Shown here piece by piece: positions 1-64,000 of a stretch of 64,000 bases of DNA. The position numbers and the translations under genes were made by a program. Within the stretch, counting starts at the first letter, position 1. Every line of letters starts with the position of its first letter. This DNA comes from an uncultured Nitrospirota bacterium (GTDB lineage Bacteria; Nitrospirota; Thermodesulfovibrionia; Thermodesulfovibrionales; JdFR-85). The stretch is taken from NCBI GenBank assembly GCA_964515925.1, contig CAZEYP010000006.1, positions 11,591 through 75,590 on the forward strand, in the 5' to 3' direction. Under the pieces are notes generated by a model that did no database searches, had not been told where the DNA came from, and saw only the letters and a program-made list of their open reading frames with translations.

Positions 1-695
1 TCAAAATAGGTTAGTTTTATTGACCTGTCCATATATGAACGGGCAATCCTTTCCTTTACAGGGCAAACATAATTGCACATGCCACAACCTGTGCAGTAAT
101 CGGGGTCAACATAGGGTCTCACGCCTGTTGCTCCCCTTATAATCTCATTAGGTGGTCTGTCTCGAAGGGCCTTATCTTTTAAAGGACAGTTGTAATAACA
201 TTCACCACATGAGTCATACTGCCATGCAAGACAGATTTTTCTGTTTATCTTTGACACACCTATTTTCAGTTCGTCAGGGAGATTTTCAAGAACCTCTCTG
301 GTATTCAGTATCTTTTTAAGAGCTCCTGTTGGACAGGCCTGTCCACATCGCAGGTATTTGCTTATGGGTCTGTCTATACCATCCTCACCTCTTTTTAAAC
401 AGAGATAACATGGGGTCTCAAGTGGGTTTATATAGGGTGTATAGATTGATGCACCGGCTGTGATGTCAAGAAATTTTATACTGTCATAGGGGCATGCCTC
501 GATACATTTACCGCATCTTATACATTTTTCAAGAAAGTCTGATGTAGCTCCTGGTGGTCTCAAGATTATAAATCTTTTCTGAAGAGGCAAAAGGCTTAAA
601 GCAAAGAATCCCCCCAGTTGTTTAAGGAATTCTCGCCTTGTAGTTTCAAAAGATAAGACTTTAATATCGTTTGATTTCCACAATGGCAACCTCAT
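1..695 (-). CDS. NapG/MauM-type periplasmic ferredoxin with four [4Fe-4S] motifs (partial; C-terminus beyond window edge)
   Basis: Absent from the ORF track because it is open at the window edge. My minus-strand translation from ATG 695 reads MRLPLWKSNDIKVLSFETTRREFLKQLGG (Tat-like signal), then CIRCGKCIEACP, CYLC..CGQACP, C..CGECYYNCP and CTGCGMCNYVCP. It lies directly downstream of napA. The start could instead be TTG 683. Confidence 0.7.
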   Translation of the reverse strand, partial: MRLPLWKSNDIKVLSFETTRREFLKQLGGFFALSLLPLQKRFIILRPPGATSDFLEKCIRCGKCIEACPYDSIKFLDITAGASIYTPYINPLETPCYLCLKRGEDGIDRPISKYLRCGQACPTGALKKILNTREVLENLPDELKIGVSKINRKICLAWQYDSCGECYYNCPLKDKALRDRPPNEIIRGATGVRPYVDPDYCTGCGMCNYVCPVKERIARSYMDRSIKLTYF

Positions 696-1059
696 ATCTT
701 CTGCCTTTAATCTGGTAAGGTGTCTGTACAGCTCCGCGAACCTTAATCTTTTGTCCTTTCGACGGCATCAACCCCCTGGTAATAACCCATATCTGGCCTG
801 TAGAGTCCTTGAGGAGATAGGGCTGTTCGTTTACGAACTCAAAGGCAAGCCCTGGTTCAGCCTGACCCGCTATTGTTACTATTGAGTCTTTGAATTTTGA
901 CGGCTCCTTCAGTATTTCACCAATGCTAACGATTACCTCACTGCCTGTCTTTCCTTTCTGCTTTCCACCAACCTCCTCTTCCTTCTCAACGCATGCTGCA
1001 ACTATTAGAAATAAAGCAATTGATAGCACAAATGCCTTTTTTAAAATGTATGTCATCAT
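661..1059 (-). CDS. small putative lipoprotein of unknown function (possibly OB-fold like)
   Basis: ORF 661..1092. The likely start is MMTYILKK (ATG 1059 or 1056), preceded by GGGAG. It has a hydrophobic signal ending in the lipobox-like LIVAAC. There is no CxxCH, so it is not NapB. It lies between napA and the NapG-like gene. Confidence 0.5.
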   Translation of the reverse strand: MMTYILKKAFVLSIALFLIVAACVEKEEEVGGKQKGKTGSEVIVSIGEILKEPSKFKDSIVTIAGQAEPGLAFEFVNEQPYLLKDSTGQIWVITRGLMPSKGQKIKVRGAVQTPYQIKGRRYEVAIVEIKRY

Positions 1060-1115
1060 CTCCCTGTCTTTATTTTGGGGAAGGAGATACAACGATCTCC
1101 TTCCCGCTGTTTCTT

Positions 1116-3539
1116 TTATACCTTCTCAAGTTTTACAGCACAAACTTTAAAGTCAGGCTCACCTGCACCTGACCAGCTCTTGGGAACATCTACGGTAAGG
1201 AGGTTAATCAGTTTATTTTCGTCAAACCATGGAACGAATACCATACCGGGCCTTGCCCTGTCGGTGACCCATACAGGTAAGACAATCTCACCCCTTCTGG
1301 ATATGATCTTTAGTTTATCTCCACTTTTCAGGTGTAATGATTTTGCATCCTCAGGGGAGACCTCTACATAGGCCCTTGGATTCATCTCCCTTAGAAGCCT
1401 GACCCGCATGGTAAGGGTGCCTGAGTGCCAGTGCTCTATTACACGGCCGGTGTTAAGCACATAGGGATATTCGACATCGGGCATCTCGTAATCAAGCCCT
1501 GCCTTAAGTACTCTTACAATAGCCTTTCCTTCCGAGCCCTTGTGGAATGGGTGATGACCATAGTAGTTAAATGGGCCCTTGTATCCCTTCTGTTCAAGGT
1601 GCTGGTCATATAGGGTGACATAGCCGGTCTTGTATTTTCTGTTTGCCCTGCCGTAGACCTCAAGGGCGTGGGCCTTGCTGATAAACCTCTTTGCAGAACC
1701 ACGGTTTTCGAAGTCCGTACTCGGACATGGCCATTGCACTCCGCCTGCATGTGCCTTGAGCTTTTCATATGTGGCGCCCCAGAGGTCCACATCCTGTCCT
1801 CTGGTGCAGAGCCTGTATTCATTCCATGCCTCCTCTTCGGTCCCAAAACCAAGTCCATAGACCTCTTTAATACTCTTCACTTCACCGGTCATGGGATCGA
1901 TAACCCTGTAATGGGTCATTCTGCCAAGTTTTTTTGCAATTCTCTTTGCCACCTCAAGTATCTGCCAGAAGTCAGCCCTTGCATCACCGGGTGGGTCTAT
2001 TACCTTGGGAATGAACTGTGACCTCCGGTCAGTCTGACCCATTACGCCCTCTTTTTCTACCCATAGTGCTGAAGGCAGTATTACCGATGCAAGCTCTGTT
2101 GTCCTTGTAGGATAGACATCGCTTACCACAGTGAATGCCTTTTTCATGGCCTTACGGTATTTACCGGCATTGGGCAGGCTCTGACCGGGATTAGTGGTAT
2201 TTATCCATATGGCCTTGATCTTGCCCTGACTTAGACGCATAAACATATTTACTGCAGGGCCAGTGGGTTTTTGGGGTAACCATTCCACAGGAACTCCCCA
2301 GATCTCGGCGATTTCTTTACGGTGTTTTGGATTAGCCACGGCTCTGTGGCCTGGCAGTATATGAGTGAGCCCCCCCTGCTCCCTTGTTCCTCCACAGGCA
2401 TTTGGCTGACCAGTGAGTGAAAGGCTGTCACAACCTGGTTTGCCTATCTTGCCGGTTATTAGATGCAGGTTGTGAAGCAGACAGTTAAGATGCACTCCTT
2501 TGGTCCTTTGATTGATTCCCATGGTCCAGATACTGAGTGTGGAGTATCCCTTTCTGCCAAACCACAGGGCAGCTTTTCTGATATCGGATGCCGGAACTCC
2601 TACAAGACCCTCTATTTTCTCTGGCGCATAGTCCTTGAGGAATTCCCTGTAGCTATTGAAGTCTATAAATTTGCCCTTGGTTTTAAGTCCTGTCCTGAAT
2701 GTACAATACTTCAGATGCTCTTCATCAATAAGCCCCTTTTCAACGATTACATAAGCCATTGAGTTAAGAAGATACATATCATAACCTGGACGGAATTTCA
2801 GATGCAGATCTGCATACCGGGCCGTAGGTGTATACCTTGGGTCTGCCACTACGACCTTTACCCTGTCAGGGTAGGCGCTCTTACGGTCAATGACCCTCCT
2901 GAACAGCATTGGATGGTTTTCTGCTGTGTTAGAGCCTATTATGAATATGCAATCTGCTGCATCAAAGTCATCGTAAGTGCCTGCTGGCTCATCAGTGCCA
3001 AAGGTATTCAGATAACCGCCAACAGCAGAGGCCATACAGAGACGAGGATTGCCCTCTACATTGGCTGTGCCAATGATACCTTTGAAGAGTTTGTTGGCTG
3101 CAAAGGCTTCCTGTGTAGTGTTTTGTCCTGAACCATACCAGGCAACCGAATCAACTCCATATTTTTTAATGTAGTGAACAAATCTATCGGCAATCAGGTC
3201 CAGTGCCTCATCCCAGGAAACCTCCTTATAACTTCCATCAGACTGTCTGACCATTGGTTTCGTTAATCTGTCCTTGCCATACATAATATGAGGCAGGGAA
3301 TAACCCTTCATGCAGAGCCTCCCAAAGTTTACAGGACTGTCGGCATCACCCTTAACAGCCACGACCTTACCATTTTTCACACCCACCAGAACCGCACACC
3401 CTGTGCCACAGAACCTGCATTGTGACCTTTCGTACCTGATTGATGAGTCTGCCACAGCATCTGCAGGCAACCCAGCCATGGCAAGAGCCGCTGCTGCTGC
3501 GGAGGCCTTGATAAAATCTCTTCTACTAAGTCCCATCAC
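1116..3539 (-). CDS. napA: periplasmic nitrate reductase catalytic subunit NapA (molybdopterin oxidoreductase)
   Basis: 807 aa with Tat signal SRRDFIKASAAAAALA. The N-terminal Fe-S motif CRFCGTGCAVLVG..C and KGYSLPHIMYGKDRL closely resemble my memory of the E. coli NapA N-terminus. RBS GGGAGG lies upstream. Confidence 0.85.
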   Translation of the reverse strand: MMGLSRRDFIKASAAAAALAMAGLPADAVADSSIRYERSQCRFCGTGCAVLVGVKNGKVVAVKGDADSPVNFGRLCMKGYSLPHIMYGKDRLTKPMVRQSDGSYKEVSWDEALDLIADRFVHYIKKYGVDSVAWYGSGQNTTQEAFAANKLFKGIIGTANVEGNPRLCMASAVGGYLNTFGTDEPAGTYDDFDAADCIFIIGSNTAENHPMLFRRVIDRKSAYPDRVKVVVADPRYTPTARYADLHLKFRPGYDMYLLNSMAYVIVEKGLIDEEHLKYCTFRTGLKTKGKFIDFNSYREFLKDYAPEKIEGLVGVPASDIRKAALWFGRKGYSTLSIWTMGINQRTKGVHLNCLLHNLHLITGKIGKPGCDSLSLTGQPNACGGTREQGGLTHILPGHRAVANPKHRKEIAEIWGVPVEWLPQKPTGPAVNMFMRLSQGKIKAIWINTTNPGQSLPNAGKYRKAMKKAFTVVSDVYPTRTTELASVILPSALWVEKEGVMGQTDRRSQFIPKVIDPPGDARADFWQILEVAKRIAKKLGRMTHYRVIDPMTGEVKSIKEVYGLGFGTEEEAWNEYRLCTRGQDVDLWGATYEKLKAHAGGVQWPCPSTDFENRGSAKRFISKAHALEVYGRANRKYKTGYVTLYDQHLEQKGYKGPFNYYGHHPFHKGSEGKAIVRVLKAGLDYEMPDVEYPYVLNTGRVIEHWHSGTLTMRVRLLREMNPRAYVEVSPEDAKSLHLKSGDKLKIISRRGEIVLPVWVTDRARPGMVFVPWFDENKLINLLTVDVPKSWSGAGEPDFKVCAVKLEKV

Positions 3540-3655
3540 TACACCTCCCTTGTTCTCAGGCCCGGAGGCCCTGTTTTGAAAACTCTATTTTATTTTCTCA
3601 CAGCCCCTTGTAAATTGGTTATCAAATCGTGTAAATTTTTTGTAAATTTAAAAAT

Positions 3656-3755
3656 ACAGGGGGTAGCGTGTAGGGTGTAAAAAAGACAGGGTGTAGGGGG
3701 TAGCGTGTAGGGGGTAGTAAAAGACAGGGGGTAGCGTGTAGGGAGTAGGGTGTAG
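3656..3755 (+). repeat. G-tract heptamer array (three modules of A-tract + ACAGGG(G/T)GTAG(C/G)GTGTAGGG...)
   Basis: Read directly: acagggggtagcgtgtagggtgt / acagggtgtagggggtagcgtgtagggggtagt / acagggggtagcgtgtagggagtagggtgtag. These are period-7 GTAGGGN/GTAGCGT units. Confidence 0.85.
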
Positions 3756-3760
3756 TTAAG

Positions 3761-3809
3761 GAACGCGATGAACTCAATGAACGCAAAGAACGCAATTAAC
3801 GCAATAACC
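3761..3809 (+). repeat. 9-bp tandem array, 5.4 copies, unit (G/T)AAC(G/T)C(A/G)A(T/A)
   Basis: GAACGCGAT GAACTCAAT GAACGCAAA GAACGCAAT TAACGCAAT AACC. The array ends 6 nt before the AGGAGG RBS of the macro-domain gene. Confidence 0.85.
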
Positions 3810-3826
3810 AATCTCAGGAGGTGTTT

Positions 3827-4369
3827 ATGGAGTTAGTAAAAGAGGTAAAGATTGATGGTAAGGTCTTAAGACTTGTTAAGGGTGATATTACCGAAAGGGA
3901 TGTGGATGTTATTGTAAATGCAGCCAACTCTTACCTGAAGCATGGTGGTGGTGTGGCAGGTGCAATCGTTCGTAAGGGTGGGCATATCATACAGGAAGAA
4001 AGTGACAGGATTGGTTTTGTCCCTGTGGGCTCTGCGGCTATCACCACAGCAGGTCGACTACCCTGTAAGGCTGTAATCCATGCAGTTGGTCCAAGGATGG
4101 GCGAAGGTGACGAAGATAATAAACTGAAGAATGCAGTGCTGAGTAGCCTCAGGCTTGCAGCGTCAAAGGGATTCAAGAGTATTTCATTACCTGCAATAAG
4201 CTCCGGGATATTCGGATTTCCAAAGGACCGATGTGCGAAAATACTCGTTGGGGAGTCAAGAAGGTATTTGCTCGAAAACCTCGACTCTTCTGTTGAGATA
4301 GTAGAGTTCTGCATATTTGATGATGAAACGCTTGGACATTTTAAAAGAGAGTTTGATGCCCTCGGGTAG
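3827..4369 (+). CDS. macro domain protein (ADP-ribose binding / O-acetyl-ADP-ribose deacetylase family)
   Basis: MELVKEVKIDGKVLRLVKGDITERDVDVIVNAANSYLKHGGGVAGAI shows the macro-domain signature. The ORF track starts at GTG 3821, but I prefer ATG 3827 with AGGAGG (3816..3821) 5 nt upstream. Confidence 0.85.
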   Translation: MELVKEVKIDGKVLRLVKGDITERDVDVIVNAANSYLKHGGGVAGAIVRKGGHIIQEESDRIGFVPVGSAAITTAGRLPCKAVIHAVGPRMGEGDEDNKLKNAVLSSLRLAASKGFKSISLPAISSGIFGFPKDRCAKILVGESRRYLLENLDSSVEIVEFCIFDDETLGHFKREFDALG

Positions 4370-4372
4370 AAT

Positions 4373-6916
4373 TCATAATTTTACTTTTACTTCAACTACA
4401 GAGCTAAAAAGTAAGAGATTTTTCCTGATCTTAAGGGTTACAGTTTCTCCCTGTGATTTGTCAAGTAAATATATTTTCAGGTCATCAACATCCTTTACCG
4501 GTTGACCATCAATAGATAATATTATTGAGCCAGCTGTAATTCCTGCTCTGTCTGCAGGGCTGTCTTCTGTAACTCTTTCAACCTTTACACCCTCGTCAGT
4601 CCTTTTTATAAAGACCCCAAGGCGGGGAGATCGAGGTGGATCTGCCCAGGCAGTATAGAACACATAGTCAGCCACTCCTCTTCCAAGTCTGTTTTCTCCA
4701 CCTTCCGAGCCATTTACAATAATAGAAAAAGTAACATTCCTTTTACGCTTCACTCTGTCTGGTATGCCCCAGGCATTCCTGATGTGACCATTTCCAGCAA
4801 TTACAATTATCTGTGAATCAGGGAATTTGTCGAGAGCCTTTATTACCGAGTCTGCCATTGTTTCATCCCAGATCAACTGAGAAAAGTAAAAGTTTTCAAA
4901 GGTCCTGCCCTTTCTTCTTCCATGTCGTGAAAATATCCTTTTAAGATACCGCAGGTATTCTCTGTTCTGAAGGTCTATTCCTTTTGGCAGGAGTTTTCTC
5001 TCATCAGGACTGAGGGAGTCGATTCCCTTTGAGGAGACCTTATCCACTATTTCTCTTTTTATATTCAGTGCAATTATTGGTATGCCCTTTGCCCTTGCAA
5101 ACTGAATAATGTCTCTGTAGAGGTTGTAGTCATAGACCCATCTCTTGAAGTATTCTGTTTTCTTAAGCATCTCTGCTTCAGTTATTTTGCCCTCAATAAA
5201 CTGGTCAAGGTACTTCTGAAAGGGACGTTGAAACATCTCCATTCCTATCACCAGATGTTTGTTTATTTCATAGAGCTTTCTTATTATTTCAAATTGTATG
5301 ATATGATGGTTGTAGTTGAGATGGTCCTCTCCTATGTAAACAATAGTTGAATCCTTTATTTGCTGAGCTATATCATCGATACTACCGCCCTCAGCAGGTC
5401 TTACTGCATGAAAGTCGTCACTGAGATTGATTATGATTCCCATGTCTCTATGATCGACTCTTTTTGAGATATTTCTGCCTTCTGAAAATGCAAGTTCAGA
5501 ATAATTGCCATAGTGCCCTATCTTGTGAAATGCCTTGCTTATTGCCTCAGCGTCTGATGCGTCTATCAGCATGATGTATCGAGCCTGGTTCAGAGGATTT
5601 GGAAAGACCCTGATATAAAAATCACCGTTTTCCTCTACATCGCTGTCAAAGGCCATCCTGAATACCCTGTTTTTAGATGAAAGGATTATGAAGGAATGCT
5701 CCTTAAGCTGATTGAATTTGAACTCCTTATCAGAGAAAACCCTGAGACCCCTGTTTTTGTAATACTGTATTATCTCATGATAGAGCGTCTTTTCCTCATC
5801 GCGGTATATAAGGCGGGCACCACTGTCGTCTTTTAGTGCCGAAATAAGAGGAGGGATTTCGTTTTTAGTGGGTATTCTGAAAAGGTCGTACTCAGGGTCT
5901 ATGACTATTTTAAAGGGATTTGCCCTGGTGTATAACTTAATATCTATACTGTCGCTGTCTACCTTTATCCTGTGGTTTTCCACCCCCTGCTCTGTGTAAA
6001 CCCTGATGGGAAGCTCAAAATTGTAGCTTATATCACCGGTTTGTTTGAGTTTCAGGCTGATAACATACCTTGCATTGCGATACAATACAGATATGTAATT
6101 CAGACTGAGTTTAATAGCCCCCTTTTTGTGTACCCAGTAATAAAAGAAGTCCTCCAGTGACCTCTTTGATACCTTTTCAAAGGTCTTTCTTATATCATCC
6201 CATCGAGCCTTCTTCCCGGCAAAATTCTTAATAAAGTCTCGGAGGCCCTGGTAGAAGACCTTATCGCCAAGCTCCACTCTAAGCATATGAAACACCATTG
6301 CTGCCTTTCCGTAACCAACCGCCTTTGTAAGGTTGTCTGTCCTGGTAGTGAATTCTCTTAGAGATATCTCCTCTTTACCTTTCGTATAATTGAGATAATC
6401 CAGCAGAAGTTTTTTTCTGTATACTGCTGCATTACCTTTAAGTTCACTCATTCTGTGGTCTGCAAGATATGTTGTCAATCCCTCAGACCAGTTTCCCTCT
6501 GATGGGTCAACCTCCACCAGAGAGCCAAACCATTGATGAACAATCTCATGGGGAAGGGATGTTTCAGGGATGAAGGGAAGCCTTATCACAGCAGAGCCAA
6601 ACAGTATATATCTTGGAAAGGAGACGCCAATGGGTCTGTCTGTTTCAACTATGTTGAGTTCTTTATATGGAAATGGGCCAAGAAGTGACTGAAAGTCTTT
6701 CAGGTATCCTTTGGTATATTCAAGATATTTCTCTGCAAGCTCAGGGTCGTCTTCCTTAAGATAGACCTTTATCTTTATCTCACCAAGCTGGTCTTTGTAG
6801 ATGTGGACCCCAGAGAGGATGAGTTGAGAGTTGTCTTTTCTACGGGATGCCTCCTTAGCTGATGCATTTATCACAAGCCCAAGCACACACACAAGGATTA
6901 AAAGGACTCTTTTCAT
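4373..6916 (-). CDS. secreted multidomain protein: HExxH gluzincin (M1/peptidase_MA-like) domain + ChaN/Tiki-like domain + C-terminal PDZ
   Basis: The start is moved to MKRVLLILV (ATG 6916, GGAGG upstream), which gives a signal peptide. HEIVHQWFG...E zinc motif at nt 6536..6550. Mid-protein IVYIGEDHLNYNHH...GMEMFQ resembles the ChaN/haem-binding-uptake family. The C-terminal GVKVERVTEDSPADRAGITAGSIILSIDG is PDZ-like. Confidence 0.7.
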   Translation of the reverse strand: MKRVLLILVCVLGLVINASAKEASRRKDNSQLILSGVHIYKDQLGEIKIKVYLKEDDPELAEKYLEYTKGYLKDFQSLLGPFPYKELNIVETDRPIGVSFPRYILFGSAVIRLPFIPETSLPHEIVHQWFGSLVEVDPSEGNWSEGLTTYLADHRMSELKGNAAVYRKKLLLDYLNYTKGKEEISLREFTTRTDNLTKAVGYGKAAMVFHMLRVELGDKVFYQGLRDFIKNFAGKKARWDDIRKTFEKVSKRSLEDFFYYWVHKKGAIKLSLNYISVLYRNARYVISLKLKQTGDISYNFELPIRVYTEQGVENHRIKVDSDSIDIKLYTRANPFKIVIDPEYDLFRIPTKNEIPPLISALKDDSGARLIYRDEEKTLYHEIIQYYKNRGLRVFSDKEFKFNQLKEHSFIILSSKNRVFRMAFDSDVEENGDFYIRVFPNPLNQARYIMLIDASDAEAISKAFHKIGHYGNYSELAFSEGRNISKRVDHRDMGIIINLSDDFHAVRPAEGGSIDDIAQQIKDSTIVYIGEDHLNYNHHIIQFEIIRKLYEINKHLVIGMEMFQRPFQKYLDQFIEGKITEAEMLKKTEYFKRWVYDYNLYRDIIQFARAKGIPIIALNIKREIVDKVSSKGIDSLSPDERKLLPKGIDLQNREYLRYLKRIFSRHGRRKGRTFENFYFSQLIWDETMADSVIKALDKFPDSQIIVIAGNGHIRNAWGIPDRVKRKRNVTFSIIVNGSEGGENRLGRGVADYVFYTAWADPPRSPRLGVFIKRTDEGVKVERVTEDSPADRAGITAGSIILSIDGQPVKDVDDLKIYLLDKSQGETVTLKIRKNLLLFSSVVEVKVKL

Positions 6917-7053
6917 TTGATTCCTCCAGAAAAAATCGTTAAAACTAAAATACACTACACAATGGAGTTTCACCTTGAATGGAAATTTTGACCCAAACTT
7001 TCCATTAATCGTTCAAGCCCAGCGTGTAGGGTATGAGGGCATTATCATACCCT

Positions 7054-8061
7054 TTAGAATATCCTTGTTATCTCATCCCTGTCAAATCTACTGAGTGGTC
7101 TATCCTTTCCCTGGCTAACAATAACATACCTTCCCGGCTCATCAGTAAACTCGCCTATTTCAGATGCACTTATACCAGAAGCGTTGAGTTTTTTTACTAT
7201 TGTTTTTGATAGTTCTTTTCTTACTGCTGCCAGTAGTGCTCCTGATGAAATAACACCCAGTGGATTCAGTCCGAAGTATGCACATATTTTTTTAGTTTCC
7301 TCTGGAATTATTATGTTTTCCTCATACACCCGGATTCCCAGTTTTGCTGGCCTTGCCATCTCACAAAGAGCAGTTGCCAGCCCACCTTCTGTGGGGTCAT
7401 GAAGTGCCTTTACACCCCCTGTCTCACATATAATTTTTGCCTCTTCAAGTACACTTATGCCAGGGTCCTTTATAAAATTATTACATCTTTTTTGAAACTC
7501 ATCGCCAAAGCGATCTCTTATTTCCTCTTCCTTCTCCTGTGCCATAATAGCCGTGGCTTCAATACCAACTCCCTTTGTAAGTATTAGCTTATCACCAGCT
7601 TTTATGTGCTCAGGATTAAGGAGTCGGTCCTTCCTTACAAGACCAAGCATCTGGCCAATAACGATTGGCCTGTCTATACCGTAGGTGACCTCTGTGTGTC
7701 CACCGCAGATTGTAATGTTGAGTTTCTTACATTCCTCAGAAAGGTCAGAAAAGATGTTTTTAATTAGCCCCTCATCTGTCTTTTCCTCTGGAAGAAGCAG
7801 GGTTACAAGAAACCATCTGGGTCTGCCGCCCATACAGGCAATATCGTTTGCATTAATGGTGATTGCGTAAAGACCAATTCTGCTGGTTACAAAGGTGATG
7901 GGATCTGTTTTTGCTATCAGGTAATACTCTGCGCCGATATCGATTACTGCTGCATCCACTCCCACCCTGGCTCCAACTACTACAGAGGGGTCGTCAACAC
8001 CGTGGAACTGGCCTATCAGGCTTTCAAGCAGTTCCAGTGGTAGCTTTCCAGTGGGGAGCAT
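7054..8061 (-). CDS. AIR synthase-related protein (PurM/HypE/ThiL superfamily)
   Basis: 335 aa. MLPTGKLPLELLESLI...GVDAAVIDIG...TDPITF...NDIACMGGRP..GGHTEV is the typical PurM-superfamily N- and C-domain pattern. Confidence 0.65.
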   Translation of the reverse strand: MLPTGKLPLELLESLIGQFHGVDDPSVVVGARVGVDAAVIDIGAEYYLIAKTDPITFVTSRIGLYAITINANDIACMGGRPRWFLVTLLLPEEKTDEGLIKNIFSDLSEECKKLNITICGGHTEVTYGIDRPIVIGQMLGLVRKDRLLNPEHIKAGDKLILTKGVGIEATAIMAQEKEEEIRDRFGDEFQKRCNNFIKDPGISVLEEAKIICETGGVKALHDPTEGGLATALCEMARPAKLGIRVYEENIIIPEETKKICAYFGLNPLGVISSGALLAAVRKELSKTIVKKLNASGISASEIGEFTDEPGRYVIVSQGKDRPLSRFDRDEITRIF

Positions 8062-8064
8062 CTC

Positions 8065-9579
8065 TTAACTTTCCACAAAACTCTTTAGCCATCTTGACCT
8101 TGAAGGATGCTTTAGCTTCCTCAGGGCCTTTACCTCAATCTGCCTTACCCTTTCTCTGGTAACCTTCATATCGCGTCCAACCTCTTCAAGGGTGTGAGGT
8201 GAGCGGCTTTCATCAAGTCCATATCGCTTACGAATGACCTCCGCTTCTTTGGGATTGAGGCTTTCAAGTACTCTGTCGATCTGACGTCTCAGATCCTCCT
8301 GAATAGCCGTATCAAGAGGCGATTCGGAGACATCATCTTCAAGAAAATCCAGAAGATAGCTATCTTCATCTTCTCCCACAGGGGTTTCAAGAGAGATGGT
8401 TTCCTTTGTGGTCTTTAAGATATCCTTTACTTTCTTCTCTGGCAGGCCAGATCGGCGGGCTATTTCCTCTACAGTGGGCTCTCTTCCAAGCTCCTGAAGA
8501 AGCTCCCTCGAGATCTTGGTAATCCTGTTTATGTTTTCTATCATATGAACAGGCAGACGGATGGTTCTTGAGTGGTCTGCAAGTGCCCGTGTAATGGCCT
8601 GACGAATCCACCAGGTGGCATAGGTGCTGAACTTGTAACCTCTTTTATATTCAAACTTATCAACTGCCTTCATAAGGCCGATGTTTCCCTCCTGTATGAG
8701 GTCCTCGAAACTGAGCCCCTTGCCAATGTATTTCTTTGCAATGCTTATAACCAGTCGGAGATTGGCTTCTATTAGTTTAGACTTTGCTTCATGAATAACA
8801 TTTTCTGCTCTGGTAATAGCACCTATAACCTGTCTGAAATCTTCTATCCGCATTCCAAGTGTCTTTTCAATCTTTTTAAGTTCCTCCTCTTTCTCAGCTA
8901 TAAGGTCTACCAGAGTCAGGGTTTCTGAACTGCCTTTTTTTTCTGATGACTTTAGTCGAGCCTTCAGTTTTTTCAATTCCTTCTTTATTTCATTAATCTT
9001 TTCATGCCATCTCCTGAGTTCATCGGCAAGGATGTTTATGGCCGATTCTTTGAGGTTGAGGCTTTTTATTTCTTCCAGTATCTCCTTTCTGTTTTTTCTC
9101 AATGTCTTCGCAAGATCAACCCCGTTGTTGTCTGACTTTTTTTTCAGGAGGTTAATCCTTTTCTGTATGAGTGCCCTGATCTTAAGTGTGGTTTGATAAA
9201 AACTGTTTTTTATATCAAGAATCTCCTCTTCCTGTTCATCACCTTCAATGTTTATTATCTCATCAAGTGGGGCGTCACCCTTTTCTATTAACTCACCCAG
9301 TTCCACAATTTTCCTTAAGATATAGGGGACAGAAAAGATAGCAGCCATGAGCTGCTGTTTGCCCTTTTCTATCTGCATGGCTATCTCAATCTCACCCTGT
9401 TTTGTAAGAAGCGGCACTGCCCCCATCTCCTTCAGATAGGAGCTTATAGCGTCAATCTCTCGTTCCCTTTCAGCCTGTTCGTCTATGACATCTTCAGGTT
9501 CCTCTTCCACCGTGAAAGGCTGGCTTTCGGTTTCATCACCAAATGTCAGTTCCTCAAAAAAGTCAAAGTATTCCTTCAT
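8065..9579 (-). CDS. rpoD: RNA polymerase primary sigma factor (sigma-70)
   Basis: 504 aa. Region 2 reads [61 protein letters not shown]. Region 4 reads [20 protein letters not shown]. It lies downstream of dnaG. Confidence 0.92.
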
Positions 9580-11260
9580 TAACCCCCTCCTTCAGCATTT
9601 CCTGAAGTTTAATCTGCAACTCTGCCAGTAAGACCTGGTCGCCTTCTCTTTCAGCAAGCTTTATCTCCATTTCTATCTCTTTCAGCCGTCTTTTGTATTC
9701 AAGTGATTTTATCTTTTTTACACAGTCAAGTATGTTTTTTTCAATAACTGTTTCGTCAATATCAAATTTTAAAGAAACAGCACCAAAATATGAAAGCTCA
9801 TCCTCAGATAGTATCTCGTGAAAGTTTTTATCCTCTGAATTTATTATTCTGACAAATACATCCCTTAGAGCTGGCTCTCTGATAAATTCAGGTTTTATGC
9901 TTTCTTTTACTATATCGATGTATTCAGGATAGCTTATACAGAGGGCAATCAATAGAGTTTCTGGAGATGGAAGTCCATTAACCCCTCTTTGAGGTACCCC
10001 TTTATCCCTTGCAGCTCTTGAAGGATTTTTAACCTCTTCGTGTATGTAGTTTTCAGGTATGCCTGTTTTTTCAGATAGCTCTCTAATCAATTCTGCTTTC
10101 ATTATGGGATCTGTAATGCCCCTTATTATAGCTGTTAATTCCCTGATTCTGTCTGTCCGTTCTCCTTTTAGAGACAGAAAAAAATCAACGATGTCCTTTA
10201 CCCTTTTAAACTCATCTCTGAAGGAGTCGGCTCCGTGCTCTCTTAAGAATGTATCAGGGTCTGTACCGGGTGGCAGTAGCATTACCTTTGCTGTCATGTT
10301 GTTTGTATATATCAGGGAGAATGCCCTCTTTGAAGCCTTTATACCCGCATCGTCTGCGTCAAATAGTATGAGAATTTTTTTCGTCAAAGGTGATAGTTTT
10401 CTCAGATGCCCCTCTGTAAGCGCAGTGCCAAGTGGTGCAACCACATTCCTGAATCCATATTGATATGTGGTTATAACATCAAGATAACCCTCTGTGATAA
10501 TTACATATCCCTTCTGTGAGATGTGTTTTCTTGCCTGATAAAGGCCAAATAATTCCCTTGATTTGTTGAACAGGGCAGTCTGGGGGGAATTTATGTATTT
10601 GGGTGCAGGGCTTTTTTCATTAATGATTCTTCCACCAAAGGCAATTGGTTCACCCCGCGTATTTATTATAGGGAAGATCAGTCTGTCCCTGAAGGTGTCA
10701 ATGATTTCACCATCAGACTTTTTACAGAGCCCTGAAAGGATTATCTCCTCTTCCTTGAACCCCTCCTTTTTAAGGCGCTCGAGCAGTCCATTTTTACTCC
10801 GAGGGGCATAACCTATCTGGAATATCTCTACCATATCACCCTGGAGACCTCGTTTTTTTAAGTATTCCAATGCAGGGGCATGTTTCTGCAGATGTTCTTT
10901 AAAAAACTCAAGTGCAATCCTGTGCATCTGGACGAGACTGGACCGTTTGGTATTCCACTTTGACGTGCTTTTTTGCTCAACCTTTATCCCGGCTCTGTCA
11001 GCAAGCATCTTTACGGCATCTATGAACTCTACTCCTTCGTATTTCATCACAAAGCTTATGAGGTCTCCACCAACTCCACAACCAAAACAATGGAATATCT
11101 GCTTGGCAGGGCTTACAACAAAGGAAGGGGTCTTTTCTGAATGAAAGGGACAGAGTGCCTTGTAATTTGCTCCAGACTTTTTCAGTTCCAGATGCTCTGA
11201 TATGTAATCAACAATATCTATTCTGTCTCTTATTTCTTCTACTGCCTGAGAGATATTCAT
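9563..11260 (-). CDS. dnaG: DNA primase
   Basis: 565 aa. It has the zinc ribbon [30 protein letters not shown], and the Toprim motifs EGYLDV and LFDADDAG. It overlaps rpoD by 17 nt. Confidence 0.92.
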
Positions 11261-11278
11261 TGGGGAGTCGTTGCTTTT

Positions 11279-12232
11279 TTAATGCCTCTTTATTCTTTTA
11301 AAACCCGAAATCTCAATTACCTCCACAGAGGGCTCCAGAATCTGGTCGAAAAGAAGGTTTAGCCCGAGGTTATCACTTGCAATGTGTCCTGCAATTACCA
11401 CATTGAGATGATTTTTCTCCGCCTCCTTTCTATGCTCCTCACTTAGATGCATTGCAACGATGGTGTTAATACCACTCTGGGTAAGGCTTGAAAATATCTC
11501 CTTTGCCCCTTCTGTGCCACCAGTCATGTCAACAAAGACCTTACCAGCCTTTCTCTTTTCAGAACCGATTAGTACCTTGGGACCTGCGCCCACCTTTTTC
11601 GCTTCTCTGTACTCAGGTATTTCAAGAAGAAGGTCAATCAGGTCTGACACCCTGTAAGGTGCCTTCTCATCAAACAGCCTCTGCAGGTATGAGGCCACCA
11701 TGTTGTCTGCGGGAGTATGAAGGCAGACAAAGGGGAGCCCAAGAACCCTGGCAGCATCTACTGCCCTGTTGTGATTGATGGGCATAAGTCTGCGCTGCAC
11801 TTCCTTAATTCTTCCTTCCATAAGGGATTCTGCTATGTTTATTGGAACACCAAAACGGTGTAGAATGTCTGCCTGTATCTTCATCACATCGTAAAGATTA
11901 GCAAAGGCCATTCCCTCTGGATGATGAGAAACCACAAGGTCTATGGCTCTACCCTTTGACCTGAGGTGATCAACAAGCACTATCTCACCCACCTCAATGT
12001 CAATACCTGCAATCAGGGTCTTAACCTCTTCTTCTCCAGTGCCATTAAGGATGCGTGTATCAGAGTAGGGATTTTGAAGGGACTCAGTGTCGAAAAATTC
12101 CCTTTCCCTTTCTTTAAGCTCTTCAAATCTCTTTCTTGCCTCTTCTATCTCCTTTTGTACTATGTCTTTTCCTCTGGGGTCATTCTGTATTCCTGTTTTG
12201 ACAGCCCTTTCATATATTTCTCTAAGTGTCAT
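11279..12232 (-). CDS. NIF3 (NGG1p-interacting factor 3) family metal-binding protein
   Basis: The start is moved to MTLREIY (ATG 12232, AAGGAGG upstream). DLVVSHHPEG and HTPADN / HIASDN motifs are typical of the Nif3/YbgI family. The position between yqeY and dnaG matches a common operon arrangement. Confidence 0.75.
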   Translation of the reverse strand: MTLREIYERAVKTGIQNDPRGKDIVQKEIEEARKRFEELKEREREFFDTESLQNPYSDTRILNGTGEEEVKTLIAGIDIEVGEIVLVDHLRSKGRAIDLVVSHHPEGMAFANLYDVMKIQADILHRFGVPINIAESLMEGRIKEVQRRLMPINHNRAVDAARVLGLPFVCLHTPADNMVASYLQRLFDEKAPYRVSDLIDLLLEIPEYREAKKVGAGPKVLIGSEKRKAGKVFVDMTGGTEGAKEIFSSLTQSGINTIVAMHLSEEHRKEAEKNHLNVVIAGHIASDNLGLNLLFDQILEPSVEVIEISGFKRIKRH

Positions 12233-12452
12233 AGAAATCCTCCTTTTATGTGCTGGTTTTCCAGAGTCCTGTCCTCTAAGCCCTGACATTAGTATAACAA
12301 AAGCACTGATGCCCTTTGATGACCCTTGGGTTGGGGATACTATAAGAATAGATAATTAAACCTGTCCTCATACATTGGAAGTCTCGTGCTATGGCCATGC
12401 AAATTAATTAAGTATATTGTCACACATTATGTTCTAACAGGATTATTTGTAG

Positions 12453-12896
12453 TTAAGATAGCAGTTCACGAACCATTTGATTTACTATTTTGCCATCTGC
12501 TCTACCCTTTATTCTGGGCATAAGTGCTTTCATCACTCTGCCAATGTCTTTTGGGGAGGATGCACCGGTTTCCTCTATGGTTTCTTTAATTAGCCTTAGC
12601 AGTTCATCTTCGGTGAGTTGTTCAGGCAGATAACGCTGAAGCACAGCAAGCTCTGCCTTTTCCTTACTGGCGAGGTCCTCCCGACCTGCTTTCTCGTACT
12701 CAGCAATGGATTCTCTTATCTGTTTGGCCTGAGATGACAACACCGTCAGTATGTCGTCATCGGTAAGAGCTTTTCCTTTTTGTATCTCTTTGTTCTTTAA
12801 GGCAGACTTCAAGAGTCGTAAGACAGAGACACTCAAACGGTCACCTGATTTGAGTGCCTCCTTGAGATCAGAATCGATTTTTTCTCTAATGGTCAT
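12453..12896 (-). CDS. GatB/YqeY domain protein
   Basis: 147 aa. [38 protein letters not shown]... is a typical YqeY family N-terminus. It directly follows rpsU. Confidence 0.8.
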   Translation of the reverse strand: MTIREKIDSDLKEALKSGDRLSVSVLRLLKSALKNKEIQKGKALTDDDILTVLSSQAKQIRESIAEYEKAGREDLASKEKAELAVLQRYLPEQLTEDELLRLIKETIEETGASSPKDIGRVMKALMPRIKGRADGKIVNQMVRELLS

Positions 12897-13096
12897 TAGC
12901 GACGGGTAGCCATCTTCATTCTCTTTAGTGCCTTCTTGCGTGCAGCCAGCATTTTTTTCTTTCTCTTTACGCTTGGCTTTTCGTAGTGCTCTCTCTTTTT
13001 GATCTCAGAGAGAATACCCTCCTTCTCACACTGCTTCTTGAATCTCTTCAGTGCAAGTTCGAAGGATTCGCTTTCCTTCACACTAACGGTAGGCAT
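12896..13096 (-). CDS. rpsU: 30S ribosomal protein S21
   Basis: 66 aa, basic: [42 protein letters not shown]. Confidence 0.92.
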
Positions 13097-13132
13097 TAAA
13101 TATACACGCTCCTCTCCATAGAGTTATTATTT

Positions 13133-13174
13133 TAAATAATATACCAGTTGATGTAAATAATATACCAGTTGATG
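13133..13174. repeat. perfect 21-bp tandem duplication (TAAATAATATACCAGTTGATG x2)
   Basis: 13133..13153 is identical to 13154..13174. It lies in the divergent rpsU / membrane-protein promoter region. Confidence 0.9.
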
Positions 13175-13225
13175 AGATTATATGTCAAGAAAATATCCTG
13201 TAAATACAGGTTGTTATGGATAAAT

Positions 13226-13258
13226 ACAGGGAGTAGGGTGTAGGGAGTAGGGGGTATG
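13226..13258 (+). repeat. G-tract heptamer array (ACAGGGAGTAGGGTGTAGGGAGTAGGGGGTATGG)
   Basis: Same motif family as 3656..3755. It contains four GGG tracts separated by 4-nt loops (13229..13254). Confidence 0.85.
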
Positions 13259-13304
13259 GCTCAACTTGTTTTTGGCATACTGATAACACACCATTTAAAT
13301 AAGT

Positions 13305-13310
13305 TATAAT
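13305..13310 (+). promoter_or_regulatory. candidate -10 box (TATAAT) 6 nt upstream of ATG 13317; leaderless-type arrangement
   Basis: aagtTATAATcaatggATG. There is no SD between the box and the start, and the -35 is weak. Confidence 0.4.
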
Positions 13311-13316
13311 CAATGG

Positions 13317-14504
13317 ATGATTGACCTTCTAAAGGTAGCCTGTGTTTTTGTTGTAATCCTTCTTCTTTTAAGAAAAAAGATGAAGGTGGGTTATGTGCTG
13401 CTCATAGCCTCTCTGGTGCTTTATCTGTTTTACATGCCAGGGGCTATGGGTGTAAAGAGTATCATAAAAAGAACCCTCCTTTCACACATAACCCTTGTGT
13501 TGTTGATTGCACTTACTGCCATAAGGATGTTTGAGATGATACTCAGAGAAAGGCAGGTGCTTGATGGGATGATGAAAACAATGGAAAGGCTGCTCAGGCA
13601 TAAAAGGCTTGTTGTTGTATCAATGCCTCTTCTAATAGGTATGATGCCATCAGTGGGGGGTGCCTATTTCTCTGCTCCCATGGTTGATAAGGCAACCTCG
13701 GATATGGAGCTAACACCTGAGGAAAAGACCTTTGCCAATTACTGGTACAGGCATCCCTGGGAATTTGTTCTTCCACTATATCCAGGGGTGGTGCTTGCAT
13801 CTGCAATAACCTCTATTGCATTAAGAGTGCTAATTCTACACAATCTACCTTATGCGGTGGTGATGTTTCTGGTTGGATTTTATTTCATAAAGCGAATAAA
13901 GGGTAAAAACATGACAGTAAGCAGAGGGCAGAGAGGATGGGCATATTTCCTGCCGCTTATGATACTGCTTTTTCTGGTTATTGGATTAAATCTGCCTATA
14001 GAATATGCCTTGTTGATTGTTGTTACAGGTTTGTTAGCCTTTTATCGTTATAGTTTAAAGAAGATAATAAGTGTCATTAAGTATGGCCTTTCTCCAGACA
14101 TTATACTTTTGATTCTTGGTGTGGTTTGCTTCAAGGAGACCCTCGAGATAACCGGTGCAGTTCAAAATATAGGTGATTTTTTCAAACAAAACAATATACC
14201 TCTTCTGCCAGTAGTATTTTTTCTGCCATTTATCACCGGTATCCTGACAGGGATAACAGTTGGCTTTGTAAGCAGTACCTTTCCGTTGATACTGAGCCTT
14301 ACAGGTCCTGAGCCTTATCTTTTCTCACTTGCCTTTGCAGCAGGTTACGCAGGGGTACTGCTTTCTCCTGTGCATGTCTGCCTTATACTTACAAGGGAGT
14401 ACTTCTGTGCTGATGTGCTTCCTTCATACCGCAAGATTTTGCCTGCCACATTAATTGTTGTAGCTGTGGCCCTCATCAAGTATTCCCTATGGAAGTTAAT
14501 GTAG
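13317..14504 (+). CDS. polytopic integral membrane protein (resembles the DUF401 family from memory)
   Basis: 395 aa with about 10 or more hydrophobic segments and no recognisable catalytic motif. Confidence 0.5.
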   Translation: MIDLLKVACVFVVILLLLRKKMKVGYVLLIASLVLYLFYMPGAMGVKSIIKRTLLSHITLVLLIALTAIRMFEMILRERQVLDGMMKTMERLLRHKRLVVVSMPLLIGMMPSVGGAYFSAPMVDKATSDMELTPEEKTFANYWYRHPWEFVLPLYPGVVLASAITSIALRVLILHNLPYAVVMFLVGFYFIKRIKGKNMTVSRGQRGWAYFLPLMILLFLVIGLNLPIEYALLIVVTGLLAFYRYSLKKIISVIKYGLSPDIILLILGVVCFKETLEITGAVQNIGDFFKQNNIPLLPVVFFLPFITGILTGITVGFVSSTFPLILSLTGPEPYLFSLAFAAGYAGVLLSPVHVCLILTREYFCADVLPSYRKILPATLIVVAVALIKYSLWKLM

Positions 14505-14599
14505 TTGCCTATTGTGGGATCAAAAAGCGAAGCATCTTGCTCAGTTGCTTTGCCTTTGCTATGCTCAGGCTCAGATAGCTCCTTCTAATTTGATTTTTT

Positions 14600-14631
14600 T
14601 ACTGACCATAGTCTAAAATACTGACCACAGT
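14600..14631 (+). promoter_or_regulatory. direct repeat TACTGACCA(T/C)AGT x2, 19-bp period, upstream of the psr-like operon
   Basis: 14600..14612 tactgaccatagt and 14619..14631 tactgaccacagt (12/13 identical), about 110 bp upstream of ATG 14738 in an A/T-rich spacer. Confidence 0.3.
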
Positions 14632-14737
14632 TTAATAGATAAAAAGATATATAAGATATTATAATATAAGAAATTTTAAATAAACTAAATATTTAATTTT
14701 AAGAATATCCACAAAAAATCCGAAAGGAGCGAGAGAA

Positions 14738-16936
14738 ATGGGAATCAGCAGGCGAGAGTTTATCAAGTATGCTGCACTGGGTCTTGCTGGCTCAGCAGCG
14801 CTAACCACAGAGGTTTTTAAACCTCTTTCGGCAATGGGGCTTGATGATGACCGTGCAGTACTAAAGCATGTTCCCACCGTATGCGAGATGTGCTTCTGGA
14901 TGTGTGGTGCTATAGGGAGGGTGGTAAACGGAAGGCTTGTTAAACTTGAGGGTAACCCCCTTCATCCAAAAAGCCGTGGCCGTCTCTGTGCAAGGGGTAA
15001 TGCCGGAATGGGCCTTCTTTATGACCGCGACAGGCTAAAGGCTCCTCTCATTAGAACAGGTGCCAGAGGAGAAAACAAGTACAAGAAGGCATCCTGGGAT
15101 GAGGCCCTCAATTATGTGGCTGACAGGATGACCAAGATCAAGGAAAAATACGGTCCCGAGGCAATAGCCCTTTTTGCCCATGGCTCCCCGGGCAGTTATT
15201 TCTTTGATCTGCTTCTTGCAATGGGCTCTCCTAATATTACCTTTCCATCGTTTTCACAGTGCCTTGGGGCCAGGAATGTGGGATATGAACTGACCTTTGG
15301 AGAAGACCCTGGCTCAGGCCCTGAGAGGGTGGATATGGCAAACAGCAGGGTTATTGCCATGTTTGCCACTCACCTTGGTGAAAATATGCATAACTCACAG
15401 GTTCAGGATTTCACAGAGGCTGTTGGCAGAGGAGTAAAGCTGATTGTAGTTGACCCAAGATTCTCCACAGCAGCAGGCAAGGCACATTACTGGCTACAGA
15501 TCAAACCCGGCACTGACCTGGCATTGATGCTTGCCTGGCTTCATGTACTTATTTATGAGAAATGGTATGACGAGGATTATATAAGAAAATATACAGAGGG
15601 GTTTGAGGAGCTTAAGAAGGGTGTAAAGGACTACACCCCTGAGTGGGCAGAAAAGGAGACCGATATACCTGCAAGGTTAATCGTTGAGACAGCAAGGGAG
15701 CTCGGACGCTACAGGCCAAATGTGGTTGTTCATCCAGGCAGACATTATTCATGGCATGGTAATGACACCCAGAGGGCAAGGGCAAACGCCCTGCTGAATG
15801 CGGTACTTGGTACCTGGGGTGCAAGGGGTGGCATTTATCTGAAACCCCACGCAAAGCTTCCGTCGCTGAAGGGTAAACCCTTTCCTGAGCCACAGAGAGA
15901 ATCTATAGCTGTACCAGATAAGTATCCCTTTGCAGGTGGTGAGGGACTAACCAATGAGGTAAGAAGAGCCACTATAACGGGTGATCCCTATCCAATAAAG
16001 GCATGGATTGTAGTGGGAACCAATCTGGTGAAGACCCTTCCAAATCAGAAAGAGACACTTCAGGCAATAAAGAATCTTGACCTCTTCGTAAGCGTTGATG
16101 TGATGCCAATGGATACCACCATGCTTGCAGATGTAATACTGCCTGAGACCACATATCTTGAAAGACATGATGAACTAAAAAAGGTCTATGCAAAGTCACT
16201 GGGAATTGCACTGAGGCAGCCAGTGGTAAAGCCACTTTTTGAGGTAAAACCAGCATGGTGGATTGCCAAGCAGCTTGCAAAGAGGCTTGGCCTTGAGGAT
16301 TACTTCCCTTATAATCAGCTTGAAGACAAACTCCGCAAGCAGGCAAAGCTCTGGAATATAGACTACGATGAACTGAAGAGAAAGGGCTATCATGTAATAC
16401 CAAACTCGGCAAGGCCCTATTTTGGTCCTGACAATCCACCGAAATTCAAAACAGAGTCTGGAAAGATAAATCTCTACAGCAAAGAACTCGAGGCCTATGG
16501 CTTTGACCCGATTCCAAAATACACAAGGGTTGAGCAACCTCCCGAGGGTTATATGAGACTTCTGTATGGAAGGGTTCCAATGCACACCTTTACAAGAACG
16601 GTAAATAACAAGTGGCTCTGGGAACTTAAGAAGGAAAACCATGTATGGATAAACACAGAGGTTGCCAAGAGACTCAATATAAAGGATGGTGAGTATGTGG
16701 TGCTTGAAAACCAGGATGGCATACGAAGCAATAAGGTACTTGCAAAGGTAACAGAAAGGATAAGAAAGGATTGCGTCTATCTACCTCATGGTTTTGGTCA
16801 GATGTCAAAGCTTCTAAGCAGGGCCTATATGAGAGGTGCAGATGACCAGGGGCTGATAACAAAGTACAAGGTGGATCCCATATCAGGTGTAACAGGGATG
16901 AGGGTTAACTTTGTAAAGATTATAAAGGAGGCTTAG
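14738..16936 (+). CDS. molybdopterin oxidoreductase catalytic subunit, PsrA/PhsA (polysulfide/thiosulfate reductase-like) family
   Basis: 732 aa with Tat signal SRREFIKYAALGLAGSAAL and N-terminal CEMCFWMCG...C Fe-S motif. It is followed by 4Fe-4S and NrfD-type subunits. Substrate cannot be assigned from sequence. Confidence 0.8.
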   Translation: MGISRREFIKYAALGLAGSAALTTEVFKPLSAMGLDDDRAVLKHVPTVCEMCFWMCGAIGRVVNGRLVKLEGNPLHPKSRGRLCARGNAGMGLLYDRDRLKAPLIRTGARGENKYKKASWDEALNYVADRMTKIKEKYGPEAIALFAHGSPGSYFFDLLLAMGSPNITFPSFSQCLGARNVGYELTFGEDPGSGPERVDMANSRVIAMFATHLGENMHNSQVQDFTEAVGRGVKLIVVDPRFSTAAGKAHYWLQIKPGTDLALMLAWLHVLIYEKWYDEDYIRKYTEGFEELKKGVKDYTPEWAEKETDIPARLIVETARELGRYRPNVVVHPGRHYSWHGNDTQRARANALLNAVLGTWGARGGIYLKPHAKLPSLKGKPFPEPQRESIAVPDKYPFAGGEGLTNEVRRATITGDPYPIKAWIVVGTNLVKTLPNQKETLQAIKNLDLFVSVDVMPMDTTMLADVILPETTYLERHDELKKVYAKSLGIALRQPVVKPLFEVKPAWWIAKQLAKRLGLEDYFPYNQLEDKLRKQAKLWNIDYDELKRKGYHVIPNSARPYFGPDNPPKFKTESGKINLYSKELEAYGFDPIPKYTRVEQPPEGYMRLLYGRVPMHTFTRTVNNKWLWELKKENHVWINTEVAKRLNIKDGEYVVLENQDGIRSNKVLAKVTERIRKDCVYLPHGFGQMSKLLSRAYMRGADDQGLITKYKVDPISGVTGMRVNFVKIIKEA

Positions 16937-16940
16937 AGAG

Positions 16941-17498
16941 ATGCCAAAGTATGCAATGGTTATAGACCAGCGTCGTTGTATCGGTTGTCTTGCATGCATT
17001 GTGGCTTGCAAGCGAGAAAATCATGTTCCAGAGGAGCACTACAGGACAAGGGTAGTGGAGGAAGTAAATGGTAAGGCACCAAAGCTAAGGATGGAGCTCC
17101 GCTCTGAGCTTTGCAATCACTGTGACAATCCCCCCTGCGTGTATAACTGCCCAACCGGAGCATCCTATAAGGATGAAGACGGCACAGTACAGATAGACCG
17201 TAATAAATGCGTTGGTTGTAAGGCATGTATTGCTGCATGCCCTTACGATGCCCGTTACATTGACCCCGAGCATGGCTATGCAGACAAGTGCACCTTCTGT
17301 CAGCACCGGTTGAAGGTTGGAAAGGAGCCTGCCTGTGTTGCAACCTGTATCGGCAAGTCAAGGATCTTTGGTAATCTTGAAGACCCCTACAGCAAGGTGA
17401 GCCAGCTGCTTAAAGAGTACAGTTCCTATGTGAGACTGCCAGAGGCTGGAACCCATCCGAGGGTCTTTTATATCCGTAAACAATCAAAGCCAGAATAA
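16941..17498 (+). CDS. 4Fe-4S ferredoxin-type electron transfer subunit (PsrB/NrfC family)
   Basis: 185 aa with CIGCLACIVACK, CNHCDNPPCVYNCP, CVGCKACIAACP and CTFC...C clusters. Confidence 0.85.
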   Translation: MPKYAMVIDQRRCIGCLACIVACKRENHVPEEHYRTRVVEEVNGKAPKLRMELRSELCNHCDNPPCVYNCPTGASYKDEDGTVQIDRNKCVGCKACIAACPYDARYIDPEHGYADKCTFCQHRLKVGKEPACVATCIGKSRIFGNLEDPYSKVSQLLKEYSSYVRLPEAGTHPRVFYIRKQSKPE

Positions 17499-17511
17499 AA
17501 GGAGGTTTAAG

Positions 17512-18498
17512 ATGGAACTCACTATATACGGAACAAATGCATTGACCTATCCCCACCTGCATATCTGGGACTGGAGGATAGCAAGCTATCTTTTCCTTGG
17601 CGGCCTGACCGGTGGAGCACTGGTCATGTCTGCCATTGCCAACCTCAGAAAGGGGAAGAAAGAGCCCGAAGACAGGGCATGCTGTGTGAAGGTGCCTCTT
17701 ATAGCTCCGTTTATACTGATGCTTGGTATGTTTTTCATATTCCTTGATGTTGAAAGAAAGCTCAATTCTTTTCATTTCTATCTGACCTTTCAGCCTCTTT
17801 CACCCATGTCGTGGGGTGCCTGGGGTGTGGGTGCAGTGGTTCCGCTTAGTTTTCTTTATGGTTTGTCCACGGTGCCTGATGACTTGAAACACTGGCTTGT
17901 TTTTGATTTTCTCAAAAAGTGGTCTAAAAAGCTGAATCCCTACATGCGGGAGCTGGCGGTTATTAACTTTGTAATGGGTATCTTTGTGGGCATATACACT
18001 GGTGTGCTTCTTAGTTCCTTTGTGGCAAGACCACTCTGGAATTCGGCTCTGCTTCCCATACTGTTTCTGAATTCAGCCCTGTCTACAGGAGCAGCGCTGG
18101 TGATAATAATGGCAAGGAAAAACGAGGTGAAGCTCTTCTTCACAAAGGTGGATATATGGCTGATATTTTCAGAGATTACCCTTATTGCCCTGTTCTTCTA
18201 TGGCCATTACACATCCACTGCGTCTCACAGGGAATCAATAATGCCCTTTTTTACCTTCTCCCATGAGTTTTTCCCTTACTGGATCAGTGTCCTCCTTCTG
18301 AGCATCATATTCCCTCTTGCCATTGTGCTTAAATTCCTTGAGGTAAAGGGTGAGCATTCAGAGACACTGACTGGATTTGAGAAGTTCAGGATGAACCTCA
18401 GCGCCATTCTTGTGCTGGTTGGTGGATTCATTATCAGGATGGCACTTATCTATGCAGGTCAGCTTATTAAGATGACAGACAAGATAGCGAAGTTTTAA
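17512..18498 (+). CDS. NrfD/PsrC-type integral membrane quinol-interacting anchor subunit
   Basis: 328 aa with about 8 TM segments. It is the third gene of an A-B-C complex iron-sulfur molybdoenzyme operon. Confidence 0.75.
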   Translation: MELTIYGTNALTYPHLHIWDWRIASYLFLGGLTGGALVMSAIANLRKGKKEPEDRACCVKVPLIAPFILMLGMFFIFLDVERKLNSFHFYLTFQPLSPMSWGAWGVGAVVPLSFLYGLSTVPDDLKHWLVFDFLKKWSKKLNPYMRELAVINFVMGIFVGIYTGVLLSSFVARPLWNSALLPILFLNSALSTGAALVIIMARKNEVKLFFTKVDIWLIFSEITLIALFFYGHYTSTASHRESIMPFFTFSHEFFPYWISVLLLSIIFPLAIVLKFLEVKGEHSETLTGFEKFRMNLSAILVLVGGFIIRMALIYAGQLIKMTDKIAKF

Positions 18499-18527
18499 GG
18501 AAATAAAATAACAACTGTGAGTGTAAG

Positions 18528-18566
18528 AAGAAGGGGTGCTGTGACTTTGTCACAGCACCCCTTCTT
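18528..18566. terminator. bidirectional intrinsic terminator hairpin between psrC-like (+) and lysC (-)
   Basis: The 18-bp perfect stem aagaaggggtgctgtgac / gtcacagcaccccttctt has a ttt loop and T-rich flanks on both strands. Confidence 0.75.
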
Positions 18567-18580
18567 TATCAGAAAACACC

Positions 18581-19801
18581 CTATTTCTGCCCTAACCCAA
18601 AGGCCTCATGTAGTGCCCTGACCGCAAGTTCTGTGTATTTGTCGTTAATCACGCAGGAGACCTTGATCTCCGAGGTGCTTATCATCATAATATTTACTCC
18701 GTGCTCTGCAAGGGTTTCAAACATCTTTGCTGCCACACCTGAGTGGGTCTTCATCCCAACGCCGACAATAGAGACCTTTGCAATACTCTCATCAATGACC
18801 ACTCCCCCTGCACCAAGCTCATCAGAGACCTTCTGTGCAATCTCCATGGCCCGGTCTTTATCAGTTTTGGGCACTGTGAATGAGATATCTGTTGACTTGC
18901 CATCGCTACTTATGTTCTGTACTATCATGTCTACCACGATGTTTGCATCTGCAATCTGTTTGAATAGCCTTGCAGCTATCCCCGGTCGGTCAGGTACCTT
19001 CAGTATGGTAAACTTTACCTGGTTTTTATCGTAGGCCACACCTGAGACCATTACCTTTTCCATCTCTTTATCCTCCTTACAAACATAGGTGCCCGGGGTA
19101 TCATTAAAACTTGACCTTACCACAAGGGGCACATTGTATTTCATGGCAAACTCCACTGACCTTGTCTGAAGCACCTTTGCACCGGAGCTGGCAAGCTCCA
19201 GCATCTCCTCGTAGGATATCCTCTGAAGCTTTCTTGCCTCTGGTACAATATTGGGATCAGTGGTAAATACGCCTTCCACATCAGTGTAGATCTCGCATAG
19301 GTCTGCATTGAGCGCCCATGCTATGGCAACTGCAGTGAGGTCTGAGCCCCCTCTTCCAAGTGTGGTAACATCTTCTCCTTCCTCTGTAACACCCTGAAAA
19401 CCAGCAACCACCACTACATAGCCATCCTCCAGTGACTGAATAGCCCTCTTTCCTGATATCCTTTCAATCTTTGCCTTGGTGTGAACTGAGTCGGTTACAA
19501 TACCCATCTGTCTGCCCGTAAGTGCTATTGCCTTATGTCCCAGTGCCTGGATTGCCATTGCTGTGAGTGCACTTGTTACCCGCTCACCTGAAGACAATAA
19601 AAGGTCCATCTCCCTTTCACCAGGGGAAGGGTTAACCTGATGGGCAAGCTCAATCAGTTTGTCTGTCTCACCTGCCATGGCAGAAACCACAACAACTACC
19701 TGATTTCCCTCTTCTACAGTCTTTGCAACCCGCTGTGCAACAGCCCTGATCCTGTCAATATTTGCAACGCTTGTTCCACCGTATTTCTGCACAATCAGCA
19801 T
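18581..19801 (-). CDS. lysC: aspartate kinase
   Basis: 406 aa. [25 protein letters not shown], followed by C-terminal tandem ACT domains. Confidence 0.92.
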
Positions 19802-19870
19802 CTGATTTGACCTCCTGGATTAAATTGTATACATGGAAAAGGAAGCAAGATAAACAGCACTACTAAAGGA

Positions 19871-21094
19871 TCACAAATCTAAGACCTTCCCCTTTATCAA
19901 AAGGTCCAAGAGCCTGTGGCCTTCCTCTATCTTTATAATATCATCCCTTTTCATGAGTTCTTCACTGTAGGTGATACTGCCGTTTTGCTGTTCATTGCTG
20001 CTGTCGTAGATTACAAAGGGAACGGGCTCAGGTGCATGAGTCCTTATCTCAATTGGTGTGGGATGGTCAGGCATCAGGAGTATCCTGTACTCTTCGAAGG
20101 CAGGCAATCCCCTTAGCACTGTTCCAACTACAAGGGCATCGAAGTCCTCGATGGCCTTTATCTTGTTTTTATAGTTTCCACTGTGGCCTGCCTCATCAGG
20201 TGCCTCAACATGGATATAAACAAAATCATGCCGCTCAAGGGCCTTCAATGAATATTCAGCCTTGCCCATGTAATTCGTATCCAGATAGCCTGTGACACCA
20301 GGTACATTTAGAATCTCAAGCCCTGCGTACTTTCCAAGCCCCTTTGTCAGGTCTACTGCACTTACCAGTGCACCGGTAATACTGTAGCGCTCTTCAAGTG
20401 TGGGAAGGCTCAGTTTCCTGCCCTGTCCCCAGAGCCAGATACTGTTTGCAATGGCCCTGCCCTCAGCCGCTCTCCTTCGATTTATTTCATGTGATTCGAG
20501 TATCTCAACAGACCTCTCCATAAGTGTCCTGATAAAGGTATCACCCTTTCCAAGGGGAAGATAATCTGTGATCTCCTTCCCTATTATGTCGTGTGGGGGA
20601 ACGCATTCGAGCTCTGTGTGCCCTCCATGCCACACCATGAGATGTCGATAGCTGACCCCTGGATAAAATATAATCTCATCCGTAGCGAGTTCACGGTTTA
20701 GTGCCTCAATCAGCTCTGCTGCCTCCTCGGTGCTTATATGGCCTGCACTGTAGTCTTCCATCACAGCCCTGTTACAGTGTTTATCGTATCTCAGTGAGAC
20801 CAGGTTACACCTGAAGGCAACATCATCATCCTTAAGCTCCACGCCCATGCTTGCAGCCTCAAGTGGTGCCCTGCCAGAGTAATACTTACGTGGGTCGTAA
20901 CCAAGTATGCTCATGTTTGCCACATCTGAGCCAGGTGGGAAACCCTCGGGGATGGTATTAACCACACCTATGAGACCCTTTTGTGCAATGTGGTCCATAT
21001 TCGGTGTAAAGGCTGCCTGAAGAGGTGTCTTACCTCCAAGGGCTTCAACAGGTCTGTCTGTCATTCCATCGCCTATTATTACAATGTATTTCAT
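19871..21094 (-). CDS. cofactor-independent phosphoglycerate mutase family protein (archaeal ApgM type); by context a candidate non-orthologous homoserine kinase
   Basis: 407 aa. MKYIVIIGDGMTDRPVEALGGKTPLQAA...PPGSDVANMSILGYDP is the ApgM-family N-terminus. It is wedged between thrC and lysC. Confidence 0.8.
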   Translation of the reverse strand: MKYIVIIGDGMTDRPVEALGGKTPLQAAFTPNMDHIAQKGLIGVVNTIPEGFPPGSDVANMSILGYDPRKYYSGRAPLEAASMGVELKDDDVAFRCNLVSLRYDKHCNRAVMEDYSAGHISTEEAAELIEALNRELATDEIIFYPGVSYRHLMVWHGGHTELECVPPHDIIGKEITDYLPLGKGDTFIRTLMERSVEILESHEINRRRAAEGRAIANSIWLWGQGRKLSLPTLEERYSITGALVSAVDLTKGLGKYAGLEILNVPGVTGYLDTNYMGKAEYSLKALERHDFVYIHVEAPDEAGHSGNYKNKIKAIEDFDALVVGTVLRGLPAFEEYRILLMPDHPTPIEIRTHAPEPVPFVIYDSSNEQQNGSITYSEELMKRDDIIKIEEGHRLLDLLIKGKVLDL

Positions 21095-21096
21095 GA

Positions 21097-22224
21097 TTAT
21101 TTAAATTCTAACACCCCGCTTAAGACATCTTCAACCGATTTAAGTGTGGGTTTTGCCTTCTTTGGCTCAGAGACTACCTTGAACACATTATCCGGGTCCT
21201 TTAAGCCATTTCCTGTAAGCGTGCAGACAACGGTCTCTCCTCCCTTGAAATAGCCCTGTCTGTATAGCTTAATAACTCCTGCAAGAGAAGCAGCAGAGGC
21301 AGGCTCGCAGAATACCCCCTCGGTGGAGGCAATGAGTCTGTATGCCTGGAGTATCTCTTCATCAGTTACTGCATCAATCCTGCCGCCAGACTCATCTCTT
21401 GCCTTTTCTGCCTTATGCCAGCTTGCCGGGTTGCCAATTCTTATAGCCGTGGCAATGGTCTCGGGTTTTTCGACCACCCTGCCAAGTACTATGGGGGCTG
21501 CTCCTTCGGCCTGAAAACCGAGCATTCTGGGCAGAGAGCCTATCCTTTTAGCCTTATAATACTCATTGTATCCCTGCCAGTAGGCACTAATGTTACCAGC
21601 GTTGCCAACGGGAAGGGCGTGAAAATCAGGTGCTGAGCCAAGCTGGTCGCAAACCTCAAAGGCAGCAGACTTCTGCCCCTCAAGCCTGTAAGGGTTAATG
21701 GAATTAACAAGGGTTATGGGGTATTTTTCAACCATCTCTCTTACAATCTGAAGTGCCTGGTCAAAGTTCCCCTCTATCTGTATAACCTCAGCCCCATGAA
21801 TGAGGGCCTGAACCAGCTTCCCAAGCGCAATCTTTCCTTCGGGTATAAGCACAATTGCCTTTATCCCTGCACGGGCTGCGTAGGCTGCTGCTGATGCAGA
21901 GGTGTTGCCAGTGGATGCGCATATTACAGCTCTGGCGCCTTCTTCAACAGCCTTTGATATGGCAAGGGTCATTCCGCGGTCTTTGAAAGAGCCTGTAGGG
22001 TTTGCTCCATCAAACTTGAAGTATAGATTAAGGTCAAGGCCGATCCTGTTTTTAAGATTTACGGCATTAATAAGTGGGGTGTTTCCTTCATAAAGGGTAA
22101 TTACGGGGGTTTTTTCTGTGACCGGCAGGAACTCTCTGTATTCATTGAGAATTCCTCTCCAGCGTCGGGGCATTCGGTCGTCATCAGACGACTGAGTTGA
22201 CAATTGCGTCTCACTCTGTGTCAT
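21097..22224 (-). CDS. thrC: threonine synthase
   Basis: 375 aa with the PLP lysine motif [12 protein letters not shown] and [14 protein letters not shown]. Confidence 0.85.
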
Positions 22225-22245
22225 GATTGAGCATCCTCCTTAAAA

Positions 22246-22482
22246 CTATTCTATGAAGTCTCCTTCGACATGCTCTACCTCAACACCCTGCTGGCGAAGG
22301 GATTCTATACCCTGTTCAAGGTTTTTCTCATCGCCCTCAAGCTCAAGGATCATCTCGCCAACAGTCTCAGTTACACGAGCACGCCTGATATTGGGCATCA
22401 CATCATACTTTTTTGCCATACTAAAGAGCACAGGCTCTTTGATAAGGTGCTGTGGAAAGGTTAGTTTTACCCTTATCTTCAT
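22246..22482 (-). CDS. NIL domain protein (stand-alone MetN C-terminal-like domain)
   Basis: 78 aa. KIRVKLTFPQHLIKEPVLFSMAKKYDV..NIRRARV..GEMILELEGDE..QGIESLRQQGVEVE matches the NIL pattern. Its start overlaps the stop of the carrier gene. Confidence 0.7.
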   Translation of the reverse strand: MKIRVKLTFPQHLIKEPVLFSMAKKYDVMPNIRRARVTETVGEMILELEGDEKNLEQGIESLRQQGVEVEHVEGDFIE

Positions 22483-22763
22483 TAAATCCCCCTTCCCCCT
22501 GCAATAGCAGGTACAATTGAGACCTCATCACCGTCTTTTACCTCGGTGTTTTCAGCATCTTTGAAACGGATGTCTTCTTCATTAACATAGATATTCACAA
22601 ACCGTCTGACCTTTCCGTTTTCGGTAATTCTCTCAGCAAGTCCAGGATACTGGGAATCCAGGTCGTTTATCAGGTCGATGATCTTACCTGGCTTGCCTTC
22701 TACCTCTGCCTTACCCTCGGTAAGCCTCTGAAGTGGTGTTGGTATCAAAACCTTTACTGCCAT
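22482..22763 (-). CDS. ThiS/MoaD-family sulfur carrier protein with C-terminal GG followed by RGI
   Basis: 93 aa with a beta-grasp-like pattern ending ...DGDEVSIVPAIAGG-RGI. Confidence 0.75.
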   Translation of the reverse strand: MAVKVLIPTPLQRLTEGKAEVEGKPGKIIDLINDLDSQYPGLAERITENGKVRRFVNIYVNEEDIRFKDAENTEVKDGDEVSIVPAIAGGRGI

Positions 22764-22800
22764 TTGTTACCCCCTTTCTTTTGTTTAAATTTAAACTTAA

Positions 22801-22873
22801 GGGTGTAGGGTGTAGGGGGTAGCGTGTAGTGATTAATTTTTTTACTACTCCCTACTCCCTACACCCTACTCCC
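22801..22873. repeat. inverted pair of 30-nt heptamer arrays (G-rich 22801..22830, C-rich 22844..22873) forming a long imperfect hairpin
   Basis: gggtgtagggtgtagggggtagcgtgtagt / 13-nt A/T loop / actactccctactccctacaccctactccc. I count 26 of 30 positions as complementary. Confidence 0.85.
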
Positions 22874-22877
22874 TTTT

Positions 22878-24116
22878 TTATTCCCTGTTTATCTCCTTCA
22901 GCACTTCCTCAAAGGCATCAAGAGAGGGTTTGATGAGCTTTGGCTCATCCATCCTTCCATCAAGTGCCTCTTTGGTTTTAAGACCGTTTCCTGTTATGCA
23001 TATAACGGTGGTTTCGTTTTTACCAATCCTGCCCTGCTCAATCAGCTTTTTTGTGACAGCCACGGTAACTCCACCTGCAGTCTCTGCAAAGATTCCTTCG
23101 GTGCGGGCAAGCATCTTAATACCTTCAACTATCTCATCATCTGTTACATCCTCTCCATAGCCACCTGAGTCCTTAACCGCTTTGTAGGCATAGTATCCAT
23201 CAGCAGGATTTCCTATTGCAAGGGATTTTGCAATGGTGTCAGGTTTAACCGGTCTTATTACATCGGTATCATTCTTGATTGCCGTGGCAATGGGATTACA
23301 GCCGAGGGCCTGGGCAGCAAAGACCCTGGTGCTTACATCCTTCAGAAGTCCCACCTCTTTTAGTTCTTTAAAGGCCTTCCATATCTTTGTAAGCAAAGAA
23401 CCGCTTGCACAGGGCACCACCACATTATCGGGTGCCTTCCAGCCAAGCTGCTCAGCTATCTCAAAGCCTATGGTCTTTGAACCCTCAGCATAAAAGGGTC
23501 GGATGTTTATATTAACAAAGGCCCATTTGTATTTATTAGCGATTTCACTGCATAGACGATTAACATCATCATAGTTTCCATCCACTGCTATAAGATTGGG
23601 AACGAAGACCTGTGATGAAACAATTTTACTCTGCTCCAGGGTTGCAGGTATGAAAATAAACCGATTAAAGCCAGCCTTTGCACCCTGGGCTGATACAGAA
23701 TGGGCAAGGTTTCCTGTTGATGCGCAGGCAACAGTGTCAAAACCGAACTCCTTTGCCTTTGTAAGTGCAACTGCCACCACCCTGTCTTTAAATGAGAAAG
23801 TGGGATGTGCCACGGTGTCGTCCTTTATGTATAGTTCTTTAACGCCAAGCTCTTTTGCCAGATTATTGGCCTTGACCAGTGGAGTAAATCCCGAGTACAG
23901 GCCTGCCTGTGGCTCTCCATCTATTGGCAGGAGTTCTTTGTATCGCCAGAGGTTTTCATCTCTATTTTCAATCCTCTTTTTTGTTACAGCCTTTTTTATC
24001 CTCTGGTAGTCATAAACAACCTCTAATGGACCAAAACAGAACTCACATACATATATGGGTTCTATGGCATACTCTCTGCCGCATTCACGGCACTTAAGTC
24101 CGGTAACAAACCCCAT
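22878..24116 (-). CDS. threonine synthase paralog (PLP fold type II) with N-terminal zinc ribbon
   Basis: 412 aa. The N-terminus reads CRECGREY..CEFCFGPLE. The PLP motif is HPTFSFKDRVVA, followed by STGNLAHSVSAQGA. This is the second ThrC-family gene in the cluster. Confidence 0.75.
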   Translation of the reverse strand: MGFVTGLKCRECGREYAIEPIYVCEFCFGPLEVVYDYQRIKKAVTKKRIENRDENLWRYKELLPIDGEPQAGLYSGFTPLVKANNLAKELGVKELYIKDDTVAHPTFSFKDRVVAVALTKAKEFGFDTVACASTGNLAHSVSAQGAKAGFNRFIFIPATLEQSKIVSSQVFVPNLIAVDGNYDDVNRLCSEIANKYKWAFVNINIRPFYAEGSKTIGFEIAEQLGWKAPDNVVVPCASGSLLTKIWKAFKELKEVGLLKDVSTRVFAAQALGCNPIATAIKNDTDVIRPVKPDTIAKSLAIGNPADGYYAYKAVKDSGGYGEDVTDDEIVEGIKMLARTEGIFAETAGGVTVAVTKKLIEQGRIGKNETTVICITGNGLKTKEALDGRMDEPKLIKPSLDAFEEVLKEINRE

Positions 24117-24336
24117 AGTCGCCTCCTTGTATATCAGAAAATGTAGTATGTCAGCAAAGATAGTAATTGATATTTTAACGCAAACTGGCTATAAAAAGGA
24201 ACAGGACTTCCACGAACATTAATATTGTATAAGTATAAGCCGGGGTGTTCTGTGTGAACTTAATTTATCTTAGATACCCTGTCTATGAGTTGTATCAATC
24301 AAATTTTTTAAACTGTGAATGATAGAATAAAGGGGC

Positions 24337-26043
24337 TCAATCCATCAAGGAATCCTTTAGCCCTTCTATTTTCTTGATGACATAATCAACCGCCTCTTCA
24401 ACATCCACCTTTACCCGTTCTTTGGTCTTACGGTCTTTTATCTCCAGCTTGTTTTCCTTAAGGCCACGCTCCCCTACCACTACCTGAAGGGGGATGCCAA
24501 TGAGATCGGCATCCTTGAATTTCACGCCTGCCCGTTCGGAGCGGTCATCAATCAATGTATCAATGCCTTTCTTGCTAAGTTCCGAGTAGAGTTTTTCAGA
24601 TACCTCCTTGGTTTTTTCATGATTCATATTAAGTGGCAGTATAATTACTGAAAAGGGTGCAATGGTGATGGGCCAGATTATTCCGTCTTCGTCGTGGCTC
24701 TGCTCAACTGCTGCTGCAGCCACTCTTGCAGGTCCTATACCGTAACTGCCCATAATTATTGGGTGCTCCTTACCCTGCGCATCAAGGAATGTTGCGCCAA
24801 GTGGTTCTGAGTACTTGGTGCCAAGCTTGAAGATATTTCCAATCTCAATAACACGCTCAATTCTCAGGGGGCTGCCGCATTTGGGACATCCATCACCGTC
24901 TCTGGCAATATGAAGGTCAGCCCATTCAGCATTGAAATGTTTACCTGGCCTTATACCCCTTACATGGTAGTCCTTTTTATTTGCACCACTTATATAAACT
25001 CCATCTTTCAGGAACTCATCGGCAATTATTCTTATTCCTTCATGCCCCTGAGGGCCTATATATCCTGCTTCAACCCCCAGGATTTCTTCTATCTCGTCTT
25101 TATGTGCAGGTCTGAAGGGGCCAATTATCCTTTCAAGTTTTCTCTCCTGAAGGTCCTGATCGCCCCTCAGAAGCACAAGGACAGGTTTCCCGTCTGCTAT
25201 ATAAAGGAGGCTTTTTATAAAATGTGAAGGCTCAACACCTAAGAACTCCGCTACCTCCTGAATGGTTCTTTTCTCTGGTGTATGAACCTCTTCAAATTCC
25301 CAATCATTAAAATTGACCTCTGCTGAGATGCTCTTTGCAAGCTCCACATTGGCTGAGTAGCCGCAGCTGTCACAGAGTGCCACATCATCCTCTCCAGCAG
25401 GGCTTGGTGCCATAAATTCATGGGCAGTGGCACCACCCATCATGCCAGGGTCAGACTCTACCTGATAGAACTTGATACCGCATCGAGTATAGATTCTTCG
25501 GTATGCCTCAATGTGAAGCTGATAGTTCCTCTCAAGTCCTTCCTCATCAGCGTCAAAACTGTATGAGTCTTTCATGATAAACTCACGGGTTCTCATTATG
25601 CCACTTTTTGGTCTTGCCTCGTCACGGAGCTTTGTCTGAATCTGATACCAGACCTGAGGCAGATCACGGTAGGAGCGGATTTCTCTTGAGGCAAGCCAGG
25701 TCATTATCTCCTCGTGGGTCATTCCAAGACACATGTCCCTGCCAGTGCGGTCCTTAAGCCTGAACATCTCATCGCCTATCTCAAACCAGCGGCCTGTTTT
25801 CTGCCATATCTCTGCAGGGTGAAGTACAGTCATAAATATCTCCTGAGCTCCAATACGGTTCATCTCTTCACGGATAATCTGGTTTATCTTCTGCATCACC
25901 CTCCAGCCAAGCGGGAGAAAGATATAAAGACCAGAGGCAAGCTGTCTTATGTAACCTGCCCTTAGCAGCAACTTATGGCTTATTGCCTCTGCATCAGCAG
26001 GGGTTTCTCTTAATGTTGGGATAAAGGCCCTGGAAAACCTCAT
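24337..26043 (-). CDS. proS: prolyl-tRNA synthetase
   Basis: The start is moved to MRFSRAFIPTLRETPADAE (ATG 26043, GGAGG upstream). It has class II motifs and a bacterial-type insertion domain. Confidence 0.92.
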   Translation of the reverse strand: MRFSRAFIPTLRETPADAEAISHKLLLRAGYIRQLASGLYIFLPLGWRVMQKINQIIREEMNRIGAQEIFMTVLHPAEIWQKTGRWFEIGDEMFRLKDRTGRDMCLGMTHEEIMTWLASREIRSYRDLPQVWYQIQTKLRDEARPKSGIMRTREFIMKDSYSFDADEEGLERNYQLHIEAYRRIYTRCGIKFYQVESDPGMMGGATAHEFMAPSPAGEDDVALCDSCGYSANVELAKSISAEVNFNDWEFEEVHTPEKRTIQEVAEFLGVEPSHFIKSLLYIADGKPVLVLLRGDQDLQERKLERIIGPFRPAHKDEIEEILGVEAGYIGPQGHEGIRIIADEFLKDGVYISGANKKDYHVRGIRPGKHFNAEWADLHIARDGDGCPKCGSPLRIERVIEIGNIFKLGTKYSEPLGATFLDAQGKEHPIIMGSYGIGPARVAAAAVEQSHDEDGIIWPITIAPFSVIILPLNMNHEKTKEVSEKLYSELSKKGIDTLIDDRSERAGVKFKDADLIGIPLQVVVGERGLKENKLEIKDRKTKERVKVDVEEAVDYVIKKIEGLKDSLMD

Positions 26044-26114
26044 AGTACCTCCACATCTATTAATCGTTCTGTATTTTAAGTGCTTGCTCAAAGAGCTGTC
26101 AATGTATCATTGAA

Positions 26115-27209
26115 TCAGCTCAAAACCTTCAATAAAACCCCTTCGGTCACCCTGTCTGATATTACCACTTTCCCGATTCTTTCAGGTAGCACAAAACGTA
26201 GCCTGCCTGAAACTGCCTTTTTATCAATCTGCATAGCCCTTATCATCTGCTCTGGATTAAGGGACTCTTCAAGTTTTGAAGTCATGCCGTATGATGAAAT
26301 GAGGCTTCTGAGCCTTTTGACCGCTTCGGTGTCTATCAATTCCATTTCCCTGGCAATCTCTGCCTCATATACCATACCCATTGAAACCGCCTCACCATGC
26401 AGATATCTGGTGTAGCCTGTTAGGGTTTCTATAGCATGCCCCACAGTGTGTCCATAATTGAGTATTGCCCTGAGCCCTGATTCCCTCTCGTCTTTTGAGA
26501 CCACCTCTGCCTTTATCTCACAACACCGTTTAATCATCTGGACAAGCAGGTCCTGTTTCTGTGAGAGTATCCCTTCACGGTTTTCTTCAAGAAAGCTAAA
26601 GAACTCCTCATCCCATATAACACCGTACTTTATAACCTCAGCCATTCCAGCAAGAAACTCTCTTTCAGGCAGCGTCTTAAGGCTCTCTACATCTATCCAG
26701 ACAAGCCGTGGCTGGTAGAAGGTGCCGATCATGTTCTTGCCCAGTGGATGGTTAACACCGGTTTTTCCGCCTACAGAGCTATCAACTTGCGAAAGAAGAG
26801 TGGTTGGTATCTGAACGCAACCTATTCCTCTCATATAAACAGAGGCAACGAAACCTGCAATGTCACCGATTACACCACCGCCAAGTGCAAATATAGCAGA
26901 CTTTCTGTCAAGCCCGAAAGCAAGTAGCCTGCCAAGGATGTAGTAGGCCCATCCAAATTCCTTGTACTCCTCTCCGTCAGGGATTAAGACAACCTGCACA
27001 TCAAGCCCTGAAGAGCGTAAAGAGCCAAGCACCAGATCACCGTAGAGTTTATATACAGTGGGATTACTTATGAGGGCAGCCTTTGTAGAAAAATTAAATT
27101 TTCTTACCTCCTCCCCGAGGCCCTTAAGTATATTATGCCCTATTGTTATGTTGTAACTTCTCTTACCTAAATCAACCTTAAGGGTTTCCATAACAGAAAA
27201 TTCTAACAT
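26115..27209 (-). CDS. aroB: 3-dehydroquinate synthase
   Basis: 364 aa with GGGVIGDIAGFVAS and the metal site HTVGHAIE. The start is ambiguous (ATG 27209 or 27191). Confidence 0.87.
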   Translation of the reverse strand: MLEFSVMETLKVDLGKRSYNITIGHNILKGLGEEVRKFNFSTKAALISNPTVYKLYGDLVLGSLRSSGLDVQVVLIPDGEEYKEFGWAYYILGRLLAFGLDRKSAIFALGGGVIGDIAGFVASVYMRGIGCVQIPTTLLSQVDSSVGGKTGVNHPLGKNMIGTFYQPRLVWIDVESLKTLPEREFLAGMAEVIKYGVIWDEEFFSFLEENREGILSQKQDLLVQMIKRCCEIKAEVVSKDERESGLRAILNYGHTVGHAIETLTGYTRYLHGEAVSMGMVYEAEIAREMELIDTEAVKRLRSLISSYGMTSKLEESLNPEQMIRAMQIDKKAVSGRLRFVLPERIGKVVISDRVTEGVLLKVLS

Positions 27210-27321
27210 TAAAGTATATTTTTTTGCATATCTACTGCTATAATATTAATCCAATTCAGGTATTATTAATTTGAAATCCTGCTGAAGACTGCAGGAAGGT
27301 TATTGCCTAAACATAAGGAAA

Positions 27322-28182
27322 ATGCTTGCTAAACGAATCATACCCTGCCTTGATGTCCGTGATGGCCGGGTGGTCAAGGGTGTTAATTTCGTAAACATCC
27401 GTGATGCCGGCGACCCTGTGGAAAATGCCATATACTATGATGAACAGGGTGCCGATGAGCTTGTATTCCTTGACATTACAGCCTCCCATGAAAAGAGAAA
27501 GATTATCCTTGATGTGGTAGAAAAAACAGCAGTAGATGTGTTTATGCCCCTTACCGTGGGCGGTGGAATAAAGAGCCTGGAGGACATCAGGGACCTTCTT
27601 AATGCAGGTTGCGATAAGGTCTCTATTAACACTACCGCAATTCGGGATCCTGAATTTATCCAGAAGGCTTCTCAGCGTTTTGGCTCCCAGTGTATAGTGG
27701 TTGCCATAGATGCAAAGCGGGTTCATGACTCAAGGTTTGAAATTGATGCTGAAAGAGATGTGCCGGAGTGGCTAAAAGACAACAGAGAACTTCAATACCT
27801 GCTTATACCTGAAGAGGGAAAGCGGGAGGATAAACTCTGGGAGATATTTACACATGGTGGAAGAAGGCCAAGGGGGATAGATGCAGTAAAGTGGGCCCGT
27901 TTCATGGAAGAGCTCGGTGCAGGTGAGATACTCCTTACTTCAATGGACAGGGACGGCACAAAAGATGGTTATGACCTTGAGCTTACAAGGGCTGTTTCAG
28001 AGGCTGTGGGCATACCAGTGATTGCCTCTGGTGGTGCTGGAACGCTTCAGCATCTTTACGAGGCACTGACAGAAGGAAAGGCAGATGCTGCCCTTGCGGC
28101 AAGCATTTTCCACTACCGTGAATATACTATTGAAGAGGCAAAGCGGTTTCTGAAGGAAAGGGGAGTGGAGGTAAGACTTTAA
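27322..28182 (+). CDS. hisF: imidazole glycerol phosphate synthase cyclase subunit, with an extra insertion of about 35 aa
   Basis: [20 protein letters not shown]...[14 protein letters not shown]...ASGGAG. It is 286 aa against about 253 typical. Confidence 0.9.
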
Positions 28183-28183
28183 G

Positions 28184-28225
28184 GATTTCAGATTTCAGAT
28201 TTTTGATTTAAGATTTTGAATTTTA
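28184..28225 (+). repeat. heptamer array GATTTNN x6
   Basis: GATTTCA GATTTCA GATTTTT GATTTAA GATTTTG AATTTTA, immediately after the hisF stop. Confidence 0.85.
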
Positions 28226-28237
28226 TATATAAAATTC
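28218..28237. repeat. perfect 20-bp A/T palindrome GAATTTTATATATAAAATTC
   Basis: Read directly; it is self-complementary over 20 of 20 positions. Confidence 0.9.
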
Positions 28238-28240
28238 AAA

Positions 28241-28284
28241 TAACTCAATAAACGCATGAACTCAATTAACGCAATAAACGCAAA
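28241..28284 (+). repeat. 9-bp tandem array (about 5 copies) of the AAC(G/T)CAAT family upstream of tkt
   Basis: TAACTCAAT AAACGCAT GAACTCAAT TAACGCAAT AAACGCAAA, followed by cagGGAGGctttATG (tkt). Confidence 0.85.
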
Positions 28285-28296
28285 CAGGGAGGCTTT

Positions 28297-30282
28297 ATGA
28301 AGATTGACGAAATCTGTATCAATACCATCAGGTTTCTTGCAGTAGATGCTGTGCAGAAGGCAAATTCAGGACATCCTGGCATGCCAATGGGTGATGCAGC
28401 AATGGCATATGTGCTCTGGCATAAGTTCTTAAAACATAATCCCAGGAATCCCCGGTGGTTTAACCGTGATAGATTCGTGCTTTCAGCAGGCCATGGCTCC
28501 ATGTTGCTTTACAGCCTTTTGTACCTCACAGGTTATCCGCTTACACTCAAGGATATAAAAAACTTCCGTCAGTGGGGCTCTAAGACACCAGGGCATCCTG
28601 AGCACGACCCTGATGTGGGAGTAGAAACCACCACAGGACCCCTTGGGCAGGGTTTTTCCACTGGAGTTGGAATGGCAATAGCCGAGAGGTATCTGAGTGA
28701 GTATTTCAACCGTAGAGGGTTCCCTGTGGTTGATTACAACATATACGCCATCTGTAGTGATGGTGACCTGATGGAGGGAGTGGCTTCAGAGGCTGCCTCG
28801 CTTGCAGGACATCTGGGGCTTGGAAAGATTGTATATCTTTATTCAGACAACAGAATTACCATTGAGGGTTCCACAGACCTTGCGTTTACTGAGGATGTTG
28901 AGAAGAGGTTTCTTGCCTATGGCTGGCATGTCCAGAAGGTTGACGGTAATGACCTCAAGGCAATTGAGAAGGCCATAAGGGCAGCAAAGAAAGAGAAGAA
29001 GAGACCCTCACTTATTATTGCACGCACCCATATTGCCTTTGGAAGCCCCAACAAACAGGACACACCTGAGTCGCACGGTGCACCCCTTGGAGAGGAGGAG
29101 ATAAGGCTTACAAAAAAGAATCTTGGATGGCCGACTCGCAAGTTCTATGTGCCTAAGGATGCCCTCAGACACATGAGGAAGGCAGTTCAGAAGGGAAGGG
29201 TAGAGGAAAAGAAATGGAAGGATTTGATGAAGAGATACAAAAAGACCTATCCTGAACTCCATGAAAGGTTTGTTCAGTTTACAGAGGGTCTGCTTCCAGA
29301 TGGCTGGGATAGGGACCTGCCTGCTTTTTCACCAGAGGATGGCCCATTAGCCACCCGCTCAGCATCGGGCAAGGTGCTTAATGTCCTTGCCGAAAGGGTA
29401 GAAAACCTTATAGGTGGTTCTGCTGACCTTGCGCCTTCTAACAATACATATCTGAAGAAGTATCCTGACTTTGGTGTGAAGAAGGCTGGAAGGAACCTTC
29501 ACTTCGGGGTAAGGGAGCATGCAATGGGTGCTGCCCTTAATGGAATGGCGCTTAATGGTGGAGTGATTCCTTACGGTGGAACATTTCTCATCTTTTCTGA
29601 TTATATGCGTCCATCCATCAGGCTTGCTGCAATGATGCGTCAGCATGTGGTCTATGTGTTTACCCACGATTCAATTGGTCTTGGTGAGGATGGCCCAACT
29701 CATCAGCCGGTTGAGCAACTTTCCTCACTTCGTCTGATTCCCAACTTCACCGAGATACGACCTGCTGATGCCAACGAGGCAAGAGAGGCCTGGAGGATAG
29801 CACTTAAGCACAGGAATGGCCCGGTGGCACTTATTCTTACAAGGCAGAAGGTGCCGGTGATTGATAGAAAAAAATACGCATCTGAAAAGGGCATACACAA
29901 AGGTGCATATATACTGGCTGATACAAAGGGTACACCTGATATTATCCTTATAGCCTCTGGCTCTGAGGTTCACCTTGCCCTTGAAGCCTTCGAGGCTTTA
30001 AAAGCAAAGGGTGTGAATGCAAGGGTGGTGAACATGGCATCCTTCAGACTCTTTGAGGAACAGCCACAGTCTTATAAAAACAGGGTGATTCCTCCACAGG
30101 TAACAAAGAGGCTTGCAATAGAAGCAGGTGCCAGCCTCTGCTGGTATAAGTATGTGGGGGCTCAGGGAGATGTAATAGGTGTTGACCGTTTCGGAGCCTC
30201 TGCGCCATACAGGGTGATATTTGAAAAATACGGCTTTACCGTGGAAAATGTGATAAAGAGGGCATTGAAGTTGCTTGGGTAG
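28297..30282 (+). CDS. tkt: transketolase
   Basis: 661 aa with [10 protein letters not shown] and the ThDP motif GDGDLMEGV. Confidence 0.92.
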
Positions 30283-30285
30283 GCA

Positions 30286-31149
30286 TCAGGCATTAACAAT
30301 CAGCACAAGCCCTGAAAACATGAGCATCGCTCCAAGGAGTCGCTGAAGCACATTTTTCTCTCCAAAAAACAGAAATCCATATAGAGAGCCTATAAGCAGG
30401 CTCGTTCTTTTAAGGGATATCATGTAGGAGACCTTTGCCACCTCGATGGCAAACATATGGGTTACTATCATAAGTCCAAAGAAAACTCCGGGGATGATAA
30501 CCCCCTTGTAGTCTTTGCAGACCGTATCTTTGAGCGAGTGTCGTGTCCTTACATAGACCACAGGGGTGAGCACAAGGGTGACGGCAAAAAAATAGGTGGT
30601 GCCAAAAAAAAGCGGAGATGAGTGCTTGACTCCTATCTTACCAAGTGTTGAGGTGATGCTATAGATGAAGGCCACTACTATCATATAGACCGAGCCCTTT
30701 TCCCTGAATATGGCTCTCAGTGGTTCAAAGAGACCCTTTCTTATGCTTCTGAGATGAAGTGTGTAACTTCCTGCTACGATTAAAAAGATCCCCACTGTTC
30801 CAACAAGACTGACCCTTTCACCAATGAGTATCCTTGATGTGAAAATCAAGAAAAGGGGAGTCAGTGAAAGGAAGGGCAGAGTCAGACTCATTGGAGAAAG
30901 ACGTAATGCCTTAACATAAAGTATAAGGGCTGTTATCTCCAGTGGAATGGCAGATAAGAAGGCTGCCCAGAAGGTGCTGTCTGTTTCAGTGGAACGCACA
31001 AAGGGAAAAAGCACCACAAGCAGCGGAAGACAAAACAGCAGTCTTAACCAGGCAACCACAAGCTCGTTTTCCCTTTTGAGCACCTTTTTTGTCAGTGCAT
31101 CAGAGGTGGCAAGAGAAAAGGCAGAAATTAATGTTAACCATATCCACAT
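30286..31149 (-). CDS. EamA/DMT-superfamily transporter
   Basis: 287 aa with 10 predicted TM segments in two EamA-like halves. Confidence 0.7.
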   Translation of the reverse strand: MWIWLTLISAFSLATSDALTKKVLKRENELVVAWLRLLFCLPLLVVLFPFVRSTETDSTFWAAFLSAIPLEITALILYVKALRLSPMSLTLPFLSLTPLFLIFTSRILIGERVSLVGTVGIFLIVAGSYTLHLRSIRKGLFEPLRAIFREKGSVYMIVVAFIYSITSTLGKIGVKHSSPLFFGTTYFFAVTLVLTPVVYVRTRHSLKDTVCKDYKGVIIPGVFFGLMIVTHMFAIEVAKVSYMISLKRTSLLIGSLYGFLFFGEKNVLQRLLGAMLMFSGLVLIVNA

Positions 31150-31156
31150 GTATTCT

Positions 31157-31184
31157 AAATCCGAAATCTAAAATCCTAAATTTA
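31157..31184 (-). repeat. heptamer array (NNGATTT on the minus strand; AAATCNN x4 on plus) abutting the EamA gene start
   Basis: aaatccg aaatcta aaatcct aaattta on the plus strand, which is the sense orientation for the minus-strand gene starting at 31149. Confidence 0.8.
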
Positions 31185-31390
31185 TCATCTTCCTTTTGCC
31201 AATACACTAATAACCAATATACCAAATATACTAACTCCCTCTAACCCTTTAATATAGAAGTAAACATGCTGATTGTCTTATGTTTTAAATTGCAGATATA
31301 GTAATATGATAGAATAATCTACAAATTATTTATAAGTGAAACTCTCTGACAGCCCAGATAACATGGCAGAACAATACGAAGGAGACGAAT

Positions 31391-32920
31391 ATGGGAAAGG
31401 TCTATTTTATAGGAGCAGGTCCAGGGGACCCTGAGCTTATCACCATCAAAGGACGAAGAATACTTGATGAGGCTCAGGTGGTTATTTACGCTGGAAGCCT
31501 TGTTAACCCTGCGCTGCTTGATGGTCTGAAGGCAGATATATACAACTCTGCCAGCATGAGTCTTGAAGAGATAATTGAGGTAATGAAGAAGGCGGTTAAG
31601 GAAGGTAAGACCGTAGCCCGACTTCATACAGGAGATACCACCTTCTACAGTGCCATAACAGAGCAGATAGATGAGTTGAAAAGACTTGAAATAGATTATG
31701 AGATTGTCCCTGGTGTGACATCAGCCGCCGCAGCCACGGCAGCGCTGGGACAGGAACTCACCATACCAGAGATAAGCCAGACCGTTATATTTACCCGTCA
31801 GGCTGGAAGAACCCCTGTGCCAGAGAGGGAACGATTAAGCTCCCTTGCAACCCATCAGACCTCGATGGTTATATTTCTTAGTGTATCCATGATTGATAAG
31901 GTTGTTGAGGAACTAAGAGAGGGAGGGTATCCAGAAGACATCCCGGTGGCAGTTATCTATAAGGCATCCTGGCCTGAACAAAAGGTTATAAGAGGCACTC
32001 TGGATAATATAGTAACTAAGGTAAAGTCTGAAGGTATAAACAGGACGGCCATCATCCTGGTTGGAGAGGCACTGAGAGCATCTGAAACTGAACTTGGCAA
32101 AAGGTCCAGGCTTTATCACAGCCAATTCCAGCATGGTTGTAGAAGCTCTCATGGCAAAAACAGAAAGGGTAAGCTCTGGATTGTGGGCATTGGGCCTGGT
32201 GCCCTTGAGCATATAACTCCAAAGGCACGTAATGCGCTGCAGAGTGCAGACCTGGTGGTTGGTTATACAAAATACCTTGACCTTATAAGGGAGATGATAA
32301 AGGGAAAAGAGGTTTTTGAAACAGGTATGACCAGGGAGATCGACCGTTGCAGACAGGCCATAGAAGAGACGATAAAAGGAAAGAGTGTTGCCCTCGTCTG
32401 TAGTGGTGACCCGGGTGTGTACGCAATGGCAGGGCTTGTATATGAGATTCTGAAGGCTGAAAACAGGGGGATTGATGTGGAGGTTGTCCCGGGCATACCA
32501 GCGCTTTCTGCCTGTGCCTCTGTGCTTGGTGCTCCACTTATGCATGATTTTGCCTCCATAAGTCTTTCTGACCGTTTGACACCATGGGAGGTAATAGAGC
32601 AGAGACTTCATGCTGCAGCCTCATCCGACTTTGTTATTGTGATTTACAATCCAAGAAGCAGGGGACGGAAAGAGCATCTGAGGCGTGCAGTGCAGATTAT
32701 ATCCTCTTACAGGCATTCAGATACACCTGTTGGTGTGGTAAAGGCGGCTACAAGACAGGGTGAGGAATGGTTCATTACCACCCTTTCAGAGGTGCCCTAT
32801 GAAAAGGTAGATATGAATACCACCCTGATAATTGGTAACAGCAGTACCTATATCTGGCAACACAGAATGATTACTCCCAGGGGTTATGAAGAGAAATACG
32901 ACCTGAAGACATCTAATTAA
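31391..32920 (+). CDS. fused precorrin/cobalt-precorrin-4 C11-methyltransferase (CbiF/CobM) and precorrin-3B C17-methyltransferase (CbiH/CobJ)
   Basis: 509 aa. The N-terminal half starts MGKVYFIGAGPGDPELITIKG. The second half starts KLWIVGIGPGALEHITPKA..VCSGDPGVYAMAG. Both are class III SAM methyltransferase folds. Confidence 0.8.
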   Translation: MGKVYFIGAGPGDPELITIKGRRILDEAQVVIYAGSLVNPALLDGLKADIYNSASMSLEEIIEVMKKAVKEGKTVARLHTGDTTFYSAITEQIDELKRLEIDYEIVPGVTSAAAATAALGQELTIPEISQTVIFTRQAGRTPVPERERLSSLATHQTSMVIFLSVSMIDKVVEELREGGYPEDIPVAVIYKASWPEQKVIRGTLDNIVTKVKSEGINRTAIILVGEALRASETELGKRSRLYHSQFQHGCRSSHGKNRKGKLWIVGIGPGALEHITPKARNALQSADLVVGYTKYLDLIREMIKGKEVFETGMTREIDRCRQAIEETIKGKSVALVCSGDPGVYAMAGLVYEILKAENRGIDVEVVPGIPALSACASVLGAPLMHDFASISLSDRLTPWEVIEQRLHAAASSDFVIVIYNPRSRGRKEHLRRAVQIISSYRHSDTPVGVVKAATRQGEEWFITTLSEVPYEKVDMNTTLIIGNSSTYIWQHRMITPRGYEEKYDLKTSN

Positions 32921-33061
32921 GAGCCTGAAATGCTATCCTGTTTAGCTGAAAAAGGTTCTTTTTTTGATACATTGAAGGTCATCCTTTCCTCAGACTCCAG
33001 ATAATGATTTAAATGATTACAGGAATACCTTGATTGTTAAGGGGGATCTCCCAACTTCCGA

Positions 33062-33163
33062 CGTTAGAAATCGTTAGAAATAGAAATACTCGTTAGAAAT
33101 ACGTTAGAAATAGCCGCGTAAGAAATAGACATTAGAAATAGAAAGTTAGAAAATTATAGAAAA
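33062..33163 (+). repeat. array of about 8 (C)GTTAGAAAT-type units at 10-15 bp spacing
   Basis: cgttagaaat x2 adjacent, then cgttagaaat, cgttagaaat, cgtaagaaat, ttagaaat, gttagaaaa and tagaaaa. Confidence 0.85.
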
Positions 33164-33170
33164 TTAGTGA

Positions 33171-33211
33171 CTGTTGACACCTGTTGACAGTTATGTTGAC
33201 GGTCTGTTGAC
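33171..33211 (+). repeat. four (C/A)TGTTGAC units at 10-13 bp spacing
   Basis: ctgttgac (33171), ctgttgac (33181), atgttgac (33193) and ctgttgac (33204). Confidence 0.85.
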
Positions 33212-33263
33212 GGTAATTTTAAGGGGTTTGGAGAGATAACTTATTGATTTTAAAGAAAACATC

Positions 33264-33341
33264 TGGCGGGGTGGACGGGACTCGAACCCGCGACCTCCGG
33301 CGTGACAGGCCGGCGTTCTAACCGTGCTGAACTACCACCCC
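33264..33341 (-). tRNA. tRNA-Asp (anticodon GTC), CCA encoded
   Basis: The reverse complement GGGGTGGTAGTTCAGCACGGTTAGAACGCCGGCCTGTCACGCCGGAGGTCGCGGGTTCGAGTCCCGTCCACCCCGCCA folds into a cloverleaf with a 7-bp acceptor stem, anticodon loop CTGTCAC and a TTCGAGT T-loop. Confidence 0.93.
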
Positions 33342-33356
33342 AAAAACTGATTTATA

Positions 33357-33386
33357 ATTCTAAAGTTTTAGTGAAGATTCTGTCAA
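33357..33386 (-). promoter_or_regulatory. candidate sigma-70 promoter for tRNA-Asp (TTGACA-18-TAGAAT)
   Basis: On the minus strand, TTGACA (33386..33381) is followed by an 18-nt spacer and TAGAAT (33362..33357), about 15 nt before the tRNA 5' end. Confidence 0.35.
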
Positions 33387-33605
33387 GCCCGCAAGATTAA
33401 AATGACCCTTGCAGAAGGGGCACGACCTTTGGACGGATAACTACACTTGTGTTGGTTAAATTTGAAAAAGTGTCCACTTTTAAAGTTTAAATGACAGGGA
33501 ATGCCGGACATTTGACAACTAACATCGCGTTTTATTAAAATTAACATTCCAGAAGTGTTATTATGACCATTGGTCAACGGAACCTATTTGTCAGGAGGTG
33601 AGTAG

Positions 33606-33842
33606 TTGGTAAAGATACGGTTAACAAGAATGGGTGCTCGAAACAGACCTTTTTACAGGGTAGTGGTAGCAGACTCTAAGGCAAGGAGAGACGGACCATT
33701 TATTGAGATTGTGGGGTACTATGATCCAAAAAAAGAGCCATCCGAGATAAAGATTGATGCCGAAAAGGTAAAATACTGGATAGAGCGCGGAGCACAACCA
33801 ACCGATTCGGTCAAAAGGCTATTACAGAGGGCTGGCCTGTAG
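33606..33842 (+). CDS. rpsP: 30S ribosomal protein S16
   Basis: The TTG start is preceded by AGGAGG. The product reads [24 protein letters not shown]. Confidence 0.92.
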
Positions 33843-33875
33843 GCAGCCGAAATAACCTAATGGAGGTGGTTAAAC

Positions 33876-34106
33876 ATGAAAGAATTGGTGGAGACGATGG
33901 CTAAGGCTCTGGTTGACAGACCAGAAGAGGTGAATGTGAAAGAGGTTGATGGTGAAAGGACTACGGTTTTTGAACTGAGAGTTGCTCCAAGTGACCTCGG
34001 AAAGGTTATCGGTAAGCAGGGTAAAACTGCAAGGGCAATGCGTACTATTTTGTCTGCTGCAGGCACAAAAATCGGTAAACGCTGTGTCCTTGAAATCTTA
34101 GAATAA
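33876..34106 (+). CDS. KH domain RNA-binding protein (YlqC family)
   Basis: 76 aa with the motif [18 protein letters not shown]. It occupies the conserved position between rpsP and rimM. Confidence 0.85.
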
Positions 34107-34124
34107 TAATTTAAAAAGATAAAG

Positions 34125-34173
34125 GCCCGGGGATATGAGATAGCAATATCTATGTTCCCGGGCTTTTTATTTT
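34125..34173 (+). terminator. intrinsic terminator / attenuator hairpin inside the rpsP-rplS gene string
   Basis: The GCCCGGG...CCCGGGC outer stem has an inner GATAT/ATATC stem and is followed by TTTTTATTTT. Confidence 0.65.
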
Positions 34174-34181
34174 AGTGAGAA

Positions 34182-34679
34182 ATGGTAGTAATAGGAAAAA
34201 TACTTTCTTCCTGGGGAGTTAAAGGAGAGGCAAAGGTTTTACCACTTACATATAGTACTAACAGATTTGGAGAGATTGAGCAGGTATATCTCTCTGGAGT
34301 TGAGGGCTACCGAGCGTTAACCATTGAGCACTACAGAGATGCTGGTAGATACATTATCATAAAATTTCGTGAACTCTCCACTCCTGAAGATGTAAAGAAG
34401 ATTCAGGGAAGGGAACTCCTGATTAAAGAAGAACAGTCACCACCTTTGCCTGAAGGTGTATATTACCATTACCAGATAATAGGACTTGATGTTTTTACAG
34501 ACGAGGAAGAGTACATTGGCAGGATAACAGATATAATTGAAACAGGCAGTAACGATGTCTATGTGGTTACAGGTAAAAAGGAGGTGCTTATACCCGCAAT
34601 TGAGGATGTGGTACTCAAAATAGACATTGAAAACAAAAAGATGATCATCCATCCTGTTGAGGGGCTGTTGGATTTATGA
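34182..34679 (+). CDS. rimM: 16S rRNA processing protein RimM
   Basis: 165 aa. [18 protein letters not shown], plus a PRC barrel C-terminus. It lies upstream of trmD. Confidence 0.88.
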
Positions 34680-35422
34680 TGCGCTTTGATGTTCTTACCA
34701 TTTTTCCGGAGATAATCGAGTCCTATATATCGGTTAGTATTATAAAGAGGGCGATACAGAGAGGTGTTATTGAGGTCAGGGTTCATAATATAAGGGATTA
34801 CACTACAGATAAACACAGACAGGTTGACGATTACCCCTATGGTGGAGGCGCTGGTATGGTTTTTAAACCAGAGCCGCTATTCAACGCAATTGAGACTCTG
34901 ATGAAGGATGGAATAAAAAGACACAGGATACTTACCTCACCAGGGGGAAGGGTATTTAATCAGGATGTGGCAAAGGAGTTTGCTAAACAACATAGTGCCA
35001 TAATGATAATTTGTGGAAGGTATGAAGGGGTAGATGAGAGAGTTAAGGTACTGGTAGATGAAGAGGTATCTATAGGTGATTATGTACTGACTGGCGGAGA
35101 ACTGGCCTCTTTGGTTATAATAGATGCTGTTTCCCGTCTGGTGCCCGGTGTGCTTGGTGATGAGTGCTCGGCTGAGGAGGAGTCTTTCATTACAGGATTG
35201 CTTGAGTACCCTCAGTACACGAGGCCATCTGAATTTAAGGGAATGAAGGTGCCAGATGTATTGCTTGCAGGGAATCATCAGGAGATAAAAAGATGGCGGA
35301 GAAAGGAGGCACTGAGGCGTACGCTGAAACAGCGGCCTGATCTGTTAGAAGGTGCAAAACTAACTGATGAAGATAAAATTCTTTTAGAAGAAATCAAGGA
35401 GGAAGAAGGATGGATGCAATAA
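34676..35422 (+). CDS. trmD: tRNA (guanine37-N1)-methyltransferase
   Basis: 248 aa. [11 protein letters not shown]...[11 protein letters not shown]...[10 protein letters not shown]. Confidence 0.92.
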
Positions 35423-35766
35423 GGGCAGTAGAGGAACAATACAAGAGAGAGGTTCCAGATTTCAGGATTGGCGATACTGTGAGGGTGCATGTGAGGGTTG
35501 TTGAAGGTGATAAGGAAAGGATACAGCCCTTCGAAGGTGTGGTTATCGCAAGAAAGGGAAGTGGCATTAAAGAGACCTTTATGGTGAGAAAGGTTTCCTA
35601 TGGTATCGGGGTTGAGAGAATCTTTCCTGTTCACTCACCTGTTATTGAAAAGCTGCAGGTAATAAGACACGGTGATGTGAGACGGGCAAAACTCTATTAT
35701 CTGAGGCACAAAAAGGGTAAGGCTGCCAAAGTCAAAGAAAAAGACATGTTTCAGAAGAAGCAGTAG
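35410..35766 (+). CDS. rplS: 50S ribosomal protein L19
   Basis: 118 aa. [35 protein letters not shown]. Confidence 0.92.
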
Positions 35767-35769
35767 TGC

Positions 35770-36384
35770 ATGTCTGAGGATATATTTGCCTTTGATGAAG
35801 AAATAAGAGGGAAAGAGGGAAGGCTGCTTGCCGGTCTGGATGAGGCTGGCAGGGGGCCTCTGGCTGGTCCTGTTGTTGCTGCAGCAGTTGTATTTCCACA
35901 GGGTGTTTATCTTTCTGGATTAAAGGATTCCAAAAGGCTAACCGCTTTACAACGAGAAAGGCTTTATCAGGAGATTATTGAAAGGGCTACCACAGTTGGT
36001 GTTGGAGTAGTTGCCCCCGATGATATAGACCGATTAAATATTTATCAGGCAACAAGAGAGGCAATGATGAGGGCGATTGAGAAGCTTGAGGTTGAGCCTG
36101 ATGTGCTGGTGATTGATGCCATGAAGCTACCGTTGGATATCAAACAGTATGTGTTTACCAGAGCAGAAGACAGAAGTGCCTCTGTTGCTGCTTCATCGGT
36201 GATTGCTAAGGTGACCAGGGATAGAATAATGCTTCAGTACCACGATAAATACCCGGAGTATGGCTTTGACCGACATAAGGGATATGCTACTAAAGAACAC
36301 TTAGAGGTTCTAAAAAAGCTTGGGCCTTCGCCTATCCATAGACGCAGTTTTTCACCTGTTTCTTCACTGAAGCTACCCTTTTAG
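35770..36384 (+). CDS. rnhB: ribonuclease HII
   Basis: 204 aa. AGLDEAGRGPLAGPVVAAAV...DSKRLT... Confidence 0.9.
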   Translation: MSEDIFAFDEEIRGKEGRLLAGLDEAGRGPLAGPVVAAAVVFPQGVYLSGLKDSKRLTALQRERLYQEIIERATTVGVGVVAPDDIDRLNIYQATREAMMRAIEKLEVEPDVLVIDAMKLPLDIKQYVFTRAEDRSASVAASSVIAKVTRDRIMLQYHDKYPEYGFDRHKGYATKEHLEVLKKLGPSPIHRRSFSPVSSLKLPF

Positions 36385-38432
36385 ACTCTGCCAATAAAGT
36401 CTCTTGGCTTTCCTGCACCCTTTGGTGGCCCAACAAGGCCATCTTCTTCAAGCATCTGCATTATACGGGCTGCCCTGTTATATCCAATCTTAAATCGTCT
36501 CTGGATAGAGGATATAGAGACCTCGCCCATGCTTTCGGCATACTCTATTACCCTCTGGTAAAGCTCATCCCTTTGTTCTGAGGATGTGCCTTTAGAATCC
36601 TTTGATTCAATTTCTATGGATTCAAACAGTGAATAATCTGGTACCCCCTGAAGTTTTATAAATTCTGTAACCCTTCTTATCTCCTCTTCTGATACATAGG
36701 CTCCGTGAAGTCGCGTCAGCCTTGCTCCAGGTCTCATAAGTAGCATATCACCTTTTCCAATCAACTGCTCTGCACCCTGCTGATCAAGGATGGTTCGGGA
36801 GTCAACCTTTGAAGAGACCTGGAAGGCTATACGGGTGGGAAAGTTTGCCTTTATAATTCCGGTAATTACATCCACCGAGGGCCTCTGTGTGGCAAGTATC
36901 AGGTGAATCCCTGATGCCCTTGCCATCTGAGCAAGCCTGACTATGGAGTCTTCAACCTCCTTTGATGCAGTGAACATAAGATCAGCAAGCTCATCTATGA
37001 TTATAACGATGTAAGGGAGTCTCTCTTCCTTTTCAACGCTCTTGTTGAAATTTACTATGTTTCTTGCACCCTGTTCAGCAATAAGTCTATACCGGTTTTC
37101 CATCTCTATCACCATCTTTTTAAGTGCAAGGGTGGCATCTCTTGGGTTGGTTATTACAGGTGCTATAAGGTGAGGGATGCCGTCGTAACGGGAAAGCTCA
37201 AGCAGTTTTGGGTCTATCATAAGTAGCTTAACTTCATCAGGCCGAACCTTATACAGCAGGCTCATGACCATTGAGTTTATAAGCACACTCTTACCAGAGC
37301 CCGTGGTGCCTGCAACAAGAAGATGAGGCATAAGGGTAAGGTCACCAACAATAGGGCGACCATATATATCCTTTCCCAATGCAAGTGTAAGTTTGGAATG
37401 GCTCTTCTGAAAGATCTCAGAGGAGATAATCTCCTTCAGGCCAACCACACCTCTATGCTTGTTTGGAACCTCGATACCCAGAGGGGTTTTCCCTGGTATT
37501 GGCGATATTCTCACACTGAGCCCGCCCAGTGCCCTTCCAAGGTCATCGGCAAGGGCCACTATTTTACTGATTTTTATCCCGGGTGCTGGCTCAAACTCAT
37601 ACATGGTCACCACAGGCCCTGGATGAACCTGTGTTACCTTTCCTGTAATGTTGAAATCAGATAGTTTTTCCTCAAGAAGTGTTGCCCTTTCAATGAGCTC
37701 TTCTCTTGATGGTTTCTGGATTTCATCATAGTTGTTCAGGAGTTTTAAGGATGGTATCTGGTATGTGCTGCTATCAGAAGGAGTTAAGGTGGAGCGGCTC
37801 CTTCCCAGAGATGGTGCAATCTCTTCATGGGCCTGTTGCTCCTCGGTTACAGGAGGGGTTTCTACTACAGGAATGTCTCGTTGTTTTGTCTTTGTAATGT
37901 CCTTTAGTCTGGTTTTCATCATCTGGTTAAATGCCTCATAGGTAGTTATTGGATTCATTATGATAAGGGCAGTGAAAAAGAATGAGAGCGTGAATATATA
38001 GGCTCCTGGCAGGGAAAAAAGCATCTTCATTACCGAGGCTATCTCTTTACCCCAGAGTCCGCCTGGATGGATAGATGTTCTGATATGAAAGGTATCGGAA
38101 ATGAGGCTTGACAACACAGGGACCACCAGTATTAATATAAACAGACCAATAAGGTTCTCCTTTCTTTTTCCCCTTCCAAGAAATCGTTTTATGCCATAAA
38201 TAAAGAACACTACCGGTATAAGATATGAAACTACACCAAGCAGGGTAATAAGAAGATCGGAGAGATAGGACCCCACTAATCCACCATAGTTCCTTACAGG
38301 TCCATCTGTAAAGGTAAAAAAGGAGGGGTCCCACTTTGAGTAACTAATAAGACTTAAAGCAATGTATATACCGGTAAGTGCAAAAAATACACCTGCTATT
38401 TCTTCTTTTATCCTTCTTATCCGTTCAGCCAT
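36381..38432 (-). CDS. ftsK: DNA translocase FtsK
   Basis: 683 aa with N-terminal TM segments, Walker A GTTGSGKS, and a C-terminal gamma winged-helix (ISSIQRRFKIGYNRAARIM). Confidence 0.92.
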   Translation of the reverse strand: MAERIRRIKEEIAGVFFALTGIYIALSLISYSKWDPSFFTFTDGPVRNYGGLVGSYLSDLLITLLGVVSYLIPVVFFIYGIKRFLGRGKRKENLIGLFILILVVPVLSSLISDTFHIRTSIHPGGLWGKEIASVMKMLFSLPGAYIFTLSFFFTALIIMNPITTYEAFNQMMKTRLKDITKTKQRDIPVVETPPVTEEQQAHEEIAPSLGRSRSTLTPSDSSTYQIPSLKLLNNYDEIQKPSREELIERATLLEEKLSDFNITGKVTQVHPGPVVTMYEFEPAPGIKISKIVALADDLGRALGGLSVRISPIPGKTPLGIEVPNKHRGVVGLKEIISSEIFQKSHSKLTLALGKDIYGRPIVGDLTLMPHLLVAGTTGSGKSVLINSMVMSLLYKVRPDEVKLLMIDPKLLELSRYDGIPHLIAPVITNPRDATLALKKMVIEMENRYRLIAEQGARNIVNFNKSVEKEERLPYIVIIIDELADLMFTASKEVEDSIVRLAQMARASGIHLILATQRPSVDVITGIIKANFPTRIAFQVSSKVDSRTILDQQGAEQLIGKGDMLLMRPGARLTRLHGAYVSEEEIRRVTEFIKLQGVPDYSLFESIEIESKDSKGTSSEQRDELYQRVIEYAESMGEVSISSIQRRFKIGYNRAARIMQMLEEDGLVGPPKGAGKPRDFIGRV

Positions 38433-39193
38433 AGGGATAACAATATTATAACAGCTAAGCCAAATCTATAGTAAACAAAGCCTTTAAGACTGAACCTTCT
38501 GAAAAACCATAGCAGAGCCCAGATTACAAAGAAGCCAGAGACAAAGGCAGAGAGAAATCCCGAAAGAAAAATTGAGGGGTTATAGGTAATCGGGCTTTTT
38601 AATATCTTGATTGCCTCAAGCAACAAAGCTCCTCCAATCACAGGGGTTGACATAAGAAAGGAAAACCTTGCTGCTTCAGTCCTTCTGAACCCTCTGAAGA
38701 GCCCCCCTGATATGGTAATACCAGAGCGTGAAACTCCAGGGATGAGTGCTATTGCCTGAAAACAACCAATCAGTATGGCATCAAAAAGGGATGTGTTATC
38801 TATATCTTTTTCCCCTCCATATCTTTCAGCAAGCAGCATTAGGATACCAAAGACAACGAGGCTCAGGGCTATTATCATCGGAGACCTCAATGTAGTTGAA
38901 ACATAATCTTCAAATGCTACTCCCACCAGGCCAGCAGGCACTGTGGCAATTATGAGATAAAAAAGCAGCTTTAACTTGCTTGTAAAAAGCTCAATCCATT
39001 CTTTTCTGAAATAAATAAGGAGAGCCAGAAGGGTGCCTCCATGAAGTGCAATGTCGAACTCCAGTGAGTTCACAATCCCCTTCCATCCAAAAAGTTTAGG
39101 AATAAGTACAAGATGAGCAGTGCTGCTTACAGGGATGAACTCGGTTAACCCCTGTACTATTCCAAGTAATGTGCTTTGAAGTAGCTCAATCAT
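38417..39193 (-). CDS. uppP: undecaprenyl-diphosphate phosphatase
   Basis: 258 aa. The membrane protein carries GLTEFIPVSSTAHL and PGVSRSG motifs. Confidence 0.9.
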   Translation of the reverse strand: MIELLQSTLLGIVQGLTEFIPVSSTAHLVLIPKLFGWKGIVNSLEFDIALHGGTLLALLIYFRKEWIELFTSKLKLLFYLIIATVPAGLVGVAFEDYVSTTLRSPMIIALSLVVFGILMLLAERYGGEKDIDNTSLFDAILIGCFQAIALIPGVSRSGITISGGLFRGFRRTEAARFSFLMSTPVIGGALLLEAIKILKSPITYNPSIFLSGFLSAFVSGFFVIWALLWFFRRFSLKGFVYYRFGLAVIILLSLWLNG

Positions 39194-40055
39194 TTAGTTT
39201 TAGTTCTCCCTCCAGATTATCAACAAACTGCCGTGCTGTGCGGCCTGAATAACTGCCATGTGAGATTGCCCATTGCAGGGCCAGATGTCTTAAATCATCT
39301 TCGGATATATTGTTAATCTTTCGTAATATTATATAATTTCGGACAATGGCAAGGTAAGTGTCAGCGTCAAACTGTCTGAATCCTATCCTCAACCCAAAGC
39401 GATCACTCAGGGAAACCTTTTCTTCCAGACTTTCCGAAGGGTGTAGTTCACCATTTACAGTGTCAAGCAGGTTATCTGAAACAAGCTCTGGCATAAGGTG
39501 CCGTCTGTTTGAAGTGGCGCAGAACATGACATTTTCGGGATGAGCCTCAAGCCCACCATCAAGGGTTGCCTTGAGTTCCCTGAAGGAAGGGTCCTCTTTA
39601 TGAAAGGATAGGTCATCTATAAAGATAATATATCTCTCCTTTCTTTTTTTGAGGACTCTAAGAAGGTCAGAAAGCAAAGGGAGCTCTTTTCTGTGCAGTT
39701 CAACCATTCTCAATCCCATTGCAGAGAATTCATTCAGAAGTGCCCTTATTGATGAAGATTTCCCAACTCCCCTTGGTCCGTATAGTAACACATGATTAAA
39801 GGGTAGCCCTTTTAGAAACTGAAGGGTGTTCCTCTTCAACCTTTCAATTGCATGGTCAATACCCTTTAATTCCTTGAAGGTAATTTGATCGGCTCTGTTT
39901 ATGCCTTCAATAAAGAGCCTGTTGTTTATACTTACTGCCCTGAAGGCGGTGTGTTTTTCAAACACTGATTCATCTACCGAAGGACATACAGCAGCGGCAA
40001 TCCGCTCCAGTGTATTATTTAGTCTTCTTAGTTCCTTAAGCAGCTCATCCATCAT
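39186..40055 (-). CDS. AAA-type ATPase, DUF815 family
   Basis: 289 aa with Walker A LLYGPRGVGKSS and Walker B IIFIDDL. Confidence 0.6.
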   Translation of the reverse strand: MMDELLKELRRLNNTLERIAAAVCPSVDESVFEKHTAFRAVSINNRLFIEGINRADQITFKELKGIDHAIERLKRNTLQFLKGLPFNHVLLYGPRGVGKSSSIRALLNEFSAMGLRMVELHRKELPLLSDLLRVLKKRKERYIIFIDDLSFHKEDPSFRELKATLDGGLEAHPENVMFCATSNRRHLMPELVSDNLLDTVNGELHPSESLEEKVSLSDRFGLRIGFRQFDADTYLAIVRNYIILRKINNISEDDLRHLALQWAISHGSYSGRTARQFVDNLEGELKLND

Positions 40056-40848
40056 TTTTCAGTACCTTTAATGCCCTGTCGTGAATATCGGGATTTGCGC
40101 TACAGAGCATGGGTGGTGTTTTCTTCATGGATAATTTTATTTTTTCGTAACTATTTCCTTCAAGGTCTGATATAGTTCCTCCTGCCTCTCTGAGCAGCAG
40201 AAGCCCTGCAGCATAATCGAAGCTCCTTGTTGGAGCAGGGTTTACATAAAGACTGGCAGCAGAAGATGCAACAAACGCAAGATCAAGAGCGGTTGAGCCA
40301 AGACACCTTGTTCTGTTTGCCAGTGACAGAAGTGGCAGAAGCCTCTTTATGTCTCTTCCAGGCACCTGTGTCTCATAGACTATGACCCTTATGTCTGAGG
40401 AGCTCTGTGAAGAGACCGGGCTACCATTCAGGAAGGCACCCTTTCCCCTTTCTGCCCAGAACTCATCACCACTTATGTAGTTGACAATGTAAGACAGGTA
40501 AAGTCCTGATACTGTATCGTTTCTGGATATAGCAATAGAACTACAAAACAGTGGAATCCCTGTTACTGCGTTTTTACTCCCATCAATAGGGTCAATTATG
40601 AGGTAATCTCCACCACCGTTAATTTCTACCTCTCCAAGCTCCTCAGAGACCACAGTGGCAGAAATCCCCCTTTTTTTGATCAGCTCGATTATAAGGTTTT
40701 CAGCCACCTCATCGATCTCAAAGGTTTTATCCCCTGCCGCTCCTTTTCTCAGGGGCCTATCGGCTGTGGCTGAAAACCTTAAAGGTGGTATAACCTCCTT
40801 TAATTTCCTGCCTATATCTCTTAAAAACTCTATATCAATCTTATCCAT
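40045..40848 (-). CDS. inositol monophosphatase / FBPase family protein
   Basis: 267 aa. IDPIDGSKNA and the metal-binding pattern of the IMPase superfamily. Confidence 0.75.
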   Translation of the reverse strand: MDKIDIEFLRDIGRKLKEVIPPLRFSATADRPLRKGAAGDKTFEIDEVAENLIIELIKKRGISATVVSEELGEVEINGGGDYLIIDPIDGSKNAVTGIPLFCSSIAISRNDTVSGLYLSYIVNYISGDEFWAERGKGAFLNGSPVSSQSSSDIRVIVYETQVPGRDIKRLLPLLSLANRTRCLGSTALDLAFVASSAASLYVNPAPTRSFDYAAGLLLLREAGGTISDLEGNSYEKIKLSMKKTPPMLCSANPDIHDRALKVLKNDG

Positions 40849-40851
40849 TTC

Positions 40852-40879
40852 TTCCCTACACGCTACCCGCTACACCCTA
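40852..40879 (-). repeat. G-tract heptamer element (G-rich on the minus strand) filling the rnpB-IMPase spacer
   Basis: The minus strand reads ttagggtgtagcgggtagcgtgtagggaagaaATG. It belongs to the same family as 3656..3755. Confidence 0.8.
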
Positions 40880-40886
40880 ATTTATT

Positions 40887-41315
40887 GGGCAGGCAATAAG
40901 CCGGGTTCTGTACTGGTGGTCATTTATCTGAGGCAGAGGATTGCTCCCCTGCTCATGCGGCCTACCCGTTCCGTACAATCAGGCGGGCCACCTTCTGGGC
41001 GGAACCTATTTGGCCTTGCTCCGGACAGGGTTTGCCGTGCCTGGAGTGTCGCCACCCCAGCGGTGGGCTCTTACCCCACCTTTTCACCCTTACCCCGCAC
41101 CCAGTTGGTTTTCAGAAGGGTGTCTTTTCCAATCTGGCAATAAAGATTAGTGCTATAACCTTCTTTTTACTCCTGAAACCCAACTGGGTGCGGGGCGGTC
41201 TGTTTTCTGTGGCACTTTCCCTTGGCTTACGCTAGGTGGCTGTTAGCCACTGTCCTGCCCTGCGGAGCCCGGACTTTCCTCTGGAGTATATACTCCAGCG
41301 ACCACCTGCCTGCCC
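40887..41315 (-). ncRNA. rnpB: RNase P RNA (bacterial type A) with extended P12
   Basis: The minus strand contains GAGGAAAGTCCGGGCTCC, GGTAAGGGTGAAAAGGTGGGGTAAGAGCCCACC, GGAGCAAGGCCAAATAGG and ACAGAACCCGGCTTAT. P1 pairs GGGCAGGCA with TGCCTGCCC. The ends are approximate to within a few nt. Confidence 0.9.
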
Positions 41316-41431
41316 TTTATATTTTGTGGTTAAACAAGAACAAATTAATAAGCCTGGGGCTTACCCAGGGAGTTTCATTTATTTTAGCATTTTCCTGTTG
41401 TTTAATATGGGGGAGTAAAAAACAACAATAT

Positions 41432-41459
41432 AAATCACAAATCTAAAATCTTACATCTT
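41432..41459 (-). repeat. heptamer array (AAATCNN x4 on plus) straddling the rnhA stop, upstream of rnpB
   Basis: aaatcac aaatcta aaatctt acatctt. Confidence 0.7.
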
Positions 41460-41888
41460 AGATTTGATAGCTTTTTTAGAAAGCGCATCGGCCTCTTTGT
41501 TCATCTCCCTTGGAACATGATTAATCTCAACGGCACCGAAAGCTTCAAGCAGTTTTTTTACTTTTGCAAACAGGGGCTTAAGCCCCTCATTTTTTACCTT
41601 ATAGATACCTTTTAGTTGCCTTACAATGAGCTCTGAGTCAAGATAAATTTCTACCTCTTCTACACCTTTGTCTTTTACCATCTCAAGTGCCCTTAATAAA
41701 GCAGTATATTCAGCAACATTGTTTGTGGCAATGCCAATAAACTCTGAGATGGTTTTCTTTTTATCATCAATAATTACAACGGCCCCTATACCAGCCGGGC
41801 CAGGATTGCCACTTGATGCGCCATCTGAGTATATAACGGCTTTGGAGGGGACTATTTTCGGTAAAGGAATCTGCCGCATTGAGGACAC
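41451..41888 (-). CDS. ribonuclease HI family protein
   Basis: 145 aa. AVIYSDGASSGNPGPAGIG...NNVAEYTALLRALE...LDSELIVRQL...REMNKEADALSKKA carries the DEDD RNase H fold motifs. Confidence 0.8.
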   Translation of the reverse strand: MSSMRQIPLPKIVPSKAVIYSDGASSGNPGPAGIGAVVIIDDKKKTISEFIGIATNNVAEYTALLRALEMVKDKGVEEVEIYLDSELIVRQLKGIYKVKNEGLKPLFAKVKKLLEAFGAVEINHVPREMNKEADALSKKAIKSKM

Positions 41889-42553
41889 TGTTGAAGCCTA
41901 TCTTCTGTTTTCAGTTCAACATAAAGCTGTGGAGGAATGCTCATGTAACAGCCAAGGCATACTTCATCTTTTGCCTCGACCACTGCAAGACCGTTTGTTT
42001 TTTCAAGTGTTTCCATGTAATTGTTGTAAACATCCTGTGGAATTTTTTCAGCCAGAACCGTTCTTTTTTTCTTTAGTTTTTCCAGTTCCTGTTCTGCTTC
42101 CTTTTTCTTTTTATCAAGCTCTTTTTTAACCTCTTCAAGCCTTTTCTTCTCCTGCTCTATCCTTTGTTCAGCATCTTTAAGTGCCTTTCTTGCCTCTTCT
42201 ATCTCCTCCATAAGGTAGAGCACATCATCTTCTAAGAGATATTTTTCCTTTTCTGTCTTTTCGATCTCTTTAAGATGGGCGTGGTATTCTTTGTTTGTTT
42301 TTATATCTTTGGTACGTTCTTTCAGTTTTTCTATTTTATCCTCTATCTCTTTTACTTCCAATTCCTTTTGCCGTTTTTTCTTCTCCATCTCGTTAAATTT
42401 TTCCTGCTGTTTCTTGAATTCCTTTTCAGCCTTTTCAAGTGGAGTTCTGTGTTTGTTGATTTCTCTGGGGATGTCGTCAATCTGTAATTTTCTTGAGACA
42501 ATGGTGGAATCTATTTCCTGAAGGGCTATCAGTAGTTCAAGGGTCTCTTTCAT
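41852..42553 (-). CDS. coiled-coil protein with C-terminal C4 zinc ribbon (COG1579 family)
   Basis: The start is moved to MKETLELL (ATG 42553, GAGAGG upstream). A long K/E-rich coiled coil is followed by CLGC...CPQCGRFLY. Confidence 0.75.
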   Translation of the reverse strand: MKETLELLIALQEIDSTIVSRKLQIDDIPREINKHRTPLEKAEKEFKKQQEKFNEMEKKKRQKELEVKEIEDKIEKLKERTKDIKTNKEYHAHLKEIEKTEKEKYLLEDDVLYLMEEIEEARKALKDAEQRIEQEKKRLEEVKKELDKKKKEAEQELEKLKKKRTVLAEKIPQDVYNNYMETLEKTNGLAVVEAKDEVCLGCYMSIPPQLYVELKTEDRLQQCPQCGRFLYRK

Positions 42554-42586
42554 AGTACCTCTCTTTCTCGTTATTTTGAGGAACAA

Positions 42587-42663
42587 TGGTGGGCCCACCA
42601 GGACTCGAACCTGGGACCGACCGGTTATGAGCCGGTTGCTCTAGCCAACTGAGCTATGGGCCC
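42587..42663 (-). tRNA. tRNA with CAT anticodon (elongator Met, or Ile2 if lysidine-modified), CCA encoded
   Basis: The reverse complement GGGCCCATAGCTCAGTTGGCTAGAGCAACCGGCTCATAACCGGTCGGTCCCAGGTTCGAGTCCTGGTGGGCCCACCA folds into a cloverleaf. It is not initiator-like, because the anticodon stem lacks the three consecutive G-C pairs. Confidence 0.9.
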
Positions 42664-42680
42664 TGAATGAGGCAAATCTA

Positions 42681-42710
42681 ATTATAAATATCCGAGAGGA
42701 TTTTGGTCAA
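42681..42710 (-). promoter_or_regulatory. candidate sigma-70 promoter for tRNA-Met (TTGACC-18-TATAAT)
   Basis: On the minus strand, TTGACC (42710..42705) and TATAAT (42686..42681) lie 17 nt upstream of the tRNA 5' end. Confidence 0.5.
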
Positions 42711-42747
42711 GTGAACTCTAACAAAATGACACACATACACAAGCTTA

Positions 42748-42776
42748 TTGACTTTTTTGTTGAATATATTTATAAT
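42748..42776 (+). promoter_or_regulatory. near-consensus sigma-70 promoter of the cadC-cadA-like operon (TTGACT-17-TATAAT)
   Basis: TTGACT at 42748..42753, an exact 17-nt spacer, and TATAAT at 42771..42776. Confidence 0.7.
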
Positions 42777-42791
42777 TGAACAGGTGTTCAA
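42776..42791. promoter_or_regulatory. ArsR/SmtB-type operator palindrome TTGAACA-GG-TGTTCAA overlapping -10/+1
   Basis: A perfect 7-2-7 inverted repeat. The TGAACA..TGTTCA core matches remembered ArsR/SmtB-family (cad/smt/czr) operators. Confidence 0.65.
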
Positions 42792-42793
42792 CT

Positions 42794-43156
42794 GTGAAAT
42801 GGAAGGATAGAGACATTTGTGAGGTTGATTACTTCGACCCAAAGAAGGTAGCCTCTGTGAAAAAGAGGTTTAAGCCAGAACGAACTATTCAGCTACTTGC
42901 CGAGACCTTCAGAGTGCTTGGTGATTCTACACGGGTAAAGATACTGTTTGCCCTTTCCAGGGAAGAACTCTGTGTTTGTGATCTTGCAAATCTCCTGGGC
43001 ACATCAAAGTCTAATGTATCACATCAGTTAAGACTGCTCAGAAACATGAGGCTGGTTAAATACAGAAGACAGGGGAAGATGGTCTATTACAGTCTTGACG
43101 ATGACCACATAAGAAACCTCTTTGAAGAGGGACTCAGGCATGTAGAGGAGAGATAG
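42794..43156 (+). CDS. cadC: ArsR/SmtB-family metalloregulator, CadC-like
   Basis: ELCVCDLANLLG (alpha3 CVC site) and HQLRLLRNMRLV (HTH). The N-terminal arm (M)KWKDRDICEVDYFDPKKV aligns with my memory of S. aureus CadC MKKKDTCEIFCYDEEKV. I therefore prefer GTG 42794 over the ORF-track TTG 42776, which lies inside the -10 box. Confidence 0.8.
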   Translation: MKWKDRDICEVDYFDPKKVASVKKRFKPERTIQLLAETFRVLGDSTRVKILFALSREELCVCDLANLLGTSKSNVSHQLRLLRNMRLVKYRRQGKMVYYSLDDDHIRNLFEEGLRHVEER

Positions 43157-45282
43157 TGCAGAAAAGATATGTAATCAAGGGCCTTTCGTGAGCAAATTGT
43201 GCACAAAAGGTGCAGGATGCACTGAACAGGATTCCAGGTGTTAAGGCTGACCTTAACTTTGCTACCGAGACCCTTATGCTTGATGTTAGTGATCTGGATG
43301 CTGAAGACAGGGCAATAAAGAAGATCCTTCAGATGGAGCCACAGGTAAAAGTAATTGATGCTGAAAATGACCCCGAAGGAGACGAGCATCAAAAGGGAAA
43401 GTTCATCCTTAATAAAATCTCTTACGCAGGGTTATTTTTTGTTATAGGCCTGCTTATTGATTACTATTTCTTACCAGGGGCAAGGTCTTCCGGTGTAACA
43501 GAAACTTCATTCTGGTATGTAGCCCTTCCATATATAATTGCTTACCTGATTTCAGGACAGGATGTTTTGAAAAAGGCACTGTTGGGAATCAGAAAGGGTG
43601 ATTTTTTTAGTGAGAACTTTCTTATGAGTATTGCAACTATAGGTGCATTCCTGATAGGGGAGTTTCCTGAGGCTGTTGGTGTAATGCTGTTTTTCAAGGT
43701 GGGTGAGTACTTTGAGGAGAGGGCGGTAGGGCATTCAAGGAAGTCTATAAAGAGCCTGCTTAAGCTCAGGGCTGATTACGCAAATCTCTGGAAAGATGGA
43801 GAAACCATCCAGATAAGCCCTGAAGAGGTAAAGGTGGGTGATATTATTCTGGTAAGACCCGGGGAGAGGGTCCCTCTTGATGGTGTGGTTGTGCAGGGAG
43901 AAACAGCGGTTGATACATCAGCACTTACAGGAGAGCCTGTTCCAAAAGGTCTAAGGCCAGGAGATGATGTGCTTTCCGGGATGGTTAACAAAAACAGTGT
44001 TATTCTTGTTAAGGTAACCAGTCCCTTTGAGCGCTCTACCGTAAGCAGAATACTGCAGCTTGTCGAGAAGGCGGCTACGCAGAAGGCACCAACAGAGAGG
44101 TTCATTACCCGTTTTTCCAGGGTGTATACCCCGGTGGTGGTATCTCTATCAGTGGGCATGGCAGTGCTGCCGCCGCTTTTTTTTCAGCAGGAAACCTATT
44201 CAGAATGGATTTACCGGTCTCTTGTATTTCTTGTAATTTCCTGCCCCTGTGCCCTTGTGCTTTCCATACCAGTTGGTTTCTTTGGTGGTATAGGTGCATC
44301 AGCACGAAAGGGGGTGCTTTTCAAAGGAGCTAACTACCTTGAAGCCTTCAGAAAGGTGCATACAATGGTCTTCGACAAAACAGGCACCCTGACCGAAGGG
44401 GTTTTTAAGGTGGTGGATATAAGGGCATTTAATGGATTCTCTAAAGACGACCTGCTGAGGCTTGCTGCCCTTGCAGAGGCTCATTCAAATCATCCAGTTG
44501 CAAGATCCATAATTGAGGCTTACGACGGAAACATAGACGAGGGAAGCATTGAGAGTTACGAGGAAATACCGTCTCACGGGGTAAAGGTGGTAGCTGATGG
44601 AAGGGAGATTGTTGCAGGAAACGACAGAATATTGCATCTAAATGAAAAGGAGATACAACACGATACCTGTGTGACAGAAGGTACTGTTGTCCATGTTGCT
44701 GTTGATGGCAGATATGCTGGATATATAGTTCTTTCAGATGTAATCAGAGAGGATGCTAAGACAACCATTCAGACCCTTAAAAAGGAAGGCGTTAGGCGTA
44801 TTATAATGCTTACGGGTGATGACAGAGAAGCGGCTGAACAGGTGGCACGGACGCTGCAGATTGATGAATTCCATGCAGAGCTGTTACCAGAGGAGAAGAT
44901 CGAACTGGTCAGGGAGCTTGAGAAGGAGATTGACCGTAAGCATCACAAGATAGCCTTCGTAGGTGATGGTATAAACGATGCCCCTGTCTTGATGGCCTCT
45001 GATATTGGTATTGCTATGGGAGGGCTTGGCTCTGACGCTGCAATTGAATCAGCAGGTGTGGTGTTGATGAAAGACAGGCTTTCTGCCCTGCTGGACGCCT
45101 TATATATTTCAAGAAGGACAAGAAGGATAGTGTTCGGAAATATTGGGATGGTTTTTTTAATTAAAGGGCTATTCCTGGCGCTCGGTGCCTTTGGTATGGC
45201 TACCATGTGGGAGGCGCTTTTTGCTGATGTAGGGGTAGCCGTGCTTGCCGTCCTTAACTCCACAAGAGTTCTGAAGAGCTAA
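43156..45282 (+). CDS. cadA: heavy-metal P1B-type ATPase (CadA/ZntA-like) with an N-terminal HMA domain interrupted by in-frame TGA 43189..43191 (Sec candidate or nonsense)
   Basis: The ORF track gives 43210..45282 (CPC, DKTGTLT, HP and GDGINDAP motifs are all present). The same frame upstream encodes GTG-QKRYVIKGLS-TGA-ANCAQKVQDALNRIPGVKADLNF.., a full HMA fold. GTG 43156 overlaps the cadC stop and has GAGGAG upstream. Confidence 0.65.
43209..43223 (+). promoter_or_regulatory. candidate SECIS-like hairpin GGUGCA-GGA-UGCACU 17 nt downstream of the in-frame UGA
   Basis: The stem is G.U, G-C, U-A, G-C, C-G and A-U with loop GGA. It resembles the apical E. coli fdhF SECIS GGUUGCAGGUCUGCACC (from memory). 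It is short and could be coincidental. Confidence 0.3.
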
Positions 45283-45409
45283 TCTTAAACAGCATACCAT
45301 AGGATTCCTTTTAACCTGTTTTAAGGTAAAGATATTAGTTTTAGATAGATATTCTAATATGTTGTGTCTAAAAAATTAGAGTGGCTTTGAAGTATAGTGG
45401 TCTAATTGG

Positions 45410-45438
45410 TTGAAATTTAAAAAAATATGCTGTATAAT
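45410..45438 (+). promoter_or_regulatory. candidate promoter TTGAAA-17-TATAAT (extended TGn) giving a leaderless nfu mRNA
   Basis: TTGAAA at 45410..45415, a 17-nt spacer, and TATAAT at 45433..45438, with ATG 45446 seven nt downstream. No SD is present. Confidence 0.55.
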
Positions 45439-45445
45439 GTCTTGT

Positions 45446-45670
45446 ATGGATCAGGAGAGGCTTTACAGGGTTATTGAGGAGATCAGGGATGGGCTTAAAA
45501 AGGAGGGTGGTGATCTGGAACTGGTTGATGTAAGGGGAGATATTGTTTATGTCCGTTTAACAGGTCAGTGTGAGAGCTGTATGATGGCAGGTCTCACAAT
45601 GAAGAACTGGGTGGAGAGAAAGCTAAAAGAGGCATTTCCTGAATTAAAAGAGGTAAGGGCTGTTGGATAA
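45446..45670 (+). CDS. NifU C-terminal-domain (Nfu-type) Fe-S cluster scaffold/carrier protein
   Basis: MDQERLYRVIEEIRDGLKKEGGDLELVDVRGDIVYVRLTGQCESC matches the Nfu pattern with CxxC. The ORF-track start TTG 45410 coincides with the -35 box. Confidence 0.8.
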   Translation: MDQERLYRVIEEIRDGLKKEGGDLELVDVRGDIVYVRLTGQCESCMMAGLTMKNWVERKLKEAFPELKEVRAVG

Positions 45671-46807
45671 ATGTACTATGTAAAGAAGATACCCCTAATT
45701 TTTCTTTTTATATTATCCGTTATACTATCAGCTACAGTATTTGCTGAACAGCTCAGGTATATTGAGGATGTAAGGTTTTCTGAGCAAAATGGAAAGTCAA
45801 GAATTGTAATAGAATTTGACGAGATTCCCTCCTTTAAAACAGGGCTTCTTCATAATCCGGAACGGATTTATTTTGACTTTCAGTCAACAGGAATAATAAA
45901 GGACAAAATAAAAAATATAAATGGTTCAGTGGTAAAGGCAGTGCGATTTGGAAGCCCTGTTAAAGGTGTATTGAGGGTAGTTATTGATTTAAAGAGCAGG
46001 GTGCCACACAAGTTTTTCACAATACAATCACCTCCACGACTGGTTATAGACCTTGGCAACGACCGAAATCCCTTTTACAGAGAGAGAAAGATAGTTGTTA
46101 TAGACCCTGGCCATGGAGGGCATGACCCTGGTGCCATTGGTCCCACAGGACTGAGGGAAAAGGATGTTACTTTAAGGATTGCAAAGGAATTAAAAAAGAT
46201 ACTGGAAGAGAAATACAACCTCAGGGTTTATCTGACAAGAACAGACGACAGGTATCTTGAGCTTAAGGAAAGAACAAGAATAGCTAACCGCAAGATGGCA
46301 GACCTTTTTGTCTCTATACATGCAAATGCAAGCCCCAGAAGGTCAACCTCGGGTGTTGAAACCTATCTGCTTAACTGGACAAACGACCGTGAGGCTCTGA
46401 GGGTGGCGGCAAGAGAGAACCAGATCTCAGTTGAAAAGATGAAGGCGCAGCAGAGTGAACTGGGTATGATACTTGCCTCACTGAAACGGGAAAGCAAGAG
46501 AGATGAGTCACTGAAGCTTGCTCATTACATACAGCGATCAATTATTAGCGGCCTGAGAGGTAGTTATGGAGTTAGAAATCTTGGTGTTAAACAGGCCCTT
46601 TTTTATGTGCTTGTAGATGCAGACATGCCCTCGGTGCTTGTTGAGGTAGGCTTTATTAGTAATCCCAGGGAGGAAAGGCTCCTCAGAAGCAGCCGTTTCA
46701 GGAGGAAGACGGCTGATGCAATAGCTGCTGGCATATTCCGATATATCCTATCACTTCCAGATGCTCCAAAGCTTGCAATGAAGACAGGGAATCTGCCAAA
46801 ATTATAA
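45671..46807 (+). CDS. amiC: N-acetylmuramoyl-L-alanine amidase (AMIN + Amidase_3 domains)
   Basis: 378 aa with a signal peptide. It has an AMIN-like N-terminus (RIVIEFDE..RVVIDL) and the catalytic region VVIDPGHGGHDPGA...SIHANA. Confidence 0.85.
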   Translation: MYYVKKIPLIFLFILSVILSATVFAEQLRYIEDVRFSEQNGKSRIVIEFDEIPSFKTGLLHNPERIYFDFQSTGIIKDKIKNINGSVVKAVRFGSPVKGVLRVVIDLKSRVPHKFFTIQSPPRLVIDLGNDRNPFYRERKIVVIDPGHGGHDPGAIGPTGLREKDVTLRIAKELKKILEEKYNLRVYLTRTDDRYLELKERTRIANRKMADLFVSIHANASPRRSTSGVETYLLNWTNDREALRVAARENQISVEKMKAQQSELGMILASLKRESKRDESLKLAHYIQRSIISGLRGSYGVRNLGVKQALFYVLVDADMPSVLVEVGFISNPREERLLRSSRFRRKTADAIAAGIFRYILSLPDAPKLAMKTGNLPKL

Positions 46808-46862
46808 ACAACTATATCGGAGCATTAACCTTTAAAAATTTTCAGCGAAAGGGCAAGCCGCA

Positions 46863-47474
46863 TTGATTTATTTAAGATTATTAGCTTACATAGGTTTCAC
46901 TATCTGTCTTTTTTATTTTAACAGTATAAACATTGCATATGCTGTCCTTGCTTCAGCATTTGTTATTTACTGGCTTTATCCAGACCGTAGAATAAGAAAG
47001 GGAATTGTGCCAATCAGTATTTTTACCCTCAGTGTATTTGTCAGCAATCTTCTCCTTTTCACACCAGGAAAGATAATCATGCAAAATGCCCTGATAACAA
47101 TTACTGACAGTGCAATGGAGCTGGCCATTATAAGGGGGGCAAGGGTGATAGGTCTTGTTTACGGTGCAAAGCTGCTTGTTATCAGCTCTGGCACAGAGGA
47201 GATTGTTTCAGCACTAAAGAGAATATTCAGCCCTCTGAAAAGGGTTGGCCTGTCTATGGATGGTTTTTTTGACACAGTGACTCTTACCCTGAGAATACTG
47301 CCGGTTATAAAAGAAGAGGCATTAAAGCGAGTGGACAGGCAGCGTAGGGAGAGTTCTGATAACCCTTTTTTACGACTGAGGGTGTGGATAAACGTGATGG
47401 TGCCTCTGCTTCTTGATACCATAAGAATGCCAGAGATTTTTCTTAAAAATATCCCTGAGCAAAACAGGAACTGA
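46863..47474 (+). CDS. CbiQ/EcfT-family transmembrane protein (short, no adjacent ATPase)
   Basis: 203 aa with a TTG start. The LTLRILPVIKEEALKRVDRQRR region resembles the conserved EcfT/CbiQ coupling helix. Confidence 0.5.
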   Translation: MIYLRLLAYIGFTICLFYFNSINIAYAVLASAFVIYWLYPDRRIRKGIVPISIFTLSVFVSNLLLFTPGKIIMQNALITITDSAMELAIIRGARVIGLVYGAKLLVISSGTEEIVSALKRIFSPLKRVGLSMDGFFDTVTLTLRILPVIKEEALKRVDRQRRESSDNPFLRLRVWINVMVPLLLDTIRMPEIFLKNIPEQNRN

Positions 47475-47491
47475 CCTGAAAGGGAGGCCCA

Positions 47492-48538
47492 TTGTCAACA
47501 GGTCGATTTTACCTCTTTTCACTAATAATACTTACCCTGTCCCTTTTCTATCTTACCTATCTGGTGATTGCCCCCTTTCTCACCCCGATTGCATGGGCAG
47601 TGGTTATGACCGTGGTCTTTTATCCCTTTTACCATTATCTGCAGCGGTATATAAAGTGGAACTCGGTTGCCTCTCTGATTACCGTGGTGGTTGCTCTCCT
47701 GTTAATTGTTGGCCCCTTTTCGTTTCTTATAGTCAACCTTGTTAATGAGTTAAGAGAGTTTATTAATTATCTGAACACCAAAGGCATCGGCAGCCTTGAT
47801 GAGATACTGCGCACTCAGCAGGCAGTATGGATTCAGGAAAAGATTAAGACCACCTTTAACCTGAAGGAATTCAACCTTGTTGATATCCTTTCAAAAAGCA
47901 TCTCTAATCTTGGCAAGTCTATTCTCTCTAATGTAACAAGAGGTGTAGCAAACATCATGTCCGTAATAGTGAACTTCTTGCTGATGCTTTTTGCCATGTT
48001 CTTTATGGTGAAAGACGGGCCAGATTTCATAATGAAAATCAGAGATTATATGCCCTTTTCCGATACCCAGAAAGACCATCTTGCATCCCAGATAAAAGAC
48101 ATGGTTATCTCAACGATATACGGTGGTGTTGTGGTTGCCCTGATTCAGGGTGCCCTTGGTGGTATTACATTTTTTGCCCTTGGCCTTGGCTCTCCAGTGC
48201 TGCTTGGTACATTTATGGGTTTTATGTCTTTCATACCTGGCCTTGGTGCTGTCTCGGTGTGGGGGCCTGTTGTTGTTTATCTGATCATCAAGAAGCTATA
48301 TATCAAAGCGGTTATTCTTGTGGTTGTTGGAACCTTTGTTATCAGTATGGTTGACAATATATTGAAACCCATAATAATTAGCGGAAGAACCAGGATGCCC
48401 ACAATGGTGATATTTTTCTGTGTGATAGGAGGACTTAAAGTCTTTGGTCTCATTGGTCTTGTTCTGGGGCCACTGGTGGTGGCAATGTTTGTTTCTGTGC
48501 TTGAGATATTCAGGAGCATTGACACGAATAATCAATAA
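47492..48538 (+). CDS. AI-2E family transporter (PerM/UPF0118)
   Basis: 348 aa with a TTG start after AGGGAGG, about 8 TM segments and a typical family layout. Confidence 0.75.
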   Translation: MSTGRFYLFSLIILTLSLFYLTYLVIAPFLTPIAWAVVMTVVFYPFYHYLQRYIKWNSVASLITVVVALLLIVGPFSFLIVNLVNELREFINYLNTKGIGSLDEILRTQQAVWIQEKIKTTFNLKEFNLVDILSKSISNLGKSILSNVTRGVANIMSVIVNFLLMLFAMFFMVKDGPDFIMKIRDYMPFSDTQKDHLASQIKDMVISTIYGGVVVALIQGALGGITFFALGLGSPVLLGTFMGFMSFIPGLGAVSVWGPVVVYLIIKKLYIKAVILVVVGTFVISMVDNILKPIIISGRTRMPTMVIFFCVIGGLKVFGLIGLVLGPLVVAMFVSVLEIFRSIDTNNQ

Positions 48539-48762
48539 ATAAAATTAATAAATACTATCATAAACATTTTGAGAAATATCTATCTGATTGTTTATAATAT
48601 TAATAACTACATAAAAGTATCAAAAGGGCCTCTTATTTGCTCTATGTTGACTCTTGTTGATCGTTAAGTGCGTTAAATCTCAAAGTTGGGATGGTGTGCG
48701 GTCAGTTATGTGTCAGAGTGGGGAGGTTGAGGTGAGGAAAAAAGAAAGGAGGTGTTTGTTAA

Positions 48763-49125
48763 ATGAAAAGGTCAATGGTGTTGGTTTTTATCTCAGCTAT
48801 AATTGCAGTGACTGTGGCGGTGGCATTTGCAGCAGGAAATATCGAAAAAGGTAAGGTTCTGTTTAATGACACATCGCTTGGTACCAATGGGAAATCCTGT
48901 AACACCTGTCATCCTGATGGAAGTGGAATCAATGGGCAGAAGGGCTCTTTCAAGATCATGAATAACAAGCTGTCTACAGTTGAGGATGCAGTAAACTTCT
49001 GTGTTAAGAATGCCCTGAGAGGTAAACCCCTTCCCAAGGATTCCCAGAAGATGAAGGATATAGTTTCTTATATCAAGATACTTGATGGGAAAAAGAAAAA
49101 GAGAAAGATAATTAAGGGGTGTTAA
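48763..49125 (+). CDS. small secreted monohaem c-type cytochrome
   Basis: 120 aa with a signal peptide and a single CNTCH haem-binding motif. Confidence 0.8.
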   Translation: MKRSMVLVFISAIIAVTVAVAFAAGNIEKGKVLFNDTSLGTNGKSCNTCHPDGSGINGQKGSFKIMNNKLSTVEDAVNFCVKNALRGKPLPKDSQKMKDIVSYIKILDGKKKKRKIIKGC

Positions 49126-49144
49126 AAGAGTGCAATTTCTTCAC

Positions 49145-49176
49145 AAGGCCCTCTCTGGCTAACCAGAGAGGGCCTT
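49145..49176. terminator. bidirectional terminator hairpin (14-bp perfect stem) between the cytochrome c gene and the radical SAM gene
   Basis: aaggccctctctgg-ctaa-ccagagagggcctt. Confidence 0.75.
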
Positions 49177-49184
49177 CTGTATTA

Positions 49185-50198
49185 TTATGGCATGTCCACC
49201 CCATCTATAACCTCACCACAAAAAGTGCATCTGCCGTTTTTTATATTTATGCTGGTTAAAGAGAATCCAAGTCTTTCTATTACCACCCTGCCGCAATTAG
49301 GACAATAGGTGTTTTCGCCTCCTTCTCCCGGGACATTTCCCTCGTACACATATTTCAAGCCTGCTTTAATGCCAATTTCACGTGCCCTTCTAAGAGTTGA
49401 TATTGGCGTTCTTCCCCTATCGGTAAGTTTATAAGTTGGATAAAACTGCGTCACATGCCAGGGTATTTCAGGGCTTACTGATACGATAAAATCTGCTACC
49501 CACTTCAGGAAGTCTTCAGAATCATTAAGTCGGGGTATAACAAGAGTGGTTACTTCTACCCATACTCCACGCTCTTTCATATCCTTTATGGTATCAAGCA
49601 CACATTGAAGCCTGGCACCGGTTATCTTTTTGTAGAATTCATCGTCACCCTTAAGGTCTATGTTGTCTGCATCAAGATAGGGTGCAATCTTCTCTATAGC
49701 TTCGGGGGTCATATATCCGTTGCTTACAAAGACATTCTTCACCCCCCTTTCTCTGGCCAATCGTGCACATTCATAGGCAAATTCCATATATATTGTTGGC
49801 TCTGTGTAGGTATAAGAAATACTCCTGCAGTTAAATTTTATTGCCTCGTCCACCACCTCTTCGGGTGTCATCTCTATGCCAGTAATACTTTTGTAAAGCC
49901 TTGGAAATTGAGAGATCTCCCAGTTCTGACAGTGAACACATCTTAGATTACATCCTACGGTAGATATAGAGTATGAACGGGAGGCAGGTTGAAAGTGAAA
50001 GAGGGGTTTCTTCTCAATTGGGTCAACATGCCTTGCCGCCACCTTGCCGTATACAAGGGTGTATAATTTCCCATCTCTATTTTCCCTGACACCACAGATT
50101 CCTCTCTTTCCACTGGATATTCTGCACCGATGACAGCATAGATGGCATTTTACATTGCTGTCGCCAGTGGGCTCGTATAAAAAAGCCTCCTTTTCCAT
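49185..50198 (-). CDS. radical SAM enzyme of the AmmeMemoRadiSam / PFL-activase-like type
   Basis: 337 aa. It has the N-terminal CHLCCHRC cluster, the radical SAM motif CNLRCVHCQNW, and a C-terminal CPNCG..CTFCG ribbon. Confidence 0.75.
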   Translation of the reverse strand: MEKEAFLYEPTGDSNVKCHLCCHRCRISSGKRGICGVRENRDGKLYTLVYGKVAARHVDPIEKKPLFHFQPASRSYSISTVGCNLRCVHCQNWEISQFPRLYKSITGIEMTPEEVVDEAIKFNCRSISYTYTEPTIYMEFAYECARLARERGVKNVFVSNGYMTPEAIEKIAPYLDADNIDLKGDDEFYKKITGARLQCVLDTIKDMKERGVWVEVTTLVIPRLNDSEDFLKWVADFIVSVSPEIPWHVTQFYPTYKLTDRGRTPISTLRRAREIGIKAGLKYVYEGNVPGEGGENTYCPNCGRVVIERLGFSLTSINIKNGRCTFCGEVIDGVDMP

Positions 50199-50274
50199 AA
50201 CTTAAAGATAACAGATTCTCCACTCATAGTCAATAATCCCATTGCACCGAGATATACAAATATACCCTTTCTTT

Positions 50275-50283
50275 TGCTATAAT
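50275..50283 (+). promoter_or_regulatory. candidate extended -10 (TGcTATAAT) 7 nt upstream of ATG 50291; leaderless-type arrangement for nadB
   Basis: tttTGcTATAATgtctgtcATGgaaacc. The ORF-track ATG 50282 lies inside the -10 box. Confidence 0.45.
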
Positions 50284-50290
50284 GTCTGTC

Positions 50291-51868
50291 ATGGAAACCA
50301 TCATTACCGATTTTCTCATTATTGGAAGTGGAGTGGCAGGGCTAAGGGCAGCGGTGGAGCTTGCCCAAGGTGGTGATGTGGTTGTTGTTACAAAGGACGA
50401 GATGGCTGAATCAAGCACTGAATATGCCCAGGGCGGTGTGGCTGTTGCAATGAGTGATGAGGATGAGGTGGGTATACACCTTGAGGACACCCTGAAGGCA
50501 GGTGATGGCCTATGCAGGCAGGAGGCTGTAAGGGTGCTTGTTGAGGAGGGGCCTGAGAGGATTATGGAGTTGATAAAGTGGGGTGCTGAGTTTGATAAAA
50601 GAGGAACCAAACTTGACTTTACACTTGAGGCAGCACATTCAAGAAGGCGGATACTTCATGCCCATGGTGACTCTACAGGAAGGGAGATAGAGAGGGTCCT
50701 TATCAATACAGTTCGGGGCATTGAAAATATAAGAAGGATGCCCTATTCAATGAGTATTGATCTGGTGACAGATGGAAATGCCTGCTTCGGAGCCTTTATA
50801 TTACAAAGAAACAGGCCTGTAAAGGTTCTGGCAAAAGCAACCGTACTGGCTACCGGAGGTGCAGGTCAACTATTTGCAAGAACCACCAACCCCAGGGTGG
50901 CAACCTCTGACGGCATGGCCATGGCAATCAGGGCCGGGGTGTTAATGGAGGATATGGAGTTTGTGCAGTTTCATCCCACCGTGCTTTATGCACCCTCTGC
51001 ACCCCAGTTTTTGCTAAGTGAATCAATGAGGGGAGAAGGTGGTGTCTTGAGGAACATCTACGGTGAGAGGTTTATGAAGAACTATCATCCTGATGGAGAG
51101 CTTGCACCAAGGGATGTGGTTTCAAGGTCTATAATCTCTGAGATGGTAAAGACAAAGAGTACCCATGTATATTTAGACCTGACCCACCTTGATGGTGAAT
51201 TTCTAAAGAGGCGATTCCCCCGAATCTATAGAACCTGTCTTAACTACGACATTGATATAACAAAAGACAGGATACCTGTCTCACCTGCCGCTCATTATGC
51301 GATGGGCGGAATAAAGACCGACACCTCTGGAAGAACCAGCATGGAAGGGCTTTTTGCTGCCGGTGAGGTTGCCTGCACAGGGGTTCACGGTGCAAACAGA
51401 CTTGCCAGTAACAGTCTGCTTGAGGGGCTTGTCTATGGCGCAAGAGCTGGAAAGACAGCCATTGAGGAGGCACTGAATGAAAGAAAACTCCAGACTGCCC
51501 TCACAATAAACCAGACTGTTAGATACAGCTCTATAGAGAGTGTGGAGAATTTGAGGTCTCAGGTTAGAAGGCTTATGTGGGACAGAGTTGGTATTATCAG
51601 ATGTAATGAATCCCTTGGTATTGCTAAAGAAAGGCTTCAGGAACTTTCTGAAAGGGTAAAGGGGCAGTTCATGACCCGACAGGAACTGGAACTTAAAAAC
51701 ATGATTTACACAGCAAGGGTAATAACCGAGGCTGCATACCACAGGTGTTGTAGCATTGGTGCTCATTACAGGTCTGATCACCCTGAAAAGGATGGTTGTG
51801 GTTTTCATTCGATTATAAGACAGTCTCCTGATGGGGAGATTAATATTTCGCGTGAGTTTGTCCGATAA
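50291..51868 (+). CDS. nadB: L-aspartate oxidase
   Basis: METIITDFLIIGSGVAGLRAA is an FAD-binding N-terminus, and the succinate dehydrogenase/fumarate reductase flavoprotein fold runs throughout. The start may instead be 50282. Confidence 0.88.
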   Translation: METIITDFLIIGSGVAGLRAAVELAQGGDVVVVTKDEMAESSTEYAQGGVAVAMSDEDEVGIHLEDTLKAGDGLCRQEAVRVLVEEGPERIMELIKWGAEFDKRGTKLDFTLEAAHSRRRILHAHGDSTGREIERVLINTVRGIENIRRMPYSMSIDLVTDGNACFGAFILQRNRPVKVLAKATVLATGGAGQLFARTTNPRVATSDGMAMAIRAGVLMEDMEFVQFHPTVLYAPSAPQFLLSESMRGEGGVLRNIYGERFMKNYHPDGELAPRDVVSRSIISEMVKTKSTHVYLDLTHLDGEFLKRRFPRIYRTCLNYDIDITKDRIPVSPAAHYAMGGIKTDTSGRTSMEGLFAAGEVACTGVHGANRLASNSLLEGLVYGARAGKTAIEEALNERKLQTALTINQTVRYSSIESVENLRSQVRRLMWDRVGIIRCNESLGIAKERLQELSERVKGQFMTRQELELKNMIYTARVITEAAYHRCCSIGAHYRSDHPEKDGCGFHSIIRQSPDGEINISREFVR

Positions 51869-51917
51869 GATATAAAACCTACTGATAACTAATTTAAACC
51901 AGAAAAGAGAGGGCACA

Positions 51918-53363
51918 ATGAGAGGTTTTACCTTTGCAAAGATAGTCTGCACCATTGGTCCTGCATCAGGCACTGAAAAGGTGCTCAGGGCAATGATTAA
52001 AGAGGGCATGAATGTGGGAAGGCTCAATTTTTCACATGGAAGCCACGAAGACCATGAACTGATGCTTCAGAAAATTAGAAATGTATCATCTGAACTGTAT
52101 CGTCCAGTATGCATCTTGCAGGATCTTCAGGGTATAAAAATAAGGATTACCGATGTAGCAAATGGTGCTGTAAAACTTAGAACAGGACAGAGCATAAAGA
52201 TAAGACAGGGTGAGGCAGTAAGCACTGACAGGGAGATATTTATATCCTATCCAGCTCTTCTGAGGGATGTGAAGAAGGGACAGAGGATATTGATAGACGA
52301 TGGCATAATAGTTCTTAATGTGATAAAAAAGGGCAGAGATTATCTTGATGTAAGAGTGAAAGAGGGTGGCATGCTCAAGAGCCGTAAAGGGGTAAACCTT
52401 CCTGAGTCTCGTATCTCACTGAAACCCTTCACTGATAAAGACAGAGCAGACCTTGAGTTTGGGCTGTCAATTGGTGTCGACTATGTTGCCATGAGCTTCG
52501 TTATGAGAGCGAAAGAAGTAGCAGAAATAAAGGAATGGATGAAAAAACGAGGACACCATGTGCCGCTAATAGCAAAAATAGAAAGACCTGAGGCATTGAA
52601 TGAGATTGACAGGATTATAGCCTTCTCAGATGGGATAATGGTAGCAAGAGGTGACCTTGGAGTGGAGGTGCCCACAGAGGAGGTTCCGATTTTACAGAAG
52701 GAACTTGTAAGAAAGGCAAATGAAGCTGGTAAGGTGGTAATCATTGCCACACAGATGCTTGAGTCAATGAGGGAACACACAAGACCAACAAGGGCAGAAG
52801 CTACAGATGTGGCTAATGCAGTGTTTGATGGTGCTGATGCCCTGATGCTTTCAGCGGAGACATCAACCGGTCTTTATCCAGTACAAACCGTCAGGATGAT
52901 GAAAAGGATTATAAGCACAGCAGAAAAAAGTCTTTTGAAAACAGGTATTGGCTCAAGGCTAAATATACAAAAGGTCAAACAGGAAAGCAGGATAAGCTTT
53001 GCTGTAGCTGATGCAGCGTTAAGGGCTGCTTCTGATCTGGGAGCGCGATGCATAGTTGCCTTCACAAGATCAGGATACACTGCCCTTCTTGCGTCCAAGT
53101 GTAAACCCACCGTGCCCGTGGTTGCATTCACACCTGATGAAAGGGTGATGAGAAAGATGACTATTTACTGGGGAGTAAGACCCTTTCTGCTTGAGAACCT
53201 TGAAAGCACAGAGGAGATGATAAGGAAGGTGGATACCGCACTTGTTGAAAACGCTATAGCCCGTAAAGGAGACATTGTTGTTATCCTCTCAGGTTTTCCT
53301 ATTGTTGGTAAAAAGGGAAAGACCGACCTTATGAAGATACATCGCGTGGGGGAGCAGATTTAG
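51918..53363 (+). CDS. pyk: pyruvate kinase
   Basis: 481 aa. KIVCTIGPAS...GMNVGRLNFSHG...MVARGDLGVE. Confidence 0.92.
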   Translation: MRGFTFAKIVCTIGPASGTEKVLRAMIKEGMNVGRLNFSHGSHEDHELMLQKIRNVSSELYRPVCILQDLQGIKIRITDVANGAVKLRTGQSIKIRQGEAVSTDREIFISYPALLRDVKKGQRILIDDGIIVLNVIKKGRDYLDVRVKEGGMLKSRKGVNLPESRISLKPFTDKDRADLEFGLSIGVDYVAMSFVMRAKEVAEIKEWMKKRGHHVPLIAKIERPEALNEIDRIIAFSDGIMVARGDLGVEVPTEEVPILQKELVRKANEAGKVVIIATQMLESMREHTRPTRAEATDVANAVFDGADALMLSAETSTGLYPVQTVRMMKRIISTAEKSLLKTGIGSRLNIQKVKQESRISFAVADAALRAASDLGARCIVAFTRSGYTALLASKCKPTVPVVAFTPDERVMRKMTIYWGVRPFLLENLESTEEMIRKVDTALVENAIARKGDIVVILSGFPIVGKKGKTDLMKIHRVGEQI

Positions 53364-54373
53364 CTGATACCAACATTAAGCATCTTTTCAAAGACCCTTT
53401 CAGGCAGAAGTTCTCTCATACAACGCAGGTCACCGCAGGTCTTCTTAAAACAGGGCTGACAGGGTAATCCTGCAGTTAAAACAATATGCTGTTGTCCATA
53501 GGGGCCTGTTAACACTGGACTTGTTGGCCCAAAGATTGCAATAACAGGGGTTTTTACCGCTGATGCAATGTGCATTGGGCCTGAATCATTGGTTATTACA
53601 AAGGATGCACCTTTAATTATGGAAACAAGTTCTCTTAAAGTAGTTTTTCCTGCTAAATTAACAGTAATACCTCTTGAGAGTTTTGTTATCTTTTCTGCTA
53701 TCTCCTCATCCTTCCGGTTTCCCACAATTACAGGAGTTAAATCTGAAAGACTAAGTTTCTTTGAGATTATGCAAACAAGCTGGGCATAGTATTCAGCCGG
53801 CCAGATCTTTGTTTGCCATCTTGCCCCCGGAATAATAATGTAGTATCTGCCTTCTACAGGTTTTATCTGCTCTATCGGTGGAAGTGGAAACTCCACCTCC
53901 TCTGCTTTTATCCCCAGTGGTTTAAGTAGCTTGAGATACCTGTCAACAGCATGTATCCCTTCGCCACCCTCTATCTTCAGATTGTAAAAAACCGGAGCTC
54001 CTTCTCGAGCATCACTAAAACCAACTCTCTTTTTCGCACCCGACAGGAGACTTATCAGTCCACTCCTGAAAAGACCCTGGACATCAATGCATGTGCTGTA
54101 ATGCTCTAACCTTAGTTTCCCTCTCAGATTCACTATTTCTTTGATGGTATCAAAGATGCTTGCTGGTTTTTTCCAGTTGTCTTTATCAATGATAAAGAGT
54201 TTCCGAATCATGGGATGCCCCTGAAGTATTCCCTCGAATCCCCGTGCCACCACCCAGTCTATTTCTGTTTGTGGATTACTGTTCTTCAAAATATTTAGAA
54301 GAGGAAGGGTATGTATTATGTCACCAAGTGAACTTGGCTTGACTATGAGTATTCTATCAGCCACTTTTTCCAC
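53360..54373 (-). CDS. glycosyltransferase family 9 (LPS heptosyltransferase-like)
   Basis: 337 aa. ILIVKPSSLGDIIHTLPLL, and C-terminal NDSGPMHIA. Confidence 0.8.
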   Translation of the reverse strand: MEKVADRILIVKPSSLGDIIHTLPLLNILKNSNPQTEIDWVVARGFEGILQGHPMIRKLFIIDKDNWKKPASIFDTIKEIVNLRGKLRLEHYSTCIDVQGLFRSGLISLLSGAKKRVGFSDAREGAPVFYNLKIEGGEGIHAVDRYLKLLKPLGIKAEEVEFPLPPIEQIKPVEGRYYIIIPGARWQTKIWPAEYYAQLVCIISKKLSLSDLTPVIVGNRKDEEIAEKITKLSRGITVNLAGKTTLRELVSIIKGASFVITNDSGPMHIASAVKTPVIAIFGPTSPVLTGPYGQQHIVLTAGLPCQPCFKKTCGDLRCMRELLPERVFEKMLNVGIS

Positions 54374-55211
54374 CTGAAAGGGTTAGGTTTTTGCGTTTTT
54401 CTTTCCATAATGCCTCTTTTGTCTTTTGCCACTCGGTAGAGGTCTTTTTCTGTACTATACCAGAGTTGATTATTCGTCTGATTATTATATCGAAGGCCTC
54501 TGGCTTTCTAAAAAACATGGGATGAAGTTCATCCATCACCTTGTCTAATAGTGCGTTAGAAAGGCTTGTGCCAATCGCACTGCAGAGGTCTTCGAGGACG
54601 ATTTTTTCAAGTATACTACGAAAATCATCCCTGTATTTGTAGTTAACATATGGGGGCTTATCATGTTTGAACCATGTTTTTGCTAAGTTCTTGAAATCCT
54701 CCTTTGAACACCTGTTGCTGATTCTTTTATATACAATTGAACAGACCGAGAGAAAACGGTCCTTATCTGTTTTGCCATTTACTGTAGAGAGCTCCTTTTC
54801 AATGTATCCTAACTCTTCCTCGCTGAGATTGATCCCGAGATTGTCTGAAAGGGAGGGTATTATTACATCCTTAAGCATCCTGATTAGTTCGCTGTTATCA
54901 CCGGACGATGGAGTCTGTTGTTTTTTATCTTTCTTAAGGCGCTGGAAATACTCCTTGATGCGTTTGTCGTAATTTCCATTTAGAAGATTTTGCTTTACCC
55001 GTTCATGCAGTTCGTTCTTGATAGACCTGATTTTTTCGCTGATATCACCAGAGGTAACAATCTCTGAATAATCCCTTCTTTCCTCAAGTATGATCATACC
55101 TTTGTAGAAAAGTGTGCTTACCACTACTGGCCTTGAAGAACCTCTGTCTTCTGTCTGGATGTGGAAGACAACTCCCTTGTAGGTAACATTTTCGTTAAGC
55201 CCGATTATCAT
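54357..55211 (-). CDS. hypothetical protein
   Basis: 284 aa. The N-terminal YKGVVFHIQTEDRG beta-rich segment is followed by a helical region. It overlaps the GT9 gene by 17 nt. I cannot name a family with confidence. Confidence 0.5.
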   Translation of the reverse strand: MIIGLNENVTYKGVVFHIQTEDRGSSRPVVVSTLFYKGMIILEERRDYSEIVTSGDISEKIRSIKNELHERVKQNLLNGNYDKRIKEYFQRLKKDKKQQTPSSGDNSELIRMLKDVIIPSLSDNLGINLSEEELGYIEKELSTVNGKTDKDRFLSVCSIVYKRISNRCSKEDFKNLAKTWFKHDKPPYVNYKYRDDFRSILEKIVLEDLCSAIGTSLSNALLDKVMDELHPMFFRKPEAFDIIIRRIINSGIVQKKTSTEWQKTKEALWKEKRKNLTLSGGKSG

Positions 55212-55412
55212 GGTTTCTTCTATTTTATCAAAGTATTAAAGATATTTTGGGTGTTTCTATCTTTTTTCAAATTGACAAATAATACCATATATTTTTAAAT
55301 TAAAAGATAGAAATATTCTCTGTCCAGGGCAATAGCCCTGATACATAACTAAGGTTTAGCGCTGTATTTCAACATAAGGCTATAATTTTATTATATAAAC
55401 TCAGGAGGACTA

Positions 55413-56681
55413 ATGCAGAAGACAGTAGAAGACATCAATCCAACCAAGAAACGTTTTATCATTGAAGTTCCCGCTGATGTGCTGGAAAAAAGAATAACCG
55501 ATGCCTTAAGAAATATCGGAAGGAATGTTAAGATTCCGGGCTTCAGACCTGGAAAGGCACCACTTTCACTTCTTGACAAGAGATTTGGTAGAGAAGTGGA
55601 GACTGATGTGCTTGAAAAGATTATACCCGAATATTATATGAAGGCAATTAAAGAGGAAAATGTAACACCTGTTTCTCCACCTGTTTTTGAGAATTACGAC
55701 TTCAAGAGGCGTGAGCCCTTAAAGATGACCTTTACTGTGGAGATAAGGCCAGAGATAAAGGACATTAAGTATGATGCAATAGAGGTTACCGATGAAGACA
55801 TAGTGGTTACAGAGGAGGATGTTGAAGAAACCATTGAGAGGATAAAGCTTGAAAAGTCAACCTATGAGCAGGTGAAGGAACAAATACAGGATGATGATCT
55901 TGTAATGGTTGATTACGAGGTGGTAGAAGAGGAAAAGAAGGTTGAAAATCAGTTTATAAAGATAGGAAGTGAGGTGCTGCCAGAGGCAATATCAGATGCC
56001 CTGAGGGGAAAGAAAAAAGGAGATGCCTTTGAGGTAACAACAGAGTTTCCAGAGGACTTTGCAAATAAAAACTTTGCAGGCAAAACGCTAACCCTGAAAG
56101 GAACAATAAAGGAGGTAAAGAGACTAAAATTAGCAACCCTTGATGATGAATTTGCAAAAGACCTTGGTTATGAAAATACCGAAAAGCTTCGTGAGGCAGT
56201 AAAAGAGAGTATTGAAAAAGCCAAGAGGGAACTACTGGAGAACAAACAAAAGGGAGAGATTATAGATAAACTACTTCAGATGCACGAGATTGAAGTGCCT
56301 GAAGGACTATTTCAGGAAGAGCTTAACATGCTCATCAATGGTGAAAAACAGAATAAACCTGATGTGGATGAGGAGAAACTGAGAGAGGAGCTGAAGGAAA
56401 AGGCAGAGCGTAATGTGAAGCTAAACCTGTTATTAGACACCATAGCTGAGAAGGAAGGTATTGATATCACCATGGATGAGATAAAACAGAGGATTGCTGA
56501 GCTTTCAAGCAGCATGTATATTACGCCTGATCACTTCATGAAACTCTATCTGCCCAATGAAGAGGCACAGTATATGTTCAGACAGAACCTCGCGCGTGAA
56601 AAGACCCTTGACTTTATCTTCAGCAAATCAGTAAAGGTTAAAAAGACAGAAACAGAGGAAGGAGAAAACAAAGATGAGTAG
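55413..56681 (+). CDS. tig: trigger factor
   Basis: 422 aa. The N-terminal ribosome-binding domain has GFRPGKAP, and the gene lies upstream of clpP-clpX. Confidence 0.9.
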
Positions 56682-57285
56682 TATTATTCCAATTGTTATA
56701 GAGCAAACAGGTAGAAGTGAAAGGGCCTATGACATATACTCCAGGCTCCTTAAAGACAGGATCATCTTTATTGGAACCCCTATTGATGATCATGTTGCCA
56801 ACACCGTGATAGCACAGCTTCTGTTCTTACAGACCGAAGACCCTGAAAAGGACATCCATGTATATATCAACTCACCTGGTGGTATAGTCTCCTCAGGGCT
56901 TGCTATCTATGACACCATGCAGTATGTAAAACCTGATATTGCCACCTATTGTCTTGGACAGGCAGCAAGTATGGGTGCACTTCTTTTAGCTGCTGGAACC
57001 AGGGGAAAACGCTTTGCCCTGCCCCATTCACGGATAATGATTCACCAGCCAATGGGTGGTTTTCAAGGGCAGGCAACAGACATCGAGATACATGCACGGG
57101 AGATCCTGAAACTGAAGGAAACTCTCAATAAAATACTATCAAATCACACAGGACAGAGTTTTGAGAAGATACAGGCTGATACTGAAAGGGACTTTTTCAT
57201 GTCAGCAGAGGAGGCAAAGCAGTATGGTATTGTGGATGATGTTATATACAGCATAAAGAAATCCGGAGACGGAGGAAAGGATTAA
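56674..57285 (+). CDS. clpP: ATP-dependent Clp protease proteolytic subunit
   Basis: 203 aa. [26 protein letters not shown]...GQAASMGA...HQP. Confidence 0.93.
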
Positions 57286-58523
57286 TGGCAAAGAGGACTG
57301 ACAATAAACTGAATTGCTCATTCTGTGGGAAGACACAGGATGAGGTAAATAAATTGATTGCAGGCCCATCAGTTTATATTTGTAACGAATGTGTAGAACT
57401 CTGCAATGAGATACTGATGGAAGAGGAGGCAGCAGAAGCCAGAGAAGGAAAGGGGATTCCAGAGCTTCCAACACCTCAGGAGATACATGCTGCCCTCAAT
57501 GAATATGTAATAGGACAGGAAAGGGCAAAAAAGATACTCTCGGTTGCGGTTCATAATCATTACAAAAGGATATACAGCTCCCTGAAATCAGATGTGGAGC
57601 TACAAAAGAGCAATATCCTTCTAATAGGACCTACAGGAACAGGAAAAACCCTTCTTGCACAGACCCTTGCAAGGGTGCTTGATGTGCCTTTCTGTATTGC
57701 AGATGCTACCACCCTTACAGAGGCTGGATATGTTGGAGAGGATGTTGAAAACATAATACTGAAGCTGCTTCAGGCAGCCAACTTTGATGTTGAAAAGGCA
57801 CAGAGGGGAATTATTTATATTGACGAGATTGATAAGATCAGCAGGAAAACAGATAGTCCATCTATTACCCGTGATGTTTCGGGTGAAGGAGTGCAGCAGG
57901 CACTGTTGAAGATTATCGAGGGAACTGTGGCAAATGTGCCTCCACAGGGTGGAAGAAAGCATCCTCAGCAGGAGTATATCCAGATAGATACCAAGGATAT
58001 CCTGTTTATCTGTGGGGGTGCATTTGTTGGACTTGAAGAAATTATAAAGCGTCGCACCGGTAAACGGGTAGTGGGTTTTGGTGCTGATGTAACATCCAAA
58101 AATAACATCGGAAATGTTTTAAGTCTCGTTGAGCCCGAGGACCTCATTAAGTATGGCATGATTCCCGAGTTTGTTGGCAGACTCCCTGTGGTTGCAACAC
58201 TTGATGAGTTAACAGAGGACCAGCTTGTAAAGATACTGGTTGAGCCAAAAAATGCCCTTACCAAACAGTATGAAAAACTGCTTGCCCTTGATGATGTGAA
58301 GCTTAGATTTACGGAAGGTGCCCTGAGGGCAATAGCGCGTAAGGCAATTGAGCGTAAAACCGGTGCAAGAGGACTCAGGGCAATCATGGAAGAGGTGATG
58401 CTTGAGATCATGTATGAAGTTCCCTCCAGAAAGAATGTCCGTGAGTGCATTATCAACGAAGAGGTTCTTACGAGAAAGGAAAGGCCCATTTTGATATTTG
58501 AAAAGAGTGTTGAATCAGCGTAA
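57285..58523 (+). CDS. clpX: ATP-dependent Clp protease ATP-binding subunit ClpX
   Basis: 412 aa with the zinc finger CSFCGK..CNEC and Walker A GPTGTGKT. Confidence 0.93.
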
Positions 58524-58527
58524 CACC

Positions 58528-58962
58528 CTACAGACTGTTTTTCATTGATTTTTTTATAGTAGATTCAAGTGTCTGTCTTAATTCAGGGTCTTTGATCTTT
58601 TCGGTAAGGCTCTGTTTTAGCTCTTCAGGAAGGGATGGTAAGGGATGTTCGCTGTCATTTTGAGGAGGGGTGATTTTTTTAGTTCTGGGTATCCTTCCAA
58701 GGCGAAATCTGATGGATTTTACTTTGTAATCTTTGAGTCTGTTTAATATCCGTTGTTCGTTGAGCTTTAATTCAAAGAGCCATTCATTGGAATCTACTAC
58801 GAGGGTTAGCACTCCCTTTTTTAAAACAGCAGGATAAATGTGCTCTGACAATGGTGCTTTAAAAAGACTTTTCAAATCCCTCCGAAGCCTGTATAGCCTT
58901 AACTCTTCTGTCAGACCAAGTTCGTTAAGCAGGTCCTCCAGGTCTGACCGAAGGGATTTCAT
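58528..58962 (-). CDS. DUF721/DciA-like protein
   Basis: 144 aa. The GVLTLVVDSNEWLFELKLNEQRILNRL pattern is typical of DUF721. Confidence 0.55.
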   Translation of the reverse strand: MKSLRSDLEDLLNELGLTEELRLYRLRRDLKSLFKAPLSEHIYPAVLKKGVLTLVVDSNEWLFELKLNEQRILNRLKDYKVKSIRFRLGRIPRTKKITPPQNDSEHPLPSLPEELKQSLTEKIKDPELRQTLESTIKKSMKNSL

Positions 58963-59147
58963 ATTGCCTTTTTAACTGCTCCTGAGCGAATACAACGGGT
59001 ACATACATATTTGCGTCTCGGGCCCTTTTCCGTCTGAACCCTGATTCGCTGAAGGTTTGGTTTGAAGACCCTCTTGGTCTTTTTGTGTGAGTGACTCACA
59101 TTATTGCCTGATACCTTCTTTTTTCCACAAACATAACACTCTGCCAT
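58959..59147 (-). CDS. rpmB: 50S ribosomal protein L28
   Basis: Only the last 62 codons of ORF 58959..59603 are real: MAECYVCGKKKVSGNNVSHSHKKTKRVFKPNLQ... AGGAGG lies upstream of ATG 59147. Confidence 0.88.
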   Translation of the reverse strand: MAECYVCGKKKVSGNNVSHSHKKTKRVFKPNLQRIRVQTEKGPRRKYVCTRCIRSGAVKKAI

Positions 59148-59256
59148 TTTAATTCCTCCTAACACAAATTCCCTTGTTTGAACAAATTCGGCTAAATATG
59201 ATAACATTTTAAGACAAACAAGACAAGACCCAGAGATTAAAGGAGAATACTTTAAT

Positions 59257-61545
59257 ATGCAAAAAATTAGAATCCGTGAATTTTCAAAACAAATCGGTGT
59301 TACCAATAAAGAGGTTATCAATGAGCTTGAGAAGATGGGTATCACCGGTAAAAAACCTGCCTCAAATATAGAAGGTGATGTCATAGATAAATTAAGAGCG
59401 ATATTTAAAAAGAGCTCTGCCGAAAAATCAGAAACGAAAAAAGACAAGGCCAGGGAGCTTACTGAAAAAGCAGAAAGAGAAAAGCAGAAGGAAATCCCCA
59501 AGATACCTGAAAAACCTGTTGAAGAGGCAAAGAAGAAGGCAGAGGAGTTTATTAAGACAGATGAGGTTGACGAGGAAGATATAACACTTCCCGACCGTTT
59601 CAAAAAAGATGTGTCAGGGCAGAAGGTTGAAAAACTTAAATCAAAGAGCCTCCAGAGGGCCTTTCAGAGCATCCGAAAGATAGAGCCTAAAAAGGTAAAT
59701 TTCAAGACCCATAAAAAGAAGGGTAAGGGAAAAAAGGAGGATAAAAAACAGGAGCCCAAGCACGTCTCGACTGCTGTTCCGAGAAAAAAGGCTGTCAAGA
59801 TTTCAGAAGGGACAACGGTCAAGGAGTTTGCTGAACTCATTGGTATAAAGGCCACAGATGTTATAAAAAAATTCATGGAACTTGGGGCCCTTGTAAATAT
59901 TAACCAGCCTGTTGATATGGATGCAGCGGTGCTTGTTGCAGATGGTTTTGGGATTAAGGTGGAGCCTGCTGTTAAGGAAGAAGATACCCTTGAAATACCA
60001 GAGCCAGAGGATAGACCTGAAGACCTGAAACCAAGGGCACCAGTGGTAACGGTGATGGGGCATGTTGACCATGGTAAAACATCACTGCTTGATGCAATCA
60101 GACAGACAAAGGTTATAGAAACAGAGGCCGGAGGTATTACCCAGCATATAGGTGCCTATAAGGTAAAACTCAAAGGTAAGGAGATAGTGTTTCTTGACAC
60201 CCCAGGACACGAGGCATTCACCACAATGAGGGCAAGAGGCGCTCAGGTTACTGACATCGTTGTACTTGTGGTTGCAGCAGACGATGGAGTGATGCCTCAG
60301 ACCGTGGAGGCCATCAATCATGCAAAGGCAGCAGGCGTTCCTATTATTGTTGCTGTAAACAAGATAGATAAACCAGAGGCAAACCCTCAAAAGGTTAGAA
60401 ACGAACTTGCAGAGCAGGATATTATTCCTGAGGAGTGGGGTGGAAAGAACATTTTTGTGGATATCTCAGCAAAGAAGAAGATAGGAATAGATGACCTGCT
60501 GGAGATGATCATCCTTCAGTCAGAGATAATGGAGTTAAAGGCCAATCCTAACAGACCAGCCAGGGGTGTAATCATTGAGTCAAGATTAGACAGAGGCCGC
60601 GGACCAGTGGCCACTGTGTTGATACAGAACGGAACCCTGAGAGTTGGCGACCCCTTTGTCACAGAGCTTACCCATGGTAAGGTGCGAGCCCTTATAGACG
60701 AACATGGCCGAAGGGTAAAAGAGGCTCTGCCTTCTACTCCGATTGAGGTTATTGGCTTTGAGGAGGTACCACAGGCAGGAGACCACTTTATGGTTGTAGA
60801 AAACGAAAGAAGGGCAAAGGAGATAGCCAATGCAAGACAACATAAGGCCCGACTTGCAGATCTGGCACGTCAGAAAAAGGTGAAGCTGGACGACATCTAC
60901 AAGCAGATTCAGGAAGGCGAAATAAAGATGCTCAATGTAATAATCAAGGCAGATGTGCAGGGCTCAGTGGAGGCATTAAAGGGTGCCCTTGAGAAGATTA
61001 AACACCCCGAGGTGCAGGTAAAGGTAATACATACAGGTGTTGGTGGAATAAATGAATCAGATGTAATGCTTGCTGCAGCATCAAATGCCATAATAATAGG
61101 TTTTAATGTAAGACCCGAACCAAAGGCCTCTCAGGCTGCTGAACGAGAGGGCATTGATATAAGACTCTACAGGGTCATTTACGAGGCTATTGAGGATGTG
61201 AAAAAGGCTCTTGAGGGTCTGCTGGAACCAGAATTAAAAGAAAAGGTTATAGGAAGGGCAGAGGTAAGGGCCACCTTTACTGTATCAAGACTTGGGACCA
61301 TTGCTGGTTGTTATGTGCTTGATGGTGTGATTCAGAGGGCAAGCGATGGTATAAGGATTATCAGAGACAACATAGTTATTTATGAGGGTAAGATTGCCTC
61401 ATTGAAGAGGTTTAAAGAGGATGTCCGTGAGGTTCAGGCTGGTTATGAGTGCGGTATACTTATTGAGAATTTCAATGATATAAAGGTTGGTGACATACTG
61501 GAAAACTTTGTTGTAGAGAAGGTTGCCCAGAAGCTTGGCATATAA
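59257..61545 (+). CDS. infB: translation initiation factor IF-2
   Basis: 762 aa with the GTPase motifs [19 protein letters not shown] and NKID. Confidence 0.93.
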
Positions 61546-61630
61546 TCTTTACCTGTATTAAGTTTTTTTGGTTATTGTCAGGGTTGAATGCTCTGAGCAA
61601 ACCTGGAGAAAATAAGGCTATAAAAAACCG

Positions 61631-61906
61631 ATGATAGTGGGGCTACTGACAATTGAGCTATTTCTGCCCGAGGCCAACTCCCTTAAGACAAAGAGATACG
61701 CTATCCGCTCGATAAAGGATAAATTAAAGAAGTTCAATGTCTCAGTTGGTGAACAGCCCAATAACCTCTGGCAGAGGACAACCCTGGCTATCGCATGTGT
61801 TACAACAGACACTCCACATCTTTATAGCACCTTTGAAAAGGTAAAACAGGTAATAACATCTAACAGCTCGGTAGAGCTTTTGAGAGCTGATATTGATATC
61901 CTTTAG
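61631..61906 (+). CDS. DUF503 (YlxP-like) protein
   Basis: 91 aa. MIVGLLTIELFLPEANSLKTKR. It occupies the conserved position between infB and rbfA. Confidence 0.75.
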   Translation: MIVGLLTIELFLPEANSLKTKRYAIRSIKDKLKKFNVSVGEQPNNLWQRTTLAIACVTTDTPHLYSTFEKVKQVITSNSSVELLRADIDIL

Positions 61907-61915
61907 GAGAAAAAC

Positions 61916-62269
61916 ATGCATCCCTATAAAAGGTCTAAAAGGGTAGGAGACCTGTTCAGAGAGGAGATTGCCGAGATAATAATGAACAGGGTTAAGGACC
62001 CAAGGGTCGGGTTTGTTACCGTTACATCGGTTAAGGTCTCTGACGACCTGAGCTATGCAAGGGTTTTTATTAGTGTATTGAAGAAAGAGGATACAGAGGA
62101 GACGCTAAGTGTGCTTAACTCGGCAAGCGGTTTTATACGAAGCGAAATAGGTAAGAGGGTCAGGATAAAAAAACTCCCGAGGTTCGAGTTTTTTGAAGAC
62201 GAAACCCTGGAGTATGGTGCCCGCATAGATAGTCTTCTTAAAAAGCTAAAACAAGAGGAAGGGTCTTGA
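61916..62269 (+). CDS. rbfA: ribosome-binding factor A
   Basis: 117 aa. RSKRVGDLFREEIAEII...DPRVGFVTVTSVKVSDDLSYARVF. Confidence 0.9.
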   Translation: MHPYKRSKRVGDLFREEIAEIIMNRVKDPRVGFVTVTSVKVSDDLSYARVFISVLKKEDTEETLSVLNSASGFIRSEIGKRVRIKKLPRFEFFEDETLEYGARIDSLLKKLKQEEGS

Positions 62270-63225
62270 TAGTACCTGAAGATATTATCAGGTTAATACA
62301 AAAAGAGAATCGTTTTCTTATTGCTTCCCATCTTAACCCCGAAGGTGATGCCATTGGTACAACCCTGGCACTTTATCTTGCACTTAAAGACAGGGGAAAG
62401 GATGTGATTGCATACAATGTAGATGGCGTTCCCTATTTATACGAATTCCTTCCACACTCAGGGGCTTTGATTAAAGACCTTGATAGTGTAACTACCGAAG
62501 AATACATACTTATGCTCGTTGATTGTAATGAACCTGAGAGGGCATCGGTTGAAGAAAAGAGATTTAAAAGTATCGTGGTTATAGATCACCATCTCACGCA
62601 GAAGGAGTTTGGCGATATCAGGTGGATAGAGTCTCGAGCACCTGCTACAGGTATAATGGCATATCATTTGATTAAAGCTCTTGGTATTGAAATCAGCAGG
62701 GACATGGCTGTAAATCTTTACACTGCAATATCCATTGACACTGGTACATTCCGTTACGACAATACCACATCTGAAACCCTGAGGGTGGCTGCAGAACTGA
62801 TAGACAGAGGGGCTGACCCTGCAGAGATTGCAATAAGACTTTACGAATCCTGGACACACAACAGGTTTCAGCTTCTTGTCAGGATGCTTCAAACCCTTGA
62901 GATAATAGATGCTGGACAGTGTAAGATAGCGATTACATACATAACATTGGATATGTTTAGACAGACAGGCACAACAGAGGCAGATACTGAAAACTTTTCA
63001 AATTTTGCCCGTATGATTGACGATGTTGATGTCTCGGTGATGTTCAGAGAGACAGAGCCTAAGAAATGGAAGGCAAGTATGAGGGGGAAAGGCAGGGTAA
63101 ATCTTGCCCGGGTAGCATCTGAACTTGGAGGGGGTGGACATAGAAATGCAGCCGGTTTCAGGGCTGATGGAAGCCTTGAGACTCTGAAGAGGATGTTAAT
63201 TGAGACAATGAGGCAGGGAGTATAG
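62266..63225 (+). CDS. nrnA: DHH/DHHA1 phosphoesterase (NrnA-type oligoribonuclease / pAp phosphatase)
   Basis: 319 aa with the DHH motif VIDHH and the DHHA1 motif GGGGHRNAAG. Confidence 0.8.
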   Translation: MIVPEDIIRLIQKENRFLIASHLNPEGDAIGTTLALYLALKDRGKDVIAYNVDGVPYLYEFLPHSGALIKDLDSVTTEEYILMLVDCNEPERASVEEKRFKSIVVIDHHLTQKEFGDIRWIESRAPATGIMAYHLIKALGIEISRDMAVNLYTAISIDTGTFRYDNTTSETLRVAAELIDRGADPAEIAIRLYESWTHNRFQLLVRMLQTLEIIDAGQCKIAITYITLDMFRQTGTTEADTENFSNFARMIDDVDVSVMFRETEPKKWKASMRGKGRVNLARVASELGGGGHRNAAGFRADGSLETLKRMLIETMRQGV

Positions 63226-63230
63226 AATTA

Positions 63231-63296
63231 GGGAGTAGGTGGTAAAAAAGACAGGGTGTAGGGTGTAGCGGGTAGCGTGTAGGGAGTAGGGTGTAG
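63231..63296 (+). repeat. G-tract heptamer array (second full copy of the composite element)
   Basis: gggagtaggtggtaaaaaagacagggtgtagggtgtagcgggtagcgtgtagggagtagggtgtag. Confidence 0.85.
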
Positions 63297-63301
63297 TTAA
63301 G

Positions 63302-63370
63302 GAACGCGATGAACTCAATGAACGCAATTAACGCAAAGAACTCAAATAACGCAAATAACGCAATTAACGG
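63302..63370 (+). repeat. 9-bp tandem array, 7.6 copies
   Basis: GAACGCGAT GAACTCAAT GAACGCAAT TAACGCAAA GAACTCAAA TAACGCAAA TAACGCAAT TAACGG. Confidence 0.85.
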
Positions 63371-64000
63371 AGTTATAAATCTATACAAGCCCCCGGATAT
63401 CACATCCCATAAGGCTGTTAAGAAGGTACAGGGCATTCTTGGGGCAAAAAAGGCAGGCCATGCGGGCACCCTTGATCCCTTTGCCGAAGGGGTGTTGCTT
63501 GTCTGCATAAACAGTGCTACCCGCATTGTAGAGTTTCTCATTGACCTAAAAAAGGAATACATTGTAGAGATACAGCTTGGAATAGAAACCGATACCTTTG
63601 ATATCACAGGTAATACAGTCAACGAAAAGGATCCCTCGCATGTTACTGAAGAGCAACTAATAGATGTTTTCAGTAATTTCAGAGGTGAAATATTACAGAC
63701 ACCACCAGTGTATTCGGCTATAAAAAAAGGAGGTGTTCCTCTTTATAAACTTGCAAGAAAGGGTATTACTGTAGAACCTGAACCAAGGCGTGTGTATATT
63801 GAAGAGCTAAAACTCTTAAATTTTAATACACCTTATGTTATAATTTCAGTCAAATGTTCAAAGGGAACCTATGTGAGGTCCTTAGTGAATGATATAGGGA
63901 GACAGTTAGAGGTGGGAGCAGTTGTGAAGTCATTAAAGAGAACTGCTGTGGGTAACTTTAGGGCTGAAGAATCTGTAAGCCTTAGTGAGCTTGAAGCAGG
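63309..64000 (+). CDS. truB: tRNA pseudouridine-55 synthase TruB (partial; runs off window end); start codon lies inside the 9-mer array
   Basis: Not in the ORF track because it is open at the window edge. My translation reads [65 protein letters not shown] (catalytic Asp motif GTLDP). The only in-frame ATGs upstream of NGVINLYKP are 63309 (AAGGA 5 nt upstream) and 63318. Confidence 0.85.
   Translation, partial: [230 protein letters not shown]

Follow-up and report, generated by a model that had tools for sequence, protein, structure and literature searches.

Two tandem arrays fill the spacer between napA and the macro gene

The window analyzed here, a stretch of 64 kb, holds a spacer of 290 nt between napA and a macro-domain coding sequence (PF01661; 3827-4369, + strand). 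Within it lies a conserved regulatory block (3587..3647, no strand assigned) that combines three TGTAAA repeats with a predicted napA promoter on the minus strand (TTTACA-16-TAAAAT at 3614..3587, a 10/12 match to the consensus), and the arrays start directly 3' of this block. The array of GTAGSGN heptamers that we call F1 (3650..3755, +) is built from three higher-order modules of ∼38 nt (3650-3679, 3680-3719, and 3720-3755), which run from an A-tract through ACAGGGN into three to four heptamers. At the F1/F2 junction, TTAAGGAACGCGATG (3756..3770, +), a Shine-Dalgarno (SD)-like AAGGA (3758-3762) stands 5 nt before an ATG (3768-3770). The A/C-rich F2 array (3761..3809, +) consists of ∼5 copies of the nonamer GAACGCAAT, with a single open frame that reads AAC-GCA-ATN. 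A putative array-encoded uORF, MNSMNAKNAINAITNLRRCLWS (3768..3836, +), ends 7 nt past the macro start codon, its TAG stop (3834-3836) lying 5 bases after the end of the macro ATG (3829). The macro gene has its own SD, AGGAGG, at 3816-3821 (+).

The earlier note on this DNA had described the spacer as a period-7 array joined to a period-9 array, and Tandem Repeats Finder agrees, reporting period 7 at 3658-3755, a higher-order period of 38 at 3661-3756 (2.6 copies, 84% matches), and period 9 at 3761-3805 (5.0 copies). Since five independent assemblies of the same population agree in the focal sequence, the element is not an assembly artefact.

Related arrays lie at other loci in the window

Pattern searches of the 64-kb window returned 17 matches to GTAGSGNGTAGSGNGTAG (≤1 mismatch) versus 0.00 expected and 14 matches to AACKCRANNAACKCRA versus 0.19 expected. 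These matches coincide with the loci previously listed for a multi-locus family. The full second copy that had been proposed is present ahead of truB, at 63229-63370: a two-module F1 array (63229..63296, +) begins 3 to 5 nt after the stop codon of an nrnA-like gene and is followed by AAGGA (63299-63303), an ATG (63309), and an F2 array of ∼7.6 copies (63299..63371, +) in frame with truB. The nonamer-only copy was recovered ahead of tkt, where ∼5 F2 copies (28233-28285) and a putative uORF occupy 28233..28300 (+), the uORF's TGA overlapping the tkt ATG (ATGA). Both heptamer-only copies (13226-13258 and, on the minus strand, 40852-40880) are real. The former is an F1 array alone, with four GGG tracts (13221..13258, +), in the divergent rpsU/DUF401 spacer 58 nt before the DUF401 ATG. 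The latter (40852..40880, −) fills the gap between the RNase P RNA, whose 3' end is at 40881, and an inositol-monophosphatase-family gene, and its last unit, GTAGGGAAGAA-ATG, doubles as the ribosome-binding region. Equally real is the inverted F1 pair (22801-22829/22845-22874) between a PALP gene and thiS (22796..22877, −), for which one long hairpin is predicted in the transcript (−47.5 kcal/mol, z −8.5). By contrast, the fragment reported at 7017-7036 spans only ∼1.5 units, was not recovered by the pattern search, and may be a chance match.

A third family of GATTTNN heptamers (F3) had been overlooked and behaves in the same way. One F3 array (28184..28224, +) begins 1 nt after the hisF-like stop codon; another (31155-31182) abuts the EamA start codon and closes a longer stretch (31155..31250, −) in which, read along the mRNA, an 8-mer array and a remnant of F1 come first; and a short one (41430..41450, −) begins at the stop codon of an RNase H-like gene, upstream of the RNase P RNA. 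The idea that the elements abut the next start codon held only in part: the F1 array at 40852 and the F3 array at 31155 do abut an ATG, but the array at 13226 is 58 nt away from its start codon.

Arrays are sense to the gene that they precede

Placement and orientation were scored in a small sample, ∼300 kb from six or seven genomes, with genes taken from open reading frame heuristics and the tools' own calls. As first proposed from the window, the arrays lie on the sense strand ahead of genes: at 12/12 informative loci of this lineage they are mRNA-sense. This comprised 8/8 independent cases in co-directional spacers and 4/4 divergent spacers in which the array was closer to the gene to which it is sense (binomial P ∼2e-4 for both combined). 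The typical array extends from the upstream stop codon to just short of the ribosome-binding site. That the arrays always occupy the mRNA strand, from stop codon to ribosome-binding site, points to a constraint at the level of RNA or translation.

Replication strand was rejected as the cause of this orientation; the arrays track the adjacent gene on either side of the GC-skew switch. The genes downstream of the arrays are functionally unrelated. The presence of arrays ahead of unrelated genes speaks against a nap-specific role, and the element does not specifically regulate napA or the macro gene.

The leaders are modular mosaics that differ between related genomes

By protein, the named relatives of the host are Nitrospirota, and its macro protein shares 77% identity with the Dissulfurispira thermophila one; the host lineage is an uncultured, Thermodesulfovibrionia-like Nitrospirota. 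Comparison of five related genomes revealed leaders that are modular mosaics. The regulatory block TTGTAAATTGGTTATCAAATCGTGTAAATTTTTTGTAAA is kept in all five relatives, whether arrays are present or absent. In one relative (L246), the napA-macro spacer is 144 nt long and carries the conserved promoter block without arrays, while in four others it measures 290 to 481 nt, with different module sets and copy numbers. The spacer of the window has F1 and F2 after the promoter block, and that of L258 (445 nt) has F1 and F2, counting 13 nonamers or more, and also contains a run of N. The sister genomes add F4, an array of TAARYAC heptamers, as well as a small hairpin and a short linker of unique sequence: in L244 the spacer holds F1, F4, linker, F3, and hairpin, and in L257 it runs from an F1 remnant through F4, linker, F3, and hairpin to 11 copies of F2. 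Putative uORFs equivalent to that of the window are found in the macro leaders of L257 and L258.

The same pattern was observed at other spacers. The tkt leader has 2, 2, 5, and 12 nonamers across four genomes and 0, 4, 5, and 6 GATTTCA units, and F3 lies between napD and a cytochrome gene in four of the five genomes. At truB, F2 is ancestral and F1 occurs in this genome only. The macro and truB leaders share a 58-nt identical stretch (97% identity over 67 nt), inside which the F1/F2 junction at 3756..3770 sits, and this identical block points to copying between loci. In GCA_054013935.1, mosaics of ∼230 nt precede macro and napD with 84% identity over 212 nt, and related copies lie ahead of a hisF-like gene, thiS, and DUF401.

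The earlier note had suggested comparing relatives for copy-number variation. Copy number does differ between related genomes, as at tkt, but not within the same population: in the small sample of same-population assemblies (L121, L122 with one SNP, L254, L255, and L256; 99.96 to 100% identity) no copy-number variation was found. A phase-variable contingency locus was rejected on the grounds that unit number is the same in these five assemblies, few as they are. The arrays form a fast-evolving repeat family of one Nitrospirota lineage.

A nonamer array probably encodes the start of TruB

The F2 array at 63299..63371 encodes the N-terminus of TruB, MNSMNAINAKNSNNANNAIN. TruB N-termini in three species are MNSMNAINAKNSNNANNAING, MNATNAINAINAING, and MSMNANNEING, and more distant TruBs begin with MTKSG or MG. 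No canonical start codon was found between the nonamer array and the conserved GVINLYKP of truB. The truB nonamer array contributes the start codon together with an (Asn-Ala-Ile)n N-terminal extension.

A reading of the nonamers as uORFs or leader peptides was in general rejected as evidence of coding. The F2 open frame is trivial because its codons begin with A or G, and translation is required by comparison at truB only. Since the open frame follows from unit composition, the uORFs are not evidence of coding.

Folding and ribosome-binding predictions

The sense strand of F1 has TAG in all three frames, and its complement is free of stops. Of the 9-mers in the focal F1 array, 30% are SD-like versus a background of 4.4%, and SD-like density reached 19 to 56% in three of the four F1 arrays tested. 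Single-orientation copies, which had been proposed to be unstructured, indeed folded no better than shuffled sequence (z +0.1 to +0.25). Comparison of 3480-3900 and 63150-63450 with Rfam returned nothing at E ≤ 1, and the hits that reached the gathering score across the whole window were limited to the RNase P RNA and two tRNAs.

The predicted cost of opening the ribosome-binding site at macro was 7.7 kcal/mol with the array, 11.8 kcal/mol when it was deleted, and 12.5 kcal/mol when it was replaced with random filler. The predicted effect of the arrays was neutral at tkt, the inositol-monophosphatase-family gene, and DUF401 and unfavorable at truB. The idea that the arrays generally help to open the ribosome-binding site was rejected, as in silico deletion and replacement supported it at macro only and contradicted it at truB. 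The DUF401 ATG has a conserved TATAAT in front of it, at a distance of 9 nt in the window and 6 nt in a sister genome. This spacing suggests a leaderless mRNA, in which case the array at 13226 would lie upstream of the promoter and remain untranscribed.

The arrays belong to a known kind of repeat with new units

Among the long simple repeats of bacterial genomes, tandem repeats dominated by heptamers are the most common type, and STRR elements were described in 1990. STRR1-3 of heterocyst-forming cyanobacteria have the units CCCCAGT, TTGGTCA, and CAACAGT. The present arrays consist of head-to-tail 7- or 9-nt units beyond chance expectation, with copy number that varies at the same site, as in the long simple-sequence repeats with 5- to 11-nt units of Mrazek et al. 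(2007), in the summary given in PMC4679880. With long simple-sequence repeats and STRR elements they also share many dispersed intergenic arrays, few unit types per genome, a sporadic phylogenetic distribution, copy change attributed to slippage, and tolerance of multiple-of-three units in coding sequence. Unlike STRR1-3, they occur in a Nitrospirota host rather than a cyanobacterium, with units GTAGSGN, GATTTNN, and TAARYAC, and several of their unit types follow one another in a set order, with unique linkers, and travel as blocks.

Two published heptamer families come close. The TAACTGA direct repeats of marine Beggiatoaceae, for which a translational role is proposed but unproven (MacGregor 2015, PMC4679880), are likewise forward repeats just upstream of the start codons of unrelated genes. 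They too have stops in all three frames, which in both cases follows from a stop codon within a unit of period 7. Their unit is different, the arrays here are mosaic and longer (100 to 250 nt), and TAACTGA overlaps or replaces the ribosome-binding site whereas the present arrays are usually followed by a normal SD; Tandem Repeats Finder reported no TAACTGA arrays in the window. The quadruplex-forming GGGNATC repeats of Xanthomonas and Nostoc (Rehm et al. 2015, PMC4692102) are also G-rich intergenic heptamers (transcribed in Xanthomonas) that lie sense right after stop codons, differ in length and sequence between close relatives at the same spacers, and precede unrelated genes. However, the present arrays show no four-unit preference and their G tracts are often broken (GCG). 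The G-rich strand of GGGNATC is antisense upstream of open reading frames and under-represented between divergent genes, whereas here it is sense upstream and also found between divergent genes. Neither GGGNATC nor TAACTGA repeats have a demonstrated function (PMC4692102, PMC4679880).

Other classes fit less well, and the earlier exclusion of MITE, REP/BIME, and CRISPR elements, for want of terminal inverted repeats, target-site duplications, or spacers, was upheld. A MITE or IS-derived origin was rejected given the lack of terminal inverted repeats or flanking direct duplications; the only complementarities, of 9 and 11 nt, belong to host sequence (the conserved promoter block and the truB coding region). 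CRISPR was rejected because the units are contiguous, with no spacers. Like enterobacterial BIME/REP, the arrays are short-motif mosaics in transcribed intergenic spacers with many dispersed copies, and the strong hairpin of the inverted F1 pair resembles a REP pair. Unlike them, they are direct tandem units rather than palindromes, and most copies are without secondary structure; nor was a RAYT-type transposase noticed in passing. A stem-loop in each copy was rejected, as only the inverted pair folds (z −8.5, versus +0.1 and +0.25 for single-orientation copies). Contingency loci in 5' untranslated regions, such as the AGAT repeats of Moraxella uspA2 and Haemophilus simple-sequence repeats, similarly place tandem repeats between promoter and start codon, where their number could tune expression. 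The arrays here differ from these in having no same-population copy variation and in preceding housekeeping genes rather than genes for surface antigens.

The earlier note had not recognized the family. This stands for the exact unit strings, for which the searched literature held nothing relevant, but not for the class, described as heptamer long simple-sequence repeats, TAACTGA, and GGGNATC. Because the arrays match a repeat class already described, the class counts as known and only the variant is new: the exact units are new, and the kind is that of heptamer-dominated long simple-sequence repeats. Arrays of (GGGAGTA)n, (GGGTGTA)n, and (AGTAGCG)n are widespread across phyla among the matches listed from genome and metagenome contigs.

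Possible origin and role of the arrays

There is good support for viewing the element as a single member of a modular family of long simple-sequence repeats (F1 to F4) that is specific to the lineage. We put at about even the fuller reading, in which these repeats spread by slippage and ectopic conversion and form transcribed leader spacers that possibly act on translation. Judging from the comparison of genomes, unit number would be altered by replication slippage, and whole blocks would pass from one leader to another when arrays already common to both seed ectopic recombination or gene conversion, a process that keeps orientation automatically. Operon context and position suggest that the arrays are transcribed within mRNA; they would act, if at all, on translation. 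F1 would contribute stop codons in three frames and a run of SD-like G-rich sites, the F1/F2 junction would provide AAGGA plus AUG, and F2 would give an unstructured A/C-rich stretch with one open frame. That frame would run either into the gene, as the Asn-Ala-Ile repeat of truB, or into a short uORF ending at the gene start, as at tkt and macro. Since one relative has no arrays at macro and module content differs in every genome, any such effect must be dispensable or easily replaced.

These features could also be expected of functionless repeats, neutral or selfish, that slippage and ectopic conversion create and spread, regeneration outpacing deletion. The sense-only orientation would then come from homology-driven spread or from a harmful C-rich complement. 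In mRNA, that complement would present anti-SD-like CCCUAC/CUCCC or a C-rich Rho loading site. We consider functionless repeats a possible though on balance unlikely explanation. Consistent with it, every genome differs in modules and copy number, and one relative lacks arrays in the focal spacer altogether; the genes that follow the arrays are unrelated; no conserved fold or Rfam match was found; the predicted effect on ribosome-binding sites is inconsistent; and the published GGGNATC and TAACTGA repeats similarly lack a demonstrated function. However, the same spacers keep arrays across genomes with 75 to 91% protein identity (tkt in 4/4, truB in 3/3, and F3 between napD and the cytochrome gene in 4/5), a persistence unexpected for useless DNA in genomes this compact. 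The sense orientation at 12/12 loci and the recruitment of an array as the truB start codon also argue against it. More improbable is a binding platform, in which each unit would offer one site to a DNA-binding protein or to an abundant protein that binds single-stranded nucleic acids (for example, S1, a cold-shock protein, CsrA, or Hfq) and the arrays would form a post-transcriptional network. Identical unstructured tandem units adjoin start codons on the mRNA strand, and MacGregor (2015, PMC4679880) offers precedent and reasoning in the network proposed for TAACTGA. Against a platform, four unrelated unit sequences act alike, so that several proteins or a very unspecific one would be needed; GGA occurs in only about one-third of F1 units; and orthologous leaders of close relatives have no arrays. 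Two resemblances may serve as leads only: the head motif AUACAGGGAGUA at 13221 resembles the CsrA SELEX consensus RUACARGGAUGU, and the C-strand units TACTCCC and TACCCCC, beside napA, resemble NarL heptamers (TACYYMT).

G-quadruplexes had been put forward for the G-rich heptamers, which would fold as DNA or RNA and modulate transcription or translation, as proposed for GGGNATC. The 4-nt loops between GGG tracts, a quadruplex predicted at 13226 (−20.7 versus −12.6 kcal/mol), and the G-rich sense arrays directly after stop codons (compare Rehm 2015, PMC4692102) are in keeping with this idea. As a common property it failed, given that about one-third of units have GCG instead of GGG, that GTAGCGN units break the tracts in most arrays, the focal one included, and that ViennaRNA with G4 energies placed a quadruplex in the minimum-energy fold of one leader and not in the other five of six. 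Moreover, arrays hold 2 to 8 GGG tracts with no four-unit preference, and F2, F3, and F4, which have no G tracts, act the same. We regard quadruplexes as a very improbable basis for the family. Scarcely credible is a mobile promoter or leader cassette, that is, a mosaic with its own promoter reused before unrelated genes. The same oriented block does precede unrelated genes, weak sigma-70-like matches face the gene within A/T-rich F3 modules, and promoter reuse is documented in prokaryotes (PMC3575422). Yet consensus matches are no commoner than in shuffled sequence, many copies lie within conserved operons (nap and infB-rbfA-nrnA-truB) in which a promoter is unneeded, and the F1 plus F2 version has no promoter-like match on the gene strand.

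The reading as slippage- and conversion-driven leader spacers can be carried further. The arrays may constitute an undescribed, oriented leader cassette, with self-propagating blocks that spread by conversion, bring along three-frame stops, an SD, a start codon, and an unstructured open frame, and rewire translation starts (the macro and tkt uORFs and the new TruB N-terminus). Such cassettes would be selected as a genome-wide layer of translational control in Thermodesulfovibrionia, a proposal that we hold to be doubtful.

In practice, the arrays disrupt short-read assemblies and mislead gene callers, which report spurious open reading frames on the C-rich strand, call uORFs as genes, and extend N-termini. 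For the lineage, they amount to an unusually informative natural experiment, in which the same spacers can be found empty of arrays, with varying sets of modules, or with a copy number between 2 and 12, and one array has visibly been turned into the start of truB, an essential-type gene.

Repeat arrays of several families lie in intergenic spacers

The spacer between the genes for a NapA-type molybdopterin enzyme (neighbored by genes for NapD and a ferredoxin-type protein) and a macro-domain protein (3537-3826) opens with 110 nt of non-repetitive sequence, followed by the arrays described in the earlier note. Three modules (3650-3679, 3680-3719, and 3720-3755), each consisting of an A-tract, ACAGGGN, and three or four GTAGSGN heptamers, lead through the junction TTAAGGAACGCGATG into five nonamers, GAACGCAAT (3761-3809). 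The macro Shine-Dalgarno sequence AGGAGG (3816-3821) lies 3' of the nonamers, and the ATG begins at 3827. Tandem Repeats Finder returned a period of 7 with a superimposed higher-order one of 38 (2.6 copies), as well as a 9-nt period (5.0 copies). Degenerate pattern searches two and a half units long yielded 17 and 14 matches in the window versus 0.00 and 0.19 expected from shuffles, confirming the arrays; the flanking genes were also as claimed. The proposed multi-locus family held up, and every match fell at a locus that the note had listed; one listed fragment (7017-7036) is too short to count. A third array family, of GATTTNN heptamers (28184-28224; 31155-31182 and 41430-41450, both minus strand), had been overlooked.

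As claimed, we found no terminal inverted repeats. Complementary arms in host sequence, just beyond the array edges, bracket both full copies: the focal one (3614-3622 with 3804-3812; 9 nt, perfect) and that ahead of truB at 63229-63370 (63220-63230 with 63376-63386; 11 nt, one mismatch). Each pair is at about chance expectation; finding it twice is curious. The C-rich complement of the heptamer array has zero stop codons, and a 73-codon ORF on it (3590-3811, minus strand) is therefore an artefact. Gene callers may report such C-strand ORFs and array-encoded upstream ORFs (uORFs) as genes, for example a 38-aa gene on contig L249 (9888-10004) and a 35-aa gene on contig L257 (9906-10013).

Within the napA leader, a small hairpin (3558-3576, minus strand) lies between the predicted napA promoter and the napA ribosome-binding site. 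Its sequence changes with pairing kept among the window and relatives L244, L246, L257, and L258 (arms CAGGCC..GGCCCTG, CAGACC..GGTCTG, CAGGT..ACCTG, and GAGGCT..AGCCTC), and it is likely a conserved napA leader structure unrelated to the arrays. Three direct TGTAAA(TT) repeats (3609-3647), one of which is the predicted napA -35 on the opposite strand, lie in a block common to all relatives and are candidate sites for a regulator of the nap operon.

Arrays are oriented in the sense of the adjacent gene

With orthologous sites counted once, unpaired arrays lay in eight co-directional spacers, in every case on the mRNA-sense strand: hisF-like to tkt, nrnA to truB, RNase P RNA to an inositol-monophosphatase (IMPase)-family gene, RNase H-like gene to RNase P RNA, napD to cytochrome, napH-like to napD, PALP to thiS in the sister genome (GCA_054013935.1), and one in a more distant Nitrospirae MAG. 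In all four divergent spacers, the array was closer to the gene to which it is sense. The claimed sense placement therefore holds at 12/12 informative loci (binomial P ~2e-4). Array strand tracked the adjacent gene rather than the GC-skew half. At ~26000-28000, where no dnaA was seen, cumulative GC skew is at its lowest and the genes change from mainly minus to mainly plus strand; this switch may be replication related or merely reflect gene-strand bias.

Co-directional arrays begin 0 to 15 nt past the preceding stop codon or, behind the RNase P RNA, past its 3' end. The claim that they abut the gene start is correct for those ending directly before the start codon; the others end a few to ~20 nt before the Shine-Dalgarno sequence. 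The genes that follow the arrays are unrelated to one another (macro, DUF401, ThiS, transketolase, EamA, IMPase family, and TruB). Two loci carry inverted pairs (window 22796-22877 and L249 21402-21473), the former with a predicted hairpin of -47.5 kcal/mol (z -8.5).

The bacterial class A RNase P RNA (40881-41317, minus strand; 314 bits) is flanked by arrays: a heptamer array begins one base past its 3' end, and ~110 nt upstream of the 5' end lies a GATTT array. Cyanobacterial STRR heptamers are known to occur within the RNase P RNA gene. Between a TP_methylase gene and tRNA-Asp (33060-33215), a short-period cluster comprises several GTTAGAAAT(A/C)-type units and then CTGTTGAC(A/G)G x4, the latter amounting to four tandem -35-like TTGAC boxes. 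The rpsU/DUF401 spacer holds an exact 21-nt tandem duplication, TAAATAATATACCAGTTGATG x2 (13133-13174), single in the sister genome, which could be a duplicated operator or regulatory site.

Arrays change in copy number and probably move between leaders

The focal spacer opens with a common block, TTGTAAATTGGTTATCAAATCGTGTAAATTTTTTGTAAA, in every relative, and this block includes the predicted napA promoter. In L246 (macro protein 85% identical; spacer 144 nt), 30 nt follow the block before the Shine-Dalgarno sequence, and arrays are absent. The window's 290-nt spacer has three GTAGSGN modules and five nonamers; that of L258 (89%; 445 nt) has two modules and at least 13 nonamers. L257 (91%; 382 nt) carries a GTAGSGN stub, (TAAATTC/TAAGCAC)n, a unique linker, a GATTT-type array, a small hairpin, and 11 nonamers; L244 (91%; 481 nt) carries GTAGSGN heptamers, (TAAGTAC)n, a linker, a GATTT-type array, and a hairpin, with nonamers absent. 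The comparison with relatives proposed in the earlier note thus revealed differing copy numbers, as also in the tkt leader across genomes (nonamers 2, 2, 5, and 12; GATTTCA units 0, 4, 5, and 6). The napD-cytochrome spacer has a GATTT array in four genomes. In the sister genome, ~230-nt mosaics precede macro and napD (84% identical over 212 nt), and further related copies precede the hisF-like gene, thiS, and DUF401. On this comparison, the family evolves through changes in copy number and the transfer of blocks from one leader to another.

Small hairpins of the CTGYGG-CAGGA-CCRCAG type flank the sister-genome mosaics (L244 9705-9722, 9938-9955, and 4800-4817; L249 8940-8960). Two differ by compensatory changes (CTGTGG/CCACAG versus CCGTG/CACGG), and the hairpins may represent REP-like modules belonging to these mosaics.

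The arrays at both full copies were identical, one SNP aside, in five independent same-population assemblies (from three JGI metagenomes and a Logan assembly; 99.96-100% identity). Short-read contigs L123 and L245 end within the elements, and an N run interrupts the nonamers of one relative, a usual effect of multi-copy repeats on assemblies. Named relatives of the macro protein are Nitrospirota MAGs, and the Dissulfurispira thermophila macro protein shares 77% identity with it. The focal element belongs to a family of long simple-sequence repeats that is modular, dispersed, and locked in orientation, and that is so far confined to a few related Nitrospirota genomes.

The truB nonamers are in frame with truB in three species, whose TruB N-termini read MNSMNAINAKNSNNANNAING, MNATNAINAINAING, and MSMNANNEING; more distant TruBs begin MTKSG or MG. 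Between the array and the conserved GVINLYKP there is no canonical start codon, so the array must be translated at this locus. Heptamers occur at truB only in the window's genome, and the heptamer-nonamer junction there matches that of the macro leader identically over 58 nt. This is most simply read as ectopic conversion of the truB leader by the macro leader, via the nonamer array that both already had.

Possible effects on translation

Because many arrays sit within conserved operons, we infer that they are transcribed. The array at 13226 may be at odds with this picture, lying upstream of a leaderless gene's promoter: a TATAAT (13305-13319) 9 nt before the DUF401 ATG, kept in the sister genome at 6 nt, suggests a leaderless or very short-leader mRNA. 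Promoter-like matches in the arrays showed no excess over shuffles, and no Rfam family matched them. A role as G4-forming modules, suggested in the note, found little support, since a quadruplex entered the predicted minimum-energy fold only at array 13226.

Judged from sequence features, any effect would be on translation. GTAGSGN arrays carry TAG in all three sense frames. Assuming a canonical anti-Shine-Dalgarno (the 16S gene lies outside the window), 9-mers pairing with it are enriched 5 to 12 times in three of the four arrays tested, the one at 40852 showing no enrichment. The nonamers are open in the AAC-GCA-ATN frame only, a trivial consequence of unit composition. All three nonamer arrays of the window contain ATGAACTCAAT, which starts TruB itself and two uORFs, one of 22 codons ending 7 nt past the macro ATG and one of 14 codons with a TGA overlapping the tkt ATG. 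Single-orientation elements are no more folded than their shuffles (z +0.25 and +0.10) and sit in the less-structured 6-21% of genomic windows. In silico, opening the macro ribosome-binding site costs 7.7 with the array versus 11.8 with it deleted and 12.5 with random sequence; the array was predicted to be neutral at other loci tested and unfavorable at truB. The heptamers would thus end any incoming reading frame and supply Shine-Dalgarno-like sites, and the junction and nonamers would supply a start codon followed by an unstructured run to the gene's own start.

The main rival explanation is that these are functionless repeats, whose orientation is the outcome of their route of spread or of which insertions were tolerated. 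That arrays are readily lost or swapped favors this rival; however, the same spacers keep arrays across 75-91% protein identity, which speaks mildly against it. Overall, the earlier interpretation was partly borne out.

Relation to known repeats

Heptamers are the commonest long simple-sequence repeats of prokaryotes and have been proposed to originate by slippage (Mrazek 2007, cited in PMC4679880). Beggiatoaceae TAACTGA repeats lie in forward orientation just 5' of the start codons of unrelated genes, with S1, Csp, and CsrA as suggested binders (PMC4679880). The G-rich GGGNATC repeats of Xanthomonas and Nostoc are transcribed, vary among close relatives, and are of unknown function (PMC4692102). 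Two query-biased collection scans listed (GGGAGTA)n, (GGGTGTA)n, and (AGTAGCG)n arrays; hosts among the matches listed were cyanobacteria, Verrucomicrobiota, Acidobacteriota, Gemmatimonadota, Planctomycetota, and others. Among these listed matches, G-rich sense arrays typically directly follow stop codons and many form hairpin-forming inverted pairs; in high-GC metagenome contigs, (GGGAGTA)n often directly follows stop codons as perfect inverted pairs that resemble terminators or REP-like hairpins. In Opitutaceae and Akkermansia, the C-rich strand of (AGTAGCG)n runs into the ATG, opposite to the orientation in this Nitrospirota lineage. Example contigs for the two patterns are L139, L154, L166, L171, L202, L213, L222, and L231, and L042, L066, L085, L089, L090, L111, and L117. 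Some scan matches containing TTTAGGG runs resemble telomeric DNA of eukaryotes.

Given the described heptamer, TAACTGA, and GGGNATC repeats and similar arrays across phyla, the kind of repeat is already known; the note's failure to recognize the family is upheld for the particular units, which are absent from the literature searched. New here are those units, the fixed-order mosaic of several unit types and linkers, the evidence of block transfer from leader to leader, the strict sense orientation 5' of genes, and a nonamer array recruited to provide a start codon and an N-terminal repeat.

Follow-up and report, generated by a model that had tools for sequence, protein, structure and literature searches.

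The locus at positions 18,581 to 24,116 of the window (the whole 64,000-nucleotide stretch of DNA that was analysed) encodes two proteins of the threonine synthase (ThrC) family, with genes for a sulfur-carrier protein and a NIL-domain protein between them. This raises the question of whether the additional ThrC paralog forms homocysteine from O-phosphohomoserine (OPHS) and a carrier thiocarboxylate, as the initial annotation had proposed. The reading favored here, at a probability of roughly 75%, is that the cluster constitutes a single operon around the OPHS branch point which serves both threonine synthesis and homocysteine synthesis of the MetM/MetO type, with the NIL protein as a third component. 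It is built on the gene content, orthology and synteny observed, and on a riboswitch-controlled regulon observed in other lineages. The proposed six minus-strand genes were borne out by ORF translation at exactly the coordinates claimed, and all six proteins gave strong family matches. The features of the locus are the following:

22878..24116, minus strand: candidate MetM-like homocysteine synthase, a ThrC-family fold-type II PLP enzyme (412 aa; PALP domain and four-Cys Zn ribbon)
22482..22763, minus strand: MetO/CysO-type sulfur-carrier protein of ThiS fold (93 aa; ThiS Pfam match, E=1.1e-16)
22246..22482, minus strand: stand-alone NIL-domain protein (78 aa; NIL Pfam match, E=6.9e-19)
21097..22224, minus strand: canonical threonine synthase ThrC (375 aa; TIGR00260, 334.9 bits)
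19871..21094, minus strand: HomK/ThrB2, ApgM-family homoserine phosphotransferase (407 aa; TIGR02535, 572 bits)
18581..19801, minus strand: aspartate kinase (lysC) with an AA_kinase domain and two ACT domains (406 aa; NF005155, 613 bits)
24117..24336, minus strand: intergenic/promoter region upstream of the putative operon, without a riboswitch (scans with Rfam and SAM-I model R1)
22797..22887, no strand assigned: long hairpin of (GGGWGTA)n heptamers, REP-like, between the MetM-like and carrier genes

Read 5' to 3' on the minus strand, the order is paralog, carrier, NIL, ThrC, HomK and aspartate kinase, with successive gaps of 114 (from the MetM-like gene to the carrier gene), -1, 21, 2 (from the thrC stop to the homK start) and 69 nt. 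The claimed overlap between the NIL start and the carrier stop is present as a single common base, that of ATG and TAA in TAATG, and translation of the NIL gene appears to be coupled to that of the carrier gene. Since no terminator-like site was found on the minus strand inside the cluster, transcription as one operon is consistent with the sequence.

The genes of the threonine branch are of conventional type. The window ThrC scored 445-532 bits against the bacterial enzymes 2ZSJ, 6CGQ, 1UIM and 2D1F, among them 532 bits to Aquifex aeolicus ThrC (2ZSJ) and 467 bits to Thermus thermophilus ThrC (1UIM), and it keeps the phosphate-site residues T88, N154, S155, R160 and N188 (T. thermophilus numbering). 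The score of HomK against TIGR02535, a model named 'proposed homoserine kinase', lies well above the cutoff of 446 bits; the family makes OPHS, its member BT2402 complementing Escherichia coli thrB (GapMind 2026 preprint, 10.1101/2024.10.14.618325).

The paralog carries a PALP domain (Pfam, E=2.8e-68), preceded by an N-terminal CxxC...CxxC ribbon (C9, C12, C24 and C27) that matches Pfam NinF, and falls just short of the cutoff of NF006050 (302.4 against 303 bits). It is 53-55% identical to ThrC homologs of Streptomyces and, in the same range, to those of Kitasatospora, Streptosporangium and Nocardioides, but 37% identical to the window ThrC; the Streptomyces reference orthologs were picked by SAM riboswitch and synteny and are distinct from the assayed MetM of S. 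albulus. Placed in a neighbor-joining tree, as the initial annotation had suggested for the ThrC-family proteins, the paralog grouped with the homolog P0121 and the Dissulfurispira protein beside the actinobacterial MetM-like clade and far from ThrC. When this clade was compared with six true ThrCs in T. thermophilus numbering, the paralog was found to share all of the MetM-clade states, namely T88L, S155N, N157R, R160Y, GNA187-189 replaced by ASG, SW248-249 replaced by DG, and D323T. The evidence from sequence supports the assignment of the paralog as a MetM ortholog, and conversion of OPHS and MetO-thiocarboxylate to homocysteine is predicted for it, with indirect support from the presence of HomK and ThrC, as producer and competing consumer of OPHS, in the same putative operon. 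Membership of the MetM clade is no guarantee of function, because one homolog from a cyanobacterium, with 51.6% identity to MetM, is reported to be not fully MetM-like in vivo and to have threonine-deaminase activity (PMC12172450).

The carrier belongs to the ThiS/MoaD beta-grasp family and ends in GG plus extra residues, as expected of a MetO/CysO-type carrier. Its identity to the Streptomyces carriers adjoining metM orthologs is 46-47%, and it has the signature RRFVN(I/V)YV..(E/D)D(I/V)RF...S(I/V)(I/V)PA(I/V)AGG common to carriers of the MetO/CysO type. As the C-terminus reads ...AIAGG-RGI, trimming would be needed.

The arrangement of the cluster is not due to chance, since the paralog-ThiS-NIL-ThrC core recurs in related Nitrospirota genomes. 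In Dissulfurispira thermophila the order is hom-TusA-ThiF-JAB-paralog-ThiS-NIL-ThrC-HomK...LysC, and the core is also found in CP070669 and in the metagenome locus L088. E1 and JAMM genes lie directly upstream of it in D. thermophila and in the metagenome locus L091, with a looser linkage in CP070669; the E1 of these relatives is of the short ThiF/MoeB type, without a rhodanese domain, and adjoins TusA. Among 62 informative metagenome loci, ThiS is present at 56, NIL at 37, E1 at 28 and JAB at 12. A ThiS-like gene lies directly downstream of the paralog orthologs at most actinobacterial loci outside the Micromonosporaceae. The pairing with ThiS spans phyla, and a ThiF::MetM-like fusion was encountered in one database protein. 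Within the 64-kb window itself, E1 and JAMM had been described as absent, and inspection of the translated ORFs of 110 aa or longer revealed neither; as this inspection was made by eye, not with profiles, a JAMM protein of about 135 aa could with low probability have been missed.

In other lineages the MetM-like gene is under riboswitch control. A SAM-I riboswitch lies directly upstream of the paralog orthologs at all eight actinobacterial loci scanned (63-79 bits), and a search of 88 sources with SAM-I model R1 found the riboswitch in 22, all metagenomic MetM-like loci. Upstream of the window operon, no Rfam family matched at the gathering threshold or at E<=10 and R1 gave no match, and no riboswitch was found at the Dissulfurispira and other Nitrospirota-like loci. 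In the source genome there is thus no direct regulatory tie to methionine.

The NIL protein matches PF09383 with 68 bits (cutoff 24). Its N31 and A35 align with N295 and A299 of MetN (N31-I32-R33 with N295-I296-I297), where N295 hydrogen-bonds the bound L-methionine and the substitution N295A abolishes L-Met binding (PMC6233128). Across 55 NIL ORFs taken from MetM-like loci, the corresponding 'NIRrA' motif shows a conservation of at least 80%. The 37 metagenome loci with NIL carry it beside MetM-like/ThiS pairs, most NIL genes starting between about -16 and +77 nt from the carrier stop; nine cases combine NIL and a SAM riboswitch in one locus, and NIL was found at none of 80 actinobacterial loci. 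NIL appears to be a widespread third partner of the MetM/MetO route, and its association with this route seems undescribed.

From these assignments the following pathway may be proposed, in which the chemistry is taken from the published Streptomyces system. Aspartate kinase would open the aspartate pathway and HomK would phosphorylate homoserine to OPHS, which the canonical ThrC would convert to threonine. The MetM-like paralog would combine OPHS with the C-terminal thiocarboxylate of the carrier, giving homocysteine by gamma-replacement. A JAMM protease would trim the carrier after GG (GG-RGI), and an E1 of ThiF/MoeB type would then adenylate and sulfurate it; in the source genome E1, JAMM, TusA and homoserine dehydrogenase would have to be encoded elsewhere. 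NIL would be a third, stoichiometric component, preferably a small subunit that binds methionine, homocysteine or SAM and modulates either the MetM-like enzyme or the partitioning between the threonine and methionine branches.

Other explanations of the locus were weighed against this pathway. That the paralog acts as a genuine isozyme of threonine synthase, with the carrier and NIL genes adjacent by chance and serving an unrelated sulfur task (Moco, thiamin or tRNA thiolation), is quite unlikely, although it scores above the cutoff of the thrC model TIGR00260 (289.9 bits), keeps the PLP lysine K61 and the S84-T85-G86-N87 motif, and is annotated as threonine synthase in every database copy. 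A canonical ThrC lies three genes away, and T88, S155, R160 and N188, invariant in the six true ThrCs, are missing from the paralog; the ThiS pairing across phyla and the position of orthologs behind SAM riboswitches, not threonine-responsive elements, likewise speak against an isozyme. The initial annotation had named Moco or thiamin genes as the alternative company of the carrier, and none adjoins the core in any locus inspected. Synthesis of another sulfur amino acid or metabolite by paralog and carrier, be it cysteine from O-phosphoserine in the manner of CysM/CysO or cysteate, is very unlikely. Cysteate synthase is indeed a member of the ThrC family, and a cysteine synthase of CysK/CysM type occurs next to the carrier and E1 genes at 17 of the 62 metagenome loci; however, these synthases are separate genes, additional to the MetM-like gene, and the paralog scores 70 bits against the cysteate synthase model (cutoff 324.9) and about 40 bits against cysteine synthase models. 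Moreover, its neighbors in the window are enzymes that produce and consume OPHS, and the riboswitch of other lineages senses SAM.

The similarity of the carrier, E1 and JAMM proteins to components of ubiquitin-like conjugation might suggest a SAMP/Urm1-like system with the paralog as its target or as an unrelated neighbor. The best NCBIfam matches of the carrier are SAMP1 and archaeal MoaD, below or barely at cutoffs, and the E1 and JAB proteins of Dissulfurispira match 'SAMP-activating enzyme E1' and 'desampylase', but the scores for SAMP1 (51.1 bits, cutoff 60), the E1 (343 bits, cutoff 450) and the desampylase (83 bits, cutoff 130) all lie under the curated cutoffs. With the CysO/MetO signature of the carrier, its tight operon linkage to a PLP enzyme of gamma-replacement type and the SAM riboswitch control elsewhere, all of which point to biosynthesis, conjugation is highly improbable as the function of the cluster; the two roles are not exclusive, since known SAMPs serve in sulfur transfer, too. 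[quoted passage not shown] Genetic evidence from Desulfovibrio and Methanosarcina shows that homocysteine formation by that other pathway depends on NIL/ferredoxin proteins (PMC5764234), and some database copies of NIL are annotated as 'ferredoxin' or 'L-aspartate semialdehyde sulfurtransferase ferredoxin'. By Pfam search, however, the 78-aa protein lacks a ferredoxin domain, no DUF39 gene was recognised in the window (by eye) or in related loci (precomputed Pfam annotations), and the NIL gene, besides its apparent coupling to that of the carrier, accompanies the MetM-like gene as described above, which leaves this alternative extremely improbable.

The preferred assignment to the MetM/MetO route can be compared with several known systems. 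The MetM/MetO thiocarboxylate pathway of Streptomyces albulus was reportedly described by Hasebe et al. in Appl Environ Microbiol in 2024. In both cases a ThrC-homologous PLP enzyme is encoded beside a CysO-like carrier of ThiS fold; OPHS as the substrate and the dependence on an E1 and a JAMM hydrolase, described for that pathway, are predicted for the window. Unlike that system, the window operon has no SAM riboswitch, has a NIL gene after the carrier gene and is shared with thrC, homK and lysC, and the Nitrospirota relatives possess the short E1 beside TusA instead of MoeZ; actinobacterial carriers mostly end in GG or in GG plus one residue (Cys in examples), whereas the tail in the window is RGI. 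Given the orthology, the carrier, the residue states and the context in relatives, the cluster is very probably to be counted as a further example of the MetM/MetO pathway, itself published in 2024, and not as a new pathway, and the equivalence to the Streptomyces route suggested by the initial annotation is supported by orthology and context. In the metM-metO arrangement the SAM riboswitch lies upstream and the MetO carrier gene comes next (PMC12172450; GapMind 2026 preprint), and the pathway has been adopted in GapMind with Mec and MoeZ (10.1101/2024.10.14.618325).

The CysO-CysM-Mec+ system of Mycobacterium tuberculosis likewise passes a protein thiocarboxylate to a fold-type II PLP enzyme acting on an O-phospho amino acid, and the signature of its carrier closely resembles that in the window, but there the enzyme is CysM, the substrate O-phosphoserine and the product cysteine, whereas a ThrC-family enzyme with OPHS-related neighbors is found in the window. 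Protein-thiocarboxylate methionine synthesis by HcyS-HcyF-HcyD-MetY in Wolinella succinogenes, reportedly the subject of work by Krishnamoorthy and Begley in 2011, shares the formation of homocysteine from a ThiS-like thiocarboxylate, the JAMM-type removal of a C-terminal extension and the activation by an E1; its substrate is O-acetylhomoserine and its enzyme, MetY, is of fold type I, in contrast to the ThrC-family enzyme and, presumably, OPHS of the window.

With the C2 domain of MetN and the NIL/ferredoxin proteins of the DUF39 pathway, the window protein shares the NIL Pfam domain, and all these contexts concern methionine or homocysteine; it is, however, a free 78-aa protein without an ATPase or ferredoxin module. 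A ligand-sensing small subunit is the leading guess for its role. Sensing of this kind has analogs in the ACT domain, the valine-sensing small subunits of acetohydroxyacid synthase and the SAM-activated threonine synthase of plants. More specifically, NIL may outside the Actinobacteria be a third MetM/MetO subunit that uses its conserved Asn to bind methionine, homocysteine or SAM and gates either the hand-off from the carrier or the MetM-like enzyme itself, a suggestion that we consider possible but tentative; such a subunit would set the split of OPHS between threonine and methionine. In plants, too, OPHS is the common substrate of both branches, being used by threonine synthase and cystathionine gamma-synthase. 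Since the threonine and methionine branches share OPHS, its flux partitioning must be controlled. The methionine branch of plants relies on cysteine together with an enzyme of fold type I, and its regulation resides inside threonine synthase; in the window, the methionine branch would be the MetM-like enzyme, with NIL as the candidate regulator.

Two minor features accompany the cluster. The one weak sigma-70-like match (24348-24319, minus strand) overlaps the end of the upstream proS ORF. The hairpin at 22797..22887 folds with -47.5 kcal/mol (z=-6.8) and gave only generic miRNA-hairpin matches in Rfam; the (GGGWGTA)n repeat also occurs at 3689-3755, 13229-13257 and 63254-63296, and the hairpin is a dispersed REP-like element, not one specific to the operon.

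The six open reading frames placed on the minus strand by the initial annotation were recovered at their exact coordinates, each with an unambiguous family assignment.

Genes of the minus-strand cluster
24116..22878, minus strand, ThrC paralog (MetM-like enzyme), 412 aa, PALP domain (E=2.8e-68)
22763..22482, minus strand, carrier of ThiS fold (MetO-type), 93 aa, C-terminus ...AIAGG-RGI
22482..22246, minus strand, NIL-domain protein, 78 aa (E=6.9e-19)
22224..21097, minus strand, canonical threonine synthase (ThrC), 532 bits against Aquifex ThrC 2ZSJ
21094..19871, minus strand, HomK/ThrB2-type protein, TIGR02535 at 572 bits (cutoff 446)
19801..18581, minus strand, aspartate kinase (lysC) with two ACT domains

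The N-terminus of the paralog carries a four-cysteine ribbon (C9, C12, C24, C27) that matches Pfam NinF, and the NIL start codon overlaps the carrier stop codon (TAATG). The intergenic distances along the cluster are 114, -1, 21, 2 and 69 nt and no terminator-like site was seen within it on the minus strand, so the six genes likely form a single operon. Upstream of the paralog no riboswitch, SAM or other, was detected at the Rfam gathering threshold or at E<=10, nor did our own SAM-I model match there. Tandem heptamers (GGGWGTA)n are dispersed over intergenic regions of the window (3689-3755, 13229-13257, 22797-22887 and 63254-63296; 14 matches of the pattern versus 0.08 expected by chance) and resemble a family of REP-like repeats in this genome. 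The copy at 22797-22887, between paralog and carrier, folds into a long hairpin (-47.5 kcal/mol), which was considered as an operon-specific attenuator and discarded because it belongs to a dispersed repeat with three more copies in the window and lacks a U-tail.

The Streptomyces MetM/MetO route that the initial annotation mentioned is a real, published pathway. MetM of Streptomyces albulus is a threonine synthase homologue that converts O-phospho-L-homoserine into homocysteine (Hasebe et al., 2024, as cited in PMC12172450); metM is preceded by a SAM riboswitch and MetO is the name of the sulfur carrier (PMC12172450). The pathway steps comprise MetO, the hydrolase Mec, the E1 enzyme MoeZ and MetM, the latter being frequently mis-annotated as threonine synthase, while TIGR02535 proteins (HomK, alias ThrB2) produce O-phosphohomoserine (GapMind 2026 preprint). 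As a caution, a cyanobacterial member of the clade is reported to be a threonine deaminase that fails to rescue methionine levels in vivo (PMC12172450).

Orthology, synteny and a residue signature support the assignment of the paralog to a MetM/MetO-like system, as had been suggested for this cluster. A homologue search over 1.8 billion cluster representatives retrieved a large family of ThrC-like proteins bearing the N-terminal ribbon, the clusters nearest to the paralog being 43-58% identical. The window belongs to a member of the Nitrospirota/Thermodesulfovibrionales, and the nearest named relatives of the paralog, with about 81% identity, are from Dissulfurispira species. Species-representative genomes were scanned with an alignment led by P0125, a homologue of Micromonosporaceae origin 54% identical to the paralog, yielding 80 actinobacterial loci that include about 20 Streptomyces species. 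According to our own ORF calls and phmmer annotation, a ThiS-like gene lies directly 3' of the ThrC homologue in Streptomyces, Kitasatospora, Streptosporangium, Nocardioides and others, and a SAM-I riboswitch (63-79 bits) was found immediately upstream in all eight Rfam-scanned actinobacterial loci; by these two features they match the published metM-metO. Their carriers share the signature ...RRFVNVYV..DDVRF...SIIPAVAGG, some with an additional C-terminal Cys, and the window carrier shows the same signature, with 46-47% identity to Streptomyces carriers. The window paralog shares 53-55% identity with the Streptomyces proteins but only 37% with the ThrC of its own operon, and in a neighbour-joining tree it groups with Dissulfurispira and the homologue P0121 beside the actinobacterial clade, far from ThrC. 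In Micromonosporaceae, Geodermatophilaceae and other actinobacteria (loci L003-L027) MetM-like genes occur without a ThiS-like gene within 8 kb, so that the carrier must be either encoded elsewhere or dispensable there; a SAM riboswitch lies upstream in the two loci of this set that were scanned with Rfam, L003 (Asanoa) and L021 (Trujillonella).

Residues were compared in an alignment of six true ThrCs, four of them with crystal structures, with 18 MetM-clade proteins (T. thermophilus numbering). Both groups have in common K61 (the PLP lysine), S84-T85-G86-N87, N154 and T317, whereas the MetM clade shows the changes G64-M65 to V-V, T88 to L, S155 to N, N157 to R, R160 to Y, G187-N188-A189 to A-S-G, A240 to S, S248-W249 to D-G and D323 to T; at each of these class-specific positions the window paralog agrees with the MetM clade. 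In ThrC the substrate phosphate assists water addition, and T88, S155, R160 and N188 of the T. thermophilus enzyme are contacts to this phosphate. Such remodelling of the phosphate site would fit an enzyme that needs to avoid threonine formation. The residue set T88L, S155N, N157R, R160Y, the ASG loop, DG and D323T provides annotators with a simple means of separating MetM-like proteins from ThrC.

The initial annotation had remarked on the lack of E1 and JAMM genes. This holds for the window, where neither was recognised by eye among the translated ORFs of at least 110 aa and the gene upstream of the operon is proS, but not for close relatives, in which both genes adjoin the core. Dissulfurispira thermophila has the order homoserine dehydrogenase, TusA, ThiF-type E1, Prok-JAB, paralog, ThiS, NIL, ThrC, HomK and, further along, aspartate kinase; its E1 is of the short MoeB/ThiF/UbaA type without a rhodanese domain and its JAB protein is desampylase-like. 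The E1 and JAMM genes of the window's genome would have to be encoded elsewhere in that genome. The paralog-ThiS-NIL-ThrC core is kept in another Nitrospirota genome (CP070669) and in a metagenome contig (L088), with varying flanks.

A metagenome scan led by the family consensus gave 80 loci with GC contents from 37% to 74%, of which 62 extend 1.2 kb or more past the 3' end of the MetM-like gene and were informative. Among these 62, a MetO-like carrier was present in 56, a NIL ORF in 37, E1 in 28 (often two), JAB in 12, TusA in 8, a CysK/CysM-type cysteine synthase in 17, canonical ThrC in 5 and HomK in 4. The MetM-like/carrier/NIL triad was found in two other lineages (L089 and L085), with MetM-like proteins 52-58% identical to that of the window. 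Nine loci (L105, L123, L124, L136, L152, L153, L155, L160 and L161) all present ThiF, MetM-like, ThiS, NIL and a second ThiF, followed by a JAB gene in six and preceded by a CysK/CysM gene in five, an arrangement that suggests a combined protein-thiocarboxylate route to cysteine and homocysteine, served by two E1 enzymes. Several unusual architectures were also observed. An ORF at 2584-3696 of L096 appears to join a ThiS domain (residues 6-68) to a CysK cysteine synthase (72-367); this may be a genuine fusion of carrier and enzyme or an artefact of ORF calling. In the 563-aa database protein P0233 a ThiF (E1) domain lies N-terminal to a MetM-like PALP domain; provided that the gene call is correct, this would support a functional link between E1 and MetM in the Rosetta-stone sense. 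Among Zn-ribbon ThrC-like proteins, a more remote subfamily bears a C-terminal PadR-type winged-helix domain (P0210, P0226, P0257 and P0270; 36-39% identical to the paralog) or, in P0261, a LeuA allosteric domain in its place.

The NIL gene usually starts about -16 to +77 nt after the carrier and was absent from all 80 actinobacterial MetM-like loci. With a SAM-I covariance model, 22 loci with a SAM-I riboswitch were detected. The idea that NIL substitutes for the riboswitch was rejected, since the 60 loci classified by both features display no mutual exclusion (NIL without riboswitch, 27; neither, 17; both, 9; riboswitch without NIL, 7), and the nine loci having both point instead to NIL as a member of the methionine regulon. 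Two NIL ORFs precede the MetM-like gene in L108 (4213-4939) and L167 (4141-4879); by coordinates, a SAM riboswitch (4448-4573) lies between both ORFs in L167, and the L108 riboswitch overlaps the start of the second NIL ORF, which is over-extended. An 88-aa ORF following ThiS in L083 was considered as a diverged NIL and dismissed for lack of similarity. The signature N31 and A35 of the window NIL align with N295 and A299 of E. coli MetN, and the NIRrA motif is at least 80% conserved across 55 NIL ORFs from MetM-like loci. In MetN, N295 hydrogen-bonds bound L-methionine and the N295A change abolishes binding (PMC6233128). It is possible, though at odds well short of even, that NIL is a small ligand-binding subunit sensing methionine, homocysteine or SAM. 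No NIL-enzyme Rosetta-stone fusion was found among ten longer family members scanned, and our literature search returned no paper tying NIL to thiocarboxylate pathways. NIL is a concrete candidate for a missing pathway component, and MetM/MetO is the third methionine-related setting in which it recurs, after MetN and the DUF39 pathway.

Other explanations of the cluster were weighed. The view that the paralog is a second ThrC isozyme conflicts with its residue signature, with the presence of an adjacent true ThrC and with the type of riboswitch. As for an enzyme forming cysteine or cysteate, the scores of the corresponding models are far under their cutoffs. The carrier set might instead represent a SAMP-like conjugation system, a role that is not exclusive of sulfur delivery, but every NCBIfam match to such a system is under its cutoff. 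The unrelated DUF39 homocysteine pathway requires NIL/ferredoxin proteins (PMC5764234), which makes NIL a conceivable component of that route, but the window NIL lacks a ferredoxin domain, and no DUF39 gene was recognised by eye in the window or among the Pfam annotations of related loci.

The cluster is genuine, and its reading as a MetM/MetO-like system is supported. The data show gene content, orthology, synteny and, for other lineages, a place in a regulon under riboswitch control; the homocysteine chemistry of the window enzyme, carried over from the Streptomyces work, would be the following. Aspartate kinase and HomK would supply O-phosphohomoserine, from which ThrC would form threonine and the MetM-like enzyme, with the carrier thiocarboxylate, homocysteine. 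The JAMM protease would trim the carrier after GG and the E1 would load it, with TusA probably acting as sulfur relay in this lineage. In the simplest reading NIL, produced in step with the carrier, would be a small subunit tuning the methionine branch.

The core pathway is already known; its occurrence in Nitrospirota is new for the phylum, and what sets the variant apart is its conserved NIL partner, its joining with thrC-homK-lysC in a probable operon and, in relatives, a rhodanese-less E1/TusA set. This extends a methionine route, known from Streptomyces only since 2024, to sulfur-cycling Nitrospirota and many uncultured lineages. The enzyme is uniformly mis-annotated there as threonine synthase, hence automated reconstructions would miss the route and could yield false calls of methionine auxotrophy. 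Threonine and methionine would diverge in these bacteria at O-phosphohomoserine, as they do in plants, with the competing enzymes encoded in one probable operon.

Other features of the window were noted. By eye, the translations of three plus-strand genes (14738-18498), convergent with lysC, resemble reductases of polysulfide, thiosulfate or tetrathionate of the Psr/Phs/Ttr type: one (732 aa) reads as a molybdopterin oxidoreductase with a TAT signal, one (185 aa) as a 4Fe-4S protein and one (328 aa) as an NrfD-like membrane protein. Another molybdopterin oxidoreductase with a TAT signal (1116-3539, minus strand, 807 aa) is NapA- or formate dehydrogenase-like by eye. Compared with the Rfam consensus, one helix of the class A RNase P RNA (40881-41317, minus strand, 314 bits) carries an insertion of some 85 nt.

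Follow-up and report, generated by a model that had tools for sequence, protein, structure and literature searches.

An in-frame TGA at the first metal-ligand cysteine of a Nitrospirota P1B-type ATPase is very probably a selenocysteine codon

The TGA codon and the reading frame of the pump

The 64-kb stretch of DNA from an uncultured Nitrospirota bacterium that we analysed (the window) carries a heavy-metal ATPase gene whose frame, followed upstream, is crossed by a TGA codon. This raises the question of whether the TGA ends a short frame ahead of the pump, marks an error, or is translated, and if translated, as which amino acid. The features on which the answer turns are listed below.

43145..43150, + strand: Shine-Dalgarno sequence GAGGAG, separated by 5 nt from the true start codon of the ATPase
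43156..45282, + strand: coding sequence of a P1B-type (Zn/Cd/Pb-class) ATPase, 708 codons including the presumptive selenocysteine (Sec) codon 12, plus stop
43174..43329, + strand: heavy-metal-associated (HMA) domain with the predicted U-A-N-C metal loop, residues 7-58, PF00403
43189..43191, + strand: in-frame TGA, presumptive Sec codon (U12), in the place of the first GxxCxxC cysteine and conserved in orthologues
43198..43200, + strand: TGT, second metal-binding cysteine (C15) of UxxC, invariant in all six Sec forms

Translated from GTG 43156, the frame reads V-Q-K-R-Y-V-I-K-G-L-S-TGA-A-N-C-A-Q-K-V(43210)-Q-D-A-L-N-R-I-P-G-V-K-A-D-L-N-F-A-T-E-T-L; it crosses the TGA at 43189-43191 into a 690-codon P1B-ATPase ORF and meets no further stop until 45282. 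A first-pass annotation had proposed that translation is set up to begin ahead of the TGA, and the start signals agree. GTG 43156-43158 overlaps the stop codon (TAG 43154-43156) of the ArsR/CadC-type gene upstream, and the GAGGAG sequence is present, at a spacing of 5 nt rather than the 6 nt given earlier. In all six orthologues bearing the TGA (the Sec forms, including the window copy), a GGAGG precedes the start codon, which overlaps the stop of the regulator, stands exactly 11 codons upstream of the TGA, and is ATG in five and GTG here. In two of these orthologues (L086 and L159) codon 19, which is GTG 43210 in the window, reads ATC and so offers no start. All public gene calls for the clade (P0001-P0004, P0014, P0027, P0041) place the start of the pump at 43210 or later, and the pump appears in them without its metal-binding domain, since the start is placed past the TGA. 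These calls would thus represent a systematic annotation error, which the present result corrects. Carriers of the Sec-form gene include assemblies GCA_054013935.1, GCA_015484595.1 and GCA_054046125.1.

The protein matches the model for heavy-metal-translocating P-type ATPases (TIGR01525, 562.7 bits; cutoff 346.25) and the cadmium-family model (TIGR01512, 509.8 bits against 313.5), and its best match in the PDB is ZntA (4UMV, E=1.5e-108). The translation contains the CPC motif SCPCALV and the phosphorylation motif FDKTGTLT (DKTGT), which, under the P1B classification, we take to place it in the P1B-2 (Zn/Cd/Pb) subgroup. Because its scores fall far under the cutoffs of the ZntA-specific models (NF033775, 474 bits against 1240; NF008262, 529 against 1005), the ATPase does not count as an equivalog of the E. 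coli protein. Judged from these comparisons it is a ZntA/CadA-type pump, though not that equivalog, with a predicted metal specificity. The HMA domain that had been proposed upstream of the called start is recognized by PF00403 at 35.1 bits, above the gathering score of 24.8, when U is read as C. When the HMA domains of CopA (1P6T), ZntA (1MWY) and CadA (2AJ0) from the PDB are aligned with it, the first cysteine of GMTCxxC falls on the TGA, which confirms the earlier placement of the codon exactly on the first cysteine of the GxxCxxC metal loop. Like the ZntA/CadA P1B-2 ATPases, the window gene encodes a single N-terminal HMA domain together with the CPC and DKTGT motifs, and follows an ArsR/CadC-type repressor gene; unlike them, it has a TGA codon where the first metal-ligand cysteine stands.

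The regulator and its control region comprise three features.

42748..42776, + strand: predicted sigma-70-type promoter (TTGACT-17-TATAAT) for the arsR/cadC-ATPase operon, matching 11 of 12 consensus positions
42769..42798, no strand assigned: inverted repeat TTTATAATTGAACA-GG-TGTTCAACTGTGAA, which overlaps the -10 box and has a perfect core (TTGAACA/TGTTCAA)
42776..43156, + strand: ArsR/SmtB-family (CadC-like) metalloregulator gene, ORF listed from TTG 42776

The regulator matches Pfam HTH_5 (4.3e-19) and NCBIfam NF033788 (98.7 bits; cutoff 55), and in relatives it is called at 120 aa, equivalent to a start at GTG 42794. The same gene precedes the ATPase in L001, L003, L004, L086, L159 and L160. 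Known operators of ArsR/SmtB repressors are of 12-2-12 form, and by its position and by analogy with these the inverted repeat is likely to be the operator of the repressor.

Conservation of the TGA among orthologues

The first-pass annotation had called for an alignment of related pumps at the TGA column. In that alignment the column is TGA, not TGY, in close as well as more distant orthologues: the codon is invariant in six of them (the window, L001/L002, L003/L004/L006, L005, L086 and L159), of which the five others come from NCBI, ENA and Logan assemblies. The Sec forms are 60-91% identical in nucleotide sequence over 2 kb, and, given the conservation of the codon in all six, chance falls far short of explaining a TGA in the Cys column. 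Two further, independent metagenome assemblies (L165 and L166; JGI 3300023507 and 3300009408) carry the identical sequence. Forty other rows of the HMA alignment, from 37 loci, have TGT or TGC in this column.

The codons beside the TGA vary in a synonymous or conservative manner, with GGC, GGG or GGT for Gly, CTT or CTC for Leu, and TCG, AGT, ACA, ACC or ACT for Ser/Thr. Residues Y5, G9, L10, [S/T]11, C15, A16 and K18 are invariant in the six Sec forms, and the HMA beta-1 pattern is retained across the 11 codons upstream of the TGA. Sequence variation of this kind indicates that both flanks of the TGA are under purifying selection. Elsewhere in the window TGA is the normal stop codon of 11 of 49 genes; therefore the code has not been reassigned, and a genome-wide reassignment of TGA is ruled out.

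Cys-form orthologues from Nitrospirota (P0005-P0011, P0015, L007-L010, L160) have 63-72% identical pumps and the same arsR-ATPase arrangement. They possess the same HMA domain, with the loop G-L-T/S-C-A-S-C-A, but carry TGT or TGC in place of the TGA and lack the hairpin (hairpin B, below) found downstream of it. A Cys- or His-containing N-terminal extension (e.g. MGKECCHN...) was present in 11 of the 16 Cys forms examined, whereas the Sec forms are without it. The sister clade of the Sec forms uses a Cys codon. Two candidates for further Sec forms were rejected: in L085 the N-terminal half of the domain is missing, and L087 has no HMA domain at all. A scan of metagenome contigs yielded only Cys-form or distant pumps.

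SECIS candidates and the selenocysteine machinery

Decoding of UGA as Sec in bacteria is guided by a stem-loop (SECIS) in the mRNA, and two mutually exclusive hairpins can be drawn downstream of the TGA.

43192..43220, + strand: competing hairpin A, with a G4-C32 lower stem, a UGCAC/GUGCA upper stem and the loop AAAAG
43209..43223, + strand: hairpin B (GGUGCA-GGA-UGCACU), the strongest candidate for the SECIS, with a loop G at +27

Hairpin B lies where it had been reported: 17 nt separate it from the TGA, and 23 nt separate its loop from that codon. The bSECIS rules (PMC13188914, Fig. 2 legend) specify an apical loop of 3-9 nt with a G in its first two positions, an upper stem of 4-16 bp, a distance of 16-37 nt from the UGA, and a minimum free energy of -7.5 kcal/mol or lower. 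With its GGA loop, 6-bp stem and 23-nt spacing, hairpin B agrees with three of the four rules (loop, stem and spacing); its energy in the window, -5.5 kcal/mol, falls short of the threshold. The candidate reaches -7.5 kcal/mol in L003 and -12.6 kcal/mol in L005. Hairpin B is identical in four of the six Sec forms, but is broken in L086 and L159, where a shifted hairpin has a 2-bp upper stem and an energy of -3 to -4 kcal/mol. An equally good perfect-stem hairpin satisfying the loop and spacing rules occurs at 4.2% of the coding positions of the window, and hairpin B is thus no more than mildly unusual against chance.

The predicted minimum-energy fold is hairpin A. The RNAalifold consensus also makes a weak choice of hairpin A, at -5.99 kcal/mol with a penalising covariation term of +0.72. 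The compensatory changes that the first-pass annotation had suggested looking for in hairpin B were not seen among the orthologues, which show no covariation in it, and since neither hairpin gains covariation support, no structural claim made here rests on covariation. A search of Rfam (E<=10 on 43100-43350, and gathering thresholds on the whole window) detected neither a SECIS nor any other RNA family there. Because its energy lies over the threshold, covariation is lacking and the hairpin is broken in two orthologues, the proposal that hairpin B acts as the SECIS is weakly supported.

Hairpin B had also been likened to the SECIS of E. coli fdhF; the sequence then quoted for it, GGTTGCAGGTCTGCACC, is indeed present inside fdhF in 5,419 of 5,426 E. 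coli genomes. The resemblance is partial. Hairpin B shares with the fdhF element (apical GGUUGCA-GGUC-UGCACC) nearly the same stem, a loop opening with GG and a site in coding sequence past the UGA. It differs in having neither a bulged U nor a predicted lower stem; its loop has 3 nt (GGA) rather than 4 nt (GGUC), at a distance of 23 nt from the UGA as against 18 nt.

In the 64-kb window, scans for tRNAs and for ORFs reading through TGA and Pfam/NCBIfam searches of 39 ORFs revealed no sel gene, no tRNA-Sec and no second selenoprotein gene. An AIRS-family ORF (7054-8061) scores 93 bits on selD, against a cutoff of 125, and also falls under the HypE and ThiL cutoffs. On related Nitrospirota contigs (L085, L162, L163 and L167), selA, selB and tRNA-Sec are present, and these genes are common in this Nitrospirota lineage; on L085, selA and selB are immediate neighbours of an orthologous arsR-ATPase pair, in keeping with the Sec reading. 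A search starting from the SelA of L085, in which three contigs were followed, led each time to samples other than those carrying the Sec-form ATPase. A YHS-domain gene beside selA in L167 was rejected as a second selenoprotein, being a Cys form with a TAA stop.

Readings of the TGA codon

For Sec forms of cation-transporting ATPases the first-pass annotation had pointed to selenoproteome surveys, and this is borne out by the literature, where such forms are listed (PMC2398784, PMC1976440, PMC5029168, PMC9312934, PMC13188914). The Sec heavy-metal ATPase family has been reported to comprise 32 genes in 25 organisms (PMC5029168), and the motif listed for it is UxxC (PMC9312934, PMC13188914). The window protein is likewise a P1B metal pump, a member of TIGR01525, with a UxxC motif (U12-A-N-C15); the likeness to the family (reference ABB15669.1) is drawn through the motif as published, the papers giving the motif alone. 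Unlike the catalogued members, the present one comes from an uncultured Nitrospirota bacterium, a phylum for which we found no mention of the Sec-ATPase family in the selenoproteome surveys. The literature searched yielded no paper that demonstrates Sec experimentally in a member of this ATPase family, which is known only from prediction.

We conclude that 43156-45282 very probably encodes a full-length Zn/Cd/Pb-class P1B-type ATPase in which Sec replaces the first metal-ligand cysteine of the HMA domain. The TGA, its coding flanks and the start signals, all conserved, and the nature of the HMA domain and of the ATPase are observed; the insertion of Sec, the choice of hairpin as SECIS and the functional gain in metal binding are inferred. 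The proposal of a UxxC Sec form of the CadA/ZntA-type metal loop gains support from the orthologue comparison, in which the TGA is kept and its flanks are under purifying selection. Translation would start at GTG 43156, coupled to the stop codon of the ArsR/CadC-type repressor gene and served by GAGGAG. The UGA at codon 12 would then be decoded by SelB carrying Sec-tRNA(Sec), with the guidance of a stem-loop that closely follows it in the mRNA, most likely GGUGCA-GGA-UGCACU at 43209-43223, and the loop in the product would read G-L-S-U-A-N-C. Metal capture and the modulation of transport are the tasks of the HMA domain in pumps of the ZntA/CadA type. Here the selenolate/thiolate pair of this cytosolic domain would bind soft metal ions, possibly with a gain in metal binding.

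An improbable alternative is that the UGA is recoded as Cys or Trp, by near-cognate suppression or by a Cys-delivering derivative of the Sec machinery, giving an ordinary CxxC or WxxC HMA domain. The comparative evidence shows that the codon is translated rather than which residue is inserted, the SECIS candidate is weak, and the Sec machinery was seen in related contigs, none tied to the same genome. However, the metal-ligand cysteine in UxxC is the classic position for exchange of Sec and Cys and matches the motif listed for the family (PMC9312934, PMC13188914). Moreover, a lineage needing Cys could use TGT or TGC, as the sister clade does, Trp is unable to act as a metal ligand, and the genes for Sec decoding are common in this lineage.

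Less probable still is that the TGA is a true stop, with the 11-codon frame a leader or relic and a pump devoid of a functional HMA domain made from a downstream start such as GTG 43210. Gene callers do begin the protein there or later, and relatives without an intact HMA domain exist (L085, which has lost half of it, and L087, which has none), so the domain is evidently dispensable to the pump. The HMA pattern of beta-1, loop and alpha-1 is nevertheless kept on both sides of the TGA at 60-91% nucleotide identity with synonymous variation, and the conserved start and Shine-Dalgarno sequence are those upstream of the TGA; no downstream start is conserved, codon 19 being ATC in two orthologues. 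A half-domain starting inside helix alpha-1 would also give no reason for the conservation of A-N-C-A-Q-K.

An error of sequencing or assembly, or a TGY-to-TGA mutation that arose very recently in a single population, has a negligible chance of accounting for the codon: it draws on nothing more than the general prior that single-base errors occur, and in the form proposed earlier, with reinitiation at GTG 43210, it is contradicted by the identical sequence in the two JGI assemblies, by the TGA in five further orthologues at 60-91% identity, and by the ATC at codon 19.

A selenoprotein of this type is already catalogued; the present finding is well supported, but its kind is not new, and it reveals no new mechanism. 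The Sec reading adds a coherent Nitrospirota clade, with at least six orthologues, to a family represented until now only by catalogue entries, and this clade and its Cys-form sister clade constitute a natural Sec/Cys comparison. Because HMA domains are small, well behaved and structurally well understood, a natural U-x-x-C HMA domain would be convenient for measuring the effect of a selenolate on metal affinity, selectivity and exchange kinetics.

A further idea, which we consider a long shot, is that Sec at codon 12 ties synthesis of the pump to selenium supply, thereby gating or re-tuning Zn/Cd/Pb (or Hg) efflux. If so, ribosomes lacking charged tRNA-Sec would halt after 11 residues and no pump would be made, or, in this lineage only, an HMA-less pump might arise instead from GTG 43210. 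The exclusive hairpins formed from the three copies of a GTGCAC-type palindrome at 43192-43223 would then switch SelB binding. On contig L085, selA and selB directly adjoin an orthologous arsR-ATPase pair, an arrangement that would fit a functional link between selenium and the pump.

Position and authenticity of the TGA codon

The first-pass annotation had proposed that a TGA at 43189-43191 is a selenocysteine codon in the UxxC motif of an ATPase, and its description of the site (reading frame, TAG/GTG overlap, TGA and GAGGAG) agreed with the DNA.

Signals and genes of the arsR-ATPase region of the window
42748-42776: near-consensus sigma-70 promoter TTGACT-17-TATAAT, just before the regulator gene
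42769-42798: inverted repeat with a perfect core, TTGAACA-GG-TGTTCAA, overlapping the promoter
43145-43150, plus strand: GAGGAG, preceding GTG 43156
43154-43156, plus strand: stop codon TAG of the ArsR/SmtB-family (CadC-like) regulator ORF
43156-43158, plus strand: ATPase start codon GTG, overlapping the regulator TAG by one base
45410-45670, plus strand: small NifU-domain protein with CxxC, downstream of the ATPase (counterparts at L001 12249-12482 and L003 7211-7441, two loci from relatives)

From GTG 43156 the frame reads V-Q-K-R-Y-V-I-K-G-L-S, then the TGA, then A-N-C-A-Q-K-V-Q-D-A-L-N-R-I-P-G-V-K-A-D-L-N-F-A-T-E-T-L, and no further stop is encountered until 45282; the mechanical ORF list begins the ATPase at GTG 43210, a Val codon six codons past the TGA. 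When the TGA was read as Cys, the Pfam HMA model matched residues 7-58 with 35.1 bits (gathering score 24.8), and the first GMTCxxC cysteine of the CopA (1P6T), ZntA (1MWY) and CadA (2AJ0) HMA domains aligned onto the TGA position. The whole ATPase scored above the cutoffs of TIGR01525 (562.7 against 346.25 bits) and of TIGR01512, a model for the cadmium family (509.8 against 313.5 bits), carries the SCPCALV and FDKTGTLT motifs, and has ZntA 4UMV as its nearest solved structure (E=1.5e-108). It is predicted to be a Zn/Cd/Pb-class P1B pump, and not a ZntA equivalog because its score does not reach the cutoffs curated for ZntA of the E. coli type. The repeat at 42769-42798 resembles a classic ArsR/SmtB operator and is a putative one; a promoter overlapped by such a repeat is the layout to be expected of an autoregulated ArsR/SmtB-type metal-responsive operon.

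A protein search returned relatives 100%, 93% and 76% identical to the ATPase, whose gene calls are 690 aa long and lack the HMA domain, and relatives at 63-72% identity that possess the domain. Alignment of the N-termini at the DNA level showed that the column in question is TGA in all six orthologues of this type (hereafter Sec forms; Cys forms have TGT or TGC there), namely that of the window and those in the following loci.

Loci of relatives with TGA at the same codon
L001/L002: GCA_054013935.1 and a Logan assembly
L003/L004/L006: GCA_015484595.1 and an ENA assembly
L005: CAZIIE01
L086: GCA_054046125.1
L159: an ENA assembly

In addition, two JGI metagenome assemblies (3300023507 and 3300009408) contain the whole gene, GTG start and TGA included, in a form identical to that of the window. 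Because the TGA recurs at the same codon in separate assemblies, a sequencing or assembly error at 43189-43191 is excluded.

Probable translation across the TGA

The six orthologues share 60-91% nucleotide identity over 2 kb, and the TGA is unchanged throughout. Around it, codon 9 (Gly) varies among GGC, GGG and GGT, codon 10 (Leu) between CTT and CTC, and codon 11 (Ser or Thr) among TCG, AGT, ACA, ACC and ACT. Tyr5, Gly9, Leu10, Cys15, Ala16 and Lys18 are invariant, which is the HMA pattern of beta-1, loop and alpha-1. A start codon lies exactly 11 codons 5' of the TGA in all six (ATG in five, GTG in the window), is preceded by GGAGG in each case, and overlaps or abuts the regulator stop. The codon corresponding to the gene callers' GTG 43210 is ATC in L086 and L159, for which the callers choose different, non-homologous starts. 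Under a model of leader peptide and reinitiation, a metal-binding loop divided by a stop codon would not be kept, and genome-wide reassignment of TGA is ruled out because TGA terminates 11 of the 49 window genes. The conservation pattern argues strongly that ribosomes read through the TGA to make one HMA-ATPase polypeptide.

In all public protein calls of the Sec-form clade (P0001-P0004, P0014, P0027 and P0041) the start lies 3' of the TGA; these starts are not homologous to one another, and each call misses the HMA domain. This absence is a systematic mis-annotation.

The inserted residue and a SECIS candidate

The TGA occupies the position of a cysteine that serves as metal ligand, and its context is UxxC. 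Sec forms of cation-transporting ATPases are indeed listed in surveys, as the first-pass annotation had suggested: in an Olavius symbiont study (PMC1976440), in the Global Ocean Sampling study (PMC2398784) and in a survey that found 32 Sec-ATPase genes in 25 organisms among >5,200 bacterial genomes (PMC5029168), while two reviews cite ABB15669.1 as an example (PMC9312934, PMC13188914). Given this site and this family, selenocysteine would be the expected reading of the codon, and we regard it as very probable for the window ATPase. What doubt is left attaches to the identity of the inserted residue and of the SECIS hairpin, and not to the reading of the codon as such. For the Sec-ATPase family, the papers searched give predictions only and no biochemical proof. 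The window ATPase and its small Nitrospirota clade are new members of a predicted selenoprotein family that the catalogues already list, and a Nitrospirota Sec-ATPase should not surprise a specialist; the practical value lies in mending truncated public annotations and in giving biochemists a naturally occurring U-x-x-C metal-binding domain that is tractable.

The bacterial SECIS consensus has an apical loop of 3-9 nt with a G in its first two positions, an upper stem of 4-16 bp, a UGA-to-loop spacing of 16-37 nt and an energy of <= -7.5 kcal/mol (PMC13188914, Fig. 2 legend). The hairpin at 43209-43223 (GGUGCA-GGA-UGCACU; hairpin B), which had been put forward as fdhF-like, combines a GGA loop on a stem of 6 bp with a spacing of 23 nt; its energy, -5.5 kcal/mol, does not reach the threshold. 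The E. coli sequence TGACACGGCCCATCGGTTGCAGGTCTGCACC... given in the first-pass annotation was confirmed within fdhF in 5,419 of 5,426 E. coli genomes; its apical stem differs from that of hairpin B mainly by the fdhF bulged U, and its loop is GGUC rather than GGA. Four Sec forms out of six have an identical hairpin B, which is absent from the nearest Cys forms; in L005 it is extended by a lower stem and its energy falls to -12.6 kcal/mol. Loop position +27 is an invariant G, and the third base of codon 21 preserves the closing pair while the amino acid varies (D, A, A, L). Against hairpin B, all that L086 and L159 offer is a hairpin that is shifted and mismatched (-3 to -4 kcal/mol), no covariation was seen, and an Rfam search at the TGA site gave no match. 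Moreover, an equally good hairpin occurs by chance at 4.2% of coding positions in the window genes. The minimum-energy fold is a competing hairpin (hairpin A, 43192-43220), which shares GTGCAC-type palindromes with hairpin B and whose loop violates the G rule. Hairpin B is a reasonable SECIS candidate with modest support, not proof.

Three GTGCAC-type palindrome copies (TGTGCAC, GGTGCA and TGCACT) lie in 43192-43223 and give two mutually exclusive hairpins. On the minus strand, a promoter/terminator scan also flagged this stem as resembling a terminator (43222-43210).

Relatives, neighbouring genes and Sec machinery

In a quick neighbour-joining distance tree of the ATPase core, which is indicative only, the Sec forms fell into two neighbouring subclades (window/L001/L003/L005 and L086/L159). 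The Cys form P0015 fell between the two, and the Cys forms P0005-P0012 made up a sister clade next to them. Comparison of N-termini (P0005, P0006, P0007, P0010, P0013 and P0016-P0028) revealed a Cys- or His-containing extension before the HMA domain in 11 of 16 Cys forms examined (e.g. MGKECCHNKECN...); in the Sec forms, and likewise in the Cys forms P0008, P0011 and P0015, the protein begins with HMA beta-1 itself. The ATPase of L085, a locus within the Cys clade, has no TGA, and the N-terminal half of its HMA domain is deleted together with the metal loop, which shows that the domain is dispensable in some relatives.

The order tRNA-Met, arsR, ATPase, nifU-like is kept in L001, and arsR-ATPase-nifU-like in L003 and L004; the NifU-domain gene lies 3' of the ATPase in every Sec-form locus extending far enough, followed by an AMIN/amidase_3 gene, cbiQ and an AI-2E-family transporter, with synteny at 76-93% protein identity. 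The tRNA-Met just upstream of the operon is also present in L001 and L005.

RNA genes and molybdopterin oxidoreductases of the window
1116-3539, minus strand: molybdopterin oxidoreductase, NapA/Fdh-like, 807 aa, without in-frame TGA
14738-18498, plus strand: PhsA-like molybdopterin oxidoreductase, then 4Fe-4S dicluster and NrfD-type membrane subunits; a Psr/Phs-type thiosulfate/polysulfide reductase set
33264-33341, minus strand: tRNA-Asp(GTC)
40881-41317, minus strand: RNase P RNA, class A, 314 bits
42587-42663, minus strand: tRNA-Met(CAT)

Both molybdopterin oxidoreductases score below equivalog cutoffs. The RNA scan of the window detected only these three RNA genes and no tRNA-Sec, and no sel genes were found among its 39 annotated ORFs. 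An AIR-synthase-related ORF with AIRS and AIRS_C domains (7054-8061, minus strand, 335 aa) fell under every NCBIfam cutoff (hypE 125 vs 251.6, selD 93 vs 125 and thiL 82.5 vs 184 bits) and is not a recognisable SelD.

Sec machinery is common in the wider lineage, and SelA homologues are plentiful in Nitrospirota and Thermodesulfovibrionia MAGs. In L085 (positions 1-5055; JGI 3300038380, Ga0434945_000447), selB and selA lie immediately on the upstream side of an arsR-ATPase pair 70% identical to that of the window, and are oriented divergently from it; the adjacency may be a coincidence or the remnant of a functional link. Contigs L162, L163 and L167 carry selA and selB, and ARAGORN, run on L162 and L163, detected tRNA-Sec on both. 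None of these four loci was placed in an assembly that also holds a Sec-form ATPase. In the Nitrospirota-type contigs L162 (3391-6589) and L163 (4783-7900), tRNA-Sec lies downstream of selB with a DUF6866 gene between and no selB overlap, unlike some Nitrospirae in which, according to reviews, tRNA-Sec overlaps selB. YHS proteins are a listed selenoprotein family; the 58-aa YHS-domain protein beside selA in L167 (172-348, minus strand) is a Cys form ending in ...GHCC-TAA.
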